A stretch of DNA of 52,569 nucleotides from a virus (Duplodnaviria; Caudoviricetes), in IMG/VR virus record IMGVR_UViG_3300007513_000054, positions 1 through 52,569 of that record; one strand, given 5' to 3'. Below the pieces are notes generated by a model that was given only the letters and a program-made list of their open reading frames with translations, was not told where the DNA came from and ran no database searches. How positions within the stretch are numbered: position 1 is the stretch's first letter; the number at the start of each line of letters is the position of its first letter. The position numbers were made by a program, and so were the translations under genes. Of the stretch, positions 1 through 52,569 are shown piece by piece.

Positions 1-23
1 ATAACAACTATCTATAATGATAT

Positions 24-51
24 GAACTCTGTACGTATACGGAGTTCTTTT
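24..51 (+). terminator. Probable intrinsic terminator
   Basis: Stem GAACTCTGTA/TACGGAGTTC (one G:U), 4-nt loop, followed by TTTT. Confidence 0.6.
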
Positions 52-55
52 GTGA

Positions 56-63
56 TATAAATA
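56..63 (+). promoter_or_regulatory. T4-type late promoter TATAAATA
   Basis: Exact gp55 consensus just after a terminator and just before ORF 64. Confidence 0.6.
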
Positions 64-447
64 ATGATGAATATTGAAGAAATAAATGATGATAATTTTA
101 TATTTTATGCGGCTAGTAACTACTTAAATCCAAAGTCAATTACAATTGATGAGTTTTATGAAGATTTAAACCATATAAAGTATATTAAGAGATTAATTAA
201 TAGGTATCTTAATCATAATGAATTAAAAATTAATTTGATAATAAATCATCTAATTTTATTGTATAACGTTTTTGATTCTGGAGCAATGACGAAAATGTTA
301 TTTTTTAAATTAGATGATTTACATTATCCTATTCTAAAACCGTTTTTAATTCAATTGAATTATTTACCCAAAAATGTAGGAAATATTGATACTGATATGA
401 TTCCTTTAAACCAGATAGTATGTTCAGCATTAAGGGTTTTACAATGA
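64..447 (+). CDS. Conserved T4-like phage hypothetical protein
   Basis: 'EFYEDLxxIKYIKRL...LIINHLIxLYNVF' motif typical of marine T4-like phages upstream of primase. Confidence 0.75.
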   Translation: MMNIEEINDDNFIFYAASNYLNPKSITIDEFYEDLNHIKYIKRLINRYLNHNELKINLIINHLILLYNVFDSGAMTKMLFFKLDDLHYPILKPFLIQLNYLPKNVGNIDTDMIPLNQIVCSALRVLQ

Positions 448-737
448 AAACATTTAAAGAGCAGGCAATGACAACGGGCGGAGTTCCGACTACTCAATCA
501 CCTGAAATAAATTATGCTATGAAGAAGAAAAAGACTTTTGCAGGTGGCAGAGTCTTTGATGTGAAATCTTCCACTTTAATGAAGGCTCGTTACGGGCATA
601 GAAAGTGGGAGAATTATGAAAAGCTTCTTAGTAATGAAGAATGTTTGGACGATGTTAGATCATTTTGTAAGACTGATAGATCTACTCCTGTAATTTTAAA
701 GGATGAGTTTGGTGTCATGGTGTATTTAAGGCGGTAA
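444..737 (+). CDS. Conserved T4-like hypothetical protein (MKTFKE N-terminus)
   Basis: ATG at 444 overlaps the upstream stop (ATGA); C-terminus 'PVILKDE.G.MVYLR'. Confidence 0.65.
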   Translation: MKTFKEQAMTTGGVPTTQSPEINYAMKKKKTFAGGRVFDVKSSTLMKARYGHRKWENYEKLLSNEECLDDVRSFCKTDRSTPVILKDEFGVMVYLRR

Positions 738-741
738 TAGT

Positions 742-981
742 ATGACAGATTTGACAGATAGAGTTATCGTCTTAGAAACTAAGGTAGAGAGTATCGTGGA
801 AAGTCAAAAAAATATTGACGATAAATTAAATATAATAATGGAAAATCATTTACATCATCTAGAATTAGATGTTCAATCGATTAAAACTGCTATACAAATG
901 TATTCTAAAATTATGATTTCTTTACTCGCAGTTCCTGGTGTGATTTTCACGATAATACAAATAATTAAAGCAATTAATTAG
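742..981 (+). CDS. Coiled-coil protein with C-terminal transmembrane helix (holin/XhlA-like architecture)
   Basis: Heptad N-terminal region plus hydrophobic C-terminus. Confidence 0.5.
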   Translation: MTDLTDRVIVLETKVESIVESQKNIDDKLNIIMENHLHHLELDVQSIKTAIQMYSKIMISLLAVPGVIFTIIQIIKAIN

Positions 982-983
982 GG

Positions 984-1013
984 TTGACAAAGAGGGCTAT
1001 ATTATGTTATAAT
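984..1013 (+). promoter_or_regulatory. sigma70-type promoter of primase
   Basis: TTGACA-N18-TATAAT with extended TG. Confidence 0.8.
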
Positions 1014-1019
1014 ATAGTC

Positions 1020-2012
1020 ATGATACAAATAGATTTACAATATTTAAGTTTAATTTCCCATCAATTAGAAAAATTTAAATCTCAGGGTGATAGTGTATTT
1101 AATTTCCGCTGTCCTATTTGTGGAGATTCTACTAAGAGCAAAAAGAAAGCCAGAGGTTATATTTTTCCTCACAAAACTAATTTATTCTATAAATGTCATA
1201 ATTGTGGATATTCATCTCCATTTGCAGAGTTGTTAAAGCGTATTGATTCTGAAATGTTTAAGCGATATGCTATGGAGAAATTTTATAATAAACAGGCGAA
1301 AAGAAAAGAAGAAGTTGTTTACAATTATGAAGCTCCAATCTTCAAGAAAGGACTTGATTTTAAAAATGCTATCAGTATAAGTGAATTAGATAATGATCAT
1401 GAAGCAAAATCTTATTTGAATAATAGGAGGTTACCTTATGATTATTTTTACTTTGCAGAAAATTTTTCAGAATTTACCAAGGAAGTCAAGAATAAAATTA
1501 GCAATTTTAGTGATTCTAGAATTATTATTCCTTTTCTTTCTTCTGATGGTGAATTAATGGGGTATCAGGGAAGAGCATTGTCTTCTTTTGGTCAAAGATA
1601 TGTAACAGAAAAATTACATCCTAATGCTCCAAAAATATTTGGATTGGACAGAGTTAATATTAAAGAAACAATTTATATTACCGAAGGTCCTTTTGATAGT
1701 TTGTTTGTTCCAAATGGAATCGCAATGGCTGGTAGTGATAGTAATAGATGGATTAGAAAATTTCCTAAAGAACGAGTTGTTATGGTATTAGATAATGAAC
1801 CAAGAAATATTTCAATAATTAAAAAATACGAAAAATTTATTCATGAAGAATATAAAATTTTTATATGGCCTGAATATATTACTGAAAAGGACTTGAATGA
1901 TCTGGCTTTGTTGGATTCGTTTGACCATACAAAGATTCTTGAGACAATAAATAATAATACTTTTTATGGGATTGGAGCTACTGTAAAACTTTCACAATGG
2001 CGAAAATGCTAA
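1020..2012 (+). CDS. 61: T4-like DNA primase (gp61)
   Basis: Zn finger 'FRCPICGDS...YKCHNCG', 'GYQGRAL', TOPRIM 'EGPFDS', 'DNEPRN'; start moved to ATG 1020 because 984-1013 is promoter. Confidence 0.95.
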   Translation: MIQIDLQYLSLISHQLEKFKSQGDSVFNFRCPICGDSTKSKKKARGYIFPHKTNLFYKCHNCGYSSPFAELLKRIDSEMFKRYAMEKFYNKQAKRKEEVVYNYEAPIFKKGLDFKNAISISELDNDHEAKSYLNNRRLPYDYFYFAENFSEFTKEVKNKISNFSDSRIIIPFLSSDGELMGYQGRALSSFGQRYVTEKLHPNAPKIFGLDRVNIKETIYITEGPFDSLFVPNGIAMAGSDSNRWIRKFPKERVVMVLDNEPRNISIIKKYEKFIHEEYKIFIWPEYITEKDLNDLALLDSFDHTKILETINNNTFYGIGATVKLSQWRKC

Positions 2013-2022
2013 GGGGGTTATT

Positions 2023-2802
2023 TTGTATTATCGTTTTTTATTGTTTATTCTCGCATTTTTATTAACATCTTTCACTTATTCCGTAGATTATTATAATACT
2101 GATGGATTATTGCATTTTTGGAATTTTAATCATAAACAAAGTTTTGAAGCTGATGTAAAATTAAATGTGGAAGGATATGCTCAGGGAAAAACATATTGGG
2201 TTAATCCTGAGTTTTCTTTCACTAATCCTGAATCTGGTGTTATTCATATTCATGGAGATAAATCTCCATCTTCTCTTTTTTTAGTACAAGGTTATAAATT
2301 ATATCGTGAACTGGAAGATTGGACAATAGATTTTGAATTTGCAGTAGGAACTCACAACATCAATGAAGAAAATCATGACCATGGTTCTTTGGTTGATGGA
2401 ACTGTAATGCAATGGGGTGATGTTAAAATAGATTTTTTTCGTGATCGTGAATTACCAAGATCAAGAGGAGTGATAGTTGTTGATTTTAGAGGTAGAAAAA
2501 AGTTTATACAGAATGTGTTAGGTTATGATTATTATTATATGGCAATCAGATCAGAAGATGAGGGAATATCTGTTTGGTTGAATTCTTATTGTACTAATCT
2601 TATTAAAAGACCACGACGATCTATAGCTGGTAAACAACTTACTTTTGGTGGTAGTGGATTTGCTGGAAGAATTGATGATATTAAAATATATAATAGAAGA
2701 TTAAAGCCATGGGAAATTACTCAAAATTATTGGGGTACTGAATATGCAATTGATTTTAAATCTAAGCGTATAACAACATGGTCTAACGAAAAAATAAAGT
2801 AA
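2023..2802 (+). CDS. Secreted LamG/concanavalin-like domain protein
   Basis: Signal peptide, 'GLLHFWNF', 'FAGRIDDIKIYNRRL..EI', C-terminal 'AIDFKSKRITTW..K' tail. Confidence 0.75.
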   Translation: MYYRFLLFILAFLLTSFTYSVDYYNTDGLLHFWNFNHKQSFEADVKLNVEGYAQGKTYWVNPEFSFTNPESGVIHIHGDKSPSSLFLVQGYKLYRELEDWTIDFEFAVGTHNINEENHDHGSLVDGTVMQWGDVKIDFFRDRELPRSRGVIVVDFRGRKKFIQNVLGYDYYYMAIRSEDEGISVWLNSYCTNLIKRPRRSIAGKQLTFGGSGFAGRIDDIKIYNRRLKPWEITQNYWGTEYAIDFKSKRITTWSNEKIK

Positions 2803-2812
2803 GGAGAAAAAT

Positions 2813-3223
2813 ATGAGTGAAAATCTAGAATTTATGCAGGGATTTGATGATCTTAATTTTGATTATGGGTTTACTGCTGTTAGTGCTGATGAAGTTGATA
2901 AACAAGAACAGCAAGGACAAAAAATCGAGGAGGTTTCGCAAAATTCTATAGCTATTGATAATAAAATAAATCAACTAATAGAAACTGTTAGTCAGGTATT
3001 AAATTTACAACAACAAAAAACACATGATGAAATCCAGAATAAGATGGTGGAATTAGATGGACAATTGACGGAAAAAATGGGATCTGTTGAAAAGTTAATA
3101 TTACCCTTATTGGTTAATTTATATAAAACTGCTGATGAACCATACATTCATTGGCCAAATAGAAAACCGATTGTCAAAGAACAAATTGACAAGTTATTAG
3201 CTATTACAAGACCTGGAGGGTAA
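2813..3223 (+). CDS. Conserved T4-like hypothetical protein
   Basis: 'DYGFTAV...LILPLL.NL.K...YIHWPNR' motif; SD AGGAG. Confidence 0.7.
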   Translation: MSENLEFMQGFDDLNFDYGFTAVSADEVDKQEQQGQKIEEVSQNSIAIDNKINQLIETVSQVLNLQQQKTHDEIQNKMVELDGQLTEKMGSVEKLILPLLVNLYKTADEPYIHWPNRKPIVKEQIDKLLAITRPGG

Positions 3224-3226
3224 CTA

Positions 3227-5212
3227 ATGCTGGCTGAGAATTTGAAAGTGATGAGTGATATCACTCATCATATGAAATATGCGAGATATATACCTGAAAA
3301 GCAGAGGCGTGAAACATATCAAGAAACAGTTTCACGTAATATGAATATGCACATTGATAATTATCCTCAATTAAGATTTGAAATTATCAATAAATTTAAA
3401 TTTGTATTTGATAAAAAAGTTCTTCCATCTATGAGATCTATGCAATTTTCAGGAGATGCTATTGATCTTAATCCTGCCAGAATGTTTAATTGTTCTTATC
3501 TTCCTGTTTCAGAGATAGATGCATTTTGGGAAACTATGTTTTTATTGTTGTGTGGTTGTGGTGTAGGCTTTTCAGTACAACAACATCATATTGATAAGCT
3601 TCCAGAGATTCGCAAACCAACAAAATCTAGACGCTATTTAATTGGAGATTCGATAGAGGGATGGGCTGATTCTATTAAAGTATTGATGAAAGCTTATTTT
3701 GCAGATCGTTCACTTCCTTTATTTGATTATAGAGGAATTCGTGCAAAGGGTGAGAGATTAATTACTTCAGGTGGCAAAGCTCCTGGTCCAGAGCCACTTA
3801 AAGTTTGTTTAGATAAATTACAAGGAATACTTGATAGAAAGGAAAATGGATCTAAATTAACCACATTGGAAGCTCATGATATTCAATGTATTATTGCTGA
3901 TGCTGTTCTTGCAGGAGGTATTCGACGATCTGCTTTAATATCTTTATTTAATATTGATGATGAAGAAATGCTAAACTGTAAATCTACACAAGAAGCTAAG
4001 TTAGATGTTGTACATTCTAAAGCTGATGATGGATATGATGTTTCTTTGGTCACTAATAATGGAAATGATCATAGAGTTTGGTTGAATACTGTTGATTATG
4101 ATAAATTATGTCAAGAACAAAAGATAGAATGGTATCATTTATATCCAGAGAGGGCTAGATCTAATAATTCTATGACTGTTGCTCGTAGTTTGATAGATTA
4201 TAAAACATTTAAGGAAAAATGGGAGGTATTAAAAAATTCTGGTTCTGGCGAACCGGGATTTTATTTTACGAATGATAAAGAATATGGTGTTAATCCTTGT
4301 TGTGAAATAGCACTTAAACCGTATCAGTTTTGTAATTTGACTTCTATTAACGTTTCTGATGTAGAAACTCAAGAAGATTTAAACCAACGAGCAAAAGCAG
4401 CCGCTTTTGTTGGAACTTTACAAGCATCATATACAGATTTTCATTATTTAAGATCTGAATGGAAACGAATTACCGAAAAGGAAGCTTTGCTAGGTGTTAG
4501 TTTAACTGGACTATCATCTATAAATCATCATGATTTTAATTGGCAAGAGGCTGCAGAAGGAGCTGTTGAAGAAAATAAAAGAGTTGCTGAACTTTTAAAT
4601 ATTAATCCTGCTCGTAGAGTTACATGTATTAAACCTGAAGGAACAGGTAGTTTAGTGTTGGGAACATCTTCTGGTATACATTCATGGCATAATATGTATT
4701 ATAAACGAAGAATTCGTGTGGGTAAGAATGAAGCTATTTATTCTTATTTGCAAAATACTCTACCTGAATTAGTTGAAGATGAAATTTATGGTAGAAATGC
4801 TGTGATTACTATTCCTATTAAAGCTCCTGATCAAGCTATTACTAGAGAAGAAGATGTTGTAGATTTTATGGAAAGAATTAAATTTTTTTCTGAAAATTGG
4901 GTTAATCCTGGTCATAATAGAGGAACTAATACACACAATGTGTCTGCAACCGTTTCTGTTAAACCCGATGAATGGGGTAAAGTCGCTTCTTGGTTATGGA
5001 AAAATCAAGATTCGTTTAATGGTCTTTCATTTTTGCCTTATGATAATGGCACATATGTGCAGGCTCCTTTTGAAGATTGCACAGAAAGCGAATATAAGGA
5101 ATTAACTAAATATATACGAGAGGTTGATTTGACAAAAATTATAGAAGAAGTTGATGAAACCAATCTTCAATCTGAATTAGCATGTTCTGGAGGATCATGT
5201 GAGGTTATATAA
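3227..5212 (+). CDS. nrdJ: Class II (adenosylcobalamin-dependent) ribonucleotide reductase
   Basis: 'LPSMRS', 'FNCS', 'GVGFSV', 'GGIRRSA', 'NPCCEI', 'TCIKPEGT', C-terminal 'CSGGSCEV'. Confidence 0.93.
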   Translation: MLAENLKVMSDITHHMKYARYIPEKQRRETYQETVSRNMNMHIDNYPQLRFEIINKFKFVFDKKVLPSMRSMQFSGDAIDLNPARMFNCSYLPVSEIDAFWETMFLLLCGCGVGFSVQQHHIDKLPEIRKPTKSRRYLIGDSIEGWADSIKVLMKAYFADRSLPLFDYRGIRAKGERLITSGGKAPGPEPLKVCLDKLQGILDRKENGSKLTTLEAHDIQCIIADAVLAGGIRRSALISLFNIDDEEMLNCKSTQEAKLDVVHSKADDGYDVSLVTNNGNDHRVWLNTVDYDKLCQEQKIEWYHLYPERARSNNSMTVARSLIDYKTFKEKWEVLKNSGSGEPGFYFTNDKEYGVNPCCEIALKPYQFCNLTSINVSDVETQEDLNQRAKAAAFVGTLQASYTDFHYLRSEWKRITEKEALLGVSLTGLSSINHHDFNWQEAAEGAVEENKRVAELLNINPARRVTCIKPEGTGSLVLGTSSGIHSWHNMYYKRRIRVGKNEAIYSYLQNTLPELVEDEIYGRNAVITIPIKAPDQAITREEDVVDFMERIKFFSENWVNPGHNRGTNTHNVSATVSVKPDEWGKVASWLWKNQDSFNGLSFLPYDNGTYVQAPFEDCTESEYKELTKYIREVDLTKIIEEVDETNLQSELACSGGSCEVI

Positions 5213-5214
5213 TT

Positions 5215-5421
5215 ATGTTGGATTTATTGCAGGAATATTATAAGAATAACGTTTATGTTAATTTCGTTTTAAAATCTGGTAATAGGACCATTGATGGTTG
5301 TATTACTAGAATAACATGGGATGATATGGATGATGTCATTCATATTATTCACCCTTTAACCAAAGAACAATCATTTTTTCCTCTTAAAATGGTTGAAAGT
5401 GTTTCTATTTTAAAATCATAG
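5215..5421 (+). CDS. Hypothetical protein
   Basis: ORF tightly packed after nrdJ. Confidence 0.55.
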   Translation: MLDLLQEYYKNNVYVNFVLKSGNRTIDGCITRITWDDMDDVIHIIHPLTKEQSFFPLKMVESVSILKS

Positions 5422-5431
5422 GAGAAATATT

Positions 5432-5827
5432 ATGCCAGTATATTACGACGATAATGAAGCGATTTTTGATTATTTGGATGAGATTGTAAATAAAGCAGAT
5501 TCTTTTTGTATAGATTCTTATCTATATTCATCTTATATTTGGGAGAATGATCTTAATGTAGATGAATTTATAACCCATGAACAAAAAGCAGCATATGAAG
5601 AAGTTTTATATGATTTAGGTAAACGTTTCTCACATTTAAGTGATGAAGATGCTGAACTGTATTTGCTGGAATATATTCAAACAGATGAAGAAGAAGAAGA
5701 AAATTTGACGGCCGAGGACTGGAAAGATGAATTGCGTTCACTATTGGAAGCTGTTCAAACTTCAATTAATGCAGATGATACACCTGATATTTCTGTGATA
5801 TTAGGGGGTAGTACCACTTCAAATTAA
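5432..5827 (+). CDS. Highly acidic hypothetical protein
   Basis: SD AGGAG; D/E-rich. Confidence 0.65.
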   Translation: MPVYYDDNEAIFDYLDEIVNKADSFCIDSYLYSSYIWENDLNVDEFITHEQKAAYEEVLYDLGKRFSHLSDEDAELYLLEYIQTDEEEEENLTAEDWKDELRSLLEAVQTSINADDTPDISVILGGSTTSN

Positions 5828-5839
5828 ATTTGTGCTATT

Positions 5840-6016
5840 ATGAATAATGAATGTGATGAAAATAGTATTGATGATGAATTGATGGAGTTATATTCTGAGG
5901 TCTTTCGAGAAGTTTTGAAAGACCTCAAAATATCTCGACTTTCGGGTGTTCCTATTCATATGTTGAGATATGATCCTATTGAAGAAACTAGTGGAGAAAA
6001 GGATGAAGAAGAATAA
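5840..6016 (+). CDS. Small acidic hypothetical protein (58 aa, not in ORF track)
   Basis: Open frame MNNECDENS...EKDEEE* filling the gap. Confidence 0.4.
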   Translation: MNNECDENSIDDELMELYSEVFREVLKDLKISRLSGVPIHMLRYDPIEETSGEKDEEE

Positions 6017-6365
6017 TGAAGAAGTATTGACTGATTATGATAAAAATCTCCACAAAAAAATAGATGATACTCATCGTTCTGATTGGCATAAATATGCAGG
6101 AATTACTAGTACAATTAGCTTATTACTTCCTATTATGAGTGAGTTTGAAGGAGTTATAGCTGATAATTTTATTATGAGTATAGGAGGTGCTGGTGCGGTA
6201 TCAGTATTTGCAATATTAATGAAAGTTGGTAGAGTGGCTTCTATGATGCCTATTATTGAAAAAGAACACCATGAACATCTTAAAGAAGAAGTTGAAAATC
6301 ATAAAGATAGAATAGGAAAGGAAAGACAAAGGAGAATTGATTCTGATTATCTTCATGATTTTTAA
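6003..6365 (+). CDS. Hypothetical membrane protein (2 TM)
   Basis: SD GGAG before ATG 6003; two hydrophobic segments. Confidence 0.55.
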   Translation: MKKNNEEVLTDYDKNLHKKIDDTHRSDWHKYAGITSTISLLLPIMSEFEGVIADNFIMSIGGAGAVSVFAILMKVGRVASMMPIIEKEHHEHLKEEVENHKDRIGKERQRRIDSDYLHDF

Positions 6366-6376
6366 GGGAGATTCTC

Positions 6377-7060
6377 ATGGCAAAAAGAAAGCGTATGGAT
6401 TTGACTTTAAAGACTATAAATCCTTTAACATCATTACAGGGAGAAGCATTTCGTAGTTTTCAATCTGGAAAAAATTTATTATTGCATGGTGTAGCAGGAA
6501 CAGGAAAAACTTTTGTTGCATTATATTTGGCTTTAGATTTATTCTTTGAAAATTTATATCGTCCTGCTTTTAATAAAATACATATTTTAAGATCTATTGT
6601 TCCTACTAGAAGTATGGGATTTTTACCTGGTTCCTTAGAAGAAAAAATAGAAGTCTATGAATCTCCTTATAAATCTATTTTTTCTGAATTGTTTAGTAGT
6701 GCAGATGCCTATAACATGGCATGGCAAAAGGAAATTATTGAATTTACTACAACGTCCTATCTTAGAGGTGAAACGTTTAATGATTGTATACTTGTAGTTG
6801 ATGAATGTCAAAATATGAATATGCATGAATTAGATTCAATTATTACTAGACTTGGAGAAAATTCTAGAATTATATTTGCGGGTGATTTTAGACAAAGTGA
6901 TTTCAAATCCAATTGGGAGAAAAATGGAATATTGGATTTTAAATTTATTTTGTCTGCTATGGAATTATTTGATGTGATAGAATTTGGTATAGATGATATA
7001 GTTCGTAGTGCTTTGGTTAAAGATTATATAATTGCTAAATATGAGTTAGGATACGTATAA
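6377..7060 (+). CDS. phoH: PhoH-family ATPase
   Basis: Walker A 'GVAGTGKT', 'GFLPG', 'LRGETF', 'VDECQN', 'GDFRQSD'. Confidence 0.95.
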   Translation: MAKRKRMDLTLKTINPLTSLQGEAFRSFQSGKNLLLHGVAGTGKTFVALYLALDLFFENLYRPAFNKIHILRSIVPTRSMGFLPGSLEEKIEVYESPYKSIFSELFSSADAYNMAWQKEIIEFTTTSYLRGETFNDCILVVDECQNMNMHELDSIITRLGENSRIIFAGDFRQSDFKSNWEKNGILDFKFILSAMELFDVIEFGIDDIVRSALVKDYIIAKYELGYV

Positions 7061-7061
7061 T

Positions 7062-7069
7062 TATAAATA
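7062..7069 (+). promoter_or_regulatory. T4-type late promoter TATAAATA
   Basis: Exact motif, intergenic, 20 nt before ORF 7089. Confidence 0.65.
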
Positions 7070-7088
7070 CAACATATGGAGTTTTTTT

Positions 7089-7808
7089 ATGTTAAGTTTT
7101 AGGGAATACGTTGCTGCTGTTGGATCTTCTGTTAGAACGGTTGCTTCTAGAAAATTTAAAGAAACATATGACCAAGTTTTAGCTGAATCTAAAATAGTAA
7201 TGTTAGATAAAACTGGAAAATATGTTTTAAATCGTTGGCATGCACCTCGTATTAATATTATAACAGAAGGTGATGTCCAGGGTGAATGGATAAGCGATCA
7301 ACCCCCTTTAGATTCTACTACATGGATCGGGTTTAGACCAGCTATTAAAGAGAATGTTCCTAATGGTGAAATAGCAGTTAGATTTGGCACAGGTATTCCC
7401 TTAGACTACAATAAAAATAAGTATATTATTTCTGATGAATATAGATTAACTCATGCTAAAGAATTGAGATCCCATTTAGTAGAAGGTGTTATTCTTCCTG
7501 CAAAAAAAATGTTACAAGAAGCAGGACAGGAATTATCAGATGCTAGATCATTAATAGTTCCTGATGATGAAAATACTTTAAAGTATGGTCAGCATTTTAA
7601 ATTTTTGCATTTTGAATTTATGTATAATTTTTATGAAGAAGAAGGAACCTATGAACGAATTCCTTATACAGGAAAAGATTTGACTATAGTTAAAAAGAAA
7701 AGAAAGAAATCCTTTTCTGATCTTAAATCATCTATTTTAAATGTAAGAAGGGATATGAAAGAATTACAACAATTATTAACACATATAGAAAAGAAAGAAG
7801 TTATTTAG
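7089..7808 (+). CDS. Hypothetical late protein, possible internal head protein
   Basis: Late promoter; N-terminus 'MLSFREY' resembles a capsid-targeting sequence. Confidence 0.55.
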   Translation: MLSFREYVAAVGSSVRTVASRKFKETYDQVLAESKIVMLDKTGKYVLNRWHAPRINIITEGDVQGEWISDQPPLDSTTWIGFRPAIKENVPNGEIAVRFGTGIPLDYNKNKYIISDEYRLTHAKELRSHLVEGVILPAKKMLQEAGQELSDARSLIVPDDENTLKYGQHFKFLHFEFMYNFYEEEGTYERIPYTGKDLTIVKKKRKKSFSDLKSSILNVRRDMKELQQLLTHIEKKEVI

Positions 7809-7997
7809 AGAAGGATTATAATGAATAGATTAAAACAGCTTATAATGGAATTGGACGCTTACATTAAAAATACACGTACATTACATCCTGCTCAAAAAAC
7901 CAGAAGATTATCTAAAAAGAACAAGAATTTTAAGGTAGTTAAAGAAATTGATCCGGTAAAGGTTGTACAACAATATGCTAAGAATAAGGGAAAATAG

Positions 7998-8330
7998 ATG
8001 TTAAGTATATCTGACACAGCAATAGAAAAATGTAAGTCGTTGATGTTAGAAAGTGATTTGAAATTAGGTGGATTGAGAGTAAAGGTTGAAGGCGGAGGTT
8101 GTTCTGGTTTTCAGTATAATCTTTCTTTTGATGTTTGGGATAATGATGATATGGTATTTTGGGCAAAATATGAAAATGATAAGTTTCCAGTTATAGTTGA
8201 TAAGAGAACATTTTTATATGTTGCTGGTTCACAAATTAATTATTTTGATGGATTAATGGCAGGTGGTTTTTCTGTGGATAATCCAAAAGCTAATAGTACA
8301 TGTGGATGTGGGGAGAGCTTTAGTCTATAA
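7998..8330 (+). CDS. iscA: Fe-S cluster A-type carrier (IscA/HesB/ErpA family)
   Basis: 'LRVKVEGGGCSGFQY' and 'NPKANSTCGCGESF'. Confidence 0.93.
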   Translation: MLSISDTAIEKCKSLMLESDLKLGGLRVKVEGGGCSGFQYNLSFDVWDNDDMVFWAKYENDKFPVIVDKRTFLYVAGSQINYFDGLMAGGFSVDNPKANSTCGCGESFSL

Positions 8331-8764
8331 TGTATGGTCATTGGTTGTGTGAAGAATTTAATCCTGAAGATTATTTTGGTTTTGTTTATGAAATAATAGA
8401 TACAACTAGTGATAGAAAATATATAGGAAAAAAACAATTGCAGTTCACTGAAAGAAGAAAGGTGGCTGGAAGAAAGAATAGAAAGGTTATAAGAAAGGAC
8501 TCTAATTGGAGAGAATACACTGGAAGTAATAAGGAACTTAATTATGAAATATCGCAGAAAGGTAATGAATTATTTGAATTTAAGATTTTGCGATTGTGCA
8601 AAACAAAGACAGAGCTTGGCTATTTTGAGTGCATGTATCAATTTCAAGAAAATGTTTTACATAGACGATTGGACAGCGGAGAGTATGCCTTTTACAATAG
8701 TAACATAATGAATAGGTGGTTTAGAGAAAAAGGATGGTCTGATGGAGCAAAAAATGATATTTAA
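8330..8764 (+). CDS. GIY-YIG endonuclease
   Basis: 'GFVYEI...KYIGKK', 'WREYTGS', 'FYNSNI'. Confidence 0.85.
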   Translation: MYGHWLCEEFNPEDYFGFVYEIIDTTSDRKYIGKKQLQFTERRKVAGRKNRKVIRKDSNWREYTGSNKELNYEISQKGNELFEFKILRLCKTKTELGYFECMYQFQENVLHRRLDSGEYAFYNSNIMNRWFREKGWSDGAKNDI

Positions 8765-8842
8765 TAATTATTATATATACACATTTGAGATTGATGGTGT
8801 TGTATATAAGGGTAAAATATTTATGTGGGCTCTGGAGGAAGT

Positions 8843-9961
8843 ATGAAAGCTTTAGGTGGATTAAAATCATGGTTATCAAAATTCAAGAAAGTTGATAAAA
8901 GAAAAAAATTAGATATTGATTTATCAGCTGGTAAAGTTGATCCTGTTATTCAAAATTGGAAATTTTGGGATGCTAAATTATATATGGCTTCTAGTCCTGT
9001 TACATATTTTCCTGCATTGGAAGATATGTGGGATCGTCTTATGAATTTTGAAGAAGGATACACTAAGGATGTAATTCATATTAGTTCACCTGATAGATTT
9101 GATGGTGTTGTGGATTTTCAGAAAGGTACTACACAATTACCAGTTATGAGTAAGTTTACTGATTATTCTCTCCTCCAGGGTGGTGTTGCTACTGGTGGAG
9201 GTATTATTTTTCGTTTAAATGGAAAACCTGTTTTGGAGTTTGAGAATGATGTGTGGTCAGAATTAGATACAATGGGTATTAGATGGGTATCAATTCCTGC
9301 TCTATTTAAGGCTAATCCTATTGCTTTAGTCAAATTTACTGCTAAGTTTCTTGGTATGCGTAAGAGGATATATAAGGAATTGAAGAAGAAATATACTAAA
9401 ACACAGCATAATAATAGAGGTGATAAATTTTTTAGATTGTGTAGAAATTTTAGATCTACTGTTTTGGCTGGTATTTTAGGTAATGAAAATCCTAATCATA
9501 GATTAAAGGATAGAGGATTTCAAGATGTTCCATCTGCTGAAGCTATAGGTAATGCATTAAGGGAAGAGAAAGAAGCTACAGCTACAAATTGGGTAGATCA
9601 TAATAGAACTATTGTATCATTACAAGCAGAAGCTGCCGATCGTTATATTAGTGATTCTGAAGCACTCATTAAAAAAAGTATAGATGATTTTAAGGATGGT
9701 ATGGTGAATGGATTTCAGCCATGGCAATATTTTTCATCTGTTGGTAAATGGAATGAAATCTTTTTTACTAATTGGGTGATTAAGAAAGCTTATATTGTTG
9801 GTAATGCTGATAATCCAGAACAAATGGAAAATAAGATGATGACTGTAGAGGAATGTAAACAAAAATTATTGGATAAGGGTATTGCTAAATCTAATATAGT
9901 GATAATTACTCCTGGTGATTTTGAGAAAACATTTGGAGAATTTAAAGTGGAGAATTTTTAA
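8843..9961 (+). CDS. Paralog family member 1 (ADP-ribosyltransferase-like pattern)
   Basis: Shares 'GVATGGG', 'DVWSELD..G.RW', 'WNE' with ORFs 9961, 13198, 22368; SD GGAGG before ATG 8843. Confidence 0.6.
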   Translation: MKALGGLKSWLSKFKKVDKRKKLDIDLSAGKVDPVIQNWKFWDAKLYMASSPVTYFPALEDMWDRLMNFEEGYTKDVIHISSPDRFDGVVDFQKGTTQLPVMSKFTDYSLLQGGVATGGGIIFRLNGKPVLEFENDVWSELDTMGIRWVSIPALFKANPIALVKFTAKFLGMRKRIYKELKKKYTKTQHNNRGDKFFRLCRNFRSTVLAGILGNENPNHRLKDRGFQDVPSAEAIGNALREEKEATATNWVDHNRTIVSLQAEAADRYISDSEALIKKSIDDFKDGMVNGFQPWQYFSSVGKWNEIFFTNWVIKKAYIVGNADNPEQMENKMMTVEECKQKLLDKGIAKSNIVIITPGDFEKTFGEFKVENF

Positions 9962-11427
9962 TGCTTACATTGAAAGAAGCTATTGAAATAAGTGTTTTTA
10001 AAACCAGAAAGAGATATTTGATTGGAGAAGAACAACATATTCCTATCTCTAAGCCGATGTGGGATAGACTATTAGGCCAAAGGGAAAGAATTAAAGCTCT
10101 CCATCTTACTGATTTTGATGTTTATGGTGGAATGTTACAGCATCACAAAAAAAATAGCTCTCCTCAATTTTCTTTTATGGCTAGAATATCTAGTTTTAAT
10201 GTTATATCTAGAGGTATTGCCACACAAGGTGGAATAGTGTATGAGTGTACAGGATATCCTGTTATTCATGCAGGTTCTGATATTTATACAGAAGTAGATA
10301 AAGATGGAATGAGATGGATACCTATTTATAATTTAATGGGAGATTCAATAGATATAGCAGAAGATATTAAATATGATATAGATCAGATGCTTTTTAAGAA
10401 GTTCAAAGATATTGCTGGTCGTGATGATTATATTGTCAGAAAGTTATGTGAGTATGCAGGAGATCAGTCAAAAAGTAAAGGGGTAACAGTTCCTAAAGCG
10501 TTGATTACAATGGAACTTCCGAGTGGTTATTTCACTGATGAAGAAATTTCTGTACTAGGTAAATTGCAGTATGAAATGGTAAAGGAGTTTATGGAACAAA
10601 TAGAAGTAATACTTAAAAAGTATTTGCCTGATATTAAAAAGAGTTTGGAAGATAGATTCGTTGTTAAAGGTGATGGTCCAACAGTTGCCTTATGGGATGA
10701 AGTTATTTTAAATGATATAGAAATTGAAAATGCTTATTTCATACGAAGCATCACTAATAATTTAATAGATTCTCCTCAACCTTATTTTTTGAAAGGTTCT
10801 AATAAAAGTGCAAGAAGCAAGATAGAAGATGCTGAGAGTATTATTGAAAGAGCAATTGGTAAAAATGTTAAATATGTAGACGATAATGAAATACCTAGAA
10901 TATTCGGAGAATATCTGGATAAGGGAGAAGGTTTAGTGAAAGAATCTTATGAGCAGCAATTAGAAGATTATGTTGGTAATTTGCAGGAGAGTTGGGTTGA
11001 TTTTGGTAAAGGTATTATTGCAGCCCATCTTGCTAATTGGGGAATGGGAGAGGTTCAAAAATTTATTTCCGGATCAGGAATTGGTAAAAAAGCTGTTAAG
11101 TTGATTAATACTAAGTTACAGTTAGATTTAAATGATTGGCGTTCTGTTCTTGTTGATGCATCTACTAAAGAAAAATTAGATATTGCTGAGAAGTGTAAGG
11201 ATATTAATATGTTGTATCATATGGCATTTAATTGGCATCCTTTTAATAATGATATAAAAATGATACGTCGGACATTAGTTAAGAATCCTCAATTTGTTCA
11301 TCAATTAAAATTGAAATTGCTCCAACATATAGCACCTTTTGATGTTCATAGTAAAAAAAGAATTTATAAGCACCCTGCAGAATATGATTCTACCTTAGAA
11401 AAAAAATTGAAAAAAAGTATATTTTAG
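9961..11427 (+). CDS. Paralog family member 2 with C-terminal extension
   Basis: 'PISKPMWDR', 'KALHLT', 'GIATQGG', 'DKDGMRW', 'WDE'. Confidence 0.6.
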   Translation: MLTLKEAIEISVFKTRKRYLIGEEQHIPISKPMWDRLLGQRERIKALHLTDFDVYGGMLQHHKKNSSPQFSFMARISSFNVISRGIATQGGIVYECTGYPVIHAGSDIYTEVDKDGMRWIPIYNLMGDSIDIAEDIKYDIDQMLFKKFKDIAGRDDYIVRKLCEYAGDQSKSKGVTVPKALITMELPSGYFTDEEISVLGKLQYEMVKEFMEQIEVILKKYLPDIKKSLEDRFVVKGDGPTVALWDEVILNDIEIENAYFIRSITNNLIDSPQPYFLKGSNKSARSKIEDAESIIERAIGKNVKYVDDNEIPRIFGEYLDKGEGLVKESYEQQLEDYVGNLQESWVDFGKGIIAAHLANWGMGEVQKFISGSGIGKKAVKLINTKLQLDLNDWRSVLVDASTKEKLDIAEKCKDINMLYHMAFNWHPFNNDIKMIRRTLVKNPQFVHQLKLKLLQHIAPFDVHSKKRIYKHPAEYDSTLEKKLKKSIF

Positions 11428-11429
11428 CC

Positions 11430-11459
11430 TTGACATTCTCCTCTCAAATATGTTATAAT
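11430..11459 (+). promoter_or_regulatory. sigma70-type promoter of RNase H
   Basis: TTGACA-N18-TATAAT with extended TG, intergenic. Confidence 0.8.
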
Positions 11460-11488
11460 AAATAATATAAGAGATAGGAGAATTACTA

Positions 11489-12331
11489 ATGGCAATTCTT
11501 ATAGATTACAGTCAGGTATTCATCTCCAATATAATTAAACAATTAAATATGGGAACTATGGAAATTGAAGAAGATTTAGTGCGACATACTGTATTAAATA
11601 CTCTTAGATTTTATAGAACTAAGTTTAAAGATGAATATGGAGAAATTATAATTTGTTGTGATAATAGAAAATATTGGAGGCGGGATTTATTTAAATATTA
11701 TAAAGCACATAGAAAAAAGGCAAGAGAGGAATCTGATATAGATTGGAATGCTCTTTTTGGGTATTTAAATAAAATAAAGCAAGAAATTAAAGACAATTTT
11801 CCGTATATTATTATGGAAGTACAGTTTGCTGAAGCAGATGATATTATAGCTATTCTATCAGAGCATATCACAGCTAAAAATGTTATTGTTTCTAGTGATA
11901 AAGATTTTGGTCAATTGACTAAATTCTCTTGGGTTAATCAATATAGTCCTACAATAAAGGATTTTATTGTTATTGAAAACCCAGATGAGTTTAAACGTGA
12001 ACATATAATGAAAGGAGATCGAGGAGATGGTATACCTAATTTTCTTAGTAGCGATAGCTGCTTGGTCGATGGAATTCGCCAGACGCCTATTAATTATAGG
12101 AAAATCGATAATTGGAAAAAATTAAACCCAGAAATATTTTGTGATAGAAAAATGTTAAAAGGATATAAAAGAAATCAAAAATTAGTTGATTTTGATTTTA
12201 TACCTGAGAATATAAAAGAGGAAATATTAAATGAGTATATTAGTTATTTAAATAATGATAGAAGTAAGATATTTGATTATTTTATTGCTAATAATTTAAA
12301 ATATTTAATGGAACAAATTGGAGAATTTTAG
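11489..12331 (+). CDS. rnh: T4-like RNase H (5'-3' exonuclease)
   Basis: 'ILIDYSQ', 'YWRRD.F.YYKA.R', 'EADDII', 'SSDKDF.QL', 'GDRGDGIPN'. Confidence 0.95.
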   Translation: MAILIDYSQVFISNIIKQLNMGTMEIEEDLVRHTVLNTLRFYRTKFKDEYGEIIICCDNRKYWRRDLFKYYKAHRKKAREESDIDWNALFGYLNKIKQEIKDNFPYIIMEVQFAEADDIIAILSEHITAKNVIVSSDKDFGQLTKFSWVNQYSPTIKDFIVIENPDEFKREHIMKGDRGDGIPNFLSSDSCLVDGIRQTPINYRKIDNWKKLNPEIFCDRKMLKGYKRNQKLVDFDFIPENIKEEILNEYISYLNNDRSKIFDYFIANNLKYLMEQIGEF

Positions 12332-12332
12332 T

Positions 12333-12782
12333 ATGAGAAATATGCATGATGTGTTTAGTGAAATTGGTAATGAAAAGGCTATTAACAAGAAAGTAGCAAT
12401 TTTAAAAGAAAATGAAACAGATGGTATTAAAGCAGTATTACGTGGTACTTATGATTTAAGATTAAAGTGGTTAGTTCCTGATACAAAACCACCTTTTGAT
12501 GAAAATGAGGAAGAAGATTGGGAAAAGGTGGAGGGTAAATTAGAAAATGCTGCCAGTGCATTTTATTTTTATGTAGAGTTTAATGGTAAAATGCCTGATC
12601 AAGCCAAGACAATGAGTCAGATGAAACGTGAACAAATGTTTATTCAAATGTTAGAAGGTTTACATAAGGATGAAACAGAAGTAGTATTTGGAATGATACA
12701 ACGTAAATTGCCATACAAAGGTTTAACAGCCAGAGTTGCTAATAAAGCATTTCCTGGTTTAATTCCAGAGGAGTTTGAGTAA
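12333..12782 (+). CDS. Conserved T4-like hypothetical protein following RNase H
   Basis: 'KREQMFIQMLEGLH..E', 'YKGLT....KAFPGLI'. Confidence 0.75.
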   Translation: MRNMHDVFSEIGNEKAINKKVAILKENETDGIKAVLRGTYDLRLKWLVPDTKPPFDENEEEDWEKVEGKLENAASAFYFYVEFNGKMPDQAKTMSQMKREQMFIQMLEGLHKDETEVVFGMIQRKLPYKGLTARVANKAFPGLIPEEFE

Positions 12783-13024
12783 TGATGGAATTGGAAGATA
12801 GGATTGTTGAATTCATTTATGATGGAAATAGATGTCCAGGTGAAGTAATTGAATTTGTAATCAGAACTAATATCACCGTCATGGTTGGCGGTGATAAGAC
12901 CAATTTATATAAATTTAATTATATAGGAGATAACACATGGCAGACGGAAGACGAAAGGGGAATACTAGAAGGGTGGAACTTCGACCCAAATCAAAGAGCG
13001 AATTGGGTGAAAGTCAAAAGATAA
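12782..13024 (+). CDS. Hypothetical protein
   Basis: TAATG coupling with upstream gene. Confidence 0.5.
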   Translation: MMELEDRIVEFIYDGNRCPGEVIEFVIRTNITVMVGGDKTNLYKFNYIGDNTWQTEDERGILEGWNFDPNQRANWVKVKR

Positions 13025-13197
13025 AATTAAAGGCTTGTATAGAAGTATCTGTTCGTACTGCTAAAGATTTACAGCATTTTGGAAGATATGTTGATATTGT
13101 GGATTTAGCATATTATATAAATATGCGTGAAAACGAGACTATTGAATATGATATTGTTCGTGATGTGTATGAGGAATATGTAGCGGAGAATAGTTAA
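12937..13197 (+). CDS. Hypothetical protein (start uncertain)
   Basis: SD AGGAG before ATG; stop abuts next ORF. Confidence 0.4.
   Translation: MADGRRKGNTRRVELRPKSKSELGESQKIKLKACIEVSVRTAKDLQHFGRYVDIVDLAYYINMRENETIEYDIVRDVYEEYVAENS
13116..13123 (+). promoter_or_regulatory. Possible T4-type late promoter TATAAATA for ORF 13198
   Basis: Exact motif about 75 nt upstream, inside the upstream ORF. Confidence 0.4.
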
Positions 13198-14286
13198 ATG
13201 TTAAATTTTAAAGATTTTCTTACAGAGGAAGGGTTTTATGATGATAAACCCCAGCCTTATGAAAATTGGCTTTTGCCGGGATATATGCTACCTTTTCCTG
13301 CCTCAAGACCGATGATTGAAAGAATTGTTGGTGAGTTAGAACAAACTAAAGCATTGCATGTTACTAATCTTGAAGGATTAGAAGGTCTTGGTAGTATTGA
13401 AGGTACTGCTAAACAATTATCAGTTTTTACTCTTTTAGAATCTGCTAGAAATGCTAGAGGTATGGCTCAAGGTGTAGCCACTAGTGGTGGCATTATAGTT
13501 GAGTTAGAGGGTAAGATAGTTGTTCTTTCTACCAGTGATGTTTGGTCAAGTTCTGATGCGGATGGTACCAGATGGTTTGATCTTAATAGATTTGATGGAA
13601 GAACTATGAGTGGTGATTCTTTGCTTAAGGATTATACTAAGAAATTGGAAAGATTTCGTAATGAAGTTATGAATGATTATCTTAATGATAAAGAATATGA
13701 TGAAGCAATGGAGAGAACAACAAAAGAATTTCCACAAAATAGTAATTTTCCAAAACATGCAGAATTAAAAGAGTATGCCAATTCTAGTAATTTTAGAGGA
13801 TTTGGTATTACAATTCTTGAGTTAAAGAAAGGATTAGCCAAGTGGAGTTTTGGTTGGTCATTTTCTAATGATCCTGCTAATGCCAGTATAATAGAAGATT
13901 TTGAAAAGGCAAAGAAAGGTTTAGGTCAATGGTTATATAGATCTACTAAGAAGTTTTATGATTTAGCTGAAGAAACATTTAAAGATTGGAAGGGTGAATT
14001 TATTATGTTGTTCGTTGAAGGTGATCAACGAACATATAATGAAGGTATTATGACACAGTTTTTAGTAAAAGGTGTGTATTATAATATAGGAGGAGGACCT
14101 GGTGTAGGATTTGATATGTCATATAATGAATCAGAGATTAGAGATATTGCTAGTAAGTTTAGAGGTAGACCAGTAGTTAAAGGTATACAATATGATAGTT
14201 GGCCTAGTTTTTATGAGGACTGGAAACAGAAAGCTGGAAAGAATAATAGTTATTATTTAGGTAGAAGTCAAGAGGAGTATAGTTAA
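13198..14286 (+). CDS. Paralog family member 3 with capsid-targeting-like N-terminus
   Basis: 'MLNFKDFLTE', 'KALHVT', 'QLSVFT', 'GVATSGG', 'DADGTRW', 'YNEG'. Confidence 0.65.
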   Translation: MLNFKDFLTEEGFYDDKPQPYENWLLPGYMLPFPASRPMIERIVGELEQTKALHVTNLEGLEGLGSIEGTAKQLSVFTLLESARNARGMAQGVATSGGIIVELEGKIVVLSTSDVWSSSDADGTRWFDLNRFDGRTMSGDSLLKDYTKKLERFRNEVMNDYLNDKEYDEAMERTTKEFPQNSNFPKHAELKEYANSSNFRGFGITILELKKGLAKWSFGWSFSNDPANASIIEDFEKAKKGLGQWLYRSTKKFYDLAEETFKDWKGEFIMLFVEGDQRTYNEGIMTQFLVKGVYYNIGGGPGVGFDMSYNESEIRDIASKFRGRPVVKGIQYDSWPSFYEDWKQKAGKNNSYYLGRSQEEYS

Positions 14287-14642
14287 TGAAATATGTATTA
14301 GAAGATTTTTTCCGAATGGTTACACCACGCATTGCAGATGCGGGCAGGTTTAAGAAAACTGGTAATGTTTGGTTGCTTATATCATCTCCTGGTGATACAG
14401 AAGATATAGCAAATAGTGTTGCAACTGATAAATCAGTTATGATTGAGTATGATCCTGTTTCTCAGATTATTGCAAATATAAATATATCTGTCTGGAATGA
14501 AGAAGATAATTCTGATACTATAGCAATTTATACTCAGACAAACGAATATTCACATATTTCTTCAATTGTGGATATTGTTGATTGGAATGATATAATTGAG
14601 CTTTGTAGGGAATATGTCAATGTAGGAGGATTAAGAGGATGA
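14286..14642 (+). CDS. Hypothetical protein
   Basis: Translationally coupled ORF. Confidence 0.55.
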   Translation: MKYVLEDFFRMVTPRIADAGRFKKTGNVWLLISSPGDTEDIANSVATDKSVMIEYDPVSQIIANINISVWNEEDNSDTIAIYTQTNEYSHISSIVDIVDWNDIIELCREYVNVGGLRG

Positions 14643-14890
14643 AACTCATTCGCTTGGAATCTTTTCCTAAAACTGATTGGGAAGACATTATTAGTAAAGA
14701 GATAACATATCGTAGTCCAGTGGATTTTGAATTTCCACCTAATGATTTGAAAGAAGTTCTTGCTATAATGAAAAAATTGGAGATTCCATGGTTGGATGAG
14801 AATAGAAAAAAGGGTGGTGGTAAATTTTTAATTGGTCCTCTATTACGTGTTTATGATGATGGATGGATTTTGAGAAAAAGACGTGTTTAG
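14639..14890 (+). CDS. Hypothetical protein
   Basis: ATGA overlap, SD. Confidence 0.55.
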   Translation: MKLIRLESFPKTDWEDIISKEITYRSPVDFEFPPNDLKEVLAIMKKLEIPWLDENRKKGGGKFLIGPLLRVYDDGWILRKRRV

Positions 14891-15030
14891 AAAATTATTA
14901 ATAAAATTGGGATTGAGTCCCAGTGTGTCTTATCTTTCAGCTTATGTAGTTAATTGGACGATTATTGGATTAGCATGTTTTGTTATTACTAGATACGGTA
15001 TATTAATATTATGGAGATTATTTAATTAAT

Positions 15031-15591
15031 ATGGAAAAGAAAACGTGGTTTATTGATATAGATGGTACCTTAGTTGAACATAGAAATAATGATGAGTTAG
15101 ATGAAGTGTTGAATATTTTGAAAGGTATATATTTACCAGCAGATAAGTATAGTTTTTCTAATATTCCGATGTGGAAATGTCCAATTGGAGAATTTAGAGA
15201 ATTGATGTTGCCGGATAGTAGAGAGTTTATGAATAAGATTCCTCGTAATGATTATATTATTCTTACTACCGCCAGAGAATATAGACATCAATGGCAAACA
15301 GAGGAATTTTTACGTAGAAATAATGTACAGTGGGATAAGATAATTTATGCCTTACCTAGTGGTAGAAGAATATTAATTAATGATTCTGATGAATCTGGAG
15401 AAGTTAAAGCATATGGAATACCTGTTACTAGAAATTCTGGTGTAAGGTCTGAGGATGTAACAGCACATTTATATTGGAATAATTTTAGATATCAGGATGT
15501 AGAAAATGATTCATTTCTGCATAAAGATGCAGAACATCATAAACAACAACATGATAGTATGATACAACAAGAATTTGAATGGGAATGGTAA
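15031..15591 (+). CDS. HAD-superfamily phosphatase
   Basis: Motif I 'FIDIDGTL', motif II 'LTTAR', 'GRRILIND'. Confidence 0.8.
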   Translation: MEKKTWFIDIDGTLVEHRNNDELDEVLNILKGIYLPADKYSFSNIPMWKCPIGEFRELMLPDSREFMNKIPRNDYIILTTAREYRHQWQTEEFLRRNNVQWDKIIYALPSGRRILINDSDESGEVKAYGIPVTRNSGVRSEDVTAHLYWNNFRYQDVENDSFLHKDAEHHKQQHDSMIQQEFEWEW

Positions 15592-15611
15592 ATATAAAGG
15601 AGTAATTCGTT

Positions 15612-16874
15612 ATGGAAACAGATACCTTAGCTTTGCTTAGAGATCACAGTAATATTTTATGGACATGTCTTGCCGCTTTTTTGGTATTCTTTATGCAAGC
15701 AGGATTTGCTTTAGTTGAATCAGGATTTACTAGAGCAAAGAATGTTTGTAATATCATCATGAAAAATTTAATGGATGTTTCAATAGGATCTATTGTTTTT
15801 TGGATGTTTGGTTTTGGTTTAATGTTTGGAATTAGTAATGGTTATATAGGCGAGAATATGTTTTTGTTTGATGGAGGAAGTGAGAAGGCTATAGCAACAG
15901 GTAATTCAGTTGGATTTAATTGGGCCTTTTTGTTGTTTCAAACTGTGTTTTGTGCAACGGCTGCAACAATTGTTAGTGGTGCAGTAGCAGAAAGAACAAA
16001 ATTTATTGCCTATTTGGCATATTCTGTTGTAATATGTGGATTTATTTATCCTATTTTCGGATCATGGGCATGGGGTGGACTTTATGCTGGTGGTGGTTGG
16101 TTAGAGAATATGGGATTTTTAGATTTTGCTGGTTCAACTGTTGTTCATTCTATTGGTGGTTGGGCTGCATTAGCAGGAGCAATGGTAATTGGCGCAAGAC
16201 ATGGCAAATATCTTTCTGATGGGAAAGTAGGATTTTTGCAACCCCATAATGTTCCAATGGGTGCATTGGGAGTATTTATTCTTTGGTTAGGATGGTTTGG
16301 ATTCAATGCTGGTAGTACAACTGCAGTTGGTGGAGATTTAGCATTTATTGCATTGATTACAAATCTTGCGGCATGTGGTGGTGCATTGGGTGCTGGAATG
16401 ATTAGTTGGTTTTTACACAAAAAACCAGATCCTACATTAGCATTGAATGGTGCATTAGCTGGATTAGTTTCAATTACTGCTGGATGTGATATAATGTCTC
16501 CTGGAGCCGCAATATTAACTGGATTTGTTGGTGGTTGTATTGTAGTATTTGCTGTTAGATTGTTTGATATGCTTAGAATTGATGATCCTGTTGGAGCAAT
16601 ATCGGTTCATGGTGTCTGTGGTGCTTGGGGTACAATAGCAATAGGATTGCTTAGTTCTCAAGCAGGATGGAAACAATTGGGAATACAATCAATTGGTGTT
16701 CTTGTTGCATTTGTATGGTCGTTTGGACTCAGTTTAGTTATGTTTTTATTAATTAAACATACAATTGGACTAAGAGTGAGTGAAGAAGATGAATTAGCAG
16801 GATTAGATGAAACGGAACATGGAGTTTCTGGTTATCAAATTCCTGTAACTGATAGTACTGTATCGTTAAACTGA
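15612..16874 (+). CDS. amt: Ammonium transporter (Amt family)
   Basis: 'FMQAGFALVESG', 'DFAGSTVVH', 'WLGWFGFNAGS', 'DDPVGAISVHG'; multi-TM profile. Confidence 0.97.
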   Translation: METDTLALLRDHSNILWTCLAAFLVFFMQAGFALVESGFTRAKNVCNIIMKNLMDVSIGSIVFWMFGFGLMFGISNGYIGENMFLFDGGSEKAIATGNSVGFNWAFLLFQTVFCATAATIVSGAVAERTKFIAYLAYSVVICGFIYPIFGSWAWGGLYAGGGWLENMGFLDFAGSTVVHSIGGWAALAGAMVIGARHGKYLSDGKVGFLQPHNVPMGALGVFILWLGWFGFNAGSTTAVGGDLAFIALITNLAACGGALGAGMISWFLHKKPDPTLALNGALAGLVSITAGCDIMSPGAAILTGFVGGCIVVFAVRLFDMLRIDDPVGAISVHGVCGAWGTIAIGLLSSQAGWKQLGIQSIGVLVAFVWSFGLSLVMFLLIKHTIGLRVSEEDELAGLDETEHGVSGYQIPVTDSTVSLN

Positions 16875-17095
16875 TGCCATTTTATATTTACAGATGTCTT
16901 AAATGTAAAAAGCATTTAGAGATACAACAAAAAATAACAGATACTAGAATTGAGAATTGTGGACAATATTGTGAAGAACCTTATTCCGAGTCAACTGGCC
17001 CATTAAATGGGCCAGTGAAAATAGTATTACAGCCAATTCATACTATTTTTAAAGGGTCAGGATTTTATGAAACTGATTATAAAAAGAAAAAATGA
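16874..17095 (+). CDS. FmdB-family zinc-ribbon protein
   Basis: 'MPFYIYRCLKC', 'FKGSGFYETDY'. Confidence 0.85.
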   Translation: MPFYIYRCLKCKKHLEIQQKITDTRIENCGQYCEEPYSESTGPLNGPVKIVLQPIHTIFKGSGFYETDYKKKK

Positions 17096-17187
17096 GATGT
17101 GGAGTAAAATTATGGCTTATGTGATTATATCTTGTTGGTTTTTAAATGCTCTATTTTGGCTTTTTGTTATGCTAAAGGATTTTAAAA

Positions 17188-17373
17188 ATGGTGGTAAAAA
17201 TTGAAGACGTGAAACAAGAAAATGAGGAATTAAAAGAAGCTTATTATAACTTAGAAATGAAATATATGAAATTGCAAAAGGAAGTTGTAATATTGCAGAG
17301 ACTTGTTGATAGAGTCCGAAATAAAGAAAATTCTAATATTCCAGTTAAAGATACAAAATTTCAAGGACCGTAA
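17188..17373 (+). CDS. Small coiled-coil protein
   Basis: Heptad pattern. Confidence 0.5.
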   Translation: MVVKIEDVKQENEELKEAYYNLEMKYMKLQKEVVILQRLVDRVRNKENSNIPVKDTKFQGP

Positions 17374-17828
17374 TGGTATTATCTTTGTTTCAACGTTTTA
17401 CTGAGAAAAAGTGGAGCGAATTTACTTTATTTGGTAAAATCAGGATGATATGGTTTGGTCCACCAACTCTTATTTGTTGGTTGAGTTCTCCTGTTTTATT
17501 TGTGATTGCATTGATAACTTGGAGTGCAAAATTTGCTGAATACGGAGGCATGGCAGTTTTACTTGGTTATGTTGGTTTATTTTTATCAGGAATAAAAACT
17601 ATTAAGGAAGCAGGTAAGTTTTTCGTTTCTGAGGACTTACATGGTTCTAAATTAGGAGCCATTGGCGGTGGTCTTAGTTCCATGATACTTGAGATAGTAG
17701 GTCATTTTGTAATGTATTTTCTATGGGATAAGAAAGATAAAACTAGGAGAGAGGCAAATAAGTTTAGTAAAAAATGGAAAGAGAATATGAAAAAACAACA
17801 AGAGCTTAATAGGGAAAGGGATGAGTGA
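17373..17828 (+). CDS. Hypothetical membrane protein
   Basis: Three hydrophobic segments. Confidence 0.6.
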   Translation: MVLSLFQRFTEKKWSEFTLFGKIRMIWFGPPTLICWLSSPVLFVIALITWSAKFAEYGGMAVLLGYVGLFLSGIKTIKEAGKFFVSEDLHGSKLGAIGGGLSSMILEIVGHFVMYFLWDKKDKTRREANKFSKKWKENMKKQQELNRERDE

Positions 17829-17896
17829 TTTTGAGTTAATTTGCATACTTGTTTTGTGTGCATTAATCATTTTACAAAATTAAATAGGAATAAATC

Positions 17897-18241
17897 ATGT
17901 ATGAATATAATGTAAAGGTGACTAAAGTGGTTGATGGTGATACTATAGATCTTATGGTTGATCTCGGATTCAATACCTGGAAGCATGTTCGTTGTCGGAT
18001 GTACGGGATTAATGCTCCTGAAAGTAGAACTAGAGATTTAGTAGAGAAGAAATTGGGTTTGGCTGCTAAAGTTAGATTAATTGAACTTGTAGATGTTGAA
18101 GATTTAAGATTAGTATCTCATGGTGTTGGTAAATATGGTAGATGTTTGGGTGAAATATTTGTAGGAGATAATCCTATTTCAGTTAATCATCAATTAGTGG
18201 AAGAAGGTCATGGAGTAGAATATTATGGTGGAAAGCGTTAA
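17897..18241 (+). CDS. Thermonuclease (SNase-like)
   Basis: 'KVVDGDTID', 'RMYGINAPE', 'GKYGRCL'. Confidence 0.92.
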   Translation: MYEYNVKVTKVVDGDTIDLMVDLGFNTWKHVRCRMYGINAPESRTRDLVEKKLGLAAKVRLIELVDVEDLRLVSHGVGKYGRCLGEIFVGDNPISVNHQLVEEGHGVEYYGGKR

Positions 18242-18495
18242 TGGATCATGATAGTATAAGACATCATGCAGGATATGTCAGTGAACAGCAAGTTATACAT
18301 AAATGTTTAGGAACTTATCAGGATATTTTTCGTAATATGCCATTAAAATGGTATGTGCAAAATATTTATGATAGTGTGAATCGTAAGGGTTATAATATTT
18401 CTTACAAAGATGTTTATCTCACAGTACGATATTTCATGAAGGACGAAAGAGAAACTTGTCCTCATTGTTATGGAGAAATAGATATTAAATTATGA
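18241..18495 (+). CDS. Hypothetical protein (C-terminal CxxC)
   Basis: Coupled ORF; 'CPHC'. Confidence 0.5.
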   Translation: MDHDSIRHHAGYVSEQQVIHKCLGTYQDIFRNMPLKWYVQNIYDSVNRKGYNISYKDVYLTVRYFMKDERETCPHCYGEIDIKL

Positions 18496-19109
18496 ATGTA
18501 ACGATGTTAGAGAAGATGGGTTCTGATTTAACTGTAGTTAATGCAGCCAGAGTATCATTTGGAAAGAAAAAGACTAAATTTACTAAACAAGATGAAAAAC
18601 TTATCAAATATCTTGCTAAACATAATCATTGGACACCTTTTGGTCATTGTAGTGTACAGTTTCATATCAATGCTCCTGTTTTTGTTGCTCGTCAATTGGT
18701 CAAACATCAAGTAGGATTAATATGGAATGAGGTTAGTAGAAGATATGTTGATACTACACCAGAAATTTATACTCCTGATGAATGGCGAGGACGTGCAGAA
18801 GATAAAAAGCAAGGATCATCTGGTGTTGTTAAAAAGAGATGTTTGGAGTATGAATCGTTGAGTAAAACTATGGTTGGTGCTTATGAGAGATTATTAGAGG
18901 AAGGAGTATGTCCAGAACAAGCACGTATGATATTACCACAGTCAATGATGACAGAGTGGTATTGGTCAGGCACATTAATGGCATTTGCTAGAGTGTGCAA
19001 TTTAAGATGTAAACCTGACACGCAATTAGAAACACAACAGATTGGCAATCAGATAGATGACCTGATGAAATTAGAATTTCCTGTTTCATGGGAGGCATTG
19101 AGAAAATAA
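18492..19109 (+). CDS. thyX: FAD-dependent thymidylate synthase
   Basis: 'VVNAARVS', 'HWTPF', 'ARQLVKHQ...NEVSRRY', 'EQARMILP'. Confidence 0.96.
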   Translation: MNVTMLEKMGSDLTVVNAARVSFGKKKTKFTKQDEKLIKYLAKHNHWTPFGHCSVQFHINAPVFVARQLVKHQVGLIWNEVSRRYVDTTPEIYTPDEWRGRAEDKKQGSSGVVKKRCLEYESLSKTMVGAYERLLEEGVCPEQARMILPQSMMTEWYWSGTLMAFARVCNLRCKPDTQLETQQIGNQIDDLMKLEFPVSWEALRK

Positions 19110-19199
19110 TGATTAATGATAGTTATTGGTGGATATGTACTGTAGGTCTAATGCTTATATTCTTTTTATGGACATTTACATTAAGAGGATGTTAAAGTT

Positions 19200-19424
19200 G
19201 TGCTTGATCCTAAAATTCCTGATTCATTTGATCAATTTATCAGAGAACATATAAATTTACATGCAAAGGTGGATCAGTTAAGGAATGACAATTCTAAATT
19301 GGTTAGGCAAAATAAAGAATTAATAGATCAATTACGTAAACAAGTTGAAGCAAATGATAAATTGCTCCAAAGATTAAAAAAAATAGAAAATAAAAAAAGT
19401 GAAAATTATAAACATTATGTTTAA
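19200..19424 (+). CDS. Coiled-coil hypothetical protein
   Basis: GTG start with SD GAGG; heptads. Confidence 0.5.
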   Translation: MLDPKIPDSFDQFIREHINLHAKVDQLRNDNSKLVRQNKELIDQLRKQVEANDKLLQRLKKIENKKSENYKHYV

Positions 19425-19453
19425 TAGTATCCTGAGCAGGCACAGGAAATAGG

Positions 19454-19479
19454 CTCGGCTAATTTTAGCCGAGTTTTTT
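19454..19479 (+). terminator. Intrinsic terminator
   Basis: Stem CTCGGCTA/TAGCCGAG followed by a T6 tract. Confidence 0.75.
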
Positions 19480-19499
19480 ATATTATAGGAGAAAATATA

Positions 19500-19712
19500 A
19501 TGGATGAATTGAGAAATAAAAATTATAAAGTGTCTATGTTATTAGACTTTCATATCACATGTGATATAAATTTAGAACCAGAAGAATTGGTCAATCAGTT
19601 AAAGGATCAGTTCGTGATTAAGAAGCGACATCAACAATGGATAATTGATAATTTAGAGATGGACTATCAAGTATTTAAAGTGAAAGATAGTGTGGAGATT
19701 ATGAATGTCTAA
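19500..19712 (+). CDS. Hypothetical protein
   Basis: SD AGGAG. Confidence 0.55.
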   Translation: MDELRNKNYKVSMLLDFHITCDINLEPEELVNQLKDQFVIKKRHQQWIIDNLEMDYQVFKVKDSVEIMNV

Positions 19713-19956
19713 AATATCTAATTTGAATATATTTGTAATGTTGGTTAGATATGGATGGATGATCAGAAAGAGAAATTGGTGGAAATTGTTTCCCTTTTTG
19801 CCTATTCCTCCTACTAATTATATAATGTGGAGATTTGAGACAGTATGGGGAATTGATGCACAGAATCCTCGTTTAGAACAGTTTCCTTCTATTAAAACAA
19901 TGATAAAAGATACATGGGCTTTTGGTAGATGGTTATGTTTAATCATACCAAGATAA
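19705..19956 (+). CDS. Trp/Pro-rich hypothetical protein
   Basis: 'WWKLFPFLPIPP..Y..WRFET..G'; SD GGAG. Confidence 0.6.
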   Translation: MSKISNLNIFVMLVRYGWMIRKRNWWKLFPFLPIPPTNYIMWRFETVWGIDAQNPRLEQFPSIKTMIKDTWAFGRWLCLIIPR

Positions 19957-20186
19957 TAATTCCTGATAAGGCAATATTAGAAGGTGCACCAAACATGTGG
20001 GGAATATATAGAGGAGATGGAAAATTACATCAATTTTATTGTAGTGATTGTTATATACACATCGAAGTTAAATTTCCTAGATGGGACAGAACACTTAATA
20101 AAGAACGTGTTGTAGATGATGTCTTGAATAATAAAATATTCAGATGTCCTGGTTGTATCAATTCAAATTTTATAGAGGTTAATTAA
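19929..20186 (+). CDS. Putative Zn-binding protein
   Basis: Two CxxC pairs (CSDC, CPGC). Confidence 0.5.
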   Translation: MVMFNHTKIIIPDKAILEGAPNMWGIYRGDGKLHQFYCSDCYIHIEVKFPRWDRTLNKERVVDDVLNNKIFRCPGCINSNFIEVN

Positions 20187-20308
20187 TATGTTATTTCAAG
20201 GATCTAAGTATGCATTGTATTTACGTGAAGGTGGAATTTATGAGGCTGATAGTATTATTGGATTAATTATGGAAATTATAAAACACAGATTTGGGCATTT
20301 GATTAAAG

Positions 20309-21091
20309 ATGGAAAATGGATGGACTGATATGAGTGATTATGTAAACATTTATCATGAAGAATATGTTGAAGGTTTGAAGGAGATATTTAATAGTGGTAT
20401 TACCACAACCTTCAGTACTCTTATGATGGGATTAGCTCTTGTTAAGGTTCTAGAAACTATTACCAATAATATTAGAAACAGAAAAAGACATTTTTATTGC
20501 ACTTTGTATTATTTTCATCTATTTACTATAATTGTGTTGACTTGTCATGGTATTTTTACGGCCCATGAACCATGGGCCAGTCAAACTGATTCTATTTATG
20601 ATTACACTGAAGATTGGGAAATTCCTCTTTCGTTCCATTATTTCAATATAGTATATATTTTTATGTTTATTTTTTCTGTGTATTTTAGTATTCCTTCTAG
20701 TGATGATATGAATAAACACTTTTTATCCTTGAGGAATTTTTATAAGAAAAGTACTGAATTGTGGCTTCCTTTTATGTGGGGGTCAATCTTTTTTTTAGAC
20801 ATGGCAATTTGGTTAGATAGGTCACTTGCAGGAGATATAGAATTTTATTATTGGTGTTATGATAGTACGTTAAGTAGTTTGTTATTAGGAATTTTGGATC
20901 ATCAGTGGATCCATATTTTAGGTCTTTCTTTTATTTTTCTGATTCTTCGATTTAAGAAAGATTGGTTATATTGGCTTTGGTATCTAGCAATATATTCTCC
21001 TCTTATCTACATGATACTTCAAGGAGAAAATCATTGGATATCTATGGAAATTGACATACAACAGTTTAAAGAAGGAATTTCAGAGTATTAA
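20309..21091 (+). CDS. Multi-pass membrane protein
   Basis: About six hydrophobic segments. Confidence 0.65.
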   Translation: MENGWTDMSDYVNIYHEEYVEGLKEIFNSGITTTFSTLMMGLALVKVLETITNNIRNRKRHFYCTLYYFHLFTIIVLTCHGIFTAHEPWASQTDSIYDYTEDWEIPLSFHYFNIVYIFMFIFSVYFSIPSSDDMNKHFLSLRNFYKKSTELWLPFMWGSIFFLDMAIWLDRSLAGDIEFYYWCYDSTLSSLLLGILDHQWIHILGLSFIFLILRFKKDWLYWLWYLAIYSPLIYMILQGENHWISMEIDIQQFKEGISEY

Positions 21092-21112
21092 TTGATGAGG
21101 TGAATTAGAAAT

Positions 21113-21337
21113 ATGAGTAAAATTAAATTTGTGATTATTGTAATTGTATTAATTTTAATCAGTGCTTGTGATTATCAAGAGAATAAATTAATTAAGGAGC
21201 AGGCAACTACATTTGAACAAGAATTATCATTTAGACAACGTAAGGAGATTGAGTTGAAAAATGAAATTCAGAAAAAACAAGAATATATAAATAAATTAGA
21301 GAGAATGTTAGAATGTAAGGATGGTGAAAAAAAATGA
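21113..21337 (+). CDS. Putative lipoprotein
   Basis: Signal peptide with lipobox ISAC, then coiled coil. Confidence 0.6.
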   Translation: MSKIKFVIIVIVLILISACDYQENKLIKEQATTFEQELSFRQRKEIELKNEIQKKQEYINKLERMLECKDGEKK

Positions 21338-21519
21338 TCGAGTGGTCGAATAGGAATTGGATTAATAAAGGGTATTTTGATAATTTACAGAAATATCAGT
21401 TGATTGAAAGTTTTCGTAGAAATCCGGAAAAAATATTTCAATTAGTTGTAGAAAATTTTAGAATGAAGGAAGAAATAACTAATTTAAAACGACAAATTGC
21501 AGAACAAAATAGACCTTGA
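21334..21519 (+). CDS. Hypothetical protein
   Basis: ATGA overlap. Confidence 0.45.
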   Translation: MIEWSNRNWINKGYFDNLQKYQLIESFRRNPEKIFQLVVENFRMKEEITNLKRQIAEQNRP

Positions 21520-21535
21520 TAATAGGAGAAATGTT

Positions 21536-21937
21536 ATGAAGTTGTATTGGATTATTTTACCATTGATATTATTATTGGGTTGTACTACAACTCCTTATCA
21601 ATATTATGAATTAGAGTATGAGCCTCTTGAATTTTATGACTATCCTCTTTCTCCCGGAGTAAATGTATATATTCCTAGACATAGGCCTTATCCATTATAT
21701 CGTTTTGATGGATTTTATTATGATGAACCATATACATATATGTTATATCGTGAGCAAAACGGAAGAGTAAGACCTCGTAAAATTCCTAATTCTGTATTAA
21801 GGAAAATTCACCGATCACACCAAGTACATCCTCCTCCTGTTAAAAAAACCAAGAAGCAACATATTTTTACGAATCCTACGATGGATCAAGAATCTAATCG
21901 TAGGTTAATTCGGAAAAGAATTGAGGATAGACAATGA
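21536..21937 (+). CDS. Putative lipoprotein, Tyr/Pro-rich
   Basis: SD AGGAG; lipobox LLGC. Confidence 0.6.
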   Translation: MKLYWIILPLILLLGCTTTPYQYYELEYEPLEFYDYPLSPGVNVYIPRHRPYPLYRFDGFYYDEPYTYMLYREQNGRVRPRKIPNSVLRKIHRSHQVHPPPVKKTKKQHIFTNPTMDQESNRRLIRKRIEDRQ

Positions 21938-22140
21938 TTGGTTCATTTAGTCTTTTTGGTAAAAGATATAGTACGTGGTGGATATTAGTAATAATAACCG
22001 CTTTTATGGTATTGATGGCAAGTTTCAGAGAAATTCCAAAACCAGATCCAATTCATTGTTGCAAATGTTGCGTTGCATTGGAATATTTATGTTGTACTAA
22101 AGTTCAAGCAGATGCCGGTAGTGCATGTTTAGGGAGATAA
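21934..22140 (+). CDS. Small Cys-rich membrane protein
   Basis: One TM plus 'CCKCC....CC'. Confidence 0.45.
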   Translation: MIGSFSLFGKRYSTWWILVIITAFMVLMASFREIPKPDPIHCCKCCVALEYLCCTKVQADAGSACLGR

Positions 22141-22334
22141 CAATGGCACATATTAATTTAGAAATAGAAACAATGAATCCTAAGACAGTAGTAAGATTAA
22201 ATATTGAAGACGGTTATTATGAACCTCAACAAATAGCCGATTTGTATGGTGCTATGCTAAAAGTAATAGAATCAATACAAGTTGGTACTCCTGGACGCAT
22301 AGATATTAAAATAACACCTGATGATGAAGAATAA
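22125..22334 (+). CDS. Hypothetical protein (start probably a few codons later)
   Basis: SD GGGAG before internal ATG. Confidence 0.5.
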   Translation: MFREITMAHINLEIETMNPKTVVRLNIEDGYYEPQQIADLYGAMLKVIESIQVGTPGRIDIKITPDDEE

Positions 22335-22338
22335 TATT

Positions 22339-22346
22339 TATAAATA
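22339..22346 (+). promoter_or_regulatory. T4-type late promoter TATAAATA
   Basis: Exact motif, intergenic, about 21 nt before ATG 22368. Confidence 0.7.
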
Positions 22347-22367
22347 TTGGTTTTAAGAGGAGATAGT

Positions 22368-23456
22368 ATGAAAACGTTTAATGAGTTTTTAGCAGAAATG
22401 GCTTATTCTGATACTACTAGAGGATATCTCGATTCTCGTTCTAAGCCATATGAGTTTTGGCTTAGTGGTAAGTATGAGGCTCCATTACCTTTTTCTGCTC
22501 CGATGTTTAATCGCATAAAAGAGGACAATACGGATAAGAAGGCATTGCATATTACTGGTGGATCTGGTATGTTGTCATTGTTTGATTTACAAAATTCATC
22601 TAAATCCCTTTCTGTAATGACTAAAATATTTAAAGCACAAGCTCCTTATTTGTTAAAAGGAATTGAAACCTCTGGTGGTTATATTGTTGAGTTAGAAGGA
22701 AATATGATTATGATAGGGGAGGAAGATATTTTCACTTCTTCTGATAGTGATGGTATGCGTTGGATGGATCTTACTTTTTTTAAAGAACAGAAAAGATTTA
22801 CAAAAAAATATGTAGAAAGTATGGAGAAGGTATTAGATACTATAAGAGATGATTTTAATACGGAAGTCTCCATAATTGGAAAGAATTTAACAAATGACAT
22901 ACGTGAATTTGGAGAAAGGCAAAAAAATGGACGGTTAAAATGGGCATTACAAAACGCAGATGATGCAGGAAACTCTCGATTGTGGGGAACAAAACTTTTA
23001 AATTTAAAAAATACATTAAAGGAGGAAAGGGAACTCAATAAGGAAATATCCAATGAACATCTTAACTTAATTAATGCATATGATGAAGAAATCAACAAAA
23101 CCTTATTTCAAATAACTAAAGGTTTATTTGATAATGCGGAAAGATTCATTAAAGACAATTTTGAAGAATTTTCTAATATCTTCACTCAAGCAGAAGCAGG
23201 ATCCTATAATGAAGGTGTTATGAATAGATTTAAGATTAAGAAAATTCATGTTGATGCCAGACTACCTTTTCCAAATTTGAAAAAGAAAACTGAGAATACT
23301 GTACATATAGATTTCTTAAATACAAATTTAAAAAGAGAAATTGATAGTTATGGAATTCCAGTAGTAACACACACAGATATGGCATCATGGAATACGTTAT
23401 TTGATGGCTATACATGGGAGAAGGCGGGAAAAAGACCTGCCTTATTTATGCCATGA
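22368..23456 (+). CDS. Paralog family member 4 with capsid-targeting-like N-terminus
   Basis: 'MKTFNEFLAE', 'KALHIT', 'SLSVMT', 'GIETSGG', 'DSDGMRW', 'YNEG'; SD GAGGAG. Confidence 0.7.
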   Translation: MKTFNEFLAEMAYSDTTRGYLDSRSKPYEFWLSGKYEAPLPFSAPMFNRIKEDNTDKKALHITGGSGMLSLFDLQNSSKSLSVMTKIFKAQAPYLLKGIETSGGYIVELEGNMIMIGEEDIFTSSDSDGMRWMDLTFFKEQKRFTKKYVESMEKVLDTIRDDFNTEVSIIGKNLTNDIREFGERQKNGRLKWALQNADDAGNSRLWGTKLLNLKNTLKEERELNKEISNEHLNLINAYDEEINKTLFQITKGLFDNAERFIKDNFEEFSNIFTQAEAGSYNEGVMNRFKIKKIHVDARLPFPNLKKKTENTVHIDFLNTNLKREIDSYGIPVVTHTDMASWNTLFDGYTWEKAGKRPALFMP

Positions 23457-23689
23457 AATTGATAGTAGCAATCACGGTATTTCTGTTTCTTATAATTGTA
23501 TCAGTGGGATATGTCTATGTAGCAGATAAGATAAGTCATTGGACTAATTTCAGGAAAAGGTAATATGAAAAGACCATTTGCGGAAATTTATATTTATTTG
23601 ACGGCGGCATTAGTAACATTAGTAGGAATCCTAACAGGAATCTTGTTAGGATCTTTATGGATTTTAAAAAAATTTATTGAGGTATTATA

Positions 23690-23935
23690 ATGAACACAAT
23701 AGAACACACTGAATTAGATCATGAAACGCTTAATCAACAACTAATGGGAGTAGAAAAACAAATCAATCCTGTCACAACATCACTCAAGGAGGAAAATGAA
23801 AATTTTAGAAAATTAGTCTTGGCACAGGAAAGAATCATCGAAAAGTTACGAAATAAATTGAAAAGCTCACAAGCAAATGAGAAATTACAAAAAGAATTAA
23901 GTGCCAAATGGGCAAGAGGAGAAATTGAAAATTAA
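23690..23935 (+). CDS. Coiled-coil hypothetical protein
   Basis: SD GAGG; heptads. Confidence 0.5.
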   Translation: MNTIEHTELDHETLNQQLMGVEKQINPVTTSLKEENENFRKLVLAQERIIEKLRNKLKSSQANEKLQKELSAKWARGEIEN

Positions 23936-23937
23936 TC

Positions 23938-24168
23938 ATGGAACAATTATTTACGGCAGTGACGATTTCATTATTTATGATGATGGGTAGTGCATTATAC
24001 GTCCTACTCTGGGACGTAATTGACAATCAAAAACATAAGCATCCTAAGCATTTAATTAATCTAGAGGAGGAAATATATCAACAAGTAATCATATTTCTAG
24101 CTAATGAAGACAAAGACAATATAACCGCATTAGTCAATAAAGCAATTTTACAATATTTAAAAAAATGA
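23938..24168 (+). CDS. Membrane-anchored hypothetical protein
   Basis: N-terminal TM segment. Confidence 0.5.
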   Translation: MEQLFTAVTISLFMMMGSALYVLLWDVIDNQKHKHPKHLINLEEEIYQQVIIFLANEDKDNITALVNKAILQYLKK

Positions 24169-24323
24169 GATTCCTATTTCTATTTTTATTACTATTAGGT
24201 GGTTGTACAACAAAACAAATATCAATAGAACCAATATCCACAAGACAGCCATTAGAAGAAAACAAGCATGAAGTGGCAGGTAAAGAAATTTATGAAGGTA
24301 TGTTAATAATTCTAGGAGAATAA
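24165..24323 (+). CDS. Small putative lipoprotein (not in ORF track)
   Basis: MRFLFLFLLLLGGC...; ATGA overlap with upstream stop. Confidence 0.5.
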   Translation: MRFLFLFLLLLGGCTTKQISIEPISTRQPLEENKHEVAGKEIYEGMLIILGE

Positions 24324-24327
24324 AAAA

Positions 24328-24750
24328 ATGAAAAAGTTCATTATAGGCCTAATATTTTTAATATTAACACAGTGCAGTTATCACGGTTGTGCGATAAAGC
24401 CCAAATATCTAGTAGAAAAATCATTACAAGAGGAGGCACAACAAGAAATACAACAACGTCAAGAAGAATGGAATTGGAAAAATCGTCATCGTCTCAGACA
24501 AGATAAAGTCTATTGGGAGAAAAGATTTGAATTACTTCCACCTAGACAAGGAACGCATAAGAAACAACTAATCACTAGAAAAAGACAATATAGAAATCCT
24601 CAATTAGGAATAGCACGAAATAGATTCAATAATAATGCCAAACGAAGAACACATATCACTCCTAAAAAACACAATGGTGTCAAGGTCCATAAAAAAAATT
24701 ATTGGTCCAAAACTACCAAAGATCGAAAGGAGGATATAGCTAATGAGTAA
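24328..24750 (+). CDS. Putative lipoprotein/secreted basic protein
   Basis: Signal peptide with Cys; K/R-rich tail. Confidence 0.5.
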   Translation: MKKFIIGLIFLILTQCSYHGCAIKPKYLVEKSLQEEAQQEIQQRQEEWNWKNRHRLRQDKVYWEKRFELLPPRQGTHKKQLITRKRQYRNPQLGIARNRFNNNAKRRTHITPKKHNGVKVHKKNYWSKTTKDRKEDIANE

Positions 24751-24931
24751 TGTCAAGTTACTACTACAAGAAACAATAAATGAATTAAAAAAATTACATA
24801 TTTTAATGAGAAACGATACAGAAGATTATCAAGAGAAATATGATTTTTTAATGAGAAGAAAAAAACGATTACATGAACATTATCTAGAAGAAGAACACCG
24901 AGCCGCAATAATAAGGAGACTAGAACAATGA
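24743..24931 (+). CDS. Hypothetical protein
   Basis: SD GGAGG. Confidence 0.5.
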   Translation: MSNVKLLLQETINELKKLHILMRNDTEDYQEKYDFLMRRKKRLHEHYLEEEHRAAIIRRLEQ

Positions 24932-25322
24932 TAGCCAGAATAGTAGCAGTAGCTACAGCCACTAAAAAAGCATTAATGCAAAATAAAAAGAAAAAACAAC
25001 GTAAAACAACCCCTGTTACATGTATTAGTGGAAAGAAAAAATCACAGACAGTAGAGGAATTACAGAAAGAAGGTGATTTCAAAGGAATAATAGATAAATT
25101 AATGTGAAAGTATCCAGACAGCAAATTTTATCCATGATAGAGAAGTATGAGAGAACCAAAATGCAGTTGTATCAGACCAAGAAAAAAGCAGAGAGAATCT
25201 ATTTGCATAATCAATTAGAGAAGTATGTCAAAATGGCACAACAACTGTGCCAACAATTGAATATTTAAAAAACCTAATAAAAACCTTGTTTTCTTTTTTT
25301 AGGTCTCCGTATGTTACCATCT

Positions 25323-25409
25323 GATACCATGCGATACTACTCGATACCATGCGATACTACTCGATACCATGCGATACTACTCGATACCATGCGATACTAC
25401 TCGATACCA
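25323..25409. repeat. Tandem repeat, 20-bp unit GATACCATGCGATACTACTC x4 plus partial
   Basis: Exact copies at 25323, 25343, 25363, 25383, partial at 25403; unit is two related 10-mers. Confidence 0.97.
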
Positions 25410-25437
25410 GTCAAGGCGACGTGCGCCCGATTTTCAA

Positions 25438-25579
25438 GTGTGCGGTATTTCATACAGTGTGCGGTATGGTAGACACTGTGCGGCTTAGTAGACACTCGGA
25501 GGTGTCTACGTGTATGATTTACTATACACTCGGAGAAGTTTTTTGTAAAAAAATTTGTAGACGTATACAAAATCATACA
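25438..25579. repeat. Degenerate ~19-bp direct repeats and inverted repeats
   Basis: (G/C)TGTGCGG at 25438/25457/25476; GTAGACACT at 25469/25488; IR GTAGACAC..GTGTCTAC 25488-25509; IR TGTATGATTT (25511)/AAATCATACA (25570). Confidence 0.8.
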
Positions 25580-25757
25580 ACTAAACACTGAGATCCTGAA
25601 AGCCTGATCCCCAGGGCTTTTAATAAATATTATTTTTCATACACACCAGGGCCCGATTCCCAATATTGGCGAGCGATACATCTGAATCAAGATATAACTT
25701 TTTGTATACAAAATTTTTTTTCCACAAAATTATTTTGTGTCAACATCAAAAAAAAGC

Positions 25758-25784
25758 TAAAGTTTCCCCCACAATTGTCGATAA
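25758..25784 (+). promoter_or_regulatory. sigma28 (FliA)-like promoter copy 1
   Basis: TAAAGTTT-cccccacaatt-GTCGATAA. Confidence 0.8.
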
Positions 25785-25856
25785 TTATAAGTAGAGGCGC
25801 AAGTAATATCAAAACACAAATGCAAAAATTAATTTCAAAAAAAGTGAAAATAAAGC

Positions 25857-25883
25857 TAAAGTTTTCCGCATTTGTGTCGATAA
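25857..25883 (+). promoter_or_regulatory. sigma28-like promoter copy 2
   Basis: TAAAGTTT-tccgcatttgt-GTCGATAA. Confidence 0.8.
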
Positions 25884-25986
25884 TTATAAGTAGAGGCGCA
25901 AGTAATATCGAAACACAAACCAAACATTCTAGCAGAAAAATCAAAAAATCTGAAAAATTTATTTTCCGGATTATTGAAAATAAAGC

Positions 25987-26013
25987 TAAAGTTTTTGGAT
26001 ATTGTGTCGATAA
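25987..26013 (+). promoter_or_regulatory. sigma28-like promoter copy 3
   Basis: TAAAGTTT-ttggatattgt-GTCGATAA, 30 nt before ORF 26043. Confidence 0.85.
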
Positions 26014-26042
26014 TTATAATATAGCAAGTAATTGGAGATAGT

Positions 26043-26387
26043 ATGACATTAGACCAACTTTTATTGAAAAACAGCATAGACTTGGAAACGTTAGCAAAAA
26101 ATTTAGATCTTGATAAAATTTTCGGAGAATCTAACGAGTTGGAACGTGATGATAATTCGGAGACTGATTTAGACTTGACAGATTTTGAGATAGTAGAAAC
26201 CCAACATGGGTTCGACGTTTCGTTTACTGATTTTGATGGAAAAATTTTTCTTGCATTTTTTAAGACTATCAAAGCAAGTGAAAATTGGCTCGATATGATG
26301 ATGGGAACGTCGGACTTTGTATCTGATAATACTTTGACAGAATATCAGAGTAATCTATCAGGAAAACATTTTTACAATAATAGCTAA
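26043..26387 (+). CDS. Acidic early hypothetical protein
   Basis: Promoter plus SD GGAG; D/E-rich. Confidence 0.7.
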   Translation: MTLDQLLLKNSIDLETLAKNLDLDKIFGESNELERDDNSETDLDLTDFEIVETQHGFDVSFTDFDGKIFLAFFKTIKASENWLDMMMGTSDFVSDNTLTEYQSNLSGKHFYNNS

Positions 26388-26395
26388 AAAAAAGC

Positions 26396-26422
26396 TAAAG
26401 TTTTCGGCTTAACTGTCGATAA
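26396..26422 (+). promoter_or_regulatory. sigma28-like promoter copy 4
   Basis: TAAAGTTT-tcggcttaact-GTCGATAA, intergenic. Confidence 0.85.
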
Positions 26423-26454
26423 TTATAATATAGCAACTAACACTGGAGAATATC

Positions 26455-26658
26455 TTGAAACTTTCAGAATTGATACAAAAATTACAAACTGCGGAACGTG
26501 AACATGGGAACGTGGAAGTAGAGTTTAACATAGCCGCCGATCCGGAGTCTACTATGCAAATAGGGGACGCCTGTGCAAGTGATTTAATTAAGATTGAATC
26601 ATTTGATTGGAAAGGATCTACGATATTAAACTTGGATTTAGGATTTTCAAAATTCTAA
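26455..26658 (+). CDS. Small early hypothetical protein
   Basis: TTG start with SD GGAG; 'MKLSELIQKLQ...HGNVEV' is a common phage small-protein start. Confidence 0.65.
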   Translation: MKLSELIQKLQTAEREHGNVEVEFNIAADPESTMQIGDACASDLIKIESFDWKGSTILNLDLGFSKF

Positions 26659-26677
26659 AATAATTTGAAAATAAAGC

Positions 26678-26704
26678 TAAAGTTTTCGGCAATTGTGTCG
26701 ATAA
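26678..26704 (+). promoter_or_regulatory. sigma28-like promoter copy 5
   Basis: TAAAGTTT-tcggcaattgt-GTCGATAA, intergenic. Confidence 0.85.
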
Positions 26705-26747
26705 TTATAATATAGCAAGTGATTAGAAAATTGGAGAGAATTACAAC

Positions 26748-27185
26748 ATGCCATTAAAAGTTAGCGTAAGTAGAGTTGGATCGAAAAATGCTGGTAAACC
26801 TTACTCATATCTCACCGGCGTAGAACGTAAAGTTGGATACTGTAAAGGTGGACGATTTAACACGCCTGAGTTGGACCAAGCTAGGGTAACATTTAACGGT
26901 GCCAAAAATCGTAATAAAGATATTACACCGTTAACTGAGGATCGGGAAGCCATCTTTGATATGTATTATCAAGCATATATGACAAGTTTGGAGACTGGTA
27001 TTACACACCGTGTGGCAATGGCTAAGCCTAAAAAAGCTGGCGGATTGTGGACCTTGTCTAATCTTAAAATTGTCAAGAAAGGTGAGTCGGTCAACCCTAA
27101 GCCGAAAAATGCTAAAAAAGCTGAAAAACAGTTGGAACTATTTGAGGAACCAAAAGTAGATGATTCCCAATTGGAGTTATTTTAA
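26748..27185 (+). CDS. Degenerate HNH-like protein
   Basis: 'TP...E.IF.MY..A....ETGITHRVAM.KP...GGLW..SNLKI' follows the phage HNH scaffold without the catalytic His residues. Confidence 0.55.
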   Translation: MPLKVSVSRVGSKNAGKPYSYLTGVERKVGYCKGGRFNTPELDQARVTFNGAKNRNKDITPLTEDREAIFDMYYQAYMTSLETGITHRVAMAKPKKAGGLWTLSNLKIVKKGESVNPKPKNAKKAEKQLELFEEPKVDDSQLELF

Positions 27186-27392
27186 TTGAACAAAATTAAA
27201 TTTAGATCAAAATCAGGAAGTCAGGAAGTAACCTTATGTTATGCAAACCGTTCCGCTGTTTATAAACGTAGGGCGGAACGTACCAAGGAACATTATCTAA
27301 CGGATATGGATTTCCATAGATTGATTGATAATTTTTGGAATAATAAACGTTGGGATAAGGTTAGAGTTTTTAACAGTGGAGACGTAAGTTAA
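27186..27392 (+). CDS. Hypothetical protein
   Basis: TTG start, SD GGAG. Confidence 0.45.
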   Translation: MNKIKFRSKSGSQEVTLCYANRSAVYKRRAERTKEHYLTDMDFHRLIDNFWNNKRWDKVRVFNSGDVS

Positions 27393-27655
27393 TGATAAGA
27401 TTGATAACTGGAGGATTCCTAGTATTAGGGTCCGTTGGTGGAATGGAGATGGGATCCATGGGACCGGGAATGGCGATAATGTTTGCCGTTCCCGGACTGA
27501 TGGCAATTTGGTGGGCCTTGTTAGATGGTACTATTCACAGATTAGCCGGAGTAAAAAAATTATGGTAGAAATGATGATGTTAATTGGAATAGGAATAATT
27601 ATTTTTGGTGGACCGATTGTATTATTTTCACCGAAAAATAAATCGTAATTAGTGC

Positions 27656-27682
27656 TAAAGTTTTCCGGGTTTGTGTCGATAA
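27656..27682 (+). promoter_or_regulatory. sigma28-like promoter copy 6
   Basis: TAAAGTTT-tccgggtttgt-GTCGATAA before ORF 27715. Confidence 0.85.
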
Positions 27683-27714
27683 TAGTAATATAGCAACAAA
27701 AAGGGATTAGTGAA

Positions 27715-28395
27715 ATGACAATTCAGAAAAGTAAACATTGGCCATTACAATTCCCAAACGTTAACCAACAGGAAAAGGAAATGCCAGAAAATACGGAACG
27801 GGATAAAATGATTGATGGTTATTATAACAATTTGACCCATACCAAAGGTGATGATGGTGAGAGAAGGGTTGAGGAATTTTGTGCTAAAAATAATTGTCTA
27901 ATCTCAAGACCAACTAACCAATCTTTTCCATATGATTTAATGGTAGATTATATGGCCGAATATACCTTAAAGGTCCAAGTTAAACAAGTTACATTGTTAG
28001 GGACTGGTTTGGTAAATGTTCCATTAACAAATAGAATCAATGCCGGATCGAAAAGAAAAGGAATTGGTAATTCCCATAGCTATTTGAATACCGTTGACGT
28101 TATGGCTGTGGTTGTTACCGATGATAATGGCGAGGCAGTATATGATGAACCATTTTTTATATCCTGTAATACCTTAACAAATGATTTGGACGTTCCAACT
28201 ACTCAGGGAACTAAAATGTTCCAAACTGATAAGTATGTTCCTAGCTCAACGAAAGCCCCTTTAATCAATCAATATACTTGGGCTAACCTGATTAACAGAC
28301 TTAAGGAAAAGGATAAGGAATTAGAAAATGAATACTCCGAATTAAAGGATATTTTCAATTCCTTTACCGCTTTCCTAAATCGAAAATATAGCTAA
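27715..28395 (+). CDS. PD-(D/E)XK-family endonuclease
   Basis: 'KGDDGE..V', 'PYDL.VD', 'KVQVK'. Confidence 0.7.
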   Translation: MTIQKSKHWPLQFPNVNQQEKEMPENTERDKMIDGYYNNLTHTKGDDGERRVEEFCAKNNCLISRPTNQSFPYDLMVDYMAEYTLKVQVKQVTLLGTGLVNVPLTNRINAGSKRKGIGNSHSYLNTVDVMAVVVTDDNGEAVYDEPFFISCNTLTNDLDVPTTQGTKMFQTDKYVPSSTKAPLINQYTWANLINRLKEKDKELENEYSELKDIFNSFTAFLNRKYS

Positions 28396-28419
28396 AGTTT
28401 TCGGCTTAACTGTCGATAA
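28393..28419 (+). promoter_or_regulatory. sigma28-like promoter copy 7
   Basis: TAAAGTTT-tcggcttaact-GTCGATAA; first TAA doubles as the upstream stop codon. Confidence 0.85.
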
Positions 28420-28433
28420 TTATAATATAGCAA

Positions 28434-28673
28434 GTGATTAAAAAGAGTATGAATTTTACAAACGGACAAATGGTCAAGTCCTATTCTGACCAAGTTTATC
28501 GGATAGTTGGAATAGATAGCAATATCTATAAAGTAGAGCATGGAATTGATGGTGAAATTAGTCATGGATGTGATGATGATTTTTTACCACTTAAATGGAA
28601 TGATCCGGTCTATGATAGTTGGTTAACCGCCAAATTTAATTACAATTACAATTTAGTATATGGAAAACATTAG
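28434..28673 (+). CDS. Small hypothetical protein
   Basis: Directly after promoter copy 7; start may be the internal ATG. Confidence 0.55.
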   Translation: MIKKSMNFTNGQMVKSYSDQVYRIVGIDSNIYKVEHGIDGEISHGCDDDFLPLKWNDPVYDSWLTAKFNYNYNLVYGKH

Positions 28674-28866
28674 GAGAGAAATGAAAATGCAAGAACTACT
28701 GGACCTACTCGAAGGAATTACGACTACTGTGGACGACCTGGCGACACAAATACCCAATGCGGATGATGCCCATGAGCAGATACAACTGGCTGAAATGATA
28801 GAACGGGAAATGTCTGATGCCCGATCTATTCTGCGGGTTATGAATCTTATTCAAAAACAAAGTTAG
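28660..28866 (+). CDS. Helical acidic hypothetical protein
   Basis: SD AGGAG before internal ATG. Confidence 0.55.
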   Translation: MENIRREMKMQELLDLLEGITTTVDDLATQIPNADDAHEQIQLAEMIEREMSDARSILRVMNLIQKQS

Positions 28867-28879
28867 GGGAGATTATAAT

Positions 28880-29284
28880 ATGGGTTATTTAAGACGGATT
28901 AAGAATCGGGAACGTAAAATTGAAAAGGCTAAAAATCGTAAACGTTATAACACACCGAAGGAAACTTCAGTAAGATCACGTTTGAGAAAAGCCGCTGTGG
29001 CTAAACTAAAGCAAGAACGGGAAGCCCTAGCCCAACGTGAAGCTGATATAGCGGCACAGGAAATGGCTGATTATAAAGAGGTCAATGACCAAGTTAGGGA
29101 AAATCCAGAAGCCTATGAAAATTTTCTGGAAACTGAAGGAATTGAAGTTCCTCAGATATATACCGATCACCGTGGAGAGGAAGAGGAAAATGACACCGAT
29201 ACAAAAGATAACGGATCCGATGCGGATGGTGAGGACGTTGGGTCCACATCCGAGCCAGATGATAGTCAAGGCGGTGGAGAATAG
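28880..29284 (+). CDS. Hypothetical protein, basic N-terminus and acidic C-terminus
   Basis: SD GGGGAG. Confidence 0.6.
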   Translation: MGYLRRIKNRERKIEKAKNRKRYNTPKETSVRSRLRKAAVAKLKQEREALAQREADIAAQEMADYKEVNDQVRENPEAYENFLETEGIEVPQIYTDHRGEEEENDTDTKDNGSDADGEDVGSTSEPDDSQGGGE

Positions 29285-29426
29285 TTTAGCTATAGGTGGC
29301 AGTTGGATCACCTCTGTTAAACAGGTGATGGATGATAATGATCGAACATGGACACCTGGATGTGGTGACATTTTAGATCAAGATATTATGGTTATAGTAT
29401 TAAGAACATTAAGGAGAGAATTTTAA
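29190..29426 (+). CDS. Hypothetical protein overlapping the upstream gene
   Basis: SD GAGG before ATG 29190; stop coupled to next gene. Confidence 0.45.
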   Translation: MTPIQKITDPMRMVRTLGPHPSQMIVKAVENSLAIGGSWITSVKQVMDDNDRTWTPGCGDILDQDIMVIVLRTLRREF

Positions 29427-30172
29427 TGGGACTACCGAATGGTAACCTAGCTAAACTTACAATTAAAGATTGTAAAGAAAATGTTGGACAATTCAGTGAT
29501 CCAAGTAAAATGCCTGGATTGTCTTGGGGAATTCCAATTGATTATTGTATCACTGGCTCCCAACTTATTGACGTTGAAGGTAGCACCTGTCATGGGTGCT
29601 ATGCCGACAGTGGTGCATACATTTGGGAAAATACTCAAAATGCTTATGAACGTCGGCACCAAGCCTACATTAAAGATCCATTACTGTGGGTTCAATCCAT
29701 GATCCATTTTTTCCATGAAAGCACAGTGATGGCTAAGGAACCATTCTTTAGATTTTTTGATAGTGGTGACATTCAATCACTAAAAATGCTAATGGATATT
29801 GCCACTGTGGCATATGCTTGTACCCATATAAATTTCTGGGTTCCTACTAAAGAATATCAGATATATCAGGATTATCTAAAGGTGGCAGAGCCTCCAAATA
29901 ATATGATAATTCGGGTATCGGCACCCATGAAAGATACAGTCCTTAAATCTGATAAATATGAATGGTCTAGTACCACTTATACTACGGAAAAGTTTGATAA
30001 AATGAAGGACGAAGAGGATTGGTTTTTCTGTCCGGCATCTAGTCAAAAAAATTCTTGTGGTGATTGTAGGGCATGTTGGGATCCGGATGTACCGGTAGTG
30101 GTATATAAGTATCATGGTGCCAAAAAGTATAATACCTCTAGGGAATTATTACAAATTGAGAGGGCCGCTTAA
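29426..30172 (+). CDS. GP88-like Cys-rich (radical-SAM-related) phage protein
   Basis: 'SKMP', 'C.TGS......STCHGCYA', 'FRFFDSGD', 'CPAS.Q...CGDCRACWD'. Confidence 0.75.
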   Translation: MGLPNGNLAKLTIKDCKENVGQFSDPSKMPGLSWGIPIDYCITGSQLIDVEGSTCHGCYADSGAYIWENTQNAYERRHQAYIKDPLLWVQSMIHFFHESTVMAKEPFFRFFDSGDIQSLKMLMDIATVAYACTHINFWVPTKEYQIYQDYLKVAEPPNNMIIRVSAPMKDTVLKSDKYEWSSTTYTTEKFDKMKDEEDWFFCPASSQKNSCGDCRACWDPDVPVVVYKYHGAKKYNTSRELLQIERAA

Positions 30173-30396
30173 TGACAGTTAAGGATTTACGAAAGTATTT
30201 GGATGGTTACAAACCAAATGATGAAATTGTAGCTTTATGGTGGGATAAGGATTCCTACTTTGAGTATAATTTTACAGATGAACAGTGGAAAACGATAGTT
30301 GATAAGACTGAGGAATATAGTTTTGATGGTATTCATGAAATTATAACCTCAGAAATAGTAGATATTGCAACGGATTTAGGATATAAGGCAGAATAA
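30172..30396 (+). CDS. Hypothetical protein
   Basis: TAATG coupling. Confidence 0.6.
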   Translation: MTVKDLRKYLDGYKPNDEIVALWWDKDSYFEYNFTDEQWKTIVDKTEEYSFDGIHEIITSEIVDIATDLGYKAE

Positions 30397-30498
30397 TGGA
30401 TCCAGTGATAGTAGTTTGTATAGCGGTTTGGATAGTATCGTCAGTAGCGGCAGTGGTTGTAATTGTTAAGAATGGACATGATACAGGAGGAAAATAAG

Positions 30499-30714
30499 AT
30501 GGGAATCGTACCTACACAAAAAAGATCGGAATTGGAATTAGAATTAGCTAAAATCTTTGGGAAAAGTAGACCGGCTACGATTATGGCTGGCTCCTGTATG
30601 ACCTGCGATACTAATGATATTGTGGAAGCAGATTTTAAGGACGATATATCAATTAAAGAATATCAAATTTCTGGCCTCTGCCAATCATGCCAGGATGATG
30701 TGTTTGGTATTTAA
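30499..30714 (+). CDS. Small Zn-binding phage protein
   Basis: 'CMTC...FKDDISIKEYQISGLCQSCQD'; SD GGAGG. Confidence 0.7.
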   Translation: MGIVPTQKRSELELELAKIFGKSRPATIMAGSCMTCDTNDIVEADFKDDISIKEYQISGLCQSCQDDVFGI

Positions 30715-31036
30715 TTAAGATAGGAGGTATAAGGTGAAATTTGTACGAAAGAAAACATTTGACCAAAAAATAGATGAGGCTCCTTTGCCTACTGGTCTTA
30801 CATTGAAACAGAGGGGTAAAAAACGTAAACCGATTAAGAAATTAACAACATGGGAAAAAATTGTGAAGTGGATTAGCGAACATTTTCTAGGTGGAGGGAG
30901 AGGATAGTAATGGATATAGCACAAATGATAATTATGGGTATTATTATAGTTACGACAGGTGTAATGGCGTATACTATAGGACATTTTAATGGTTTTATGC
31001 AAGGTATGAATAAATGTCAAAAGATTTATTCACCTA

Positions 31037-31231
31037 ATGCCAATTCAACTGATGCTTAGATACTTTTTAGGAGGTTCCATTGCGTTACTTGCGTTTATTT
31101 TTAACGTGCTGGCTAGTTTGGGTAATATCCCGGCTCTTTTCCTTGGTATATGGGGCTTGTATATTATGACAGGACCCATAGTTGATGGTAGCTTATGGAA
31201 ACAAATGAAAAGGATTTATTATGAAAGTTAA
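31037..31231 (+). CDS. Small membrane protein
   Basis: Two hydrophobic segments. Confidence 0.45.
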   Translation: MPIQLMLRYFLGGSIALLAFIFNVLASLGNIPALFLGIWGLYIMTGPIVDGSLWKQMKRIYYES

Positions 31232-31392
31232 TATCCCATATCAATACTCAGTAGCAGAAATTTCAGAACAGATTCAGGAAGATATTCTATCCTATTTTGA
31301 ATCATTAAACGAAAATATCGAATACTACACGGTATATGAAAAATTTAAGGACGATTTATGTCAAATCGTAGTTGATAATATGGAAAAATTAG

Positions 31393-31590
31393 ATGATTAA
31401 CACATATGGTGTCCAAACAATGGATATATATGATTATTATCGTGCCTATATGGAAGTACAGGCAGCAAAACGTGTACAAAGGGTTGAGGCAGTTACAGAT
31501 TCTATGAAAAATGCCTTAGATCCGAGAAAAAATAAAAGTCATCCACTAGCAGACAAAAAGTGGGGGAGTAATTTAGATGTCCGAGCTTAA
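31393..31590 (+). CDS. Small protein with YjfB-like C-terminus
   Basis: Ends 'KWGSNLDVRA'. Confidence 0.5.
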   Translation: MINTYGVQTMDIYDYYRAYMEVQAAKRVQRVEAVTDSMKNALDPRKNKSHPLADKKWGSNLDVRA

Positions 31591-31810
31591 AAAATATGCG
31601 GTAAGAATAATTTGGCCTTGTTATATTACAGTAAGTGCCGATACTGAAAGTCAAGCAATTGCTCAAGGCATGGAAATGGCTGATGATTTGTTTGAAACTT
31701 CCACTATTAGGCCGTACGTTGATTCAGTAACGGAAATCGAAAAAAAGTTTCAAAATTTAACTAAAGTTTCCGATGAAACTGTCGATAATAATAATATAAG
31801 CGGAGATTAA
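31577..31810 (+). CDS. Hypothetical protein
   Basis: 'ITVSADTESQA' resembles the common phage 'VEAxxEEEA' motif. Confidence 0.55.
   Translation: MSELKKYAVRIIWPCYITVSADTESQAIAQGMEMADDLFETSTIRPYVDSVTEIEKKFQNLTKVSDETVDNNNISGD
31762..31788 (+). promoter_or_regulatory. sigma28-like promoter copy 8
   Basis: TAAAGTTT-ccgatgaaact-GTCGATAA in the 3' end of ORF 31577, before ORF 31812. Confidence 0.8.
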
Positions 31811-31811
31811 G

Positions 31812-32039
31812 ATGTTTGATTTAGCAATTCCAACTGAAAGGGAAATTGATCTTGATAAATTACGATTAGAATATGTGGAAGCTCTACTTTCTAATATGGA
31901 TTATAAAGATTTATTGGAAACATTTAGATCTACCATGTTTGAACACCTAAAAACTTTGTCCGAAGATGAATTATACGAAGAAATTGAAAAATGGGGCTTT
32001 GGATATATTTTTGACCAACAGGAGATTATAGAATGTTAA
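31812..32039 (+). CDS. Small acidic protein
   Basis: SD GGAG; 'LSEDELYEEI'. Confidence 0.6.
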   Translation: MFDLAIPTEREIDLDKLRLEYVEALLSNMDYKDLLETFRSTMFEHLKTLSEDELYEEIEKWGFGYIFDQQEIIEC

Positions 32040-32239
32040 CTACAGATGTCCATGATAACAGTACCAAATACCAAATTATGCGGGATATGTTATGTGATGC
32101 CGAATATGAAAATATACAGTGGAGTGATATTTATGACATTCTAATGGATGGTTGTCAAGGCTATAGAAATATGTCGGATGAAGAAATTGAAGATTTATAT
32201 GAAATCCATTTTGATGAACCTTTTGACTCGGAGAAATAA
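32033..32239 (+). CDS. Small acidic protein
   Basis: SD AGGAG; 'MSDEEIEDLY'. Confidence 0.6.
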   Translation: MLTTDVHDNSTKYQIMRDMLCDAEYENIQWSDIYDILMDGCQGYRNMSDEEIEDLYEIHFDEPFDSEK

Positions 32240-32240
32240 A

Positions 32241-32477
32241 ATGTCCGATTTAATTGATTCCCTAACTATGGTTTCCTCTAGAATTTCAGAGATTTTAGAG
32301 GAATTTACTACTGAATTAAGTGGTACCAATTCCCAAAAACTAGAAGAAATGTTGGAAGATCTAATTGACATCGTTACTGATTTGGATCAAATTGCAGAAT
32401 TGGATGAAAATCCGCCAAAAATAGATATAAATGAAATAATCTATGATTTAGATGAGGAGGATAACTTATGGGATTGA
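32241..32477 (+). CDS. Small, very acidic protein
   Basis: SD GGAG before ATG 32241. Confidence 0.6.
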   Translation: MSDLIDSLTMVSSRISEILEEFTTELSGTNSQKLEEMLEDLIDIVTDLDQIAELDENPPKIDINEIIYDLDEEDNLWD

Positions 32478-32607
32478 TATTTGATGCCATAAAAGGTTTT
32501 ATTGCAGTATTGGGAATGATCTGTGGTACTTTGTGTGTTTCTTTGATAGGATTATATTCTATTTTTTCTCCTGAATCTGCTGAAAAGTTATTTCAACGAC
32601 TACAGGA

Positions 32608-32823
32608 ATGGGCAAATGGGGAATGAAATTTATACAATGGTTGTTATTCCATATAACCTTTTTAACAGGATTATTTTTTCTTTATTCTGTTAGGTTTTTT
32701 TTGGATTTAGTATTTTTATGGGCCAATATCATTGGATCACATGATTTAATTCAATGGTGTTCTGATGCTGAAGATTCCATAATAGCTTGGTTAGATGAAT
32801 TGGATGATGATGATGAAAACTAA
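32608..32823 (+). CDS. Small membrane protein
   Basis: Hydrophobic core, acidic tail. Confidence 0.45.
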   Translation: MGKWGMKFIQWLLFHITFLTGLFFLYSVRFFLDLVFLWANIIGSHDLIQWCSDAEDSIIAWLDELDDDDEN

Positions 32824-32988
32824 GAAAAGGAATAAGATTATTAGGAGAATTACCAAAGTATCCCATGCGATCGGGGTTAATCTTTGGGATGTTATCCCTA
32901 GTGATGTGTGGGGTGGTGAATTAACCAAAGTAGTAGAGAAGTTACAGGAAAAAAAGACGATTGGATTTAAGTATCCACGAAATTAGCC

Positions 32989-33018
32989 TTGACAGGGGCT
33001 GGTTAAAAATGTTATAAT
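32989..33018 (+). promoter_or_regulatory. sigma70-type promoter
   Basis: TTGACA-N18-TATAAT with extended TG, intergenic. Confidence 0.8.
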
Positions 33019-33049
33019 ATAGATGTCCTACGCTGGAGGAGATAGTATA

Positions 33050-33418
33050 ATGGTAGATGTTAAGATTGGTATTGCTAAATACTGTTTTAGTCAAATTTAT
33101 GAATTAGCTACTGAGGCTGTTGATTTATGTGAATTAGGTAATGATGCAGATACATATTCTATAATGAAGTACGTGGATAAGATTGATTCTTATACAGAAA
33201 CTATAGATTCCTTAGTGAGTGATATAGTTAATGATAATGATTCAACTGGTGAAACAGTTATAAATCAGGAAAATGTAGATATTATTATAAATGAAGATAA
33301 AAAAACCTCAAAACAGGCTTATGTTGATGAATTAAATAAGACCTATGATGATTTTATAGAATATAGTCGTCAGGAAGATATGCGTAAAACTTTTAATCAA
33401 GGTGAGGGTGATGGCTAG
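33050..33418 (+). CDS. Acidic hypothetical protein
   Basis: SD GGAGG before ATG 33050. Confidence 0.6.
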   Translation: MVDVKIGIAKYCFSQIYELATEAVDLCELGNDADTYSIMKYVDKIDSYTETIDSLVSDIVNDNDSTGETVINQENVDIIINEDKKTSKQAYVDELNKTYDDFIEYSRQEDMRKTFNQGEGDG

Positions 33419-33608
33419 AATTTATAAACAAAGTTTATTGGTGGAGTTTAGGAATACTGAACCTTTTATTTATGACTTGGAATCTGAACAACCAATTACA
33501 ATGGATAGAATAGTTGAGTATTTCGTTAAGGTTGAGGATTGGAATGAGGAACGTGATAGCCTAACCTTATTAGACGCTTCAACTGTAATTGATTTAGATA
33601 AAAAATAA
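33402..33608 (+). CDS. Hypothetical protein (start probably the internal ATG)
   Basis: SD GAGGG. Confidence 0.55.
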   Translation: MRVMARIYKQSLLVEFRNTEPFIYDLESEQPITMDRIVEYFVKVEDWNEERDSLTLLDASTVIDLDKK

Positions 33609-33611
33609 AGC

Positions 33612-33638
33612 TAAAGTTTTCGGCATAACTGTCGATAA
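33612..33638 (+). promoter_or_regulatory. sigma28-like promoter copy 9
   Basis: TAAAGTTT-tcggcataact-GTCGATAA, intergenic before the AAA+ gene. Confidence 0.85.
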
Positions 33639-33673
33639 TTATAATATAGCAACTAAATGGAGAATAATTAAGA

Positions 33674-34900
33674 ATGAAATCTTTGAATCACAATCATATG
33701 ACCTTTGTTAAATGTGCTTATAGTCATTATGATAAAGATGAATTAACCAAAGCTGAATTGCAAGTTATTACAGATACTTATGATGTTAAAAAACCGGGTT
33801 GGATTCAAAGACCTGAATTTAGAACATCTGCTGGTTTGTATAAATTACCTATCGATGGTAAATTGCCAGAAGCATTAAAAGCGAAAGAAGGTGTCGAAGG
33901 AATTAATGGAGATTTTCCATTAGAAACTTATAATAACATTGTACCAATGAAAAAAGGACAAATGCCAGTTACTACAAAAATAGTTCCACAAGTAGTTGAA
34001 GAATCTCAACAACAGGCAGAAATAGTGGAAATACCAAAAGAGGATGTAAATTTAGTTCCTGATAAATCTGAGAAGTATGTTCCATTTGGAAATTCTAAAG
34101 ATATTCTTAGTATAATCAAATCGGAGATATTTTATCCTGTTTTTATTACAGGTCTTTCTGGTAACGGTAAAACGTTGATGGTTGATCAGGCTTGTGCCAG
34201 ATCAAATAGAGAATTGGTTCGTGCTAACATTACTATTGAAACGGATGAAGATGATTTGCTTGGTGGTTTTAGATTGATTAACGGCAATACTGTCTGGCAC
34301 AATGGTCCAGTAGTAGATGCTATGGAGAGAGGTGCAATACTTCTCCTAGATGAAATTGATTTAGCATCAAATAAAATTATGTGTTTGCAACCCGTATTGG
34401 AGGGTTCAGGTGTCTATCTTAAAAAAGTTAATCGGTGGGTTAAACCCAAACCTGGTTTCAATGTTATTGCTACTGCTAACACAAAGGGTAAAGGGTCGGA
34501 GCATGGTCAATTCATTGGAACTAACATTCTTAATGAGGCGTTTCTTGAAAGATTCGCTATTACGTTAGAGCAGTCCTATCCTACAGCCGTTACTGAAAAG
34601 AAAATTTTAAGATTAGAATTGAAGGAGTTGGAATATGATGATAAGTTTTTGGATCGGCTTGTTAATTGGGCTGACATTGTTCGTAAAACTTATGATGATG
34701 GTGGTCTTGATGAAGTAATTTCAACTCGCCGCCTTGTTCATATTGTTAATGCGTTTAAGATATTTGGAAAGGAAGATAAGGCCATCAATGTTTGTATCTC
34801 AAGATTTGATGATGATACGAAGGCCGCATTGAGTGATCTTTATTCCAAACTTGAAGAAAAGCCAGTTGAAGAGGAACAGACTGAAGAAGTACCATTTTGA
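33674..34900 (+). CDS. MoxR/CbbQ-type AAA+ ATPase (phage 'CobS-like')
   Basis: Walker A 'GLSGNGKT', 'ETDEDDLLGG', Walker B 'LLLDEID', 'ATANTKG', 'ISTRRL'. Confidence 0.92.
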   Translation: MKSLNHNHMTFVKCAYSHYDKDELTKAELQVITDTYDVKKPGWIQRPEFRTSAGLYKLPIDGKLPEALKAKEGVEGINGDFPLETYNNIVPMKKGQMPVTTKIVPQVVEESQQQAEIVEIPKEDVNLVPDKSEKYVPFGNSKDILSIIKSEIFYPVFITGLSGNGKTLMVDQACARSNRELVRANITIETDEDDLLGGFRLINGNTVWHNGPVVDAMERGAILLLDEIDLASNKIMCLQPVLEGSGVYLKKVNRWVKPKPGFNVIATANTKGKGSEHGQFIGTNILNEAFLERFAITLEQSYPTAVTEKKILRLELKELEYDDKFLDRLVNWADIVRKTYDDGGLDEVISTRRLVHIVNAFKIFGKEDKAINVCISRFDDDTKAALSDLYSKLEEKPVEEEQTEEVPF

Positions 34901-34984
34901 GATCTGGACAAAAAAATGTTTCGGGCGAAACAAAAGCAAGATATATCAATGGGCCAAGGAATGAACCTTCCATAAGGAGATAAA

Positions 34985-37492
34985 GTGAAGTATACTCAAG
35001 AGCAAAAACAAGTATTGGCCAGATTGTTGGCTACTGAAAACATTACAGTGGAACATAGAAATGTCTCCACAGCAATGTTTGATGTTCAAAATCGTACATT
35101 ATTACTCCCTACTTGGGACTCTATGCCTGAGGATGTTTATGATATGCTAGTAGGGCATGAAGTTGGGCATGCCTTGTTTACTCCGACAGATATGGATGAT
35201 CTACAAACTAAGATCGATGGTATTGATTCGGATCATCCAGGCCGTGTCAAGACCTTGTTTAATATAGTGGAAGACGCCCGGATTGAAAAGAAAATGAAAC
35301 GGAAATTTCCTGGTTTAAGGAGAGACTTTCATAATGGCTATAAAGATTTTTTGCAGAAAGGATTGTTTGGTGATCCTGAAAGCCTTAATAGGAAATTGAT
35401 TGATAAGATCAATATACATTTTAAGTGTGGTTCTTTAGGACCACAATATGAGTTTAGTCCAGATGAACAGCAGTTGATTGATAGAATAGAAAAGGTGGAG
35501 ACATTTGAAGATGTGGCTGGTATAGTTAAAGATTTGTATGAGTTTGTATTGGGTGATGTACCTGATATGGCAGATGATATGTTAATGCAACAGCAAATGG
35601 AAGAAAGAGGTGATTGTAATGGCTGGGAAGAGGAGACACAGAAGTCTAATTCGGGATCTGGAACGGATTCTGCTGATGGTGACGAAAAAGATACCACCGA
35701 TTCGGATGGGACTGATGGTGACAGAGAACGTGATGGAGATGATACTAGAGAGTCTACACAATCTGAGAAATCAGGAAGTGGCAAACAAGAGATGGAGGAT
35801 GAAAAGGGAAAGGAATCTAAAAAATACAACTCCAAAGTCGGAGGTAGAGGAAATAGAAATAACTTAGAAGACCAATTTAAGTCTGATACACAAGATGCTA
35901 TGGATGATTTTATAGAATCTAGTTATGATCCGACTATGTTACCAGATATGGTTGTTAATATCCCTAAGGTGGATTCTAATAGGTATATAGAGAATTATTC
36001 ATCCGTTTTATCGAATCTGGATGAGTATTATCACGAAAAGATTTATACGGATAAATGGTTTGTTAGAGCGTTGATGGATAATGACATTTCAAAAGAACAA
36101 TATAATCAGGCTTTGGTTGATGGTTATAAATCTTGGAAAAAGTCTGTTAATTCTTCTGTCAATTTTATGGCTAAAGAATTTGAAATGAAAAAATCTGCCG
36201 ATCAGTATGCTAGGGCATCTGTTAACAAAACAGGTACTTTGAATACTAATAAGATTCACCAATACCGATATAATGAAGATATATTTCGTAGGATTACAAT
36301 TTTACCTGATGGTAAAGATCATGCGATGATACTTGTAATTGATTGGTCTGGATCTATGGATGCTAGTATTAGTAACACTATTCATCAAGCTATGACATTG
36401 GTATTATTTTGTAAAAAAGTTAATATACCATTTGAAGTTTATTGTTTTAGTGATAATCCAGGGGCGTATCGTGATGTTATAAAGCCATTACAGCAGAAAG
36501 ATTATGAGGTAGATGATTTATACGTGGACTATTTTGTTATGCGTAATATGTTTTCTTCCCGAATGACTACCAAAGAATTGGAAAGATCAATGACATATTT
36601 TTATGCTATGTCTAATGGATTTAGTTATGGAGGATTAGAGAGTGCTTATGGTATAGAATTGAATTATGGATATGCAAGACATTTAGTGCCTACTGACTGG
36701 TCTTTGTGTGGTACACCTCTTAATGATTCATTGATTATAATGAAAGATTATTTGGAGAGGTATCGAAAGGATAATAGAAGTACCATTATCAATGTGATTC
36801 TTTTGACAGATGGTGATTCAGCAACTTCTATTCTCAAAATTACTGAGGATGATGAAATTGCTCATAATGCTTCTGATATTGGATATTCTGGGTATGTACA
36901 GTATGATGATTCGGATGAGACAAAGGAATATTATAGAGAAAAACTATATGTTGATGCTAAGATTGCAAATTTTTGTCATTCTAATGTCAATGTGAGGTTG
37001 AAAGATCCATATTCTAATACCACTGAATATATTTCTCCTAGTTCTGATCGTCAAGGTGTTTATAGAACTAGCTGGTATAGCACGGAGCATAATAATATGA
37101 CTAATTCTTTAATTAGATCATTAGGAAATATACCAAGAGTTAATGTTGTTGGATTTTTCGTTGCGAATGGTAAATATAATGTTAGAAATGCTGTTTCAAC
37201 TCATTTCTTTTCAAGGCGTGACCATGGGCATGTTGAAAAATATGATGAAATGATGAAGGATTTTAGAAAGTCTAAATACTTAGTTAATGAGGAACATGCT
37301 GGATATGATATATTCTTTGTTCTATCAGGTGGGTCTGATTTAGAATTGGAAACAGGTGGTTTAGATGATGATTTGAAAGGAGAATCAAAAAGACGATTGA
37401 CCACAGCATTTAAGAAACATAGTAAAGCCAAATTACAGAGTCGTGTATTTTTAACTAAATTTATTGATTATATTTCAAAGGAGAATTATTAA
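34985..37492 (+). CDS. VWA-domain partner with N-terminal HEXXH metallopeptidase-like domain ('CobT-like')
   Basis: 'HEVGH', 'NIVEDARIE', acidic linker, MIDAS 'DWSGSM', 'GTPL', 'LTDG'. Confidence 0.9.
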   Translation: MKYTQEQKQVLARLLATENITVEHRNVSTAMFDVQNRTLLLPTWDSMPEDVYDMLVGHEVGHALFTPTDMDDLQTKIDGIDSDHPGRVKTLFNIVEDARIEKKMKRKFPGLRRDFHNGYKDFLQKGLFGDPESLNRKLIDKINIHFKCGSLGPQYEFSPDEQQLIDRIEKVETFEDVAGIVKDLYEFVLGDVPDMADDMLMQQQMEERGDCNGWEEETQKSNSGSGTDSADGDEKDTTDSDGTDGDRERDGDDTRESTQSEKSGSGKQEMEDEKGKESKKYNSKVGGRGNRNNLEDQFKSDTQDAMDDFIESSYDPTMLPDMVVNIPKVDSNRYIENYSSVLSNLDEYYHEKIYTDKWFVRALMDNDISKEQYNQALVDGYKSWKKSVNSSVNFMAKEFEMKKSADQYARASVNKTGTLNTNKIHQYRYNEDIFRRITILPDGKDHAMILVIDWSGSMDASISNTIHQAMTLVLFCKKVNIPFEVYCFSDNPGAYRDVIKPLQQKDYEVDDLYVDYFVMRNMFSSRMTTKELERSMTYFYAMSNGFSYGGLESAYGIELNYGYARHLVPTDWSLCGTPLNDSLIIMKDYLERYRKDNRSTIINVILLTDGDSATSILKITEDDEIAHNASDIGYSGYVQYDDSDETKEYYREKLYVDAKIANFCHSNVNVRLKDPYSNTTEYISPSSDRQGVYRTSWYSTEHNNMTNSLIRSLGNIPRVNVVGFFVANGKYNVRNAVSTHFFSRRDHGHVEKYDEMMKDFRKSKYLVNEEHAGYDIFFVLSGGSDLELETGGLDDDLKGESKRRLTTAFKKHSKAKLQSRVFLTKFIDYISKENY

Positions 37493-37689
37493 TGTCATAT
37501 GTATGTGATGTGGAGGCGGTTCCTGAACGTGAAGGATATGAAGAAGTTACAGGAACAATGATGGAAATTCATAAGTGTGATGATTGTGGTTTTCATATTG
37601 GTTTTGATGTGTCGTATTTGGAGCAAGTAGAAGAAATTGTAATGGAATGTCCGAGTTGTGCTGAGGTAATTTATACTTATGATGAATAA
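37492..37689 (+). CDS. Small acidic zinc-ribbon protein
   Basis: CDDC and CPSC pairs. Confidence 0.6.
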   Translation: MSYVCDVEAVPEREGYEEVTGTMMEIHKCDDCGFHIGFDVSYLEQVEEIVMECPSCAEVIYTYDE

Positions 37690-37978
37690 GGAGGTAGATA
37701 TTTTGAGTGCTACGTATGCAGAATTGGTTAGATTGTTGGAAAATAGTATTTGTAATATAGAATTTATAAAGGCAGATGGAAGTCAAAGAAAGATGACTTG
37801 CACATTGAATCCATTTACAGAGGAGATGGAAGTGTTAGCAGATGATTATAATAATTCAACTAAAGAAAGTATTACAGTATGGGATTTAGAGAAGAAAGAT
37901 TGGAGATCTTTTCGTAAAGATAGATTGACAAAATGTACTGTTACCACTTCAATATTGGAGGTAGCAAGTGGAGCTTGA
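37679..37978 (+). CDS. SH3-fold WYL-like protein of T4-like phages
   Basis: 'F.KADGS.R.M.CTL', 'VWDLEKKDWRSFR'. Confidence 0.8.
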   Translation: MMNKEVDILSATYAELVRLLENSICNIEFIKADGSQRKMTCTLNPFTEEMEVLADDYNNSTKESITVWDLEKKDWRSFRKDRLTKCTVTTSILEVASGA

Positions 37979-38552
37979 AGAAATTTATAAACGAGGTCAA
38001 AAGGCTACTTTAGAGAATGAACCTTTAATTTCTGGTATTGATACGTCTTATGCTCGTTCAATGTATTATGTGGATCTTTGGAGAGATTGGTACGCCAATC
38101 TTTCCGATGTTCTTCGGCATGATTATATGTTTCAAGAACTTCCAGAGAAATTTCGTACTACTAATAATACTTTATGTCAAAGTGCATTGGAGTATTTTGA
38201 TGAAGATTTTGCTAGAAAGAGATGGAATATAATTGATCCTCCTTCTTTAGAAGAGGTAAAGAAGGATAATGAGAAAAATAATTTTACAAAACCTGTAAAA
38301 AAAGTTAAAGTTTCTAAGAAAGCTGTCGATAATAATAGTATAACAGCCGCACAAGCGTTTGCTGAAATAAATAGTCTAGTTGATGAATTGGAATATCATG
38401 AGAAGAAGTATTATGAGGATAATGATCCTGAGATTTCTGATTATGATTTTGATATGAAGTTAAAGAGATTGGAAGAATTAGAAAAACAATTTCCGGAATT
38501 CAAACAAAGTGAATCACCTACTGAACGAGTAGGGAGGGGGGATTTGAAATGA
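37968..38552 (+). CDS. Protein with C-terminal NAD-dependent DNA ligase domain Ia-like segment
   Basis: 'HEKKYYEDNDPEISDYDFD....L.ELE.QFPE....SPTERVG'. Confidence 0.7.
   Translation: MELEEIYKRGQKATLENEPLISGIDTSYARSMYYVDLWRDWYANLSDVLRHDYMFQELPEKFRTTNNTLCQSALEYFDEDFARKRWNIIDPPSLEEVKKDNEKNNFTKPVKKVKVSKKAVDNNSITAAQAFAEINSLVDELEYHEKKYYEDNDPEISDYDFDMKLKRLEELEKQFPEFKQSESPTERVGRGDLK
38306..38332 (+). promoter_or_regulatory. sigma28-like promoter copy 10 (intragenic)
   Basis: TAAAGTTT-ctaagaaagct-GTCGATAA. Confidence 0.7.
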
Positions 38553-38758
38553 ACGATAGGCTTACATATAAGAAAACTAATATATTAGTTAATGATATGG
38601 TCAGAGCAATTATGAAATGGAAACAACCGTCGGGTCAGGCAGAGAAACATTTTTATGATAAGAACGAGGTACTTGAATATAATAGCATAGTTTCTATAGT
38701 TGAAGGTATTTTTCGGAAATATAAAATTCTGAATTTTATTCAGAATAATATATCATAA
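38549..38758 (+). CDS. Hypothetical protein
   Basis: ATGA overlap, SD GGAGG. Confidence 0.55.
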   Translation: MNDRLTYKKTNILVNDMVRAIMKWKQPSGQAEKHFYDKNEVLEYNSIVSIVEGIFRKYKILNFIQNNIS

Positions 38759-38764
38759 TTAGCC

Positions 38765-38794
38765 TTGACAGCTGCCATTTGGATATGTTATAAT
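38765..38794 (+). promoter_or_regulatory. sigma70-type promoter
   Basis: TTGACA-N18-TATAAT with extended TG, intergenic. Confidence 0.8.
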
Positions 38795-38824
38795 ATGTTA
38801 TACTAATGAATAGGAGACTTCAAT

Positions 38825-39439
38825 ATGGCGCTTCGAGACAAGAAGCATATGGTTTGTACACATGTTAATAATAAAGTAGATCGAATAGATAAGGAAACAG
38901 ATTATAGTCCTCTTTTTTGGGATTTATTTTCTGGTGTTGTTCCTGGTATAGATACTAGGATAGATACCTATATGTATGGTTTATGTCGTGACGGGCCAGT
39001 TATGCGGAATTTCAAGAGAAGGCTTATGGATCCTCTGATAACTAATGTTAGCTCCACGAATCTTCATAATAGGGAAGAGGAAATACTGAAAGCTAAGATG
39101 CTTGTGAATAGGATGCGATTACTTGTGAATTGTAGAGCTACTAATCTTCTTCCAATTGATGAAATTGATACGGATATTATAGATGCTATTATTAAGATGC
39201 AGTGGTATAATGAAAATGTTATGTTAGAGTTGCCTATGGTTATTATTGATGTTTGTGGATATCATGGATGTGATAATAATGTAATGCACGATAATTACGG
39301 TAAGAGCAGATTTAATAAAAATAGACCATTGTTTAAACCTTGGTGTAAAAAACATAAGGATATCATGGAGAAGAAAAATAGAGAAGCAAAACTAGAAGGA
39401 AATGGACTTGGTCGGTTATATGAAACAACCACTAGATGA
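38825..39439 (+). CDS. Hypothetical protein with C-terminal Cys/His cluster
   Basis: 'CGYHGC...WCKKH'; SD AGGAG. Confidence 0.6.
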   Translation: MALRDKKHMVCTHVNNKVDRIDKETDYSPLFWDLFSGVVPGIDTRIDTYMYGLCRDGPVMRNFKRRLMDPLITNVSSTNLHNREEEILKAKMLVNRMRLLVNCRATNLLPIDEIDTDIIDAIIKMQWYNENVMLELPMVIIDVCGYHGCDNNVMHDNYGKSRFNKNRPLFKPWCKKHKDIMEKKNREAKLEGNGLGRLYETTTR

Positions 39440-39517
39440 TAAAATTATAGCTGATCTTATTGGATCAGCTATATTCTTTATATTGGTATTAGTAATGATG
39501 ATAGAATGGGATGTTAT

Positions 39518-40510
39518 ATGGAAATTATTGAAGATCACGGGCAATTAATGCGGGCAATTCAGAAATTTGATGGAACTTCTATTGAAGCCCGAAAATATTT
39601 AAAACAGTATTTTGAGTCTACAGACGAAAAACAAGTTTTAGGATATTTGACTCATAGTGTTGCAGATGATATGATACCTAGAGAATATGCTTGGGCTGCA
39701 AAACTTGTTTTGGATGGTGTTGATATACAGTGTTATGAGAATGAAGACGAATTGCATAATCGCATAAAGAAGGCTATTTGGGATATAACTCCTAAGTTAC
39801 CTGAAGTTATTAAAGTACCTGTCAAGAAAACGTATGGTGGAGATATTGAACATTCTATAGATCAGTTTATTAATGGAGGATATAAACTTAAAGATGTTAC
39901 TTTTGATACTTATGAATATCTGGAAAAGGAAAAGGTTCCGCCAGGTGAAGTTCGTAAATTGGTAAAACATTTTACTGAAATGAGGGATGAATTGGAGCAG
40001 ATTGATTCTGATGAACAGTTGAAGGAAGCATATGCCTATCTTGGAAAGCGTAATCGAAACAGTTATATTAAGTATCTTGACTCTATATTGGATGGTTGTG
40101 GGAATTATCTCACTAATACTAGGACTCTTAAAAAGATTGCTAAACCTGGTAAGAAGAAGCGTCTAGCTAAGGTTAATTATATGGAATCTTGTGATGAATT
40201 GCAATTAGTCAGTCAGGATCCAACAAAGATTAATGGTGCTAAAGAGGCTTGGATCATTCATGAAAAGTATAATTTATTAATTGTATATAGGACTGCCGAT
40301 CATGATGGACTGAAATTAGAAGGAAGTTCTATTAAGAATTTTAAGGAAAAGACTTCCACCAATAAGAAAATTCAAAGAAAATTTATTCCCGGATTATCTG
40401 GTTTAGGAAAAAGAGCAATGAATAAAACATGGAGAGATTTAAAACGTAAAGAGAATACTAATAATGGTAGATTGAATAAGAATCATATTATAGTGGGAGT
40501 GTTTAAGTAA
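39518..40510 (+). CDS. Conserved T4-like hypothetical protein
   Basis: 'DEQLKEAY', 'LVSQDP.KI.GA', 'NGRLNK..II' motifs seen in marine T4-like phages. Confidence 0.7.
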   Translation: MEIIEDHGQLMRAIQKFDGTSIEARKYLKQYFESTDEKQVLGYLTHSVADDMIPREYAWAAKLVLDGVDIQCYENEDELHNRIKKAIWDITPKLPEVIKVPVKKTYGGDIEHSIDQFINGGYKLKDVTFDTYEYLEKEKVPPGEVRKLVKHFTEMRDELEQIDSDEQLKEAYAYLGKRNRNSYIKYLDSILDGCGNYLTNTRTLKKIAKPGKKKRLAKVNYMESCDELQLVSQDPTKINGAKEAWIIHEKYNLLIVYRTADHDGLKLEGSSIKNFKEKTSTNKKIQRKFIPGLSGLGKRAMNKTWRDLKRKENTNNGRLNKNHIIVGVFK

Positions 40511-40971
40511 TGTTTGACCAGAGATTGAGAAATGAAAAGAAAATGTTACAGTTGGGTTTTGAAGGAGAGAAACTAGTAAAGGCGATTTATGAACGTATGG
40601 GATATATAGTAGAATTGTCAGAAGATTATTGGGATCCTTTAAAGGATATGTTAATTGATGGAAGAACGTGTGAAGTAAAAACACAGATTCCTGTCATTAC
40701 CCAAAATTGTATGGCTATTAATACTAGTCAGTATGAAAAATGTACTAATGTGGATATATTGATATTTGTTGAGATACCTTATAGTAACAAATATGATGTA
40801 AATGAAACAGTTAATATATATCAAGCCCTTGATAGGGAAGTTAGAGAGTTTCGTACTGCTGATGGTAGAGATATGTTGTTATATCCTATCAGTAAGATGA
40901 ATTTAATTAAGAAAGTAACAAGTACGGTAATTTGCAAACATTTTGAAAGTTTAAGTAATTCACAAGTATAA
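40510..40971 (+). CDS. PD-(D/E)XK-like nuclease
   Basis: 'G.EGE', 'KD..IDG...EVKT'. Confidence 0.65.
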   Translation: MFDQRLRNEKKMLQLGFEGEKLVKAIYERMGYIVELSEDYWDPLKDMLIDGRTCEVKTQIPVITQNCMAINTSQYEKCTNVDILIFVEIPYSNKYDVNETVNIYQALDREVREFRTADGRDMLLYPISKMNLIKKVTSTVICKHFESLSNSQV

Positions 40972-40974
40972 ATA
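40967..40974 (+). promoter_or_regulatory. T4-type late promoter TATAAATA before hsp20
   Basis: Exact motif followed by a leader hairpin (40978-40998). Confidence 0.7.
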
Positions 40975-41037
40975 ATAGTGCGAGTCGAAAGATCGCACAT
41001 ATAAAAATTAATCTTGCTTATTTAAGGAGATAGAACG

Positions 41038-41493
41038 ATGACAACTACAATACAACAATTTCGACAAAATAATTTTCCATTTTTCGTAGGTTTTGAAACA
41101 CTATGGGATACAATGGATAAAATCACTGAAACTCGACCACAGAGTTATCCGCCCTATAATCTTATTAAACATGATGATTATAATTATACTATTGAATTGG
41201 CCGTAGCTGGGTTTAGTTCGGAGCAAATTACAGTATCACATGAACCAGAACGTAATACGCTAACTGTTAAGGGAGATCAGTCAGGAAGTTCTGATGATGT
41301 TTCTTTTTTACATAGAGGTATTGCTGAACGTCAGTTCGATAGGACATGGACTGTTGCTGATAGTATTATAGTTAATAGTGCTGATTTGACTGATGGTATA
41401 CTAAGTATATCATTGGAAAAGTTAATTCCTGAGGAAAAGAAACCAAAAGAAATTTCGATTTCAACAGGAAGACAACTTTTGGTGGAAGACTAA
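41038..41493 (+). CDS. hsp20: Small heat-shock protein Hsp20
   Basis: 'YPPYN', 'IELAVAGF', 'LHRGIA.R.F', 'DGILSI', 'PEEKKP'. Confidence 0.95.
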   Translation: MTTTIQQFRQNNFPFFVGFETLWDTMDKITETRPQSYPPYNLIKHDDYNYTIELAVAGFSSEQITVSHEPERNTLTVKGDQSGSSDDVSFLHRGIAERQFDRTWTVADSIIVNSADLTDGILSISLEKLIPEEKKPKEISISTGRQLLVED

Positions 41494-41780
41494 TGCCATA
41501 TTACGATTATAAATGTAAAGAATGTAATCATAGTTGGGAGGAACAACAAAGTATAGATGCTAGAAATGTTCCTAGGTATAATCCTTGTCCTGATTGTGGT
41601 TCTTCTGGAGATATTGTTCTAGTGATGGGATCGCCTGCTATAGGCGATCCTGTAACATTAGGAATTAGAAAACCAGATGCAGGTTTTCAAAATAGATTAA
41701 GACAAATACATGAAAATGTGAAACCAGTGGGAGGCGATATATTAGGTAATTCTACCTATGGTCATAATATCACAGAATGA
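41493..41780 (+). CDS. FmdB-family zinc-ribbon protein
   Basis: 'MPYYDYKCKEC...CPDCGS', 'KPDAGF..RL..I'. Confidence 0.85.
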   Translation: MPYYDYKCKECNHSWEEQQSIDARNVPRYNPCPDCGSSGDIVLVMGSPAIGDPVTLGIRKPDAGFQNRLRQIHENVKPVGGDILGNSTYGHNITE

Positions 41781-42127
41781 TACCTTTGAAAATAGCCTTG
41801 ACAATTGGGGCTATATATGTTATAATATGTACAATTGGATGTTCTGAAGGATTTGAATATGGATGGACTTGGGGAATAACAAAAGATGATGGGGAGAGAG
41901 GTACAGGAAAACTTAAATGGAAGGCATATGAAGTTCGGGTTGATGATGTTTTAACATCTGTTGATGGTTCAGAAATAATTATACCTGCTGATCCACACAA
42001 AGATTGTAAACATGGTCATTATGTTGATCCTTATACAAAAATAGAATATTGTTTGCCAGAAAATTTTAGAAATATTAATACATTACATTTATACAGGGTA
42101 ACTAAAATACATGACTTAATTAATTAG
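41777..42127 (+). CDS. Hypothetical exported/lipoprotein-like protein
   Basis: ATGA overlap; hydrophobic N-terminus ending 'TIGC' coincides with promoter sequence. Confidence 0.45.
   Translation: MIPLKIALTIGAIYVIICTIGCSEGFEYGWTWGITKDDGERGTGKLKWKAYEVRVDDVLTSVDGSEIIIPADPHKDCKHGHYVDPYTKIEYCLPENFRNINTLHLYRVTKIHDLIN
41798..41826 (+). promoter_or_regulatory. sigma70-type promoter, nearest recognisable promoter upstream of the flagellin cluster
   Basis: TTGACA-N17-TATAAT with extended TG. Confidence 0.7.
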
Positions 42128-42136
42128 GAGGATATC

Positions 42137-42343
42137 ATGAAGATTCATTCTTCATCGCCAGAGATAGCTAGAACGTTTGATAGGTCAAAAGAACAACAAG
42201 TTCTCATGTCTAATATGGCATCTAGGGCTCATGTTAGAACTGAGTTGGCTACTCATGAAAGAGAAAAACACGATGTTAGTGTTGCTTCCAATATTTCACA
42301 AGATGTGTCAAAGATTGGAGCCACTTTAGACGTTAAAGCATAA
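42137..42343 (+). CDS. YjfB-like (putative motility) small protein
   Basis: SD AGGAGG; ends 'KIGATLDVKA'; adjacent to flagellin. Confidence 0.55.
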   Translation: MKIHSSSPEIARTFDRSKEQQVLMSNMASRAHVRTELATHEREKHDVSVASNISQDVSKIGATLDVKA

Positions 42344-42379
42344 TACATAATTTTTTAAATTATGAAAGCGGAGAATTGT

Positions 42380-43210
42380 ATGTTATCAGGAATTACACAA
42401 AAAACTTTAGGACGTTATCAAGAAGCCACAAAAATGGTTGAAGAAACGATGTCAAGGCTGGCATCTGGAACGGCTGATATTGGATCGGCTGATAAAATTA
42501 AAATGGGTAGAATTAATAATACTATTCATACGTTACAGACAGCACATAAAGTAGTTAAACAGAATCAAGATTTGTTGGAGTCTGCTCTTGTAGGAACAGA
42601 TTCTATTACTGCTGTTGTTCTTAAAATGAAAGAGGTTGCTACTGAGGCACAAGACGATCAATTAACAGCATCCCAACGTTTAGCTTTGATGGATGAGTAT
42701 AATGAATTGTCTGCTGAAATTGATTATGTTGCACAGAATACAGAATATGATGGAACAGAATTGATTGATGGTTCTTTTGGAACTAAAAGTTTTGTTATTG
42801 ATGGTGTTAATACTGATCAGACAGTTAGTGTTGAATTAGGTGATCTTACGTTAGAAGGATTAAAGCTTGGTGCTTATACTGATGATAATAATCAGGCAGT
42901 AGCTGTAGCTAAATTGGATACTGTTGCTGATGCTGAAGATGCAGTAACAAGATTGGAAACTGCTCTTGCATCATTAGAGGGTGAGAGATCTAATCAGTTG
43001 GCTAAAATTGAAAGATTCGATTTTACTATTTCTCATATGGAACGTATGATTGGTATTAATGAAGAATCTATTGCCACTATTAATGATTTTGATGAAGCAT
43101 CAGAGATGGCTAAATTGACTAGTTATAGAATTGAACAACAAACAGCTATTGCATTAATGGCTCAAGCACAACAACTTTCTGCTTCTGTTTTACAGTTGTT
43201 GGGCGGTTAA
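42380..43210 (+). CDS. fliC: Flagellin-like protein
   Basis: 'RLASG', 'KMKEVA..A', 'EYNEL.AEID.VA.NTEYDG..LIDG', 'D.DEASEMAKLT', 'AQAQQL...VLQLL'; SD GGAG before ATG 42380. Confidence 0.88.
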   Translation: MLSGITQKTLGRYQEATKMVEETMSRLASGTADIGSADKIKMGRINNTIHTLQTAHKVVKQNQDLLESALVGTDSITAVVLKMKEVATEAQDDQLTASQRLALMDEYNELSAEIDYVAQNTEYDGTELIDGSFGTKSFVIDGVNTDQTVSVELGDLTLEGLKLGAYTDDNNQAVAVAKLDTVADAEDAVTRLETALASLEGERSNQLAKIERFDFTISHMERMIGINEESIATINDFDEASEMAKLTSYRIEQQTAIALMAQAQQLSASVLQLLGG

Positions 43211-43257
43211 TAAATAATAATGCGAATTAGTGAGGCAGTTTATAAATTAATACATAC

Positions 43258-43281
43258 ATGGCCTTATAAAATTAAGGCCAT
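43258..43281. terminator. 9-bp perfect hairpin after flagellin (possible terminator/processing site)
   Basis: ATGGCCTTA-taaaat-TAAGGCCAT; no clear U tract. Confidence 0.35.
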
Positions 43282-43319
43282 TGAACCTGTGGATGAATCT
43301 ATAAAAGGTGATAATAATA

Positions 43320-43910
43320 ATGGGAAAAACGACATTCGACGAAATAATAGAAGTAGTATTAAAACACGAAGGCGGGTATGTAGACGATCCTGACGACAAA
43401 GGGGGAGCTACTAATTTTGGTGTAACTCAGGCATCTTATTCACAGTATCTAGGACGAAAAGCTTCTAAAGATGAAATTAAGGATATGAGTGTTGAAGATG
43501 CGAAGGGTTGTTATAAACAAGATTTTTGGGATCCTTCTAGGGCCGAACAGCTTAATGAGGATCTTAGAGAAGTATATTTTGATATGGTTGTTAATCATGG
43601 CCAGCGAAATGCGGTAAAAATTTTACAACAGGCCGCAAATAATAGAAATGCAGAAATAACAGTTGATGGTTTAATTGGACCTAATACTATTCGTGCCGCT
43701 AATAATGTTTCTAGGGAAGATGTTTTATTGGAACGTACTATGTTCTATGCTAATTTATGTTTTAATGGATCAAAGTATGCTGATAGGACTTCTCAAAATA
43801 AATTTTTGCGTGGGTGGGTATTTAATCGTGTATTCTATTTTGTAAAGAGTGAATTGCAAGATGAGGTAGATCGTCTTAAACAAATTATTAAAGAATTAAA
43901 GGAGCTATAG
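43320..43910 (+). CDS. Glycoside hydrolase family 108 lysozyme with peptidoglycan-binding domain
   Basis: 'HEGGYVDDPDDKGGATNFGVT', 'FD..VN.G', 'VDGLIGPNT', 'KFLRGW..R'. Confidence 0.92.
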   Translation: MGKTTFDEIIEVVLKHEGGYVDDPDDKGGATNFGVTQASYSQYLGRKASKDEIKDMSVEDAKGCYKQDFWDPSRAEQLNEDLREVYFDMVVNHGQRNAVKILQQAANNRNAEITVDGLIGPNTIRAANNVSREDVLLERTMFYANLCFNGSKYADRTSQNKFLRGWVFNRVFYFVKSELQDEVDRLKQIIKELKEL

Positions 43911-43911
43911 T

Positions 43912-44790
43912 ATGAGTAATAATGGAACACAGAGTTTATTGACGCAGGAGCAATTGCATGAACAAATTTTATATCCTGTGGTTCGTGTTAGGTGTGAGAA
44001 AGCTGGAGGTTCAGGTGTAGTTATTTATAGTGAACCTGATCCTGAGAATGAAGGGAAATTTATTAATATCGCTTTAACTTGCGAACACGTTATTGCAGAC
44101 GCAATTACAGTGAAAAATGAGTGGGATTCTTTGCTTAAACGTGAAGTAAAGAAAGATATAATGAAAGAAGTAGTTGTGGAGGTATTTGAATATGAAGGTT
44201 CGGAACTCCTTTCTGCTAATTCAACTAGGGCAGATGTTATTGCTTATGATAAAGGGCATGATTTGGCGGCTGTCAAATTGCACAATACAAAGCCTATGGA
44301 ATATGTGTCTCAAGTTATTTCGAAGGATGATATTACAAATTTGCGATTATTTGATCCGGTATGGACAAGTGGATGTAGTTTGTTACATGATCCTTTTGCT
44401 AACCCGGGAACGTTAACATACCTAAAAGAAGATATTGAGGAAAAGGATTATATGATGTATAATGCTCCATCAGTATTTGGTAATTCTGGTGGTGGTGTTT
44501 TTAGTGGTAAATCAGGAAATCTTTTAGGTCTGGCATCTCGTATTTCGACTATTCAACTTGGATTTGGAATTGATGTTATGACATGGATGGGTTTTTGTAC
44601 GCAACCGGCTAGATTGTATGAGTTTTTTGAGCATCAAGAAATGCAATTTTTGTATGATGATAATGATACTTATGCAGAAGGTTTAGAACGCCGTGAAAGT
44701 CGTCGTAAAGAATCTTTAAAATCATTGTTATTAGGTCAAGAAGGCGATTTGCCTGGAACAGAAAAGGCAGGTGGTAAGCGTAAAGATTAG
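43912..44790 (+). CDS. Trypsin-like serine protease
   Basis: 'GSGV', 'LTCEHV' (His), 'DLA' (Asp), 'GNSGGG' (Ser). Confidence 0.88.
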   Translation: MSNNGTQSLLTQEQLHEQILYPVVRVRCEKAGGSGVVIYSEPDPENEGKFINIALTCEHVIADAITVKNEWDSLLKREVKKDIMKEVVVEVFEYEGSELLSANSTRADVIAYDKGHDLAAVKLHNTKPMEYVSQVISKDDITNLRLFDPVWTSGCSLLHDPFANPGTLTYLKEDIEEKDYMMYNAPSVFGNSGGGVFSGKSGNLLGLASRISTIQLGFGIDVMTWMGFCTQPARLYEFFEHQEMQFLYDDNDTYAEGLERRESRRKESLKSLLLGQEGDLPGTEKAGGKRKD

Positions 44791-45491
44791 ATGAAAGTAT
44801 TTAATCATAAGGATGTAAAATATAATTTTTTTCCTTTAGATGTTATTGAAAAGGATAATAAACGCTATTACGGAAAGGATGGCGTTTATTATCCTTCAAT
44901 TACAACAGTTTTATCAGAGTTTCCTGGAAAGAAAGAAGGTTTAGAAAGATGGCGTAAGAAAGAAGGATTAGAGAAGGCTAATTCCATTACTTATGTTGCT
45001 GGCCAGCGTGGTAGTGCATTGCATGATGTAGCTGAAATGTATTTGAATAATGAAATACGGGATAATAGTTTTTTTCTCTTTAAAAGGCCTCCTATCAATC
45101 CAGATGTTGTTTCTATGTTTTATGACTTACAACCATATTTGGATCAAATTGATAATATAGATGGTTTAGAACTTGCTCTTTATTCTGATCAGTATAAAAT
45201 GGCAGGAAGGGTTGATTGTATAGGTGAATTTCAAGGAATTCCTTCTATAATTGATTTTAAGACTGCAAGAAGAATGAAAAAAACTGATTGGATTGAAGAT
45301 TATTTTTGTCAAGCTACTGGTTATAGTTTAATGTGGGAAGAAATGACAGGAAACATTATAAATAGAATTGTAGTGTTGATGGTTTCTAAAAAAGATGATA
45401 TTAGTTATGAATCTAAAGCATGGGTTCGTAATCGAAATGATTATATAGAATTATTAACAGAAACTAGAAAAATATTTAAGGAGATACATGA

Positions 45492-45501
<10 letters not shown>
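44791..45501 (+). CDS. PD-(D/E)XK exonuclease of T4-like phages
   Basis: 'YPSITTVL', 'RGSALH', 'AGRVDCI', 'IIDFKT', 'YF.Q...Y'. Confidence 0.9.
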
Positions 45502-45566
<65 letters not shown>

Positions 45567-45571
45567 CAATC

Positions 45572-45745
45572 ATGAAGAAACGTAGACAGAAATTCAAAGA
45601 GATTAAATCAGGTAAGAAAAAAAATATAAGACATCCTATTGCACCTGAAGAGCAGGTGGAAACACAAAAAAGAAAGTATAATAGGAGCCAGGAAAAAAGG
45701 GAATGGCGTGAAGAAATGGAAGAATGGAAAGATTATTTTAAGTAG
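45572..45745 (+). CDS. Small basic hypothetical protein
   Basis: ATG immediately after the tRNA; 'KRKYNR' motif. Confidence 0.45.
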   Translation: MKKRRQKFKEIKSGKKKNIRHPIAPEEQVETQKRKYNRSQEKREWREEMEEWKDYFK

Positions 45746-46337
45746 TTTGTTTTTCTTTTGTTGTTCTTTTGTATATAGTGATGATAGAGATTACTATAAT
45801 GTTATAACAGATAATAATCTCTTTCGTCCATTAGGTTGGACTAGACCAGATAATACTCCAAAATTTTATTTAGTAGCTACAATTGATACTAAGGATGATT
45901 ATACCTATGCTATTATTCGTAATCAGAGAAATAGATTACGAATAGTTCGTAAAGGTGATTTGATTAATCAAATAGAAATTCTTTCAATTAAATCTAATAA
46001 AATAATTATGAAAAATGGAGAAAATTATGAGTCAAGTAGGATGGTTTTCCTATCAGGGACAACTGGAAAAAAAAGTAGAACGACTAGAAAAGGAAATCAA
46101 GGATCTGGAGTACAAACTTCGGGTTCAGAAAGTGGTCAATCAGAAACTATTGGACAAAATCAACGATCTGTTCAGAGAAGAAGGTCTAGAGGAGGTTCTA
46201 GATCGAATCAAAATGTCTCCGGTATGAGAAACCAATGGCAAAATGCTTCTCCAGAAGATCGTCAGAAGATGATAGAAGAATTTAGGGCTCAACGGGGTAG
46301 TGGATCCCGAGGAGGTCGTCGAGGAAGACGGCAATAA
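45708..46337 (+). CDS. Type II secretion GspC-like protein (start uncertain)
   Basis: N-terminal hydrophobic segment, 'YYNVITDNNLFRPLGW', 'LVATI...YAII....VRKGD.I....I.SI...KI' HR-domain pattern, R/G-rich tail. Confidence 0.55.
   Translation: MKKWKNGKIILSSLFFFCCSFVYSDDRDYYNVITDNNLFRPLGWTRPDNTPKFYLVATIDTKDDYTYAIIRNQRNRLRIVRKGDLINQIEILSIKSNKIIMKNGENYESSRMVFLSGTTGKKSRTTRKGNQGSGVQTSGSESGQSETIGQNQRSVQRRRSRGGSRSNQNVSGMRNQWQNASPEDRQKMIEEFRAQRGSGSRGGRRGRRQ
46027..46227 (+). CDS. Possible overprinted coiled-coil protein
   Basis: SD GGAG 6 nt before ATG; clean heptad repeat in an alternative frame. Confidence 0.4.
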   Translation: MSQVGWFSYQGQLEKKVERLEKEIKDLEYKLRVQKVVNQKLLDKINDLFREEGLEEVLDRIKMSPV

Positions 46338-46364
46338 TTACACACACACATAGGAGAATATATT

Positions 46365-46700
46365 ATGAGTTATACAGGAAGTTCTACACCATATCAAATT
46401 CGTTTGGAATTGATTAAACAAGCTAAAGACCTATTGGAATTTCAATATGGTCAAAAACAACAAGAGTTGGATAATATTTGGGCGGCACAGGTTGCAGATT
46501 GGGAAAAAGGATCTAGTGGAGCATATGCTGAAACACATCCTTTACCTGAACAAGCAGGTGCACCTACAGCAGAAGAAATACTAGAAGTTGCTGAGAAATT
46601 TAATGCTTTTGTTAGTAATGGTGATAATGGTCGTAGTGGTTATGATGTGGGCGGACTTGGTGGTCTTAGCTTATCAGTTGATACATCTCACGATTTTTAA
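46365..46700 (+). CDS. Conserved T4-like hypothetical protein
   Basis: 'PYQIRLELIKQAKDLL...PT.EEI...AEKFNAFVS'; preceded by (AC)n and SD AGGAG. Confidence 0.75.
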   Translation: MSYTGSSTPYQIRLELIKQAKDLLEFQYGQKQQELDNIWAAQVADWEKGSSGAYAETHPLPEQAGAPTAEEILEVAEKFNAFVSNGDNGRSGYDVGGLGGLSLSVDTSHDF

Positions 46701-46707
46701 ATTAACC

Positions 46708-46737
46708 TTGACAAATGGGTATATTATATGTTATAAT
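46708..46737 (+). promoter_or_regulatory. sigma70-type promoter of gp33-59-32, overlapped by a 14-bp inverted repeat
   Basis: TTGACA-N18-TATAAT. Confidence 0.8.
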
Positions 46738-46760
46738 ATACCCATAATCAAAGAGGGAAT

Positions 46761-46997
46761 ATGAATGAAATAGCTTCCTTATTTAATAACAAGGAAACAT
46801 TTAGTATGGAGATAGAACAATTAGTGCAGGAAGAAGATACTTCATATATAGATGCAGTAATGTTTTATTGTGATGAACATGAAATTGATTACAATATTTT
46901 AAAAAAATTAATTGATAATACATTGAAAGCTAAATTGGAGTTGGAAGCCCGAGAACGAAATTTTTTATCTAATAAAGTAAATACATTACCGGTATGA
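46761..46997 (+). CDS. 33: Late transcription co-activator gp33
   Basis: 'FS.EIE.LV.....YIDAV..YC....I....K.KLE.EA...NFL....LP'; gene order 33-59-32. Confidence 0.88.
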   Translation: MNEIASLFNNKETFSMEIEQLVQEEDTSYIDAVMFYCDEHEIDYNILKKLIDNTLKAKLELEARERNFLSNKVNTLPV

Positions 46998-47593
46998 TTA
47001 AAACACAACCAATACAAGTTTATAGAATGTATCTTGGTGTGAAATTGCATTTTTCCGATAAAAAATTTAATTATGTGAAAGCGAAGGGTGGTGTTAAGGT
47101 TAGTCCTGAAGCATTGACTAAGCGGAAGGATCGTTATTATTTTGAGAAACTGTCAGAATCATATTCACCTGATCAGTTATTGGGTTATTTTGTTTCTAAT
47201 TTTGTTTATGGTCAACAAGATGGTGCAGTTATTAATCAAGAAGAAGGTTTTTCAGTTTATTCTAATTGGAAAGCAAAGTTAGAACGATTATCCTATCATG
47301 TTGTGAATGAAGTTCAGGGTTTGGTAGATTCTGATAACTCGTTTAATTCTTTTTTTGTAGTCGAAGATGGAAAGCATCCTATTTTATTGAAAAATCATTT
47401 AAAGGGTGATTTTTCGTTAGAAACAATGCTTATCTTGGATCGATTAACCAATTATTTAGAGGACTGGAGAAATTTTATTAAAGACGAATATGTCTGGCCT
47501 GAAATCTATAATTTATTAATTCGATATAGTCATTTTATAGATTTTGGTAATATTAAACAATATAAAGAAAAAATATTAGAAATATTGAGGTAA
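46994..47593 (+). CDS. 59: Helicase loader gp59
   Basis: 'Y..YL..KLHF', 'RKDRYYFEKL', 'HP.LLK..L.G..SLET'. Confidence 0.9.
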   Translation: MIKTQPIQVYRMYLGVKLHFSDKKFNYVKAKGGVKVSPEALTKRKDRYYFEKLSESYSPDQLLGYFVSNFVYGQQDGAVINQEEGFSVYSNWKAKLERLSYHVVNEVQGLVDSDNSFNSFFVVEDGKHPILLKNHLKGDFSLETMLILDRLTNYLEDWRNFIKDEYVWPEIYNLLIRYSHFIDFGNIKQYKEKILEILR

Positions 47594-47597
47594 TACT

Positions 47598-48518
47598 ATG
47601 TCTACATTTGCAAATATGAAGAAAGATCGTAAATCTATGATGGATACAGTTCGTAAGGCAGTTGAAAGTTCACAAAATGAAACACAATCATTTCAGGATG
47701 ATAGATTCTGGTATCCTGAAAGAGATAAAGGTGGTAACGGATTTGCTGTAGTTCGTTTTCTTCCACAATCTGAAGGAGAGACAGTTCCTTGGATTAAATA
47801 TTGGGATCACGGGTTTCAAGGTTCTGGCGGTTGGTTTATTGAGAATTGTTTGACATCTATCAATAAAAAATGTCCGGCATGTGAATTTAATACTTCATTG
47901 TGGAATTCGGGTGTTGAATCTGATAAAGATATAGCTCGTAAACAGAAACGTAGATTACGTCATGTTTCCAACATATATGTTGTTCATGATCCGTCTAATC
48001 CGCAGAATGAAGGTAAAGTTATGCTTTATCGTTATGGTAAGAAGATTTATGATAAACTTTCCGAAGCTATGAATCCTGAATTTAAGGATGAAGTAGCTTT
48101 TAATCCGTTTGATTTGTGGGAAGGCGCCGACCTTAAACTCAAAATTCGTAAAGTTGATGGATGGCCAAATTATGATCGTTCTGAATTTGATGAACGAAAG
48201 CCACTGTTTGGTACTGATTCTGAATTAGAGGAAGTATGGAAACAGCAATATAAGTTAGAAGAATTTCTTTCTGATGAGAAATTTAAAACTTATGAGGAGT
48301 TACAAGTTTCGTTAGCTAGAGCATTAGGACAGTCAAAGGATATTGGTACAGTAGAAGATAATGATACAGATTTACAAGAAGAAGTAGTTTTGGAATCTCC
48401 TAGTACTAAGTTTGGTCGAATAGAAGAAAAAGTAGAAACTCCTGAATTAAATATTGATACTGATGCAGGAGAAGAAAAGATGGATTATTTTGCACGTTTA
48501 GCGGAAGATAATCAATAA
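47598..48518 (+). CDS. 32: Single-stranded DNA-binding protein gp32
   Basis: 'DDRFW.P..DK.GNG.AVVRFLP', 'HGFQG.GGW.IENC', 'NPFDLWEGA', 'DYF.RLAE'. Confidence 0.95.
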   Translation: MSTFANMKKDRKSMMDTVRKAVESSQNETQSFQDDRFWYPERDKGGNGFAVVRFLPQSEGETVPWIKYWDHGFQGSGGWFIENCLTSINKKCPACEFNTSLWNSGVESDKDIARKQKRRLRHVSNIYVVHDPSNPQNEGKVMLYRYGKKIYDKLSEAMNPEFKDEVAFNPFDLWEGADLKLKIRKVDGWPNYDRSEFDERKPLFGTDSELEEVWKQQYKLEEFLSDEKFKTYEELQVSLARALGQSKDIGTVEDNDTDLQEEVVLESPSTKFGRIEEKVETPELNIDTDAGEEKMDYFARLAEDNQ

Positions 48519-48610
48519 AGACATTGAGTAGAGCAATCCGATGATTAACCTATGATTCGTTCATAGAATTATTTCATTGGGAAAACAGTCCTCAGAGGGT
48601 CTCTATTCTG

Positions 48611-48664
48611 AACGGCATAGATTTGTAGTAAGGTAGCACCTTACCTTCTATGCCGTTTTTTTTT
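48611..48664 (+). terminator. Long-stem terminator between convergent transcription units
   Basis: AACGGCATAGA/TCTATGCCGTT stem with inner GTAAGG/CCTTAC, then T tract. Confidence 0.7.
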
Positions 48665-49103
48665 AATCTGTGTCTGCTGTTTTTTTGTTATTACCATTAT
48701 TAATATTATTGCCATTTTTATTGGTGTTAATGGTAAAGTTTCTGACATCAAAAAAACTGCTTACTGCTCCTCCAACAATACCAATAAACACAAGAATTAT
48801 TCTTTCAAAAAATGCCATTTCTCTTTCTATTGCTTCCTGACCTGTAGCCCATCCGACAAATACTAAAGTCCACATACACATTACTAATAATACTACACCA
48901 AAAAATATGTGTTTTAATAAGCCATGCTGTGCTGATAGTTTTTCGTGTATAGCTAGTTGTTCTGATGTATCATGATGATCACTTTTAGATTCTGTTAATT
49001 GTGATGATAAATCTTCTATCTCCTTTTTTAAAAGGAGAATCATTTCATGGTCTGAATCTACTATATCTTCTAAATCATGTCTGTCTCTATCATTTAAACT
49101 CAT
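48663..49103 (-). CDS. Coiled-coil plus 2-TM membrane protein
   Basis: Two hydrophobic helices; follows the tail gene. Confidence 0.65.
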   Translation of the reverse strand: MSLNDRDRHDLEDIVDSDHEMILLLKKEIEDLSSQLTESKSDHHDTSEQLAIHEKLSAQHGLLKHIFFGVVLLVMCMWTLVFVGWATGQEAIEREMAFFERIILVFIGIVGGAVSSFFDVRNFTINTNKNGNNINNGNNKKTADTD

Positions 49104-49104
49104 A

Positions 49105-52100
49105 TTAACTTCCTACTATAGACATGGTTCTCATTCTTCTATCATCTCTTACAGAAGGTTTAACAGATTGATACGTAGTATTGTTTTGCACATTAGCTGT
49201 TGGTGCATTGATAGCAGTTTGATTTGAGCCTTCCATATGACTCATTGTTCTTAGTTCCATTTGAGCCGTTTCCTTTTCTATTCTTGCAGTTTCTAATTGC
49301 GTGGCTGTCTGCGGAGTTCCGTAATCCATATTCAATGCTGTTGGAGGAACTACTACTGGTGCTGAAGGATATGCTAATTGTTCTATAGGTAATAATAGAC
49401 TTTCTGTTGCTAATGCAATTCTTTTAAGTGGATCCCATACGTAAGCCATTGTATAATTTTTTAGTGTACTTAATGTACTATCAGATAAATGTACTCTACC
49501 TAATGTTTCTTGATCCATTAATTTCTTTTCTTGTTCAGGTCCAATTGGAGCTACAATAGCTGATTGTAAGTGAAGACTAGCAGCCGTTATACTTCCCATT
49601 TTGATTGATGGTATTTCAAATGTTTTTGGCATGGAACTCTTTTTCTTACCGAATAGTCCCATAAATCCACCCCTTTTCTGACCACCACCAAATGCGTTCA
49701 TTATTTCGTTGATTACTTTTATTGCTTTTTTAGTTTCACCGCTTTTTAATTCTTTAGCTGCCTTTTTAATATCAACAGACATTTTTAACATTCCGGCACC
49801 AACAGCGTTAAACTTCTGTGATATTTTTCCACCTTCAGTTATTTTTGCTACTGCTGTTAGAATTTTTCCTAGTCTGGTCATTGCTGGTAAAGCAATTAGA
49901 GATGCAAGTCCAAAGGCAGTTAAAGAAATACCTAATGCTATAAAGGCAGGTCCTAGTGCAAAGATAAATGCTACAATTTTAACCATTTGAGTTACTTTGA
50001 ATGATGCTAAAACTTCTAAGAATTCTCCTATTCCACCTAATACAGTTTTAATTCCTTGAGCTAAAGCTCCTATAATTACAGCTATAGCTGTTCCAAATGC
50101 TTTAATTATATTTGCAAATGCTTCAAAAGCAGGTGCGGCTATTCTTAATGCTACACCTAGTCCTATGATTGCTGCTGTGATCACAGCAAGAACAGGAGCT
50201 GCTCCTATTAAAGCTGGAGCTGCTTGGGCTAATCCTTTAACAAATCCTGCTATTCCTCGTCCAATTCCTGATAAAAAGGAAGCTATTCCTTTTCCTACAG
50301 CTTTCATTACAGAACCAATCGCTTCAAAAACTTTTAATATACCGCCAGAGAACCAATCTTTAATTTTACTAAAGAAGTCTTTAATTCCACTAAATTTTTC
50401 TGTTATAGCACTTACTTTTCCAGATACTTTATCTTGTATTCCGCTTATTACTCCTCCATCTTTGTTTAGAATTTGATCTACAGCTCCTTCTGCGGGAGGA
50501 GCTTCTGTTTTTCCTCCAATTTTTCCTAATATGAAACCTTTTAATTTTGATCCAATATTTTTGGCTGTTACTCCAGTTTTTTCTGAATCATCTATTTGTT
50601 TTTCACCTCTATTAAAGAAGTTTAGCCCAGTATCCCATAATTTTTTTGCTTGTCCGATTCCTCCATCACCAGTTGCTTTATCTAATGCACCAGTTGATTG
50701 TGCAAATTGTAATCCTGCCTGCCACCATTTTTTATCTTCACCTGGTTTAACTTCTGTTGCTTGTCCTACAGCATTGGCTAAGAATCCCTCTTTGCCACCT
50801 TGTTTGAAAGCTGATAACATTGAGGCAGCTTTACCTACTTTAGTTTCTGTATCTTTACTATTGGTTAATAATTTTCCCATAACTGTATGAGGAGCAATCA
50901 TATCTGTTCCTGCTCGGTATAATCCTTCTTTACCACCATCTTGGAATGATTGTATTAGATTCACTCCACTAGCAGCCATTGTATGACCAAATCCTTCTTG
51001 TTGTTTTCCTAACCATTCACCAAGCTTTGTTCCTTCAAGAGCATCTAGTCCTTTGTTTAAGTAAGGATTATTTTTTATATTCTCAATAGTATTTCCTAGA
51101 TTACTAGACCATGTTGGTTCCCATCCCAAGTCTGGTATAACTGGATCGTTCATTATAGGAGCATTGGCTAATGTTTTATCAAATTGTTTTACAGCTTGAA
51201 TATTATTCGCTTTAGCTTCTTTCTTTTCTTCTTCGGTGGGAGCTATACTTGTAACAGCTTTATGTAGATCTGCTCTTTGTCTTGCTTCTATTTCTGCCTT
51301 TCTTGCTTCAGCAGTAGCTACATTGATAGCATGTTGTTTTTCCCATTTAGCCCTTTCTTCTAATGCTCTTTGATATGCAGCATCTCTGGCAGCTTTAGCT
51401 GCTTGATGTTTTTCTAGATTTTCATCTCTTACTCTTTCTCTAACAGGTTTTAATTCACTAGGATCAGTTCCAGAATCAGTTCCAAGCAAGTCCCAATCAT
51501 CAGTAGCATCAGCTTCTGCTTTAATTTTTTTATCAAGTTCTTCTAATACAGGAGCAGATTTTTCTTGTGCTTCTTTTGCTGTTGTAGATGTTTCAGCTAT
51601 TTCTTTAATACTTTCTGCAACTTTGTTTTTATCTAAATTTTTAATTGGACCTTCCATATTATACAGACATGTATAGATACGTTCTAATTGACTAATAACT
51701 TCTCCTAATTGTTCTCTTCTGGTATGATTAGCATCAATCATTTCAGGATCCATTTTTACAACTGTACTCATGCTAGTTAAGTCTGGAGCAGATAGTTGGT
51801 CTTTTAATGCTTTTAATGGATCATCTCCCTTATTTACTTCTGCTAGTACTCTTTCGGCTTCTTCCCTTAATCTTTTTTCTTCATGATGATATGCTAGTTT
51901 TGTAACTAAGTTTTGTTGTTCTTCATTTAATTGTTTATGGTGTAGTTTTTGTAGATCAAATCCTAAGTCGTCATTTAGAACTTTTAATTTTTGTATTTTT
52001 TTCTGACGCTGTTTGGAATCAAGCTCCATTTCACCTATCTCATTGATTAATTTTAATCTTTTATTTAAATTACTTTTAGTTTTTTTATCTAATTCGGAAT

Positions 52101-52569
52101 CCCATGGTTTTTCTTTTTCTGTTCCTTCTTTCTTTAAAGGTTCAGGTCCTTCTTCTTTGTCTTTACCCCAAAATTTTAATTTACCTGCTAATTTTCTAGG
52201 ATCAAGATTGTCTTTTGCAAATTGTACAATTCTAGCAAAGGCATTTGGTATCCATTCAGCTAGTTCTTTAATGGGGTCTGTAACTGTTGTAATTATATTT
52301 TTCATCCAAGGAGGAATAATATTATCCCATACATAATCAAAGAAAGCTGTAAATTTATCTCCTACTTTTGAGAATATTTCAAGAGGATAGTGTAATATAG
52401 CTTGTACAGAATTTTGTATTTTTTCAATAGTAGAGGAAAAGTCTACTTTTCCTAATCCAAATAATGAAGCTATCCGATTTATAAAACTTTCTACAAGTTT
52501 GATCGGAGCTGCTATCATACCATTTATACCTTCTTTAATTCCACCTACAAGACCATCTGTTTTAAATCC
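49105..52569 (-). CDS. Baseplate hub/tail length determinator (gp29/tape-measure-like), 5'-partial
   Basis: Frame stays open from 52518 to the window edge; long helical Ala/Gly-rich protein with C-terminal 'AINAPT.NVQNN'; convergent with gp32. Confidence 0.7.
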   Translation of the reverse strand, partial: GFKTDGLVGGIKEGINGMIAAPIKLVESFINRIASLFGLGKVDFSSTIEKIQNSVQAILHYPLEIFSKVGDKFTAFFDYVWDNIIPPWMKNIITTVTDPIKELAEWIPNAFARIVQFAKDNLDPRKLAGKLKFWGKDKEEGPEPLKKEGTEKEKPWDSELDKKTKSNLNKRLKLINEIGEMELDSKQRQKKIQKLKVLNDDLGFDLQKLHHKQLNEEQQNLVTKLAYHHEEKRLREEAERVLAEVNKGDDPLKALKDQLSAPDLTSMSTVVKMDPEMIDANHTRREQLGEVISQLERIYTCLYNMEGPIKNLDKNKVAESIKEIAETSTTAKEAQEKSAPVLEELDKKIKAEADATDDWDLLGTDSGTDPSELKPVRERVRDENLEKHQAAKAARDAAYQRALEERAKWEKQHAINVATAEARKAEIEARQRADLHKAVTSIAPTEEEKKEAKANNIQAVKQFDKTLANAPIMNDPVIPDLGWEPTWSSNLGNTIENIKNNPYLNKGLDALEGTKLGEWLGKQQEGFGHTMAASGVNLIQSFQDGGKEGLYRAGTDMIAPHTVMGKLLTNSKDTETKVGKAASMLSAFKQGGKEGFLANAVGQATEVKPGEDKKWWQAGLQFAQSTGALDKATGDGGIGQAKKLWDTGLNFFNRGEKQIDDSEKTGVTAKNIGSKLKGFILGKIGGKTEAPPAEGAVDQILNKDGGVISGIQDKVSGKVSAITEKFSGIKDFFSKIKDWFSGGILKVFEAIGSVMKAVGKGIASFLSGIGRGIAGFVKGLAQAAPALIGAAPVLAVITAAIIGLGVALRIAAPAFEAFANIIKAFGTAIAVIIGALAQGIKTVLGGIGEFLEVLASFKVTQMVKIVAFIFALGPAFIALGISLTAFGLASLIALPAMTRLGKILTAVAKITEGGKISQKFNAVGAGMLKMSVDIKKAAKELKSGETKKAIKVINEIMNAFGGGQKRGGFMGLFGKKKSSMPKTFEIPSIKMGSITAASLHLQSAIVAPIGPEQEKKLMDQETLGRVHLSDSTLSTLKNYTMAYVWDPLKRIALATESLLLPIEQLAYPSAPVVVPPTALNMDYGTPQTATQLETARIEKETAQMELRTMSHMEGSNQTAINAPTANVQNNTTYQSVKPSVRDDRRMRTMSIVGS

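Follow-up and report, generated by a model that had tools for sequence, protein, structure and literature searches.

The E. coli sigma28 consensus consists of a -35 element, TAAAGTTT (TAAA core), an 11-nt gap and a -10 element, GCCGATAA (CGA core). The phage sigma cascades of Bacillus phage SPO1 (gp28 and gp33/34) and of T4 (gp55/gp33) use promoters that are not known to resemble any host alternative-sigma consensus, and the MotA/AsiA middle promoters of T4 pair an upstream box with an A/T-rich -10 element. For marine T4-like phages, the promoter passages of the published account name only sigma70-type early and T4-type late promoters, with no middle class known (PMC9004378). Promoter-early/stem-loop (PeSL) cassettes of T4-like phages are repeated between small variable-region genes and serve as exchange points, as outlined in the relevant part of their description (PMC4122927). 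In Enterobacter prophages with TldR, the flagellin gene fliC_P is expressed via host FliA, according to the section of the report that treats this gene (10.1101/2023.11.30.569447).

Here, we describe a stretch of 52,569 nt (the window), a 29%-complete fragment of a marine T4-like phage genome that encodes gp32, gp59, gp33, gp61 and RNase H. A sequence-only reading had noted ten copies of TAAAGTTT-N11-GTCGATAA in the window and interpreted them as sigma28 (FliA)-type promoters of a block that it took to be early, which would tie infection to flagellated cells. A motif scan recovered these ten copies, all on the + strand (Table 1), with both 8-mers and the 11-nt spacing exact in every case. The boxes are invariant and the spacer variable, as the earlier reading held: when the ten copies were compared column by column with their consensus, 0/160 core positions deviated, compared to 40/110 in the spacer (Fisher test, p = 1.5e-18), with 52/200 in the 20 nt upstream and 50/200 in the 20 nt downstream. 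The exact motif was absent from all 100 dinucleotide shuffles of the window, and a reversed-pattern control scan returned 0 forward and 0 reverse matches. When up to three mismatches were tolerated, only two extra sites appeared, at 4072 (+) and 42383 (-); the shuffle mean was 1.46, so these near-matches are at chance level and the motif class is all-or-none. An A-rich tract lies upstream of the copies. A T directly follows the motif in 10/10 copies, so that GATAAT is present in every copy, and TAATAT begins 3 nt past the motif in 7/10. The earlier count of a downstream TATAAT in five copies was also correct.

Table 1. Positions of the repeated motif and of other features in the window
Feature	Position	Strand	Observation
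Motif copy 1	25758-25784	+	No credible ORF behind; first of three in tandem
Motif copy 2	25857-25883	+	No ORF before copy 3; downstream 30 nt almost the same as in copy 1
Motif copy 3	25987-26013	+	Ends 29 nt before ATG of 114-aa ORF 26043-26387; GGAG Shine-Dalgarno
Motif copy 4	26396-26422	+	Ends 32 nt before TTG start of 67-aa ORF 26455-26658
Motif copy 5	26678-26704	+	Ends 43 nt before 145-aa ORF 26748-27185
Motif copy 6	27656-27682	+	Ends 32 nt before PD-(D/E)XK-like 226-aa ORF 27715-28395; left indel end point relative to contig L399
Motif copy 7	28393-28419	+	Overlaps stop codon of preceding gene; right end point of the copy 6/copy 7 indel relative to L399
Motif copy 8	31762-31788	+	Within 3' end of ORF 31577-31810; ends 23 nt before 75-aa ORF 31812-32039
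Motif copy 9	33612-33638	+	Ends 35 nt before CobS-like AAA+ gene
CobS-like AAA+ gene	33674-34900
phrog_459 gene	34985-37492		835 aa; follows CobS-like gene
Motif copy 10	38306-38332	+	Intragenic, in frame in ORF 37968-38552, just before DNA-ligase-Ia-like C-terminal part; next gene from 38549
Sigma70-type promoters	984-1013, 11430-11459, 32989-33018, 38765-38794, 41798-41826, 46708-46737	+ (32989-33018)	Interleaved with the sigma28 class
Flagellin gene	42380-43210	+	Full length, 276 aa, D0/D1 only; Pfam and profile match
gp33-like late-transcription coactivator gene	46761-46997	+	Behind sigma70-type promoter at 46708
gp59 gene	46994-47593		Follows gp33-like gene; T4-type context
gp32 gene	47598-48518		After gp59 gene; T4-type context

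Every copy points in the same direction as the genes, on the coding strand. The claim that most copies lie shortly before a start codon holds for seven of the ten, in which the motif ends 23-43 nt before the start, and fails for those at 25758, 25857 and 38306. Six of these seven are followed by a GGAG/GGGA-type Shine-Dalgarno sequence, and the copy at 28393 precedes an ATG with a weak AAGAG. That copies 1 and 2 lack a gene behind them and copy 10 lies inside one speaks against the promoter reading. In addition to short ORFs, the variable block of small genes holds PD-(D/E)XK nuclease-like, GP88-family, CobS-like and phrog_459 genes.

The motif matches the E. coli sigma28 consensus at 15 of 16 core bases and in spacing. 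The -35 element is exact in 10/10 copies in the window and in 28/28 sites when relatives are included, and the 11-nt gap is likewise kept in both. The -10 element, GTCGATAA, is present in 10/10 copies and shares 7/8 bases with GCCGATAA, with CGA kept. In bacteria, the 20-nt form GCTAAAGTTT-N11-GTCGATAAT occurs exactly in 55 genome stretches, 51 of which have a downstream ORF. According to Pfam, about 23 of these 51 first ORFs are of flagellar or chemotaxis type (15 FlgM, 3 flagellin, 2 hook/rod, 1 FlaG, 1 chemoreceptor and 1 FlhD). Bacterial flgM and flagellin genes are thus headed by the T variant of the -10 element found in the phage, and by sequence the motif is a genuine promoter of the sigma28 class. 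As had been proposed, it is the bipartite element that is conserved and not a sigma70 -10: no copy is among the best 60 of 68 sigma70-like sites, and the ten copies lack a TTGACA-like -35 hexamer 16-18 nt ahead of a TATAAT-like -10. The part of the sigma28 reading that was upheld is thus the element class, to which boxes, spacing, orientation, start distance, conservation in relatives and the bacterial flgM/flagellin equivalents all point. The assignment of the element to the sigma28 promoter class is supported by every sequence criterion that could be applied.

Metagenomic relatives retain both boxes. The window and eight related metagenome contigs, at identities down to about 75%, together gave 28 distinct sites; in the core, these differ only by a T in place of the last A (3/28), and the spacer and flanks vary freely. 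The downstream TAATAT is replaced by TATATAGAGTA or TATATAGTATA in diverged relatives. In one related contig (L399), a hybrid cassette joins the upstream flank of copy 6 to the downstream flank of copy 7; the intervening gene is missing, with loss of 27697-28375, and a joint from 27696 to 28880 is present in contigs of two runs (X6 and X10). Here, as in PeSL elements, a cassette that recurs between the small ORFs of a variable block marks an indel end point. The best reading places the promoters on cassettes about 50-70 nt long, which probably also act as homologous recombination points for gene gain and loss. None of the 12 terminator-like hairpins in the window adjoins a motif copy.

A separate promoter class is present in the same genome. 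Six perfect sigma70 extended -10 promoters (tagccTTGACA-N17/18 with TGnTATAATat, 12/12 bases plus TG) include those ahead of the gp33, primase and RNase H genes. Because replication and late-transcription genes lie behind promoters of this type, at most the accessory block would be conditional on the flagellated state of the host.

The window also encodes a flagellin. The N- and C-terminal helical D0/D1 domains are both present (Pfam Flagellin_N, 43.1 bits with a cut-off of 26.6; Flagellin_C, 47.3 bits with a cut-off of 23), and in a profile comparison solved flagellins were matched over positions 8-276, nearly the full length. The family comprises 235 protein clusters at E <= 1e-5, the best 120 of which are 73-100% identical. 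Independently of the promoters, this gene points to a flagellated host. No sigma28 motif lies upstream of the gene, and ten sister contigs that carry it (68-87% identity, up to 61 kb) contain no motif copy at up to two mismatches, indicating that flagellin and promoter class are not strictly linked.

Our preferred explanation, held with moderate confidence, is that the FliA/sigma28 of the host reads ten sigma28-class promoters sited on cassettes that double as recombination points. In this reading, the -35 element would be TAAAGTTT and the extended -10 element would be GTCGATAA. A FliA-type holoenzyme is predicted to start about 6-9 nt downstream, within the conserved TAATATAGCAA, which would give 5' leaders of about 15-35 nt with the GGAG ribosome-binding site at their end, and each site would head a short transcription unit in the variable small-gene block. 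The most likely reader is the flagellar sigma28 of the host, in view of the consensus-perfect sites of both host-type classes, sigma70 and sigma28, and of a flagellin gene that is sensible only in a flagellated host. Taken with the phage's own flagellin, the ten promoters suggest that part of phage expression is tied to host flagellar regulation. Arrays of the same motif precede small genes in other, uncultured phages (G001, G002, G004, L441, L456, L412 and L428) in which no gp32 or CobS homologs were detectable, and no sigma70-family gene was detectable in the complete genomes of the array phages G001 and G027. The occurrence of one motif in phages without detectable shared core genes, two complete ones lacking a sigma gene, fits a shared host factor. 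Against host sigma28, a core of 16 bases without a single deviation is seen more typically in promoters of a dedicated phage factor than in those of a bacterial regulon. In addition, host sigma28 is scarce and bound by FlgM in many cells, so that a lytic phage would run a risk in depending on it. Speculatively, the phage flagellin, made from a sigma70-type promoter, might influence the checkpoint of flagellar export in such a way that FlgM is exported and sigma28 freed for the phage promoters; titration of the FliS chaperone is one conceivable route to FlgM export.

An alternative reader of these sigma28-class promoters is a FliA-like sigma factor of the phage itself, encoded outside the window and made from a sigma70-type promoter, which would imply a cascade of sigma70 early, sigma28-like middle and gp55/gp33 late transcription. 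The invariant core would suit such a factor, as would the consensus sigma70 class that drives gp33, primase and RNase H and the lack of recognized middle promoters in the relevant passages on marine T4-like phages (PMC9004378). One array-bearing phage (G002) encodes a diverged sigma70-family protein of 365 aa, and the 71% of the genome outside the window may hold a sigma gene. A search of the window, 29% of the genome, gave no Sigma70_r2, Sigma70_r4, TIGR02937 or FliA_WhiG match, and no sigma domain was found in the ten sister contigs, both of which count against a phage sigma factor. A co-evolving sigma factor and its promoters would be expected to drift, as the SPO1 gp28 and T4 gp55 promoters have drifted from the bacterial consensus, yet the boxes and spacing here equal those of real bacterial flgM promoters. 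The convergence on this motif of phages without detectable common core genes is also at odds with a phage factor, which we consider unlikely.

It is more improbable that the sites are sigma70-dependent, with a -10 formed by GATAAT or by TATAAT/TAATAT downstream and with TAAAGTTT bound by a MotA-like phage activator. Such an arrangement in a T4-like phage would parallel the middle promoters of T4, in which an activator box accompanies a sigma70 -10, and it would draw on the GATAAT of every copy and the TAATAT of most. However, the GTC before GATAAT is invariant and forms with it a sigma28 -10 element, the same 20-mer stands before bacterial flgM, and diverged relatives give up TAATAT and keep both boxes. 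The missing -35-like hexamer counts against sigma70 as well, as does the lack of a MotA_activ match in the window, which is weak evidence, the window being 29% of the genome. Least credible of all, and very improbable in our estimation, is that the repeats are not promoters and represent binding sites of a phage protein or pure recombination cassettes. Copies do mark indel end points, and the three without an adjacent start codon would be accommodated. This proposal is disfavored by the placement of every copy on one strand, by the fixed distance to a ribosome-binding site in 7/10 copies, by two conserved boxes around a variable spacer and by sequence identity to bacterial flagellar promoters.

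If sigma28 does read these sites, they would constitute a third transcription mode for marine T4-like phages. Expression of the accessory block would then depend on the flagellated, motile state of the host, and phage infection would be coupled directly, at the level of regulation, to how bacteria behave in the sea. The search for the host of this abundant uncultured phage group would be narrowed to bacteria expected to be flagellated and to carry FliA. We regard as possible rather than probable the broader proposal that a marine T4-like lytic lineage has put its variable block under the control of flagellar sigma28 of the host and encodes a flagellin itself, such sigma28 takeover being a widespread and undescribed transcription strategy that ties infection to host motility. 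Recognition by sigma28 is conserved across bacteria, which makes the idea readily testable.

Compared to bacterial class-3 flagellar promoters (FliA, SigD and WhiG), the phage sites have the same -35 TAAAGTTT, 11-nt spacer and -10 GxCGATAA; they differ in occurring as ten invariant copies in a lytic-type phage, before non-flagellar genes, with the phage flagellin gene lacking a copy. Like the SPO1 and T4 cascades, this genome combines distinct promoter classes and encodes gp33, but its sites follow a near-perfect host-type consensus and the window shows no extra sigma gene. The T4 MotA/AsiA system similarly involves a third promoter class, made up of an upstream box plus an A/T-rich -10, and is set apart by its box sequence and spacing, by the invariant GTCGA seen here and by the lack of any MotA domain match in the window. 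As in PeSL elements, to the extent that the available description covers them, short repeated regulatory cassettes appear to serve as exchange points, exemplified by the copy 6/copy 7 hybrid; here, however, the promoter is of sigma28 rather than early sigma70 type and no stem-loop terminator adjoins the copies (PMC4122927). The sequence-only reading knew of no T4-like phage with a sigma28 early regulon, and literature searches agree, having turned up no published block of ten sigma28 promoters in a phage of this type; use of host FliA by a prophage flagellin gene has been published, however, in the portion of the Enterobacter report cited above (10.1101/2023.11.30.569447). That system is the closest precedent, with a phage-encoded flagellin expressed through the host FliA/sigma28 program. 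From what that portion relates, fliC_P is under FliA, whereas the marine phage flagellin gene is not behind a sigma28-type promoter, and fliC_P is one lysogenic-conversion gene of a temperate enterobacterial phage, whereas a marine T4-like phage here carries a class of ten promoters before unrelated genes.

The bipartite element TAAAGTTT-N11-GTCGATAA occurs exactly ten times in the window, always on the + strand and at the positions reported from the first inspection of the sequence, compared to no matches in 100 dinucleotide shuffles and none in the window when the pattern is read backwards as a control. The observation holds, and the count lies far above what chance would give. When up to three mismatches are permitted, the window gains just two sites, a number within chance. 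Across the ten copies, none of the 160 core bases (16 positions per copy) deviates, compared to 40 of 110 in the 11-nt spacer (Fisher p = 1.5e-18); the 20-nt flanks on either side deviate from consensus at 52 and 50 of 200 positions. An A-tract lies upstream of the motif, T is the base directly after it in every copy, TAATAT begins 3 nt past it in seven of ten, and TATAAT follows in five of ten, as claimed previously. The statement that most copies precede a start codon stands for seven, which end 23-43 nt ahead of one with a purine-rich ribosome-binding site, and fails for the remainder, with no credible ORF behind copies 1 and 2 and with copy 10 in frame within an ORF. The tandem copies 1-3 are spaced 99 and 130 nt. 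A common 30-nt sequence with neither an ORF nor a stable fold follows copies 1 and 2; small RNAs at this location were considered and rejected, as folds were no better than those of shuffles and the only Rfam match was a tRNA.

Positions of promoter-type sites and genes discussed in the text (window coordinates unless a locus is named; sigma28-type sites by first nucleotide; sigma70-type sites are perfect TTGACA-N17/18-TATAAT with extended TG)
Feature	Position	Strand	Remark
sigma28-type site, copy 1	25758	+	tandem group 25758-26013
sigma28-type site, copy 2	25857	+	tandem group
sigma28-type site, copy 3	25987	+	tandem group
sigma28-type site, copy 4	26396	+	
sigma28-type site, copy 5	26678	+	
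sigma28-type site, copy 6	27656	+	
sigma28-type site, copy 7	28393	+	
sigma28-type site, copy 8	31762	+	
sigma28-type site, copy 9	33612	+	
sigma28-type site, copy 10	38306	+	
sigma70-type site	984-1013	+	
sigma70-type site	11430-11459	+	
sigma70-type site	32989-33018	+	
sigma70-type site	38765-38794	+	
sigma70-type site	41798-41826	+	
sigma70-type site	46708-46737	+	
ammonium transporter gene (amt)	15612-16874	+	
segment with the PD-(D/E)XK nuclease-like gene	27697-28375		absent from L399
ORF containing copy 10	37968-38552		
68-aa ORF	42137-42343	+	strong ribosome-binding site; directly upstream of flagellin
flagellin ORF	42380-43210	+	276 aa
tRNA-Thr (UGU)	45492-45566	+	only tRNA; between PD-(D/E)XK_1-like gene and gp33
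97-aa protein gene of phage G004	L405:1447-1740	-	exact motif directly before it

The E. coli consensus for sigma28, the FliA-type flagellar sigma factor, is TAAAGTTT-N11-GCCGATAA; the phage motif agrees with it at 15 of 16 bases and has the same spacing. We searched 185,579 species, with one genome each, for the 20-nt phage form GCTAAAGTTT-N11-GTCGATAAT. It was found exactly in 55 bacterial stretches, compared to about one expected by an estimate that assumes equiprobable bases and has no shuffle control. Matches include six Moritella and six Photobacterium genomes, Butyrivibrio, Oscillospiraceae, Gallionella and Geobacter. Taking the downstream gene as the first ORF of at least 60 aa beginning within 400 nt, which was available in 51 of the 55 stretches, Pfam identified FlgM, the anti-sigma factor of sigma28, in 15, flagellin in three, hook/rod proteins in two, and FlaG, a chemoreceptor and FlhD in one each. 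Thus, the phage sequence is, letter for letter, a flagellar-gene promoter in real bacteria. The assignment of the sites to the sigma28 promoter class is upheld on four counts: their sequence, their geometry, their conservation and their equivalence to bacterial promoters.

Conservation among relatives is consistent with this assignment. A metagenome scan recovered eight related contigs, which align to window positions 24080-34902 at 70-99% identity, and one unrelated contig of 54% G+C. Both 8-mers are kept across 28 distinct sites in the window and related contigs, the sole core change being the last A to T at three sites. Contigs L398 and L403, the most distant of the set, have almost wholly different spacers and flanks, and some of their sites lack the downstream TAATAT. 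The bipartite element is therefore under selection and not the product of recent copying alone. Among wider T4-like relatives, allowing up to two mismatches gave two matches in 1.72 Mb from 160 loci, and five large records had zero to three matches each. This class of promoter is thus confined to the lineage studied here.

A second promoter class is present in the window. Six sigma70-type sites share the flanks tagccTTGACA ... TGtTATAATat and precede genes for primase, RNase H, gp33 and others. A comparable -35 element is missing from the ten sigma28-type sites, none of which is among the sigma70-like sites listed for the window. The T4 late motif TATAAATA occurs eight times on the + strand and four times on the - strand, no more often than chance predicts (9.7 expected per strand), so we draw nothing from it.

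The best explanation is that a FliA-type sigma factor reads the ten sites; that this factor is the host's own is likely but unproven, and the early timing proposed in the sequence-only reading is likewise unproven. The host factor is favored because the phage has consensus-perfect sites for the host sigma70 and sigma28 classes alike, because the two boxes are identical to those of bacterial promoters and have not drifted into a phage-specific form, and because other large phages place arrays of this motif ahead of small genes. No match to Sigma70_r2, Sigma70_r4, TIGR02937 or FliA_WhiG was found in the window, itself about 29% of the genome, and FlgM and MotA domains likewise had no match in the window. 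A dedicated phage sigma factor would suit the core invariance of the ten copies as well, and one array-bearing phage, G002, encodes a diverged 365-aa sigma-family protein. In favor of the host factor, no sigma70-family gene was seen in the complete phage genomes G001 and G027. RNA accounts for one of 20 runs (share 0.07), and its contigs spanning 28521-32000 carry no start sites or proof of transcription.

The arrays that bear on the host factor are found in uncultured phages. G001, G002 and G004 have arrays before small genes and no detected gp32 or CobS homolog, and other contigs carry 11 copies in 5 kb (L441), eight (L456) and five each (L412 and L428). Within an array the sites share one orientation, and each precedes a small gene that has a Shine-Dalgarno sequence. 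Searches with five of these phages (G001, G002, G004, L441 and L456) returned no named relative. G004 is a complete, unrelated 183-kb phage; its 97-aa protein is similar to FliA/WhiG sigma factors in region 4 alone (NF005809, E = 2e-9). The array-bearing phages G022, G025 and G026 likewise encode small proteins that have region-4-like matches. We speculate that a region-4-only protein might act as a decoy for FlgM.

The window is a whole IMG/VR virus record, estimated to be 29% complete, with a G+C content of 32.7%. It encodes a gp61-type primase, T4 RNase H, ThyX, an ammonium transporter, a CobS-like AAA+ protein, Hsp20, the gp33 late-transcription coactivator, gp59 and gp32. Its gp32 is approximately 50% identical to that of cyanomyophages and Pelagibacter phage HTVC008M, and its DNA was found in metagenome runs of marine and seawater origin, spread over 14 studies, with more than 90% of the window present in each of three DNA runs (X1-X3). 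Together, these observations place it among the marine T4-like phages, in a lineage that has been sparsely sampled. Among GenBank phages, window positions 25000-34000 had no megablast match and a 60-nt promoter query matched only at E >= 2. IMG/VR searches returned three close contigs, all short, with gp32; at most 56% identity with CobS and 37% with primase; one contig, already known, with a 1137-aa protein; and no match to the extended motif GTCGATAATNNTAATATAGCA. The protein atlas returned no usable result for the 114-aa and 145-aa products.

The link to flagellated hosts is reinforced by a flagellin gene in the window. The protein is full-length with D0/D1 domains only; it exceeds the Pfam cut-offs for both flagellin domains, and its profile aligns with solved flagellins over almost the entire length. 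It has 235 homologous protein clusters at E <= 1e-5; the best 120 of the 235 share 73-100% identity and derive from metagenomic sources. Since flagellin has no use in a cell that lacks a flagellar export apparatus, the host is very probably flagellated and, if so, should normally have FliA. The gene lies behind a sigma70-type promoter and has no sigma28 site. It is also found on contigs of 97.6 kb and 135 kb and on ten IMG/VR contigs from T4-like sisters, in which flagellin is better conserved (72-87% identity) than gp32 (54-60%); the examined parts of these ten have no sigma28 motif or sigma gene. No flagellin match was found in 50,697 GenBank phage records. The 68-aa ORF has no family match; a homolog on the sister contig L543 (42% identical over 50 aa, tblastx) is likewise upstream of flagellin.

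In species genomes, the flagellin scan found only two short, phage-like MAG contigs. These contigs, L533/L544 (8.5 kb, in a Chromatiales MAG) and L545 (6.7 kb, in a Pacearchaeota MAG), carry the phage flagellin and look like phage DNA in wrong bins. L533 also has genes for a trypsin-like peptidase, gp59 and gp32; L545 was examined for flagellin only. The closest bacterial relatives of the ammonium transporter are in Planctomycetota (62-68% identity) and Desulfobacteraceae. The flagellin profile scored 20 bits in a Pirellulales genome from this search, compared to 82-83 bits in Moritella and Butyrivibrio genomes; among 401 genomes sampled from a single phylum, the best score was 116.6 bits.

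No phage sigma28 promoter class has been reported in the literature searched, which covered sigma28/FliA with phage promoters and the motif itself, consistent with the novelty proposed in the sequence-only reading. The closest report concerns Enterobacter prophages in which, according to the accessible text, the flagellin gene fliC_P is expressed via the host FliA program and TldR represses host fliC (10.1101/2023.11.30.569447). For the marine T4-like phage Melnitz, the accessible portion of the annotation takes sigma70 promoters as early, includes a T4-type late motif, and states that middle promoters were not detected (PMC9004378). The motif copies in the window either occupy very short gaps between genes or overlap the ends of genes, with no adjacent terminators, and may be compared with known cassettes. 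In the related contig L399, the nuclease-like gene is absent, the indel is bounded exactly by copies 6 and 7, and a hybrid cassette joins the upstream flank of copy 6 to the downstream flank of copy 7; in contigs of two runs, 27696 is joined to 28880. The promoter-early/stem-loop (PeSL) cassettes of T4-like phages, as described in the accessible part of the source (PMC4122927), are alike as cassettes, whereas those found here have another promoter type and no stem-loop.

What the first reader, a model, noticed from the sequence alone, without database searches (positions are those of the whole stretch)
42380..43210. Phage-encoded flagellin with an eroded N-terminal conserved region
Seen: a 276-aa protein with flagellin D0/D1 signatures at both ends and a short variable core. 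The canonical 'INTN' start is missing, and after 'RLASG' the conserved 'LRINSAKDDAAG' segment is replaced by a shorter 'TADIGSAD'. Known: that segment is among the most conserved parts of flagellin. Inference: it could be exported into or poison the host filament (receptor change, superinfection exclusion, motility shutdown) or titrate partners such as FliS/FliW. Flagellin in a lytic T4-like genome is unusual.
Basis: partly seen in the sequence, partly recalled or inferred. Interest (0 to 1): 0.82.

Follow-up and report, generated by a model that had tools for sequence, protein, structure and literature searches.

The report
Modified flagellin gene in ocean phages
An uncultured ocean T4-like phage and many of its relatives carry a well-conserved but altered copy of flagellin, the building block of the bacterial swimming filament, more likely to tamper with the host's flagellum than to keep it swimming.

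Summary
ORF 42380-43210 (+) encodes a 276-aa flagellin. Both Pfam flagellin domains score over their cut-offs. The AlphaFold model superposes on filament protomers (TM 0.73-0.78).

It is not an assembly artefact, and the N-terminus is not eroded:
- About 120 marine homologues of 71% identity or more exist.
- Two more distant clades are also phage-borne.
- All clades lie upstream of the T4-type gp33/gp59/gp32 genes and group together in a tree.
- dN/dS is about 0.1 in the N-terminal region.

The family has lost features that swimming flagellins keep:
- The D0-D1 linker motif is replaced and is 4 residues shorter.
- The glycine equivalent to Salmonella FliC G426 is Leu, Ile, Phe or Tyr in 121 of 121 clade members. 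It is Gly in 135 of 138 cellular flagellins. G426A gives straight, non-propulsive filaments.
- The C-terminal D0 helix, which binds FliS and forms the filament core, stays near-canonical.

A conserved 68-aa helical ORF of no known family sits directly upstream in 10 of 10 loci.

Best reading (0.45): a non-propulsive flagellin mimic that enters the host flagellar export and assembly pathway and disables or remodels the filament. The host is unknown and nothing has been tested biochemically. Prophage flagellins (FliCP-TldR) are known. I found no description of a family in T4-like phages (no lysogeny genes were searched for).

The parts
42380..43210 (+). Phage flagellin gene (276 aa plus stop). 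The open frame extends upstream to the ATG at 42362 (282-aa numbering is used below).
   Evidence: ORF. Pfam Flagellin_N 43.1 bits and Flagellin_C 47.3 bits. AF2 model and Foldseek TMq 0.73-0.78 to filament flagellins.
42371..42374 (+). Shine-Dalgarno-like GGAG, 6 nt before the ATG at 42380
   Evidence: Sequence read. An equivalent GAGG or GGAG lies at the same spacing in 10 of 10 related loci.
42380..42466 (+). N-terminal D0 helix (residues 7-35), 3-5 residues shorter than in cellular comparators and lacking the INTN-type start
   Evidence: AF2 helix 3-35. 30 residues against 33-49 up to the invariant Gly. 2 of 5 conserved columns kept. Median dN/dS 0.10.
42467..42502 (+). D0-D1 linker and start of ND1a (residues 36-47). 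The canonical RINSA.DDAAGL-type motif is replaced, with a net 4-residue deletion.
   Evidence: alignments. 1 of 4 linker columns kept, plus 2 conserved columns deleted. Spacing is 52 against 56 residues.
42485..42751 (+). ND1a and ND1b helices (residues 42-130)
   Evidence: AF2 helices 42-96 and 103-126. 7 of 18 and 5 of 8 conserved columns kept. dN/dS 0.11 and 0.08.
42752..42922 (+). Short variable beta/loop core (residues 131-187), which is the outer surface in a D0/D1-only flagellin
   Evidence: AF2 strands 141-146 and 153-158. Highest dN/dS of the gene at 0.34. Indels between subclades give 282 against 303 aa.
42923..43207 (+). C-terminal D1 and D0 helices (residues 188-282). CD0 is near-canonical.
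   Evidence: AF2 helix 188-281. CD1 keeps 7 of 15 conserved columns and CD0 keeps 11 of 13. CD0 dN/dS is 0.06. Residues 234-280 match the flagellin fragment crystallised with FliS (1ory_B, E 3.3e-05).
42998..43000 (+). Codon TTG = Leu213, at the position of the polymorphic-switch glycine (Salmonella FliC G426, P. aeruginosa G420)
   Evidence: Codon read. L107/I12/F1/Y1 in 121 phage clade sequences, against G135/A3 in 138 cellular representatives. Position mapping from equal-length aligned ranges to 1ucu/3a5x and 5wk6. Phenotype of G426A/G420A from PMC5643327.
42137..42343 (+). Conserved 68-aa partner ORF (strong AGGAGG site) directly upstream of the flagellin gene. It is predicted to be one long helix and has no known family.
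   Evidence: ORF and ribosome-binding site. Present directly upstream in 10 of 10 loci with upstream sequence. Motifs THEREKH and G..LDVKA. 78 homologues, none named. AF2 helix 8-67, pLDDT 71.6. No Pfam or NCBIfam hit.
46761..48518 (+). Genomic anchor: gp33-like late-transcription factor, gp59-like helicase loader and gp32 ssDNA-binding protein. In all three flagellin clades the flagellin gene lies upstream of this trio.
   Evidence: phrog_254, phrog_269 and phrog_224. Synteny in related loci.

Best explanation
The gene encodes a phage-adapted, non-propulsive flagellin mimic. It keeps the flagellin fold and the C-terminal D0 helix. In cellular flagellins that helix is bound by the chaperone FliS, and it forms the filament core. 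The protein is therefore probably handled by the host's own flagellar type III export pathway, since the phage contigs carry no chaperone or cap gene. It has lost the D0-D1 linker motif and the switch glycine that swimming flagellins need to build a supercoiled filament. Inferred mechanism: during infection it competes with host flagellin for FliS, the export gate and the filament tip. Once incorporated, it locks, caps or otherwise disables the filament. This would shut down or remodel the host flagellum, with possible benefits in saved energy and protein, loss or masking of a phage receptor, or keeping the infected cell in place. The conserved 68-aa helical protein encoded just upstream is inferred to be its partner, either an escort or a factor acting on the host counterpart. 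Shown here: homology, fold, conservation, phage context and the specific substitutions. Inferred: export, incorporation, effect on motility and the role of the small protein.
For: 1. It is a real flagellin. Both Pfam domains score over their cut-offs. The AF2 model has TMq 0.73-0.78 to filament protomers.
2. It is functional, not decaying. Median dN/dS is 0.12 overall, 0.10 in ND0, 0.11 in linker plus ND1a and 0.06 in CD0, over 8 sequences and 28 pairs. About 120 listed homologues have 71% identity or more.
3. The export and core determinants are kept. 11 of 13 conserved CD0 columns are retained. Residues 234-280 match the FliS-bound flagellin fragment 1ory_B.
4. Motility determinants are lost.
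   - The switch Gly is L, I, F or Y in 121 of 121 clade members, against G in 135 and A in 3 of 138 cellular representatives.
   - It maps to FliC G426 and PAO1 G420. The G-to-A mutants of these give L-type straight filaments, and straight filaments give no thrust (PMC5643327, passages read).
   - The linker motif is replaced and is 4 residues shorter in 16 of 16 members.
   - Flagellin_N scores 42-58 bits, against 117-141 in 5 cellular comparators.
5. It is not a fresh host copy. In 1.84 billion representatives, the hits after the phage-type proteins (P0121-P0124 and fragments of them) are at most 36% identical. All three phage clades fall on one side of a branch with SH-aLRT 100.
6. It depends on host machinery. 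No FliS was found in 10 phage records. No FliW and no above-cut-off FliD_C were found in 5 records. There is one flagellin gene per record in 5 of 5.
7. It is an accessory, lineage-restricted gene in the replication module. Only 2 of 54 gp32 loci with at least 3 kb upstream carry it. No NATAAATA motif lies within 400 nt upstream in 10 of 10 loci (the late-promoter consensus is recalled).
Against: - The host is unknown and has not been shown to be flagellated. The nearest cultured relatives by gp32 (48-50% identity) infect Synechococcus, Prochlorococcus and Pelagibacter. From general knowledge these have no flagella.
- No export, binding or assembly was tested.
- The most basal phage clade (P0124 type) keeps the glycine and the canonical 56-residue spacing. 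The losses therefore do not define the whole family.
- Only Gly-to-Ala is documented to straighten filaments. The effect of Leu is extrapolated.
- 3 of 138 cellular flagellins have Ala at the switch position, and 1 of 39 has the short spacing.
- Strong constraint on all D1 helices would equally fit a true assembling subunit.
- The phage records are fragments (10-73% complete), so absence of FliS or FliD is weak evidence.
Confidence: 0.45

Rival explanations
1. It is a working filament subunit. Like the prophage flagellin FliCP, it replaces or tops up host flagellin so that the infected cell keeps or changes a functional, propulsive flagellum. This would be motility maintenance in the manner of an auxiliary gene, or a change of filament surface.
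For: All four D0/D1 helices are under strong constraint, while the exposed core varies most (dN/dS 0.34 against 0.06-0.17) and has indels, as in filament-forming flagellins. The full-length fold matches minimal D0/D1 flagellins that do form filaments. There is precedent in FliCP, which takes over the Enterobacter filament (PMC13418256, passages read).
Against: The switch glycine is kept by 135 of 138 cellular flagellins but is bulky in 121 of 121 clade members. The linker motif is replaced and shortened. Beyond the phage-type hits, no representative exceeds 36% identity, which is unlike phage copies that must fit a host complex. Flagellin_N scores about a third of cellular scores.
Confidence: 0.17
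2. It is an intracellular decoy. The protein stays in the cytoplasm and titrates proteins that bind flagellin (FliS, possibly FliW or others). This would block host flagellin export or rewire the regulation coupled to it.
For: The FliS-binding C-terminal segment is the best-conserved part. It keeps 11 of 13 conserved columns, has dN/dS 0.06 and matches 1ory_B and the FliC-FliS chimera 4iwb. The phage carries no chaperone of its own in 10 records.
Against: A pure FliS decoy would not need the N-terminal D0/D1 helices, yet these are as constrained as the rest. The Asn that I recall as essential for FliW binding in B. subtilis Hag (N255) aligns to Ile232 here (the role is recalled). No binding was tested.
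Confidence: 0.15
3. It has a flagellum-independent structural use. The flagellin fold has been co-opted as a fibre, either on the virion or inside the cell. The host may be non-motile, as are the hosts of related cultured phages.
For: The nearest cultured relatives infect hosts without flagella (for the names; lack of flagella is general knowledge). Loss of the switch glycine and linker motif is expected if supercoiling and co-assembly with host flagellin no longer matter. The family evolved as one separate phage lineage. A dedicated small helical partner could act as an assembly chaperone.
Against: In all clades the gene sits in the replication module next to gp33, gp59 and gp32, not among virion genes. 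No late-promoter-like motif lies upstream in 10 of 10 loci. The C-terminal D0 stays close to the cellular consensus, which points to continued interaction with cellular partners. The gene is missing from most related phages, in 52 of 54 loci.
Confidence: 0.15
4. It is an artefact: a bacterial flagellin gene joined to phage DNA by misassembly, or a decaying hitch-hiker.
For: The window is a metagenomic fragment (CheckV completeness 29%).
Against: The same two-gene module lies between phage genes in 10 other viral contigs, and L012 has the same order from Hsp20 to gp32. 4 runs hold at least half of the sampled words, and 20 runs of 13 studies hold part. GC is 0.35 in the gene and 0.33 in the window. 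dN/dS is 0.12.
Confidence: 0.01

Closest known systems
Prophage-encoded flagellin FliCP with the RNA-guided repressor TldR (Enterobacter phage FR-phi; PMC13418256, passages read)
   Same: A phage-borne flagellin homologue encoded next to a second phage gene. Its presumed target is the host flagellar filament. It diverges from host flagellin.
   Different: FliCP belongs to a temperate lambda-like prophage. It has D0/D1 domains highly similar to the host's plus large outer domains D2-D4, and it makes a thicker, better-swimming filament. Its neighbour is a TnpB-derived repressor. Here the phage is T4-like, and the protein is a 276-aa D0/D1-only form with a divergent N-terminal domain and no switch glycine. 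Its neighbour is a 68-aa helix with no known family.
Minimal D0/D1 flagellins of bacteria (Caulobacter FljK 6xl0, Kurthia 6t17, Roseburia 9hpz, Leptospira FlaB 9lrz, B. subtilis Hag 5wjt)
   Same: Same length class and same fold over the whole chain, with TMq 0.73-0.78. The universal residues are shared: the Gly of RLASG, the R/E/L/E/T positions of ND1b, the I.D.D.A.E motif and the QA motif of CD0.
   Different: Sequence identity is 20-25% in the structural alignments. The linker motif is replaced and is 4 residues shorter. The switch Gly is replaced. The gene is encoded in a phage replication module, with no flagellar genes nearby.
Straight-filament flagellin mutants: Salmonella FliC G426A and P. 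aeruginosa FliC G420A (PMC5643327; PDB 9iwq, 5wk6)
   Same: The change is at the same alignment position as Leu213 of the phage protein.
   Different: Those are laboratory point mutants (Gly to Ala) of otherwise normal flagellins. Here a bulkier residue is fixed by natural selection in a whole phage clade, together with many other changes. Its effect on filament shape is untested.
Secreted, non-filament flagellin homologues: Campylobacter FlaC and Vibrio flagellin-homologous proteins (PMC4863622 and PMC6692518, abstracts in the search listing only)
   Same: Flagellin-family proteins that are reported as secreted but not used for swimming.
   Different: They are chromosomal genes of flagellated bacteria. 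No sequence comparison with them was made here.

Membership tests
Bacterial flagellin (FliC/Hag/FljK; Pfam PF00669 + PF00700) | N-terminal helical domain over the Pfam gathering score | tested here: met
   43.1 bits against a cut-off of 26.6, covering profile positions 9-137 of 139. This is low compared with 117-141 bits in 5 cellular comparators.
Bacterial flagellin (FliC/Hag/FljK; Pfam PF00669 + PF00700) | C-terminal helical domain over the Pfam gathering score | tested here: met
   47.3 bits against a cut-off of 23, covering profile positions 3-86 of 86. Cellular comparators score 67-83 bits.
Bacterial flagellin (FliC/Hag/FljK; Pfam PF00669 + PF00700) | D0/D1 helical hairpin fold | tested here: met
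   AF2 pLDDT 79.8. Foldseek top hits are all filament flagellins, with TMq 0.73-0.78 and E down to 1e-12.
Bacterial flagellin (FliC/Hag/FljK; Pfam PF00669 + PF00700) | Conserved D0-D1 linker motif (RINSA.DDAAGL type) and fixed 56-residue spacing to the (Q)RMRE motif | tested here: not met
   1 of 4 linker columns is kept and 2 conserved columns are deleted. Spacing is 52 in 16 of 16 clade members, against 56 in 38 of 39 cellular comparators.
Bacterial flagellin (FliC/Hag/FljK; Pfam PF00669 + PF00700) | Small residue (Gly) at the polymorphic-switch position of CD1 (FliC G426) | tested here: not met
   Leu213 here. The position is L, I, F or Y in 121 of 121 clade members, against G in 135 and A in 3 of 138 cellular representatives.
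Bacterial flagellin (FliC/Hag/FljK; Pfam PF00669 + PF00700) | Score over the cut-off of a curated NCBIfam flagellin model | tested here: not met
   The best model, NF009448, scores 95.9 bits against a cut-off of 531. None of the 20 models listed reaches its cut-off.
Bacterial flagellin (FliC/Hag/FljK; Pfam PF00669 + PF00700) | Export by the flagellar type III system and polymerisation into a filament under the FliD cap | not testable with these tools
   This needs expression in a flagellated host. No phage FliS, FliW or above-cut-off FliD_C was found.
Prophage FliCP-TldR flagellar remodelling module | Adjacent TnpB-derived RNA-guided repressor (TldR) | tested here: not met
   The upstream neighbour is a 68-aa ORF with no Pfam or NCBIfam match. 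The downstream neighbour is a GH108 endolysin.
Prophage FliCP-TldR flagellar remodelling module | Temperate phage context | tested here: inconclusive
   The window shows a T4-type replication module with gp32, gp59-like, gp33-like, primase and RNase H. The record is only 29% complete. No integrase search was made.
Prophage FliCP-TldR flagellar remodelling module | Large surface domains D2-D4 on a host-like D0/D1 core | tested here: not met
   The protein is 276 aa with only a beta/loop core of about 57 residues. Beyond the phage-type hits, no representative exceeds 36% identity.
Hook-associated protein 3 (FlgL) | Best match to FlgL models rather than flagellin models | tested here: not met
   No FlgL model is listed for the clade-1 protein at E<=0.01, whereas flagellin models are listed down to 2.4e-27. 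The P0124-type relative hits FlgL at 80 bits (cut-off 127.2), below its best flagellin score of 131.6.

The most novel reading that the evidence does not exclude
Ocean T4-like phages deploy a 'straightener' flagellin. The protein would be secreted through the host's own flagellar export machine, helped or partnered by the conserved 68-aa helical protein. Subunits that lack the switch glycine and the canonical D0-D1 linker would then add to the growing filament and lock or cap it. This would paralyse swimming within a single infection cycle. It would be a phage anti-motility weapon built from the motility protein itself.
Probability: 0.25. Interest if true: 0.85.

Novelty: new variant of a known kind. 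Interest (0 to 1): 0.68.

Why it matters
Flagellin is one of the best-studied bacterial proteins. [quoted passage not shown] One ocean Hi-C study lists fliC among viral auxiliary genes in passing (PMC13035462).

This report shows a large, single-lineage, strongly conserved flagellin family in uncultured marine T4-like phages. It has its own small partner gene, and it carries natural substitutions at positions that flagellar structural biology has tied to filament supercoiling.

If the protein acts on host flagella, it would be a new way for phages to control host motility during infection in the sea, where motility and chemotaxis shape nutrient uptake and encounter rates. If the hosts have no flagella, it would be a rare case of the flagellin fold recruited for another job. 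Both outcomes can be tested directly with a 276-aa protein.

Tried and rejected
- **Complex prediction.** The job with flagellin plus the 68-aa ORF returned 'no answer' (score 0.00). It counts neither for nor against binding.
- **Small ORF against known families.** No Pfam hit at E<=10 in 5 of 6 homologues, and one sub-threshold DUF7498 hit. No NCBIfam hit. The protein atlas gave only unnamed, mostly viral clusters.
- **Small ORF as a split-off flagellin N-terminus.** Many homologues start with MINTYG, which is reminiscent of the flagellin INTN start. Profile-profile comparison with the flagellin alignment gave probability 0.07%, so this idea was rejected.
- **Link to sugar islands.** Earlier notes describe Maf-type sugar-transferase islands in other marine T4-like phages. 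No PF01973 match was found in 5 records. These are fragments, so the question stays open.
- **Host inference from the phage ammonium transporter.** The best cellular relatives are high-GC Pirellulales and Planctomycetaceae MAGs at 63-68% identity. This is too distant to name a host.
- **'Provirus' flags.** IMG/VR flags two related records as provirus. Both have uniform GC of 0.31-0.38 with no host-like flank.
- **Promoter scans.** Sigma-70-like sites number 22, against 24.0 expected. TATAAATA occurs 12 times, against 12.75 expected. Neither is informative.
- **Read laying.** The independent DNA run X4 showed no cover over about 42232-42847, and one contig joint 41519->44342 had a 33-letter side. 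By the tool's own caveats neither is evidence.
- **Transcription.** Contigs from RNA libraries, 90-95% alike, overlap the flagellin ORF in X16 (42720-42781) and X17 (42983-43183). DNA can be present in such libraries, so this is only a weak hint that relatives are transcribed.
- **Literature searches.** These found no paper that describes or analyses a flagellin in a lytic or T4-like phage. The only trace is the passing fliC listing in PMC13035462 noted elsewhere (found, read). The supplement of PMC13035462 may list the fliC-bearing viral contigs and their Hi-C hosts.
Full report
**What is there**

The window is a 52,569-bp IMG/VR viral record, estimated 29% complete, with about 33% GC. It carries a T4-type replication module:
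- gp32 ssDNA-binding protein, gp59-like helicase loader and gp33-like late-transcription factor;
- primase, RNase H and ribonucleotide reductase;
- PhoH, ThyX, Hsp20 and a CobS/CobT-like pair.

Its gp32 is 48-50% identical to those of Synechococcus and Prochlorococcus myoviruses and of Pelagibacter phage HTVC008M. The DNA has no match in 50,697 phage records. It is therefore an uncultured lineage of the marine T4-like phages.

An ORF runs 42362-43210 on the + strand. The ATG at 42380 has a GGAG 6 nt upstream, and the first ATG has none. The same arrangement is seen in 10 of 10 related loci.

**It is a flagellin**

- Pfam Flagellin_N scores 43.1 bits (cut-off 26.6). Flagellin_C scores 47.3 bits (cut-off 23). 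Both matches cover almost the whole profile.
- A sequence search of the PDB finds 70 distinct flagellin chains at E<=0.01, the best being 6b5b_F at 2.4e-22.
- An AlphaFold2 model built on a 57-row alignment has pLDDT 79.8. It shows an N-terminal D0 helix (3-35), a 6-residue linker, ND1a (42-96), ND1b (103-126), a small beta/loop core and one long C-terminal helix (188-281).
- Foldseek's best PDB matches are all flagellin protomers taken from filaments (Leptospira, Vibrio, Bacillus, Roseburia, Kurthia, Caulobacter, Shewanella), with TM 0.73-0.78 normalised to the query.
- Flagellin models outscore FlgL models, but no curated NCBIfam flagellin model comes near its cut-off.

**It is a phage gene family, not an accident**

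- The 5.8-billion-protein search returned 238 hits. The 120 listed are all 71-100% identical, come from marine sources (ENA, Tara, JGI, NCBI), and lie on contigs of up to 135 kb.
- Eleven IMG/VR loci carry it at 66-87% identity. One of them, L012, has the same gene order as the window from the Hsp20 gene to gp32.
- The stretch 41000-45600 is held at least in part by 20 public runs of 13 studies. All but two are labelled marine or seawater, and 4 hold half or more of the sampled words.
- In 1.84 billion representatives only 7 proteins reach E<=1e-30. The full-length hits are P0121 (72%), P0123 (43%) and P0124 (38%). After these and a few fragments come ordinary flagellins at no more than 36% identity.
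- P0123-type and P0124-type proteins are themselves on viral contigs. In both clades the gene again lies just upstream of a gp33-like, gp59-like and gp32 trio.
- I built a quick maximum-likelihood tree of 16 phage sequences and 44 short cellular representatives. The 94 longer representatives among the 138 were left out. All three phage clades fall on one side of a branch with SH-aLRT 100, and the P0124 type branches first. One origin is thus consistent with the data, although long-branch effects cannot be excluded.
- The gene is restricted to certain lineages. Among 80 loci holding gp32 relatives, 54 have at least 3 kb upstream of gp32. Only 2 of these carry a flagellin, both with gp32 72-86% identical to the window's.

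**The N-terminus is changed, not eroded**

The phage protein has 30 residues before the invariant Gly of RLASG, against 33-49 (median 35) in 39 cellular comparators. From that Gly to the conserved R/K of the (Q)RMRE motif there are 52 residues in 16 of 16 clade members and in P0123. There are 56 in 38 of 39 cellular comparators and in P0124.

I took the 73 columns that are at least 70% conserved in the cellular comparators and counted how many the clade consensus keeps (the remaining 2 columns lie before residue 7, and 1 of them is kept):

| Region | Conserved columns kept |
|---|---|
| ND0 | 2 of 5 |
| Linker | 1 of 4 (2 further conserved columns are deleted) |
| ND1a | 7 of 18 |
| ND1b | 5 of 8 |
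| Core | 4 of 6 |
| CD1 | 7 of 15 |
| CD0 | 11 of 13 |

Flagellin_N scores 42-58 bits in clade 1, 52 in P0123 and 78 in P0124, against 117-141 in five cellular comparators. Flagellin_C scores 43-51 against 67-83.

Yet pairwise dN/dS over 8 phage sequences (28 pairs) is low. L004, L005 and L009 were left out as near-copies and L008 as partial. In the per-region medians, pairs with saturated synonymous sites were also dropped, leaving 12-25 of the 28 pairs in five of the six regions. The medians are:

| Region | Median dN/dS |
|---|---|
| Overall | 0.12 |
| ND0 | 0.10 |
| Linker plus ND1a | 0.11 |
| ND1b | 0.08 |
| Core | 0.34 |
| CD1 | 0.17 |
| CD0 | 0.06 |

The derived N-terminal state is therefore maintained by selection.

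**A specific substitution at the polymorphic switch**

One CD1 column is Gly in 135 and Ala in 3 of 138 cellular representatives. Three of the 141 ids were dropped because they were shorter than 240 aa. In the phage clade the same column is Leu in 107, Ile in 12, Phe in 1 and Tyr in 1 of 121 sequences. It is Asn in P0123 and Gly in P0124. In the window it is Leu213, codon 42998-43000.

The C-terminal 98 residues align over equal-length ranges to Salmonella FliC chains 1ucu and 3a5x (7-96 to 404-493) and to P. aeruginosa 5wk6 (3-96 to 394-487). This places Leu213 at FliC residue 426 and PAO1 residue 420.

Wang et al. 2017 (PMC5643327, passages read) state three things. G426A in Salmonella and the corresponding G420A in P. 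aeruginosa give L-type straight filaments. Filaments locked in one state are straight. Straight filaments generate no thrust. PDB entry 9iwq carries the same mutation in its title.

The phage clade has thus fixed a bulkier residue at a site where even Ala abolishes supercoiling in two species. The effect of Leu itself is an extrapolation.

**What is kept**

The C-terminal D0 helix is close to the cellular consensus. Residues 234-280 match the flagellin fragment crystallised with the chaperone FliS (1ory_B, E 3.3e-05), and residues 243-282 match a FliC-FliS chimera (4iwb).

No FliS gene was found in 10 phage records. No FliW and no FliD_C above the cut-off were found in 5 records. Each of 5 records has exactly one flagellin gene. 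These records are 10-73% complete.

**The partner ORF**

A 68-aa ORF (42137-42343) with a strong AGGAGG site lies directly upstream. A homologue of 42-50% identity occupies the same place in 10 of the 11 related loci. The eleventh locus starts inside the flagellin gene. The P0123-type locus L104 also has a look-alike, judged by eye. The P0124 clade instead has two other small ORFs.

The family has 78 members, none named, with conserved THEREKH and G..LDVKA motifs. AlphaFold predicts a single long helix (8-67, pLDDT 71.6). No Pfam, NCBIfam or atlas family fits it.

**How it most likely works**

Shown: a phage-lineage flagellin with an intact fold, a near-canonical chaperone-binding and core helix, strong purifying selection, loss of two features that swimming flagellins keep, no phage chaperone or cap gene in the records held, and a position in the replication module.

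Inferred: the protein is taken by host FliS to the flagellar export gate and competes with host flagellin. At the filament tip it yields a locked, capped or otherwise non-propulsive structure. The small helical protein assists it or acts on the host counterpart.

Confidences:
- Main reading: 0.45.
- A genuine working subunit, as for prophage FliCP: 0.17.
- A purely cytoplasmic decoy for FliS-type partners: 0.15.
- A flagellum-independent fibre in hosts that may lack flagella: 0.15.

The last rival is kept alive because the host is unknown and because the cultured relatives infect non-flagellated hosts.

**Comparison with what is known**

[quoted passage not shown] It differs in phage type, in domain architecture, in its neighbour gene and in its effect, which is better swimming.

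One marine Hi-C study lists fliC among auxiliary genes on viral contigs without analysis (PMC13035462, one passage read). Its supplements, which I could not open, may hold hosts.

Seven literature searches found no paper that describes or analyses a flagellin family in lytic or T4-like phages. I therefore rate it a new variant of a known kind.

Noticed in passing
window 15612-16874 (+): The phage encodes a full-length ammonium transporter (Pfam Ammonium_transp, 399 bits). Its best cellular relatives are high-GC Pirellulales and Planctomycetaceae MAGs at 63-68% identity, while the phage copy has 37% GC. This is an auxiliary gene worth its own look.
   Followed up: partly
window 41798-41826 (+), overlapping stem-loop 41792-41814: A perfect sigma-70 consensus (TTGACA, 17 nt, TATAAT, with TG) lies just inside the start of the 116-aa ORF 41777-42127, about 310 nt upstream of the small ORF and flagellin module. 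It is the only 12-of-12 match among the 22 sites listed in the 5.1-kb scan.
   Followed up: no
window 41777-42127 (+): The 116-aa ORF before the module has a hydrophobic N-terminus ending in a Cys, which looks lipoprotein-like by eye. It has no Pfam or PHROG match. It could be a spanin-type or surface protein.
   Followed up: no
window 43258-43281: A 9-bp-stem inverted repeat (GGCCTTA...TAAGGCC core) lies between the flagellin stop and the GH108 endolysin gene. An AATAAATA motif lies right after the flagellin stop codon and may be a late-type promoter for the endolysin (the consensus is recalled).
   Followed up: no
window 45492-45566 (+): A tRNA-Thr (TGT) gene overlaps the last bases of the PD-(D/E)XK exonuclease ORF (44791-45501). 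Contigs in RNA libraries cover 45510-45545 at higher depth, probably from conserved tRNA sequence of other organisms.
   Followed up: no
L093-L101 (P0124-type loci), e.g. L100 5577-5944: In the basal flagellin clade the gene is preceded by two other conserved small ORFs, not by the 68-aa ORF. One is about 60 aa and ends in ELPIWSIK. The other is a 62-68-aa Cys-rich (CxxC) protein.
   Followed up: no
alignment A3 of the 68-aa ORF family: Most homologues of the small ORF begin with MINTYG, reminiscent of the flagellin INTN start that the phage flagellin lacks. The window's own copy does not. Profile comparison found no homology to flagellin.
   Followed up: yes
window 42362-43210, PHROGs: The only PHROG hit is phrog_16088 (unknown function, E 1.5e-06). 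The match is to positions 259-509 of a 510-position profile. This suggests that longer flagellin-like proteins exist among catalogued phages or prophages.
   Followed up: no
window 43912-44790 (+) and relatives: A trypsin-like peptidase gene travels with the endolysin and exonuclease genes near the flagellin module in most related loci, but in a different order (window and L012 against L002, L003, L006).
   Followed up: partly
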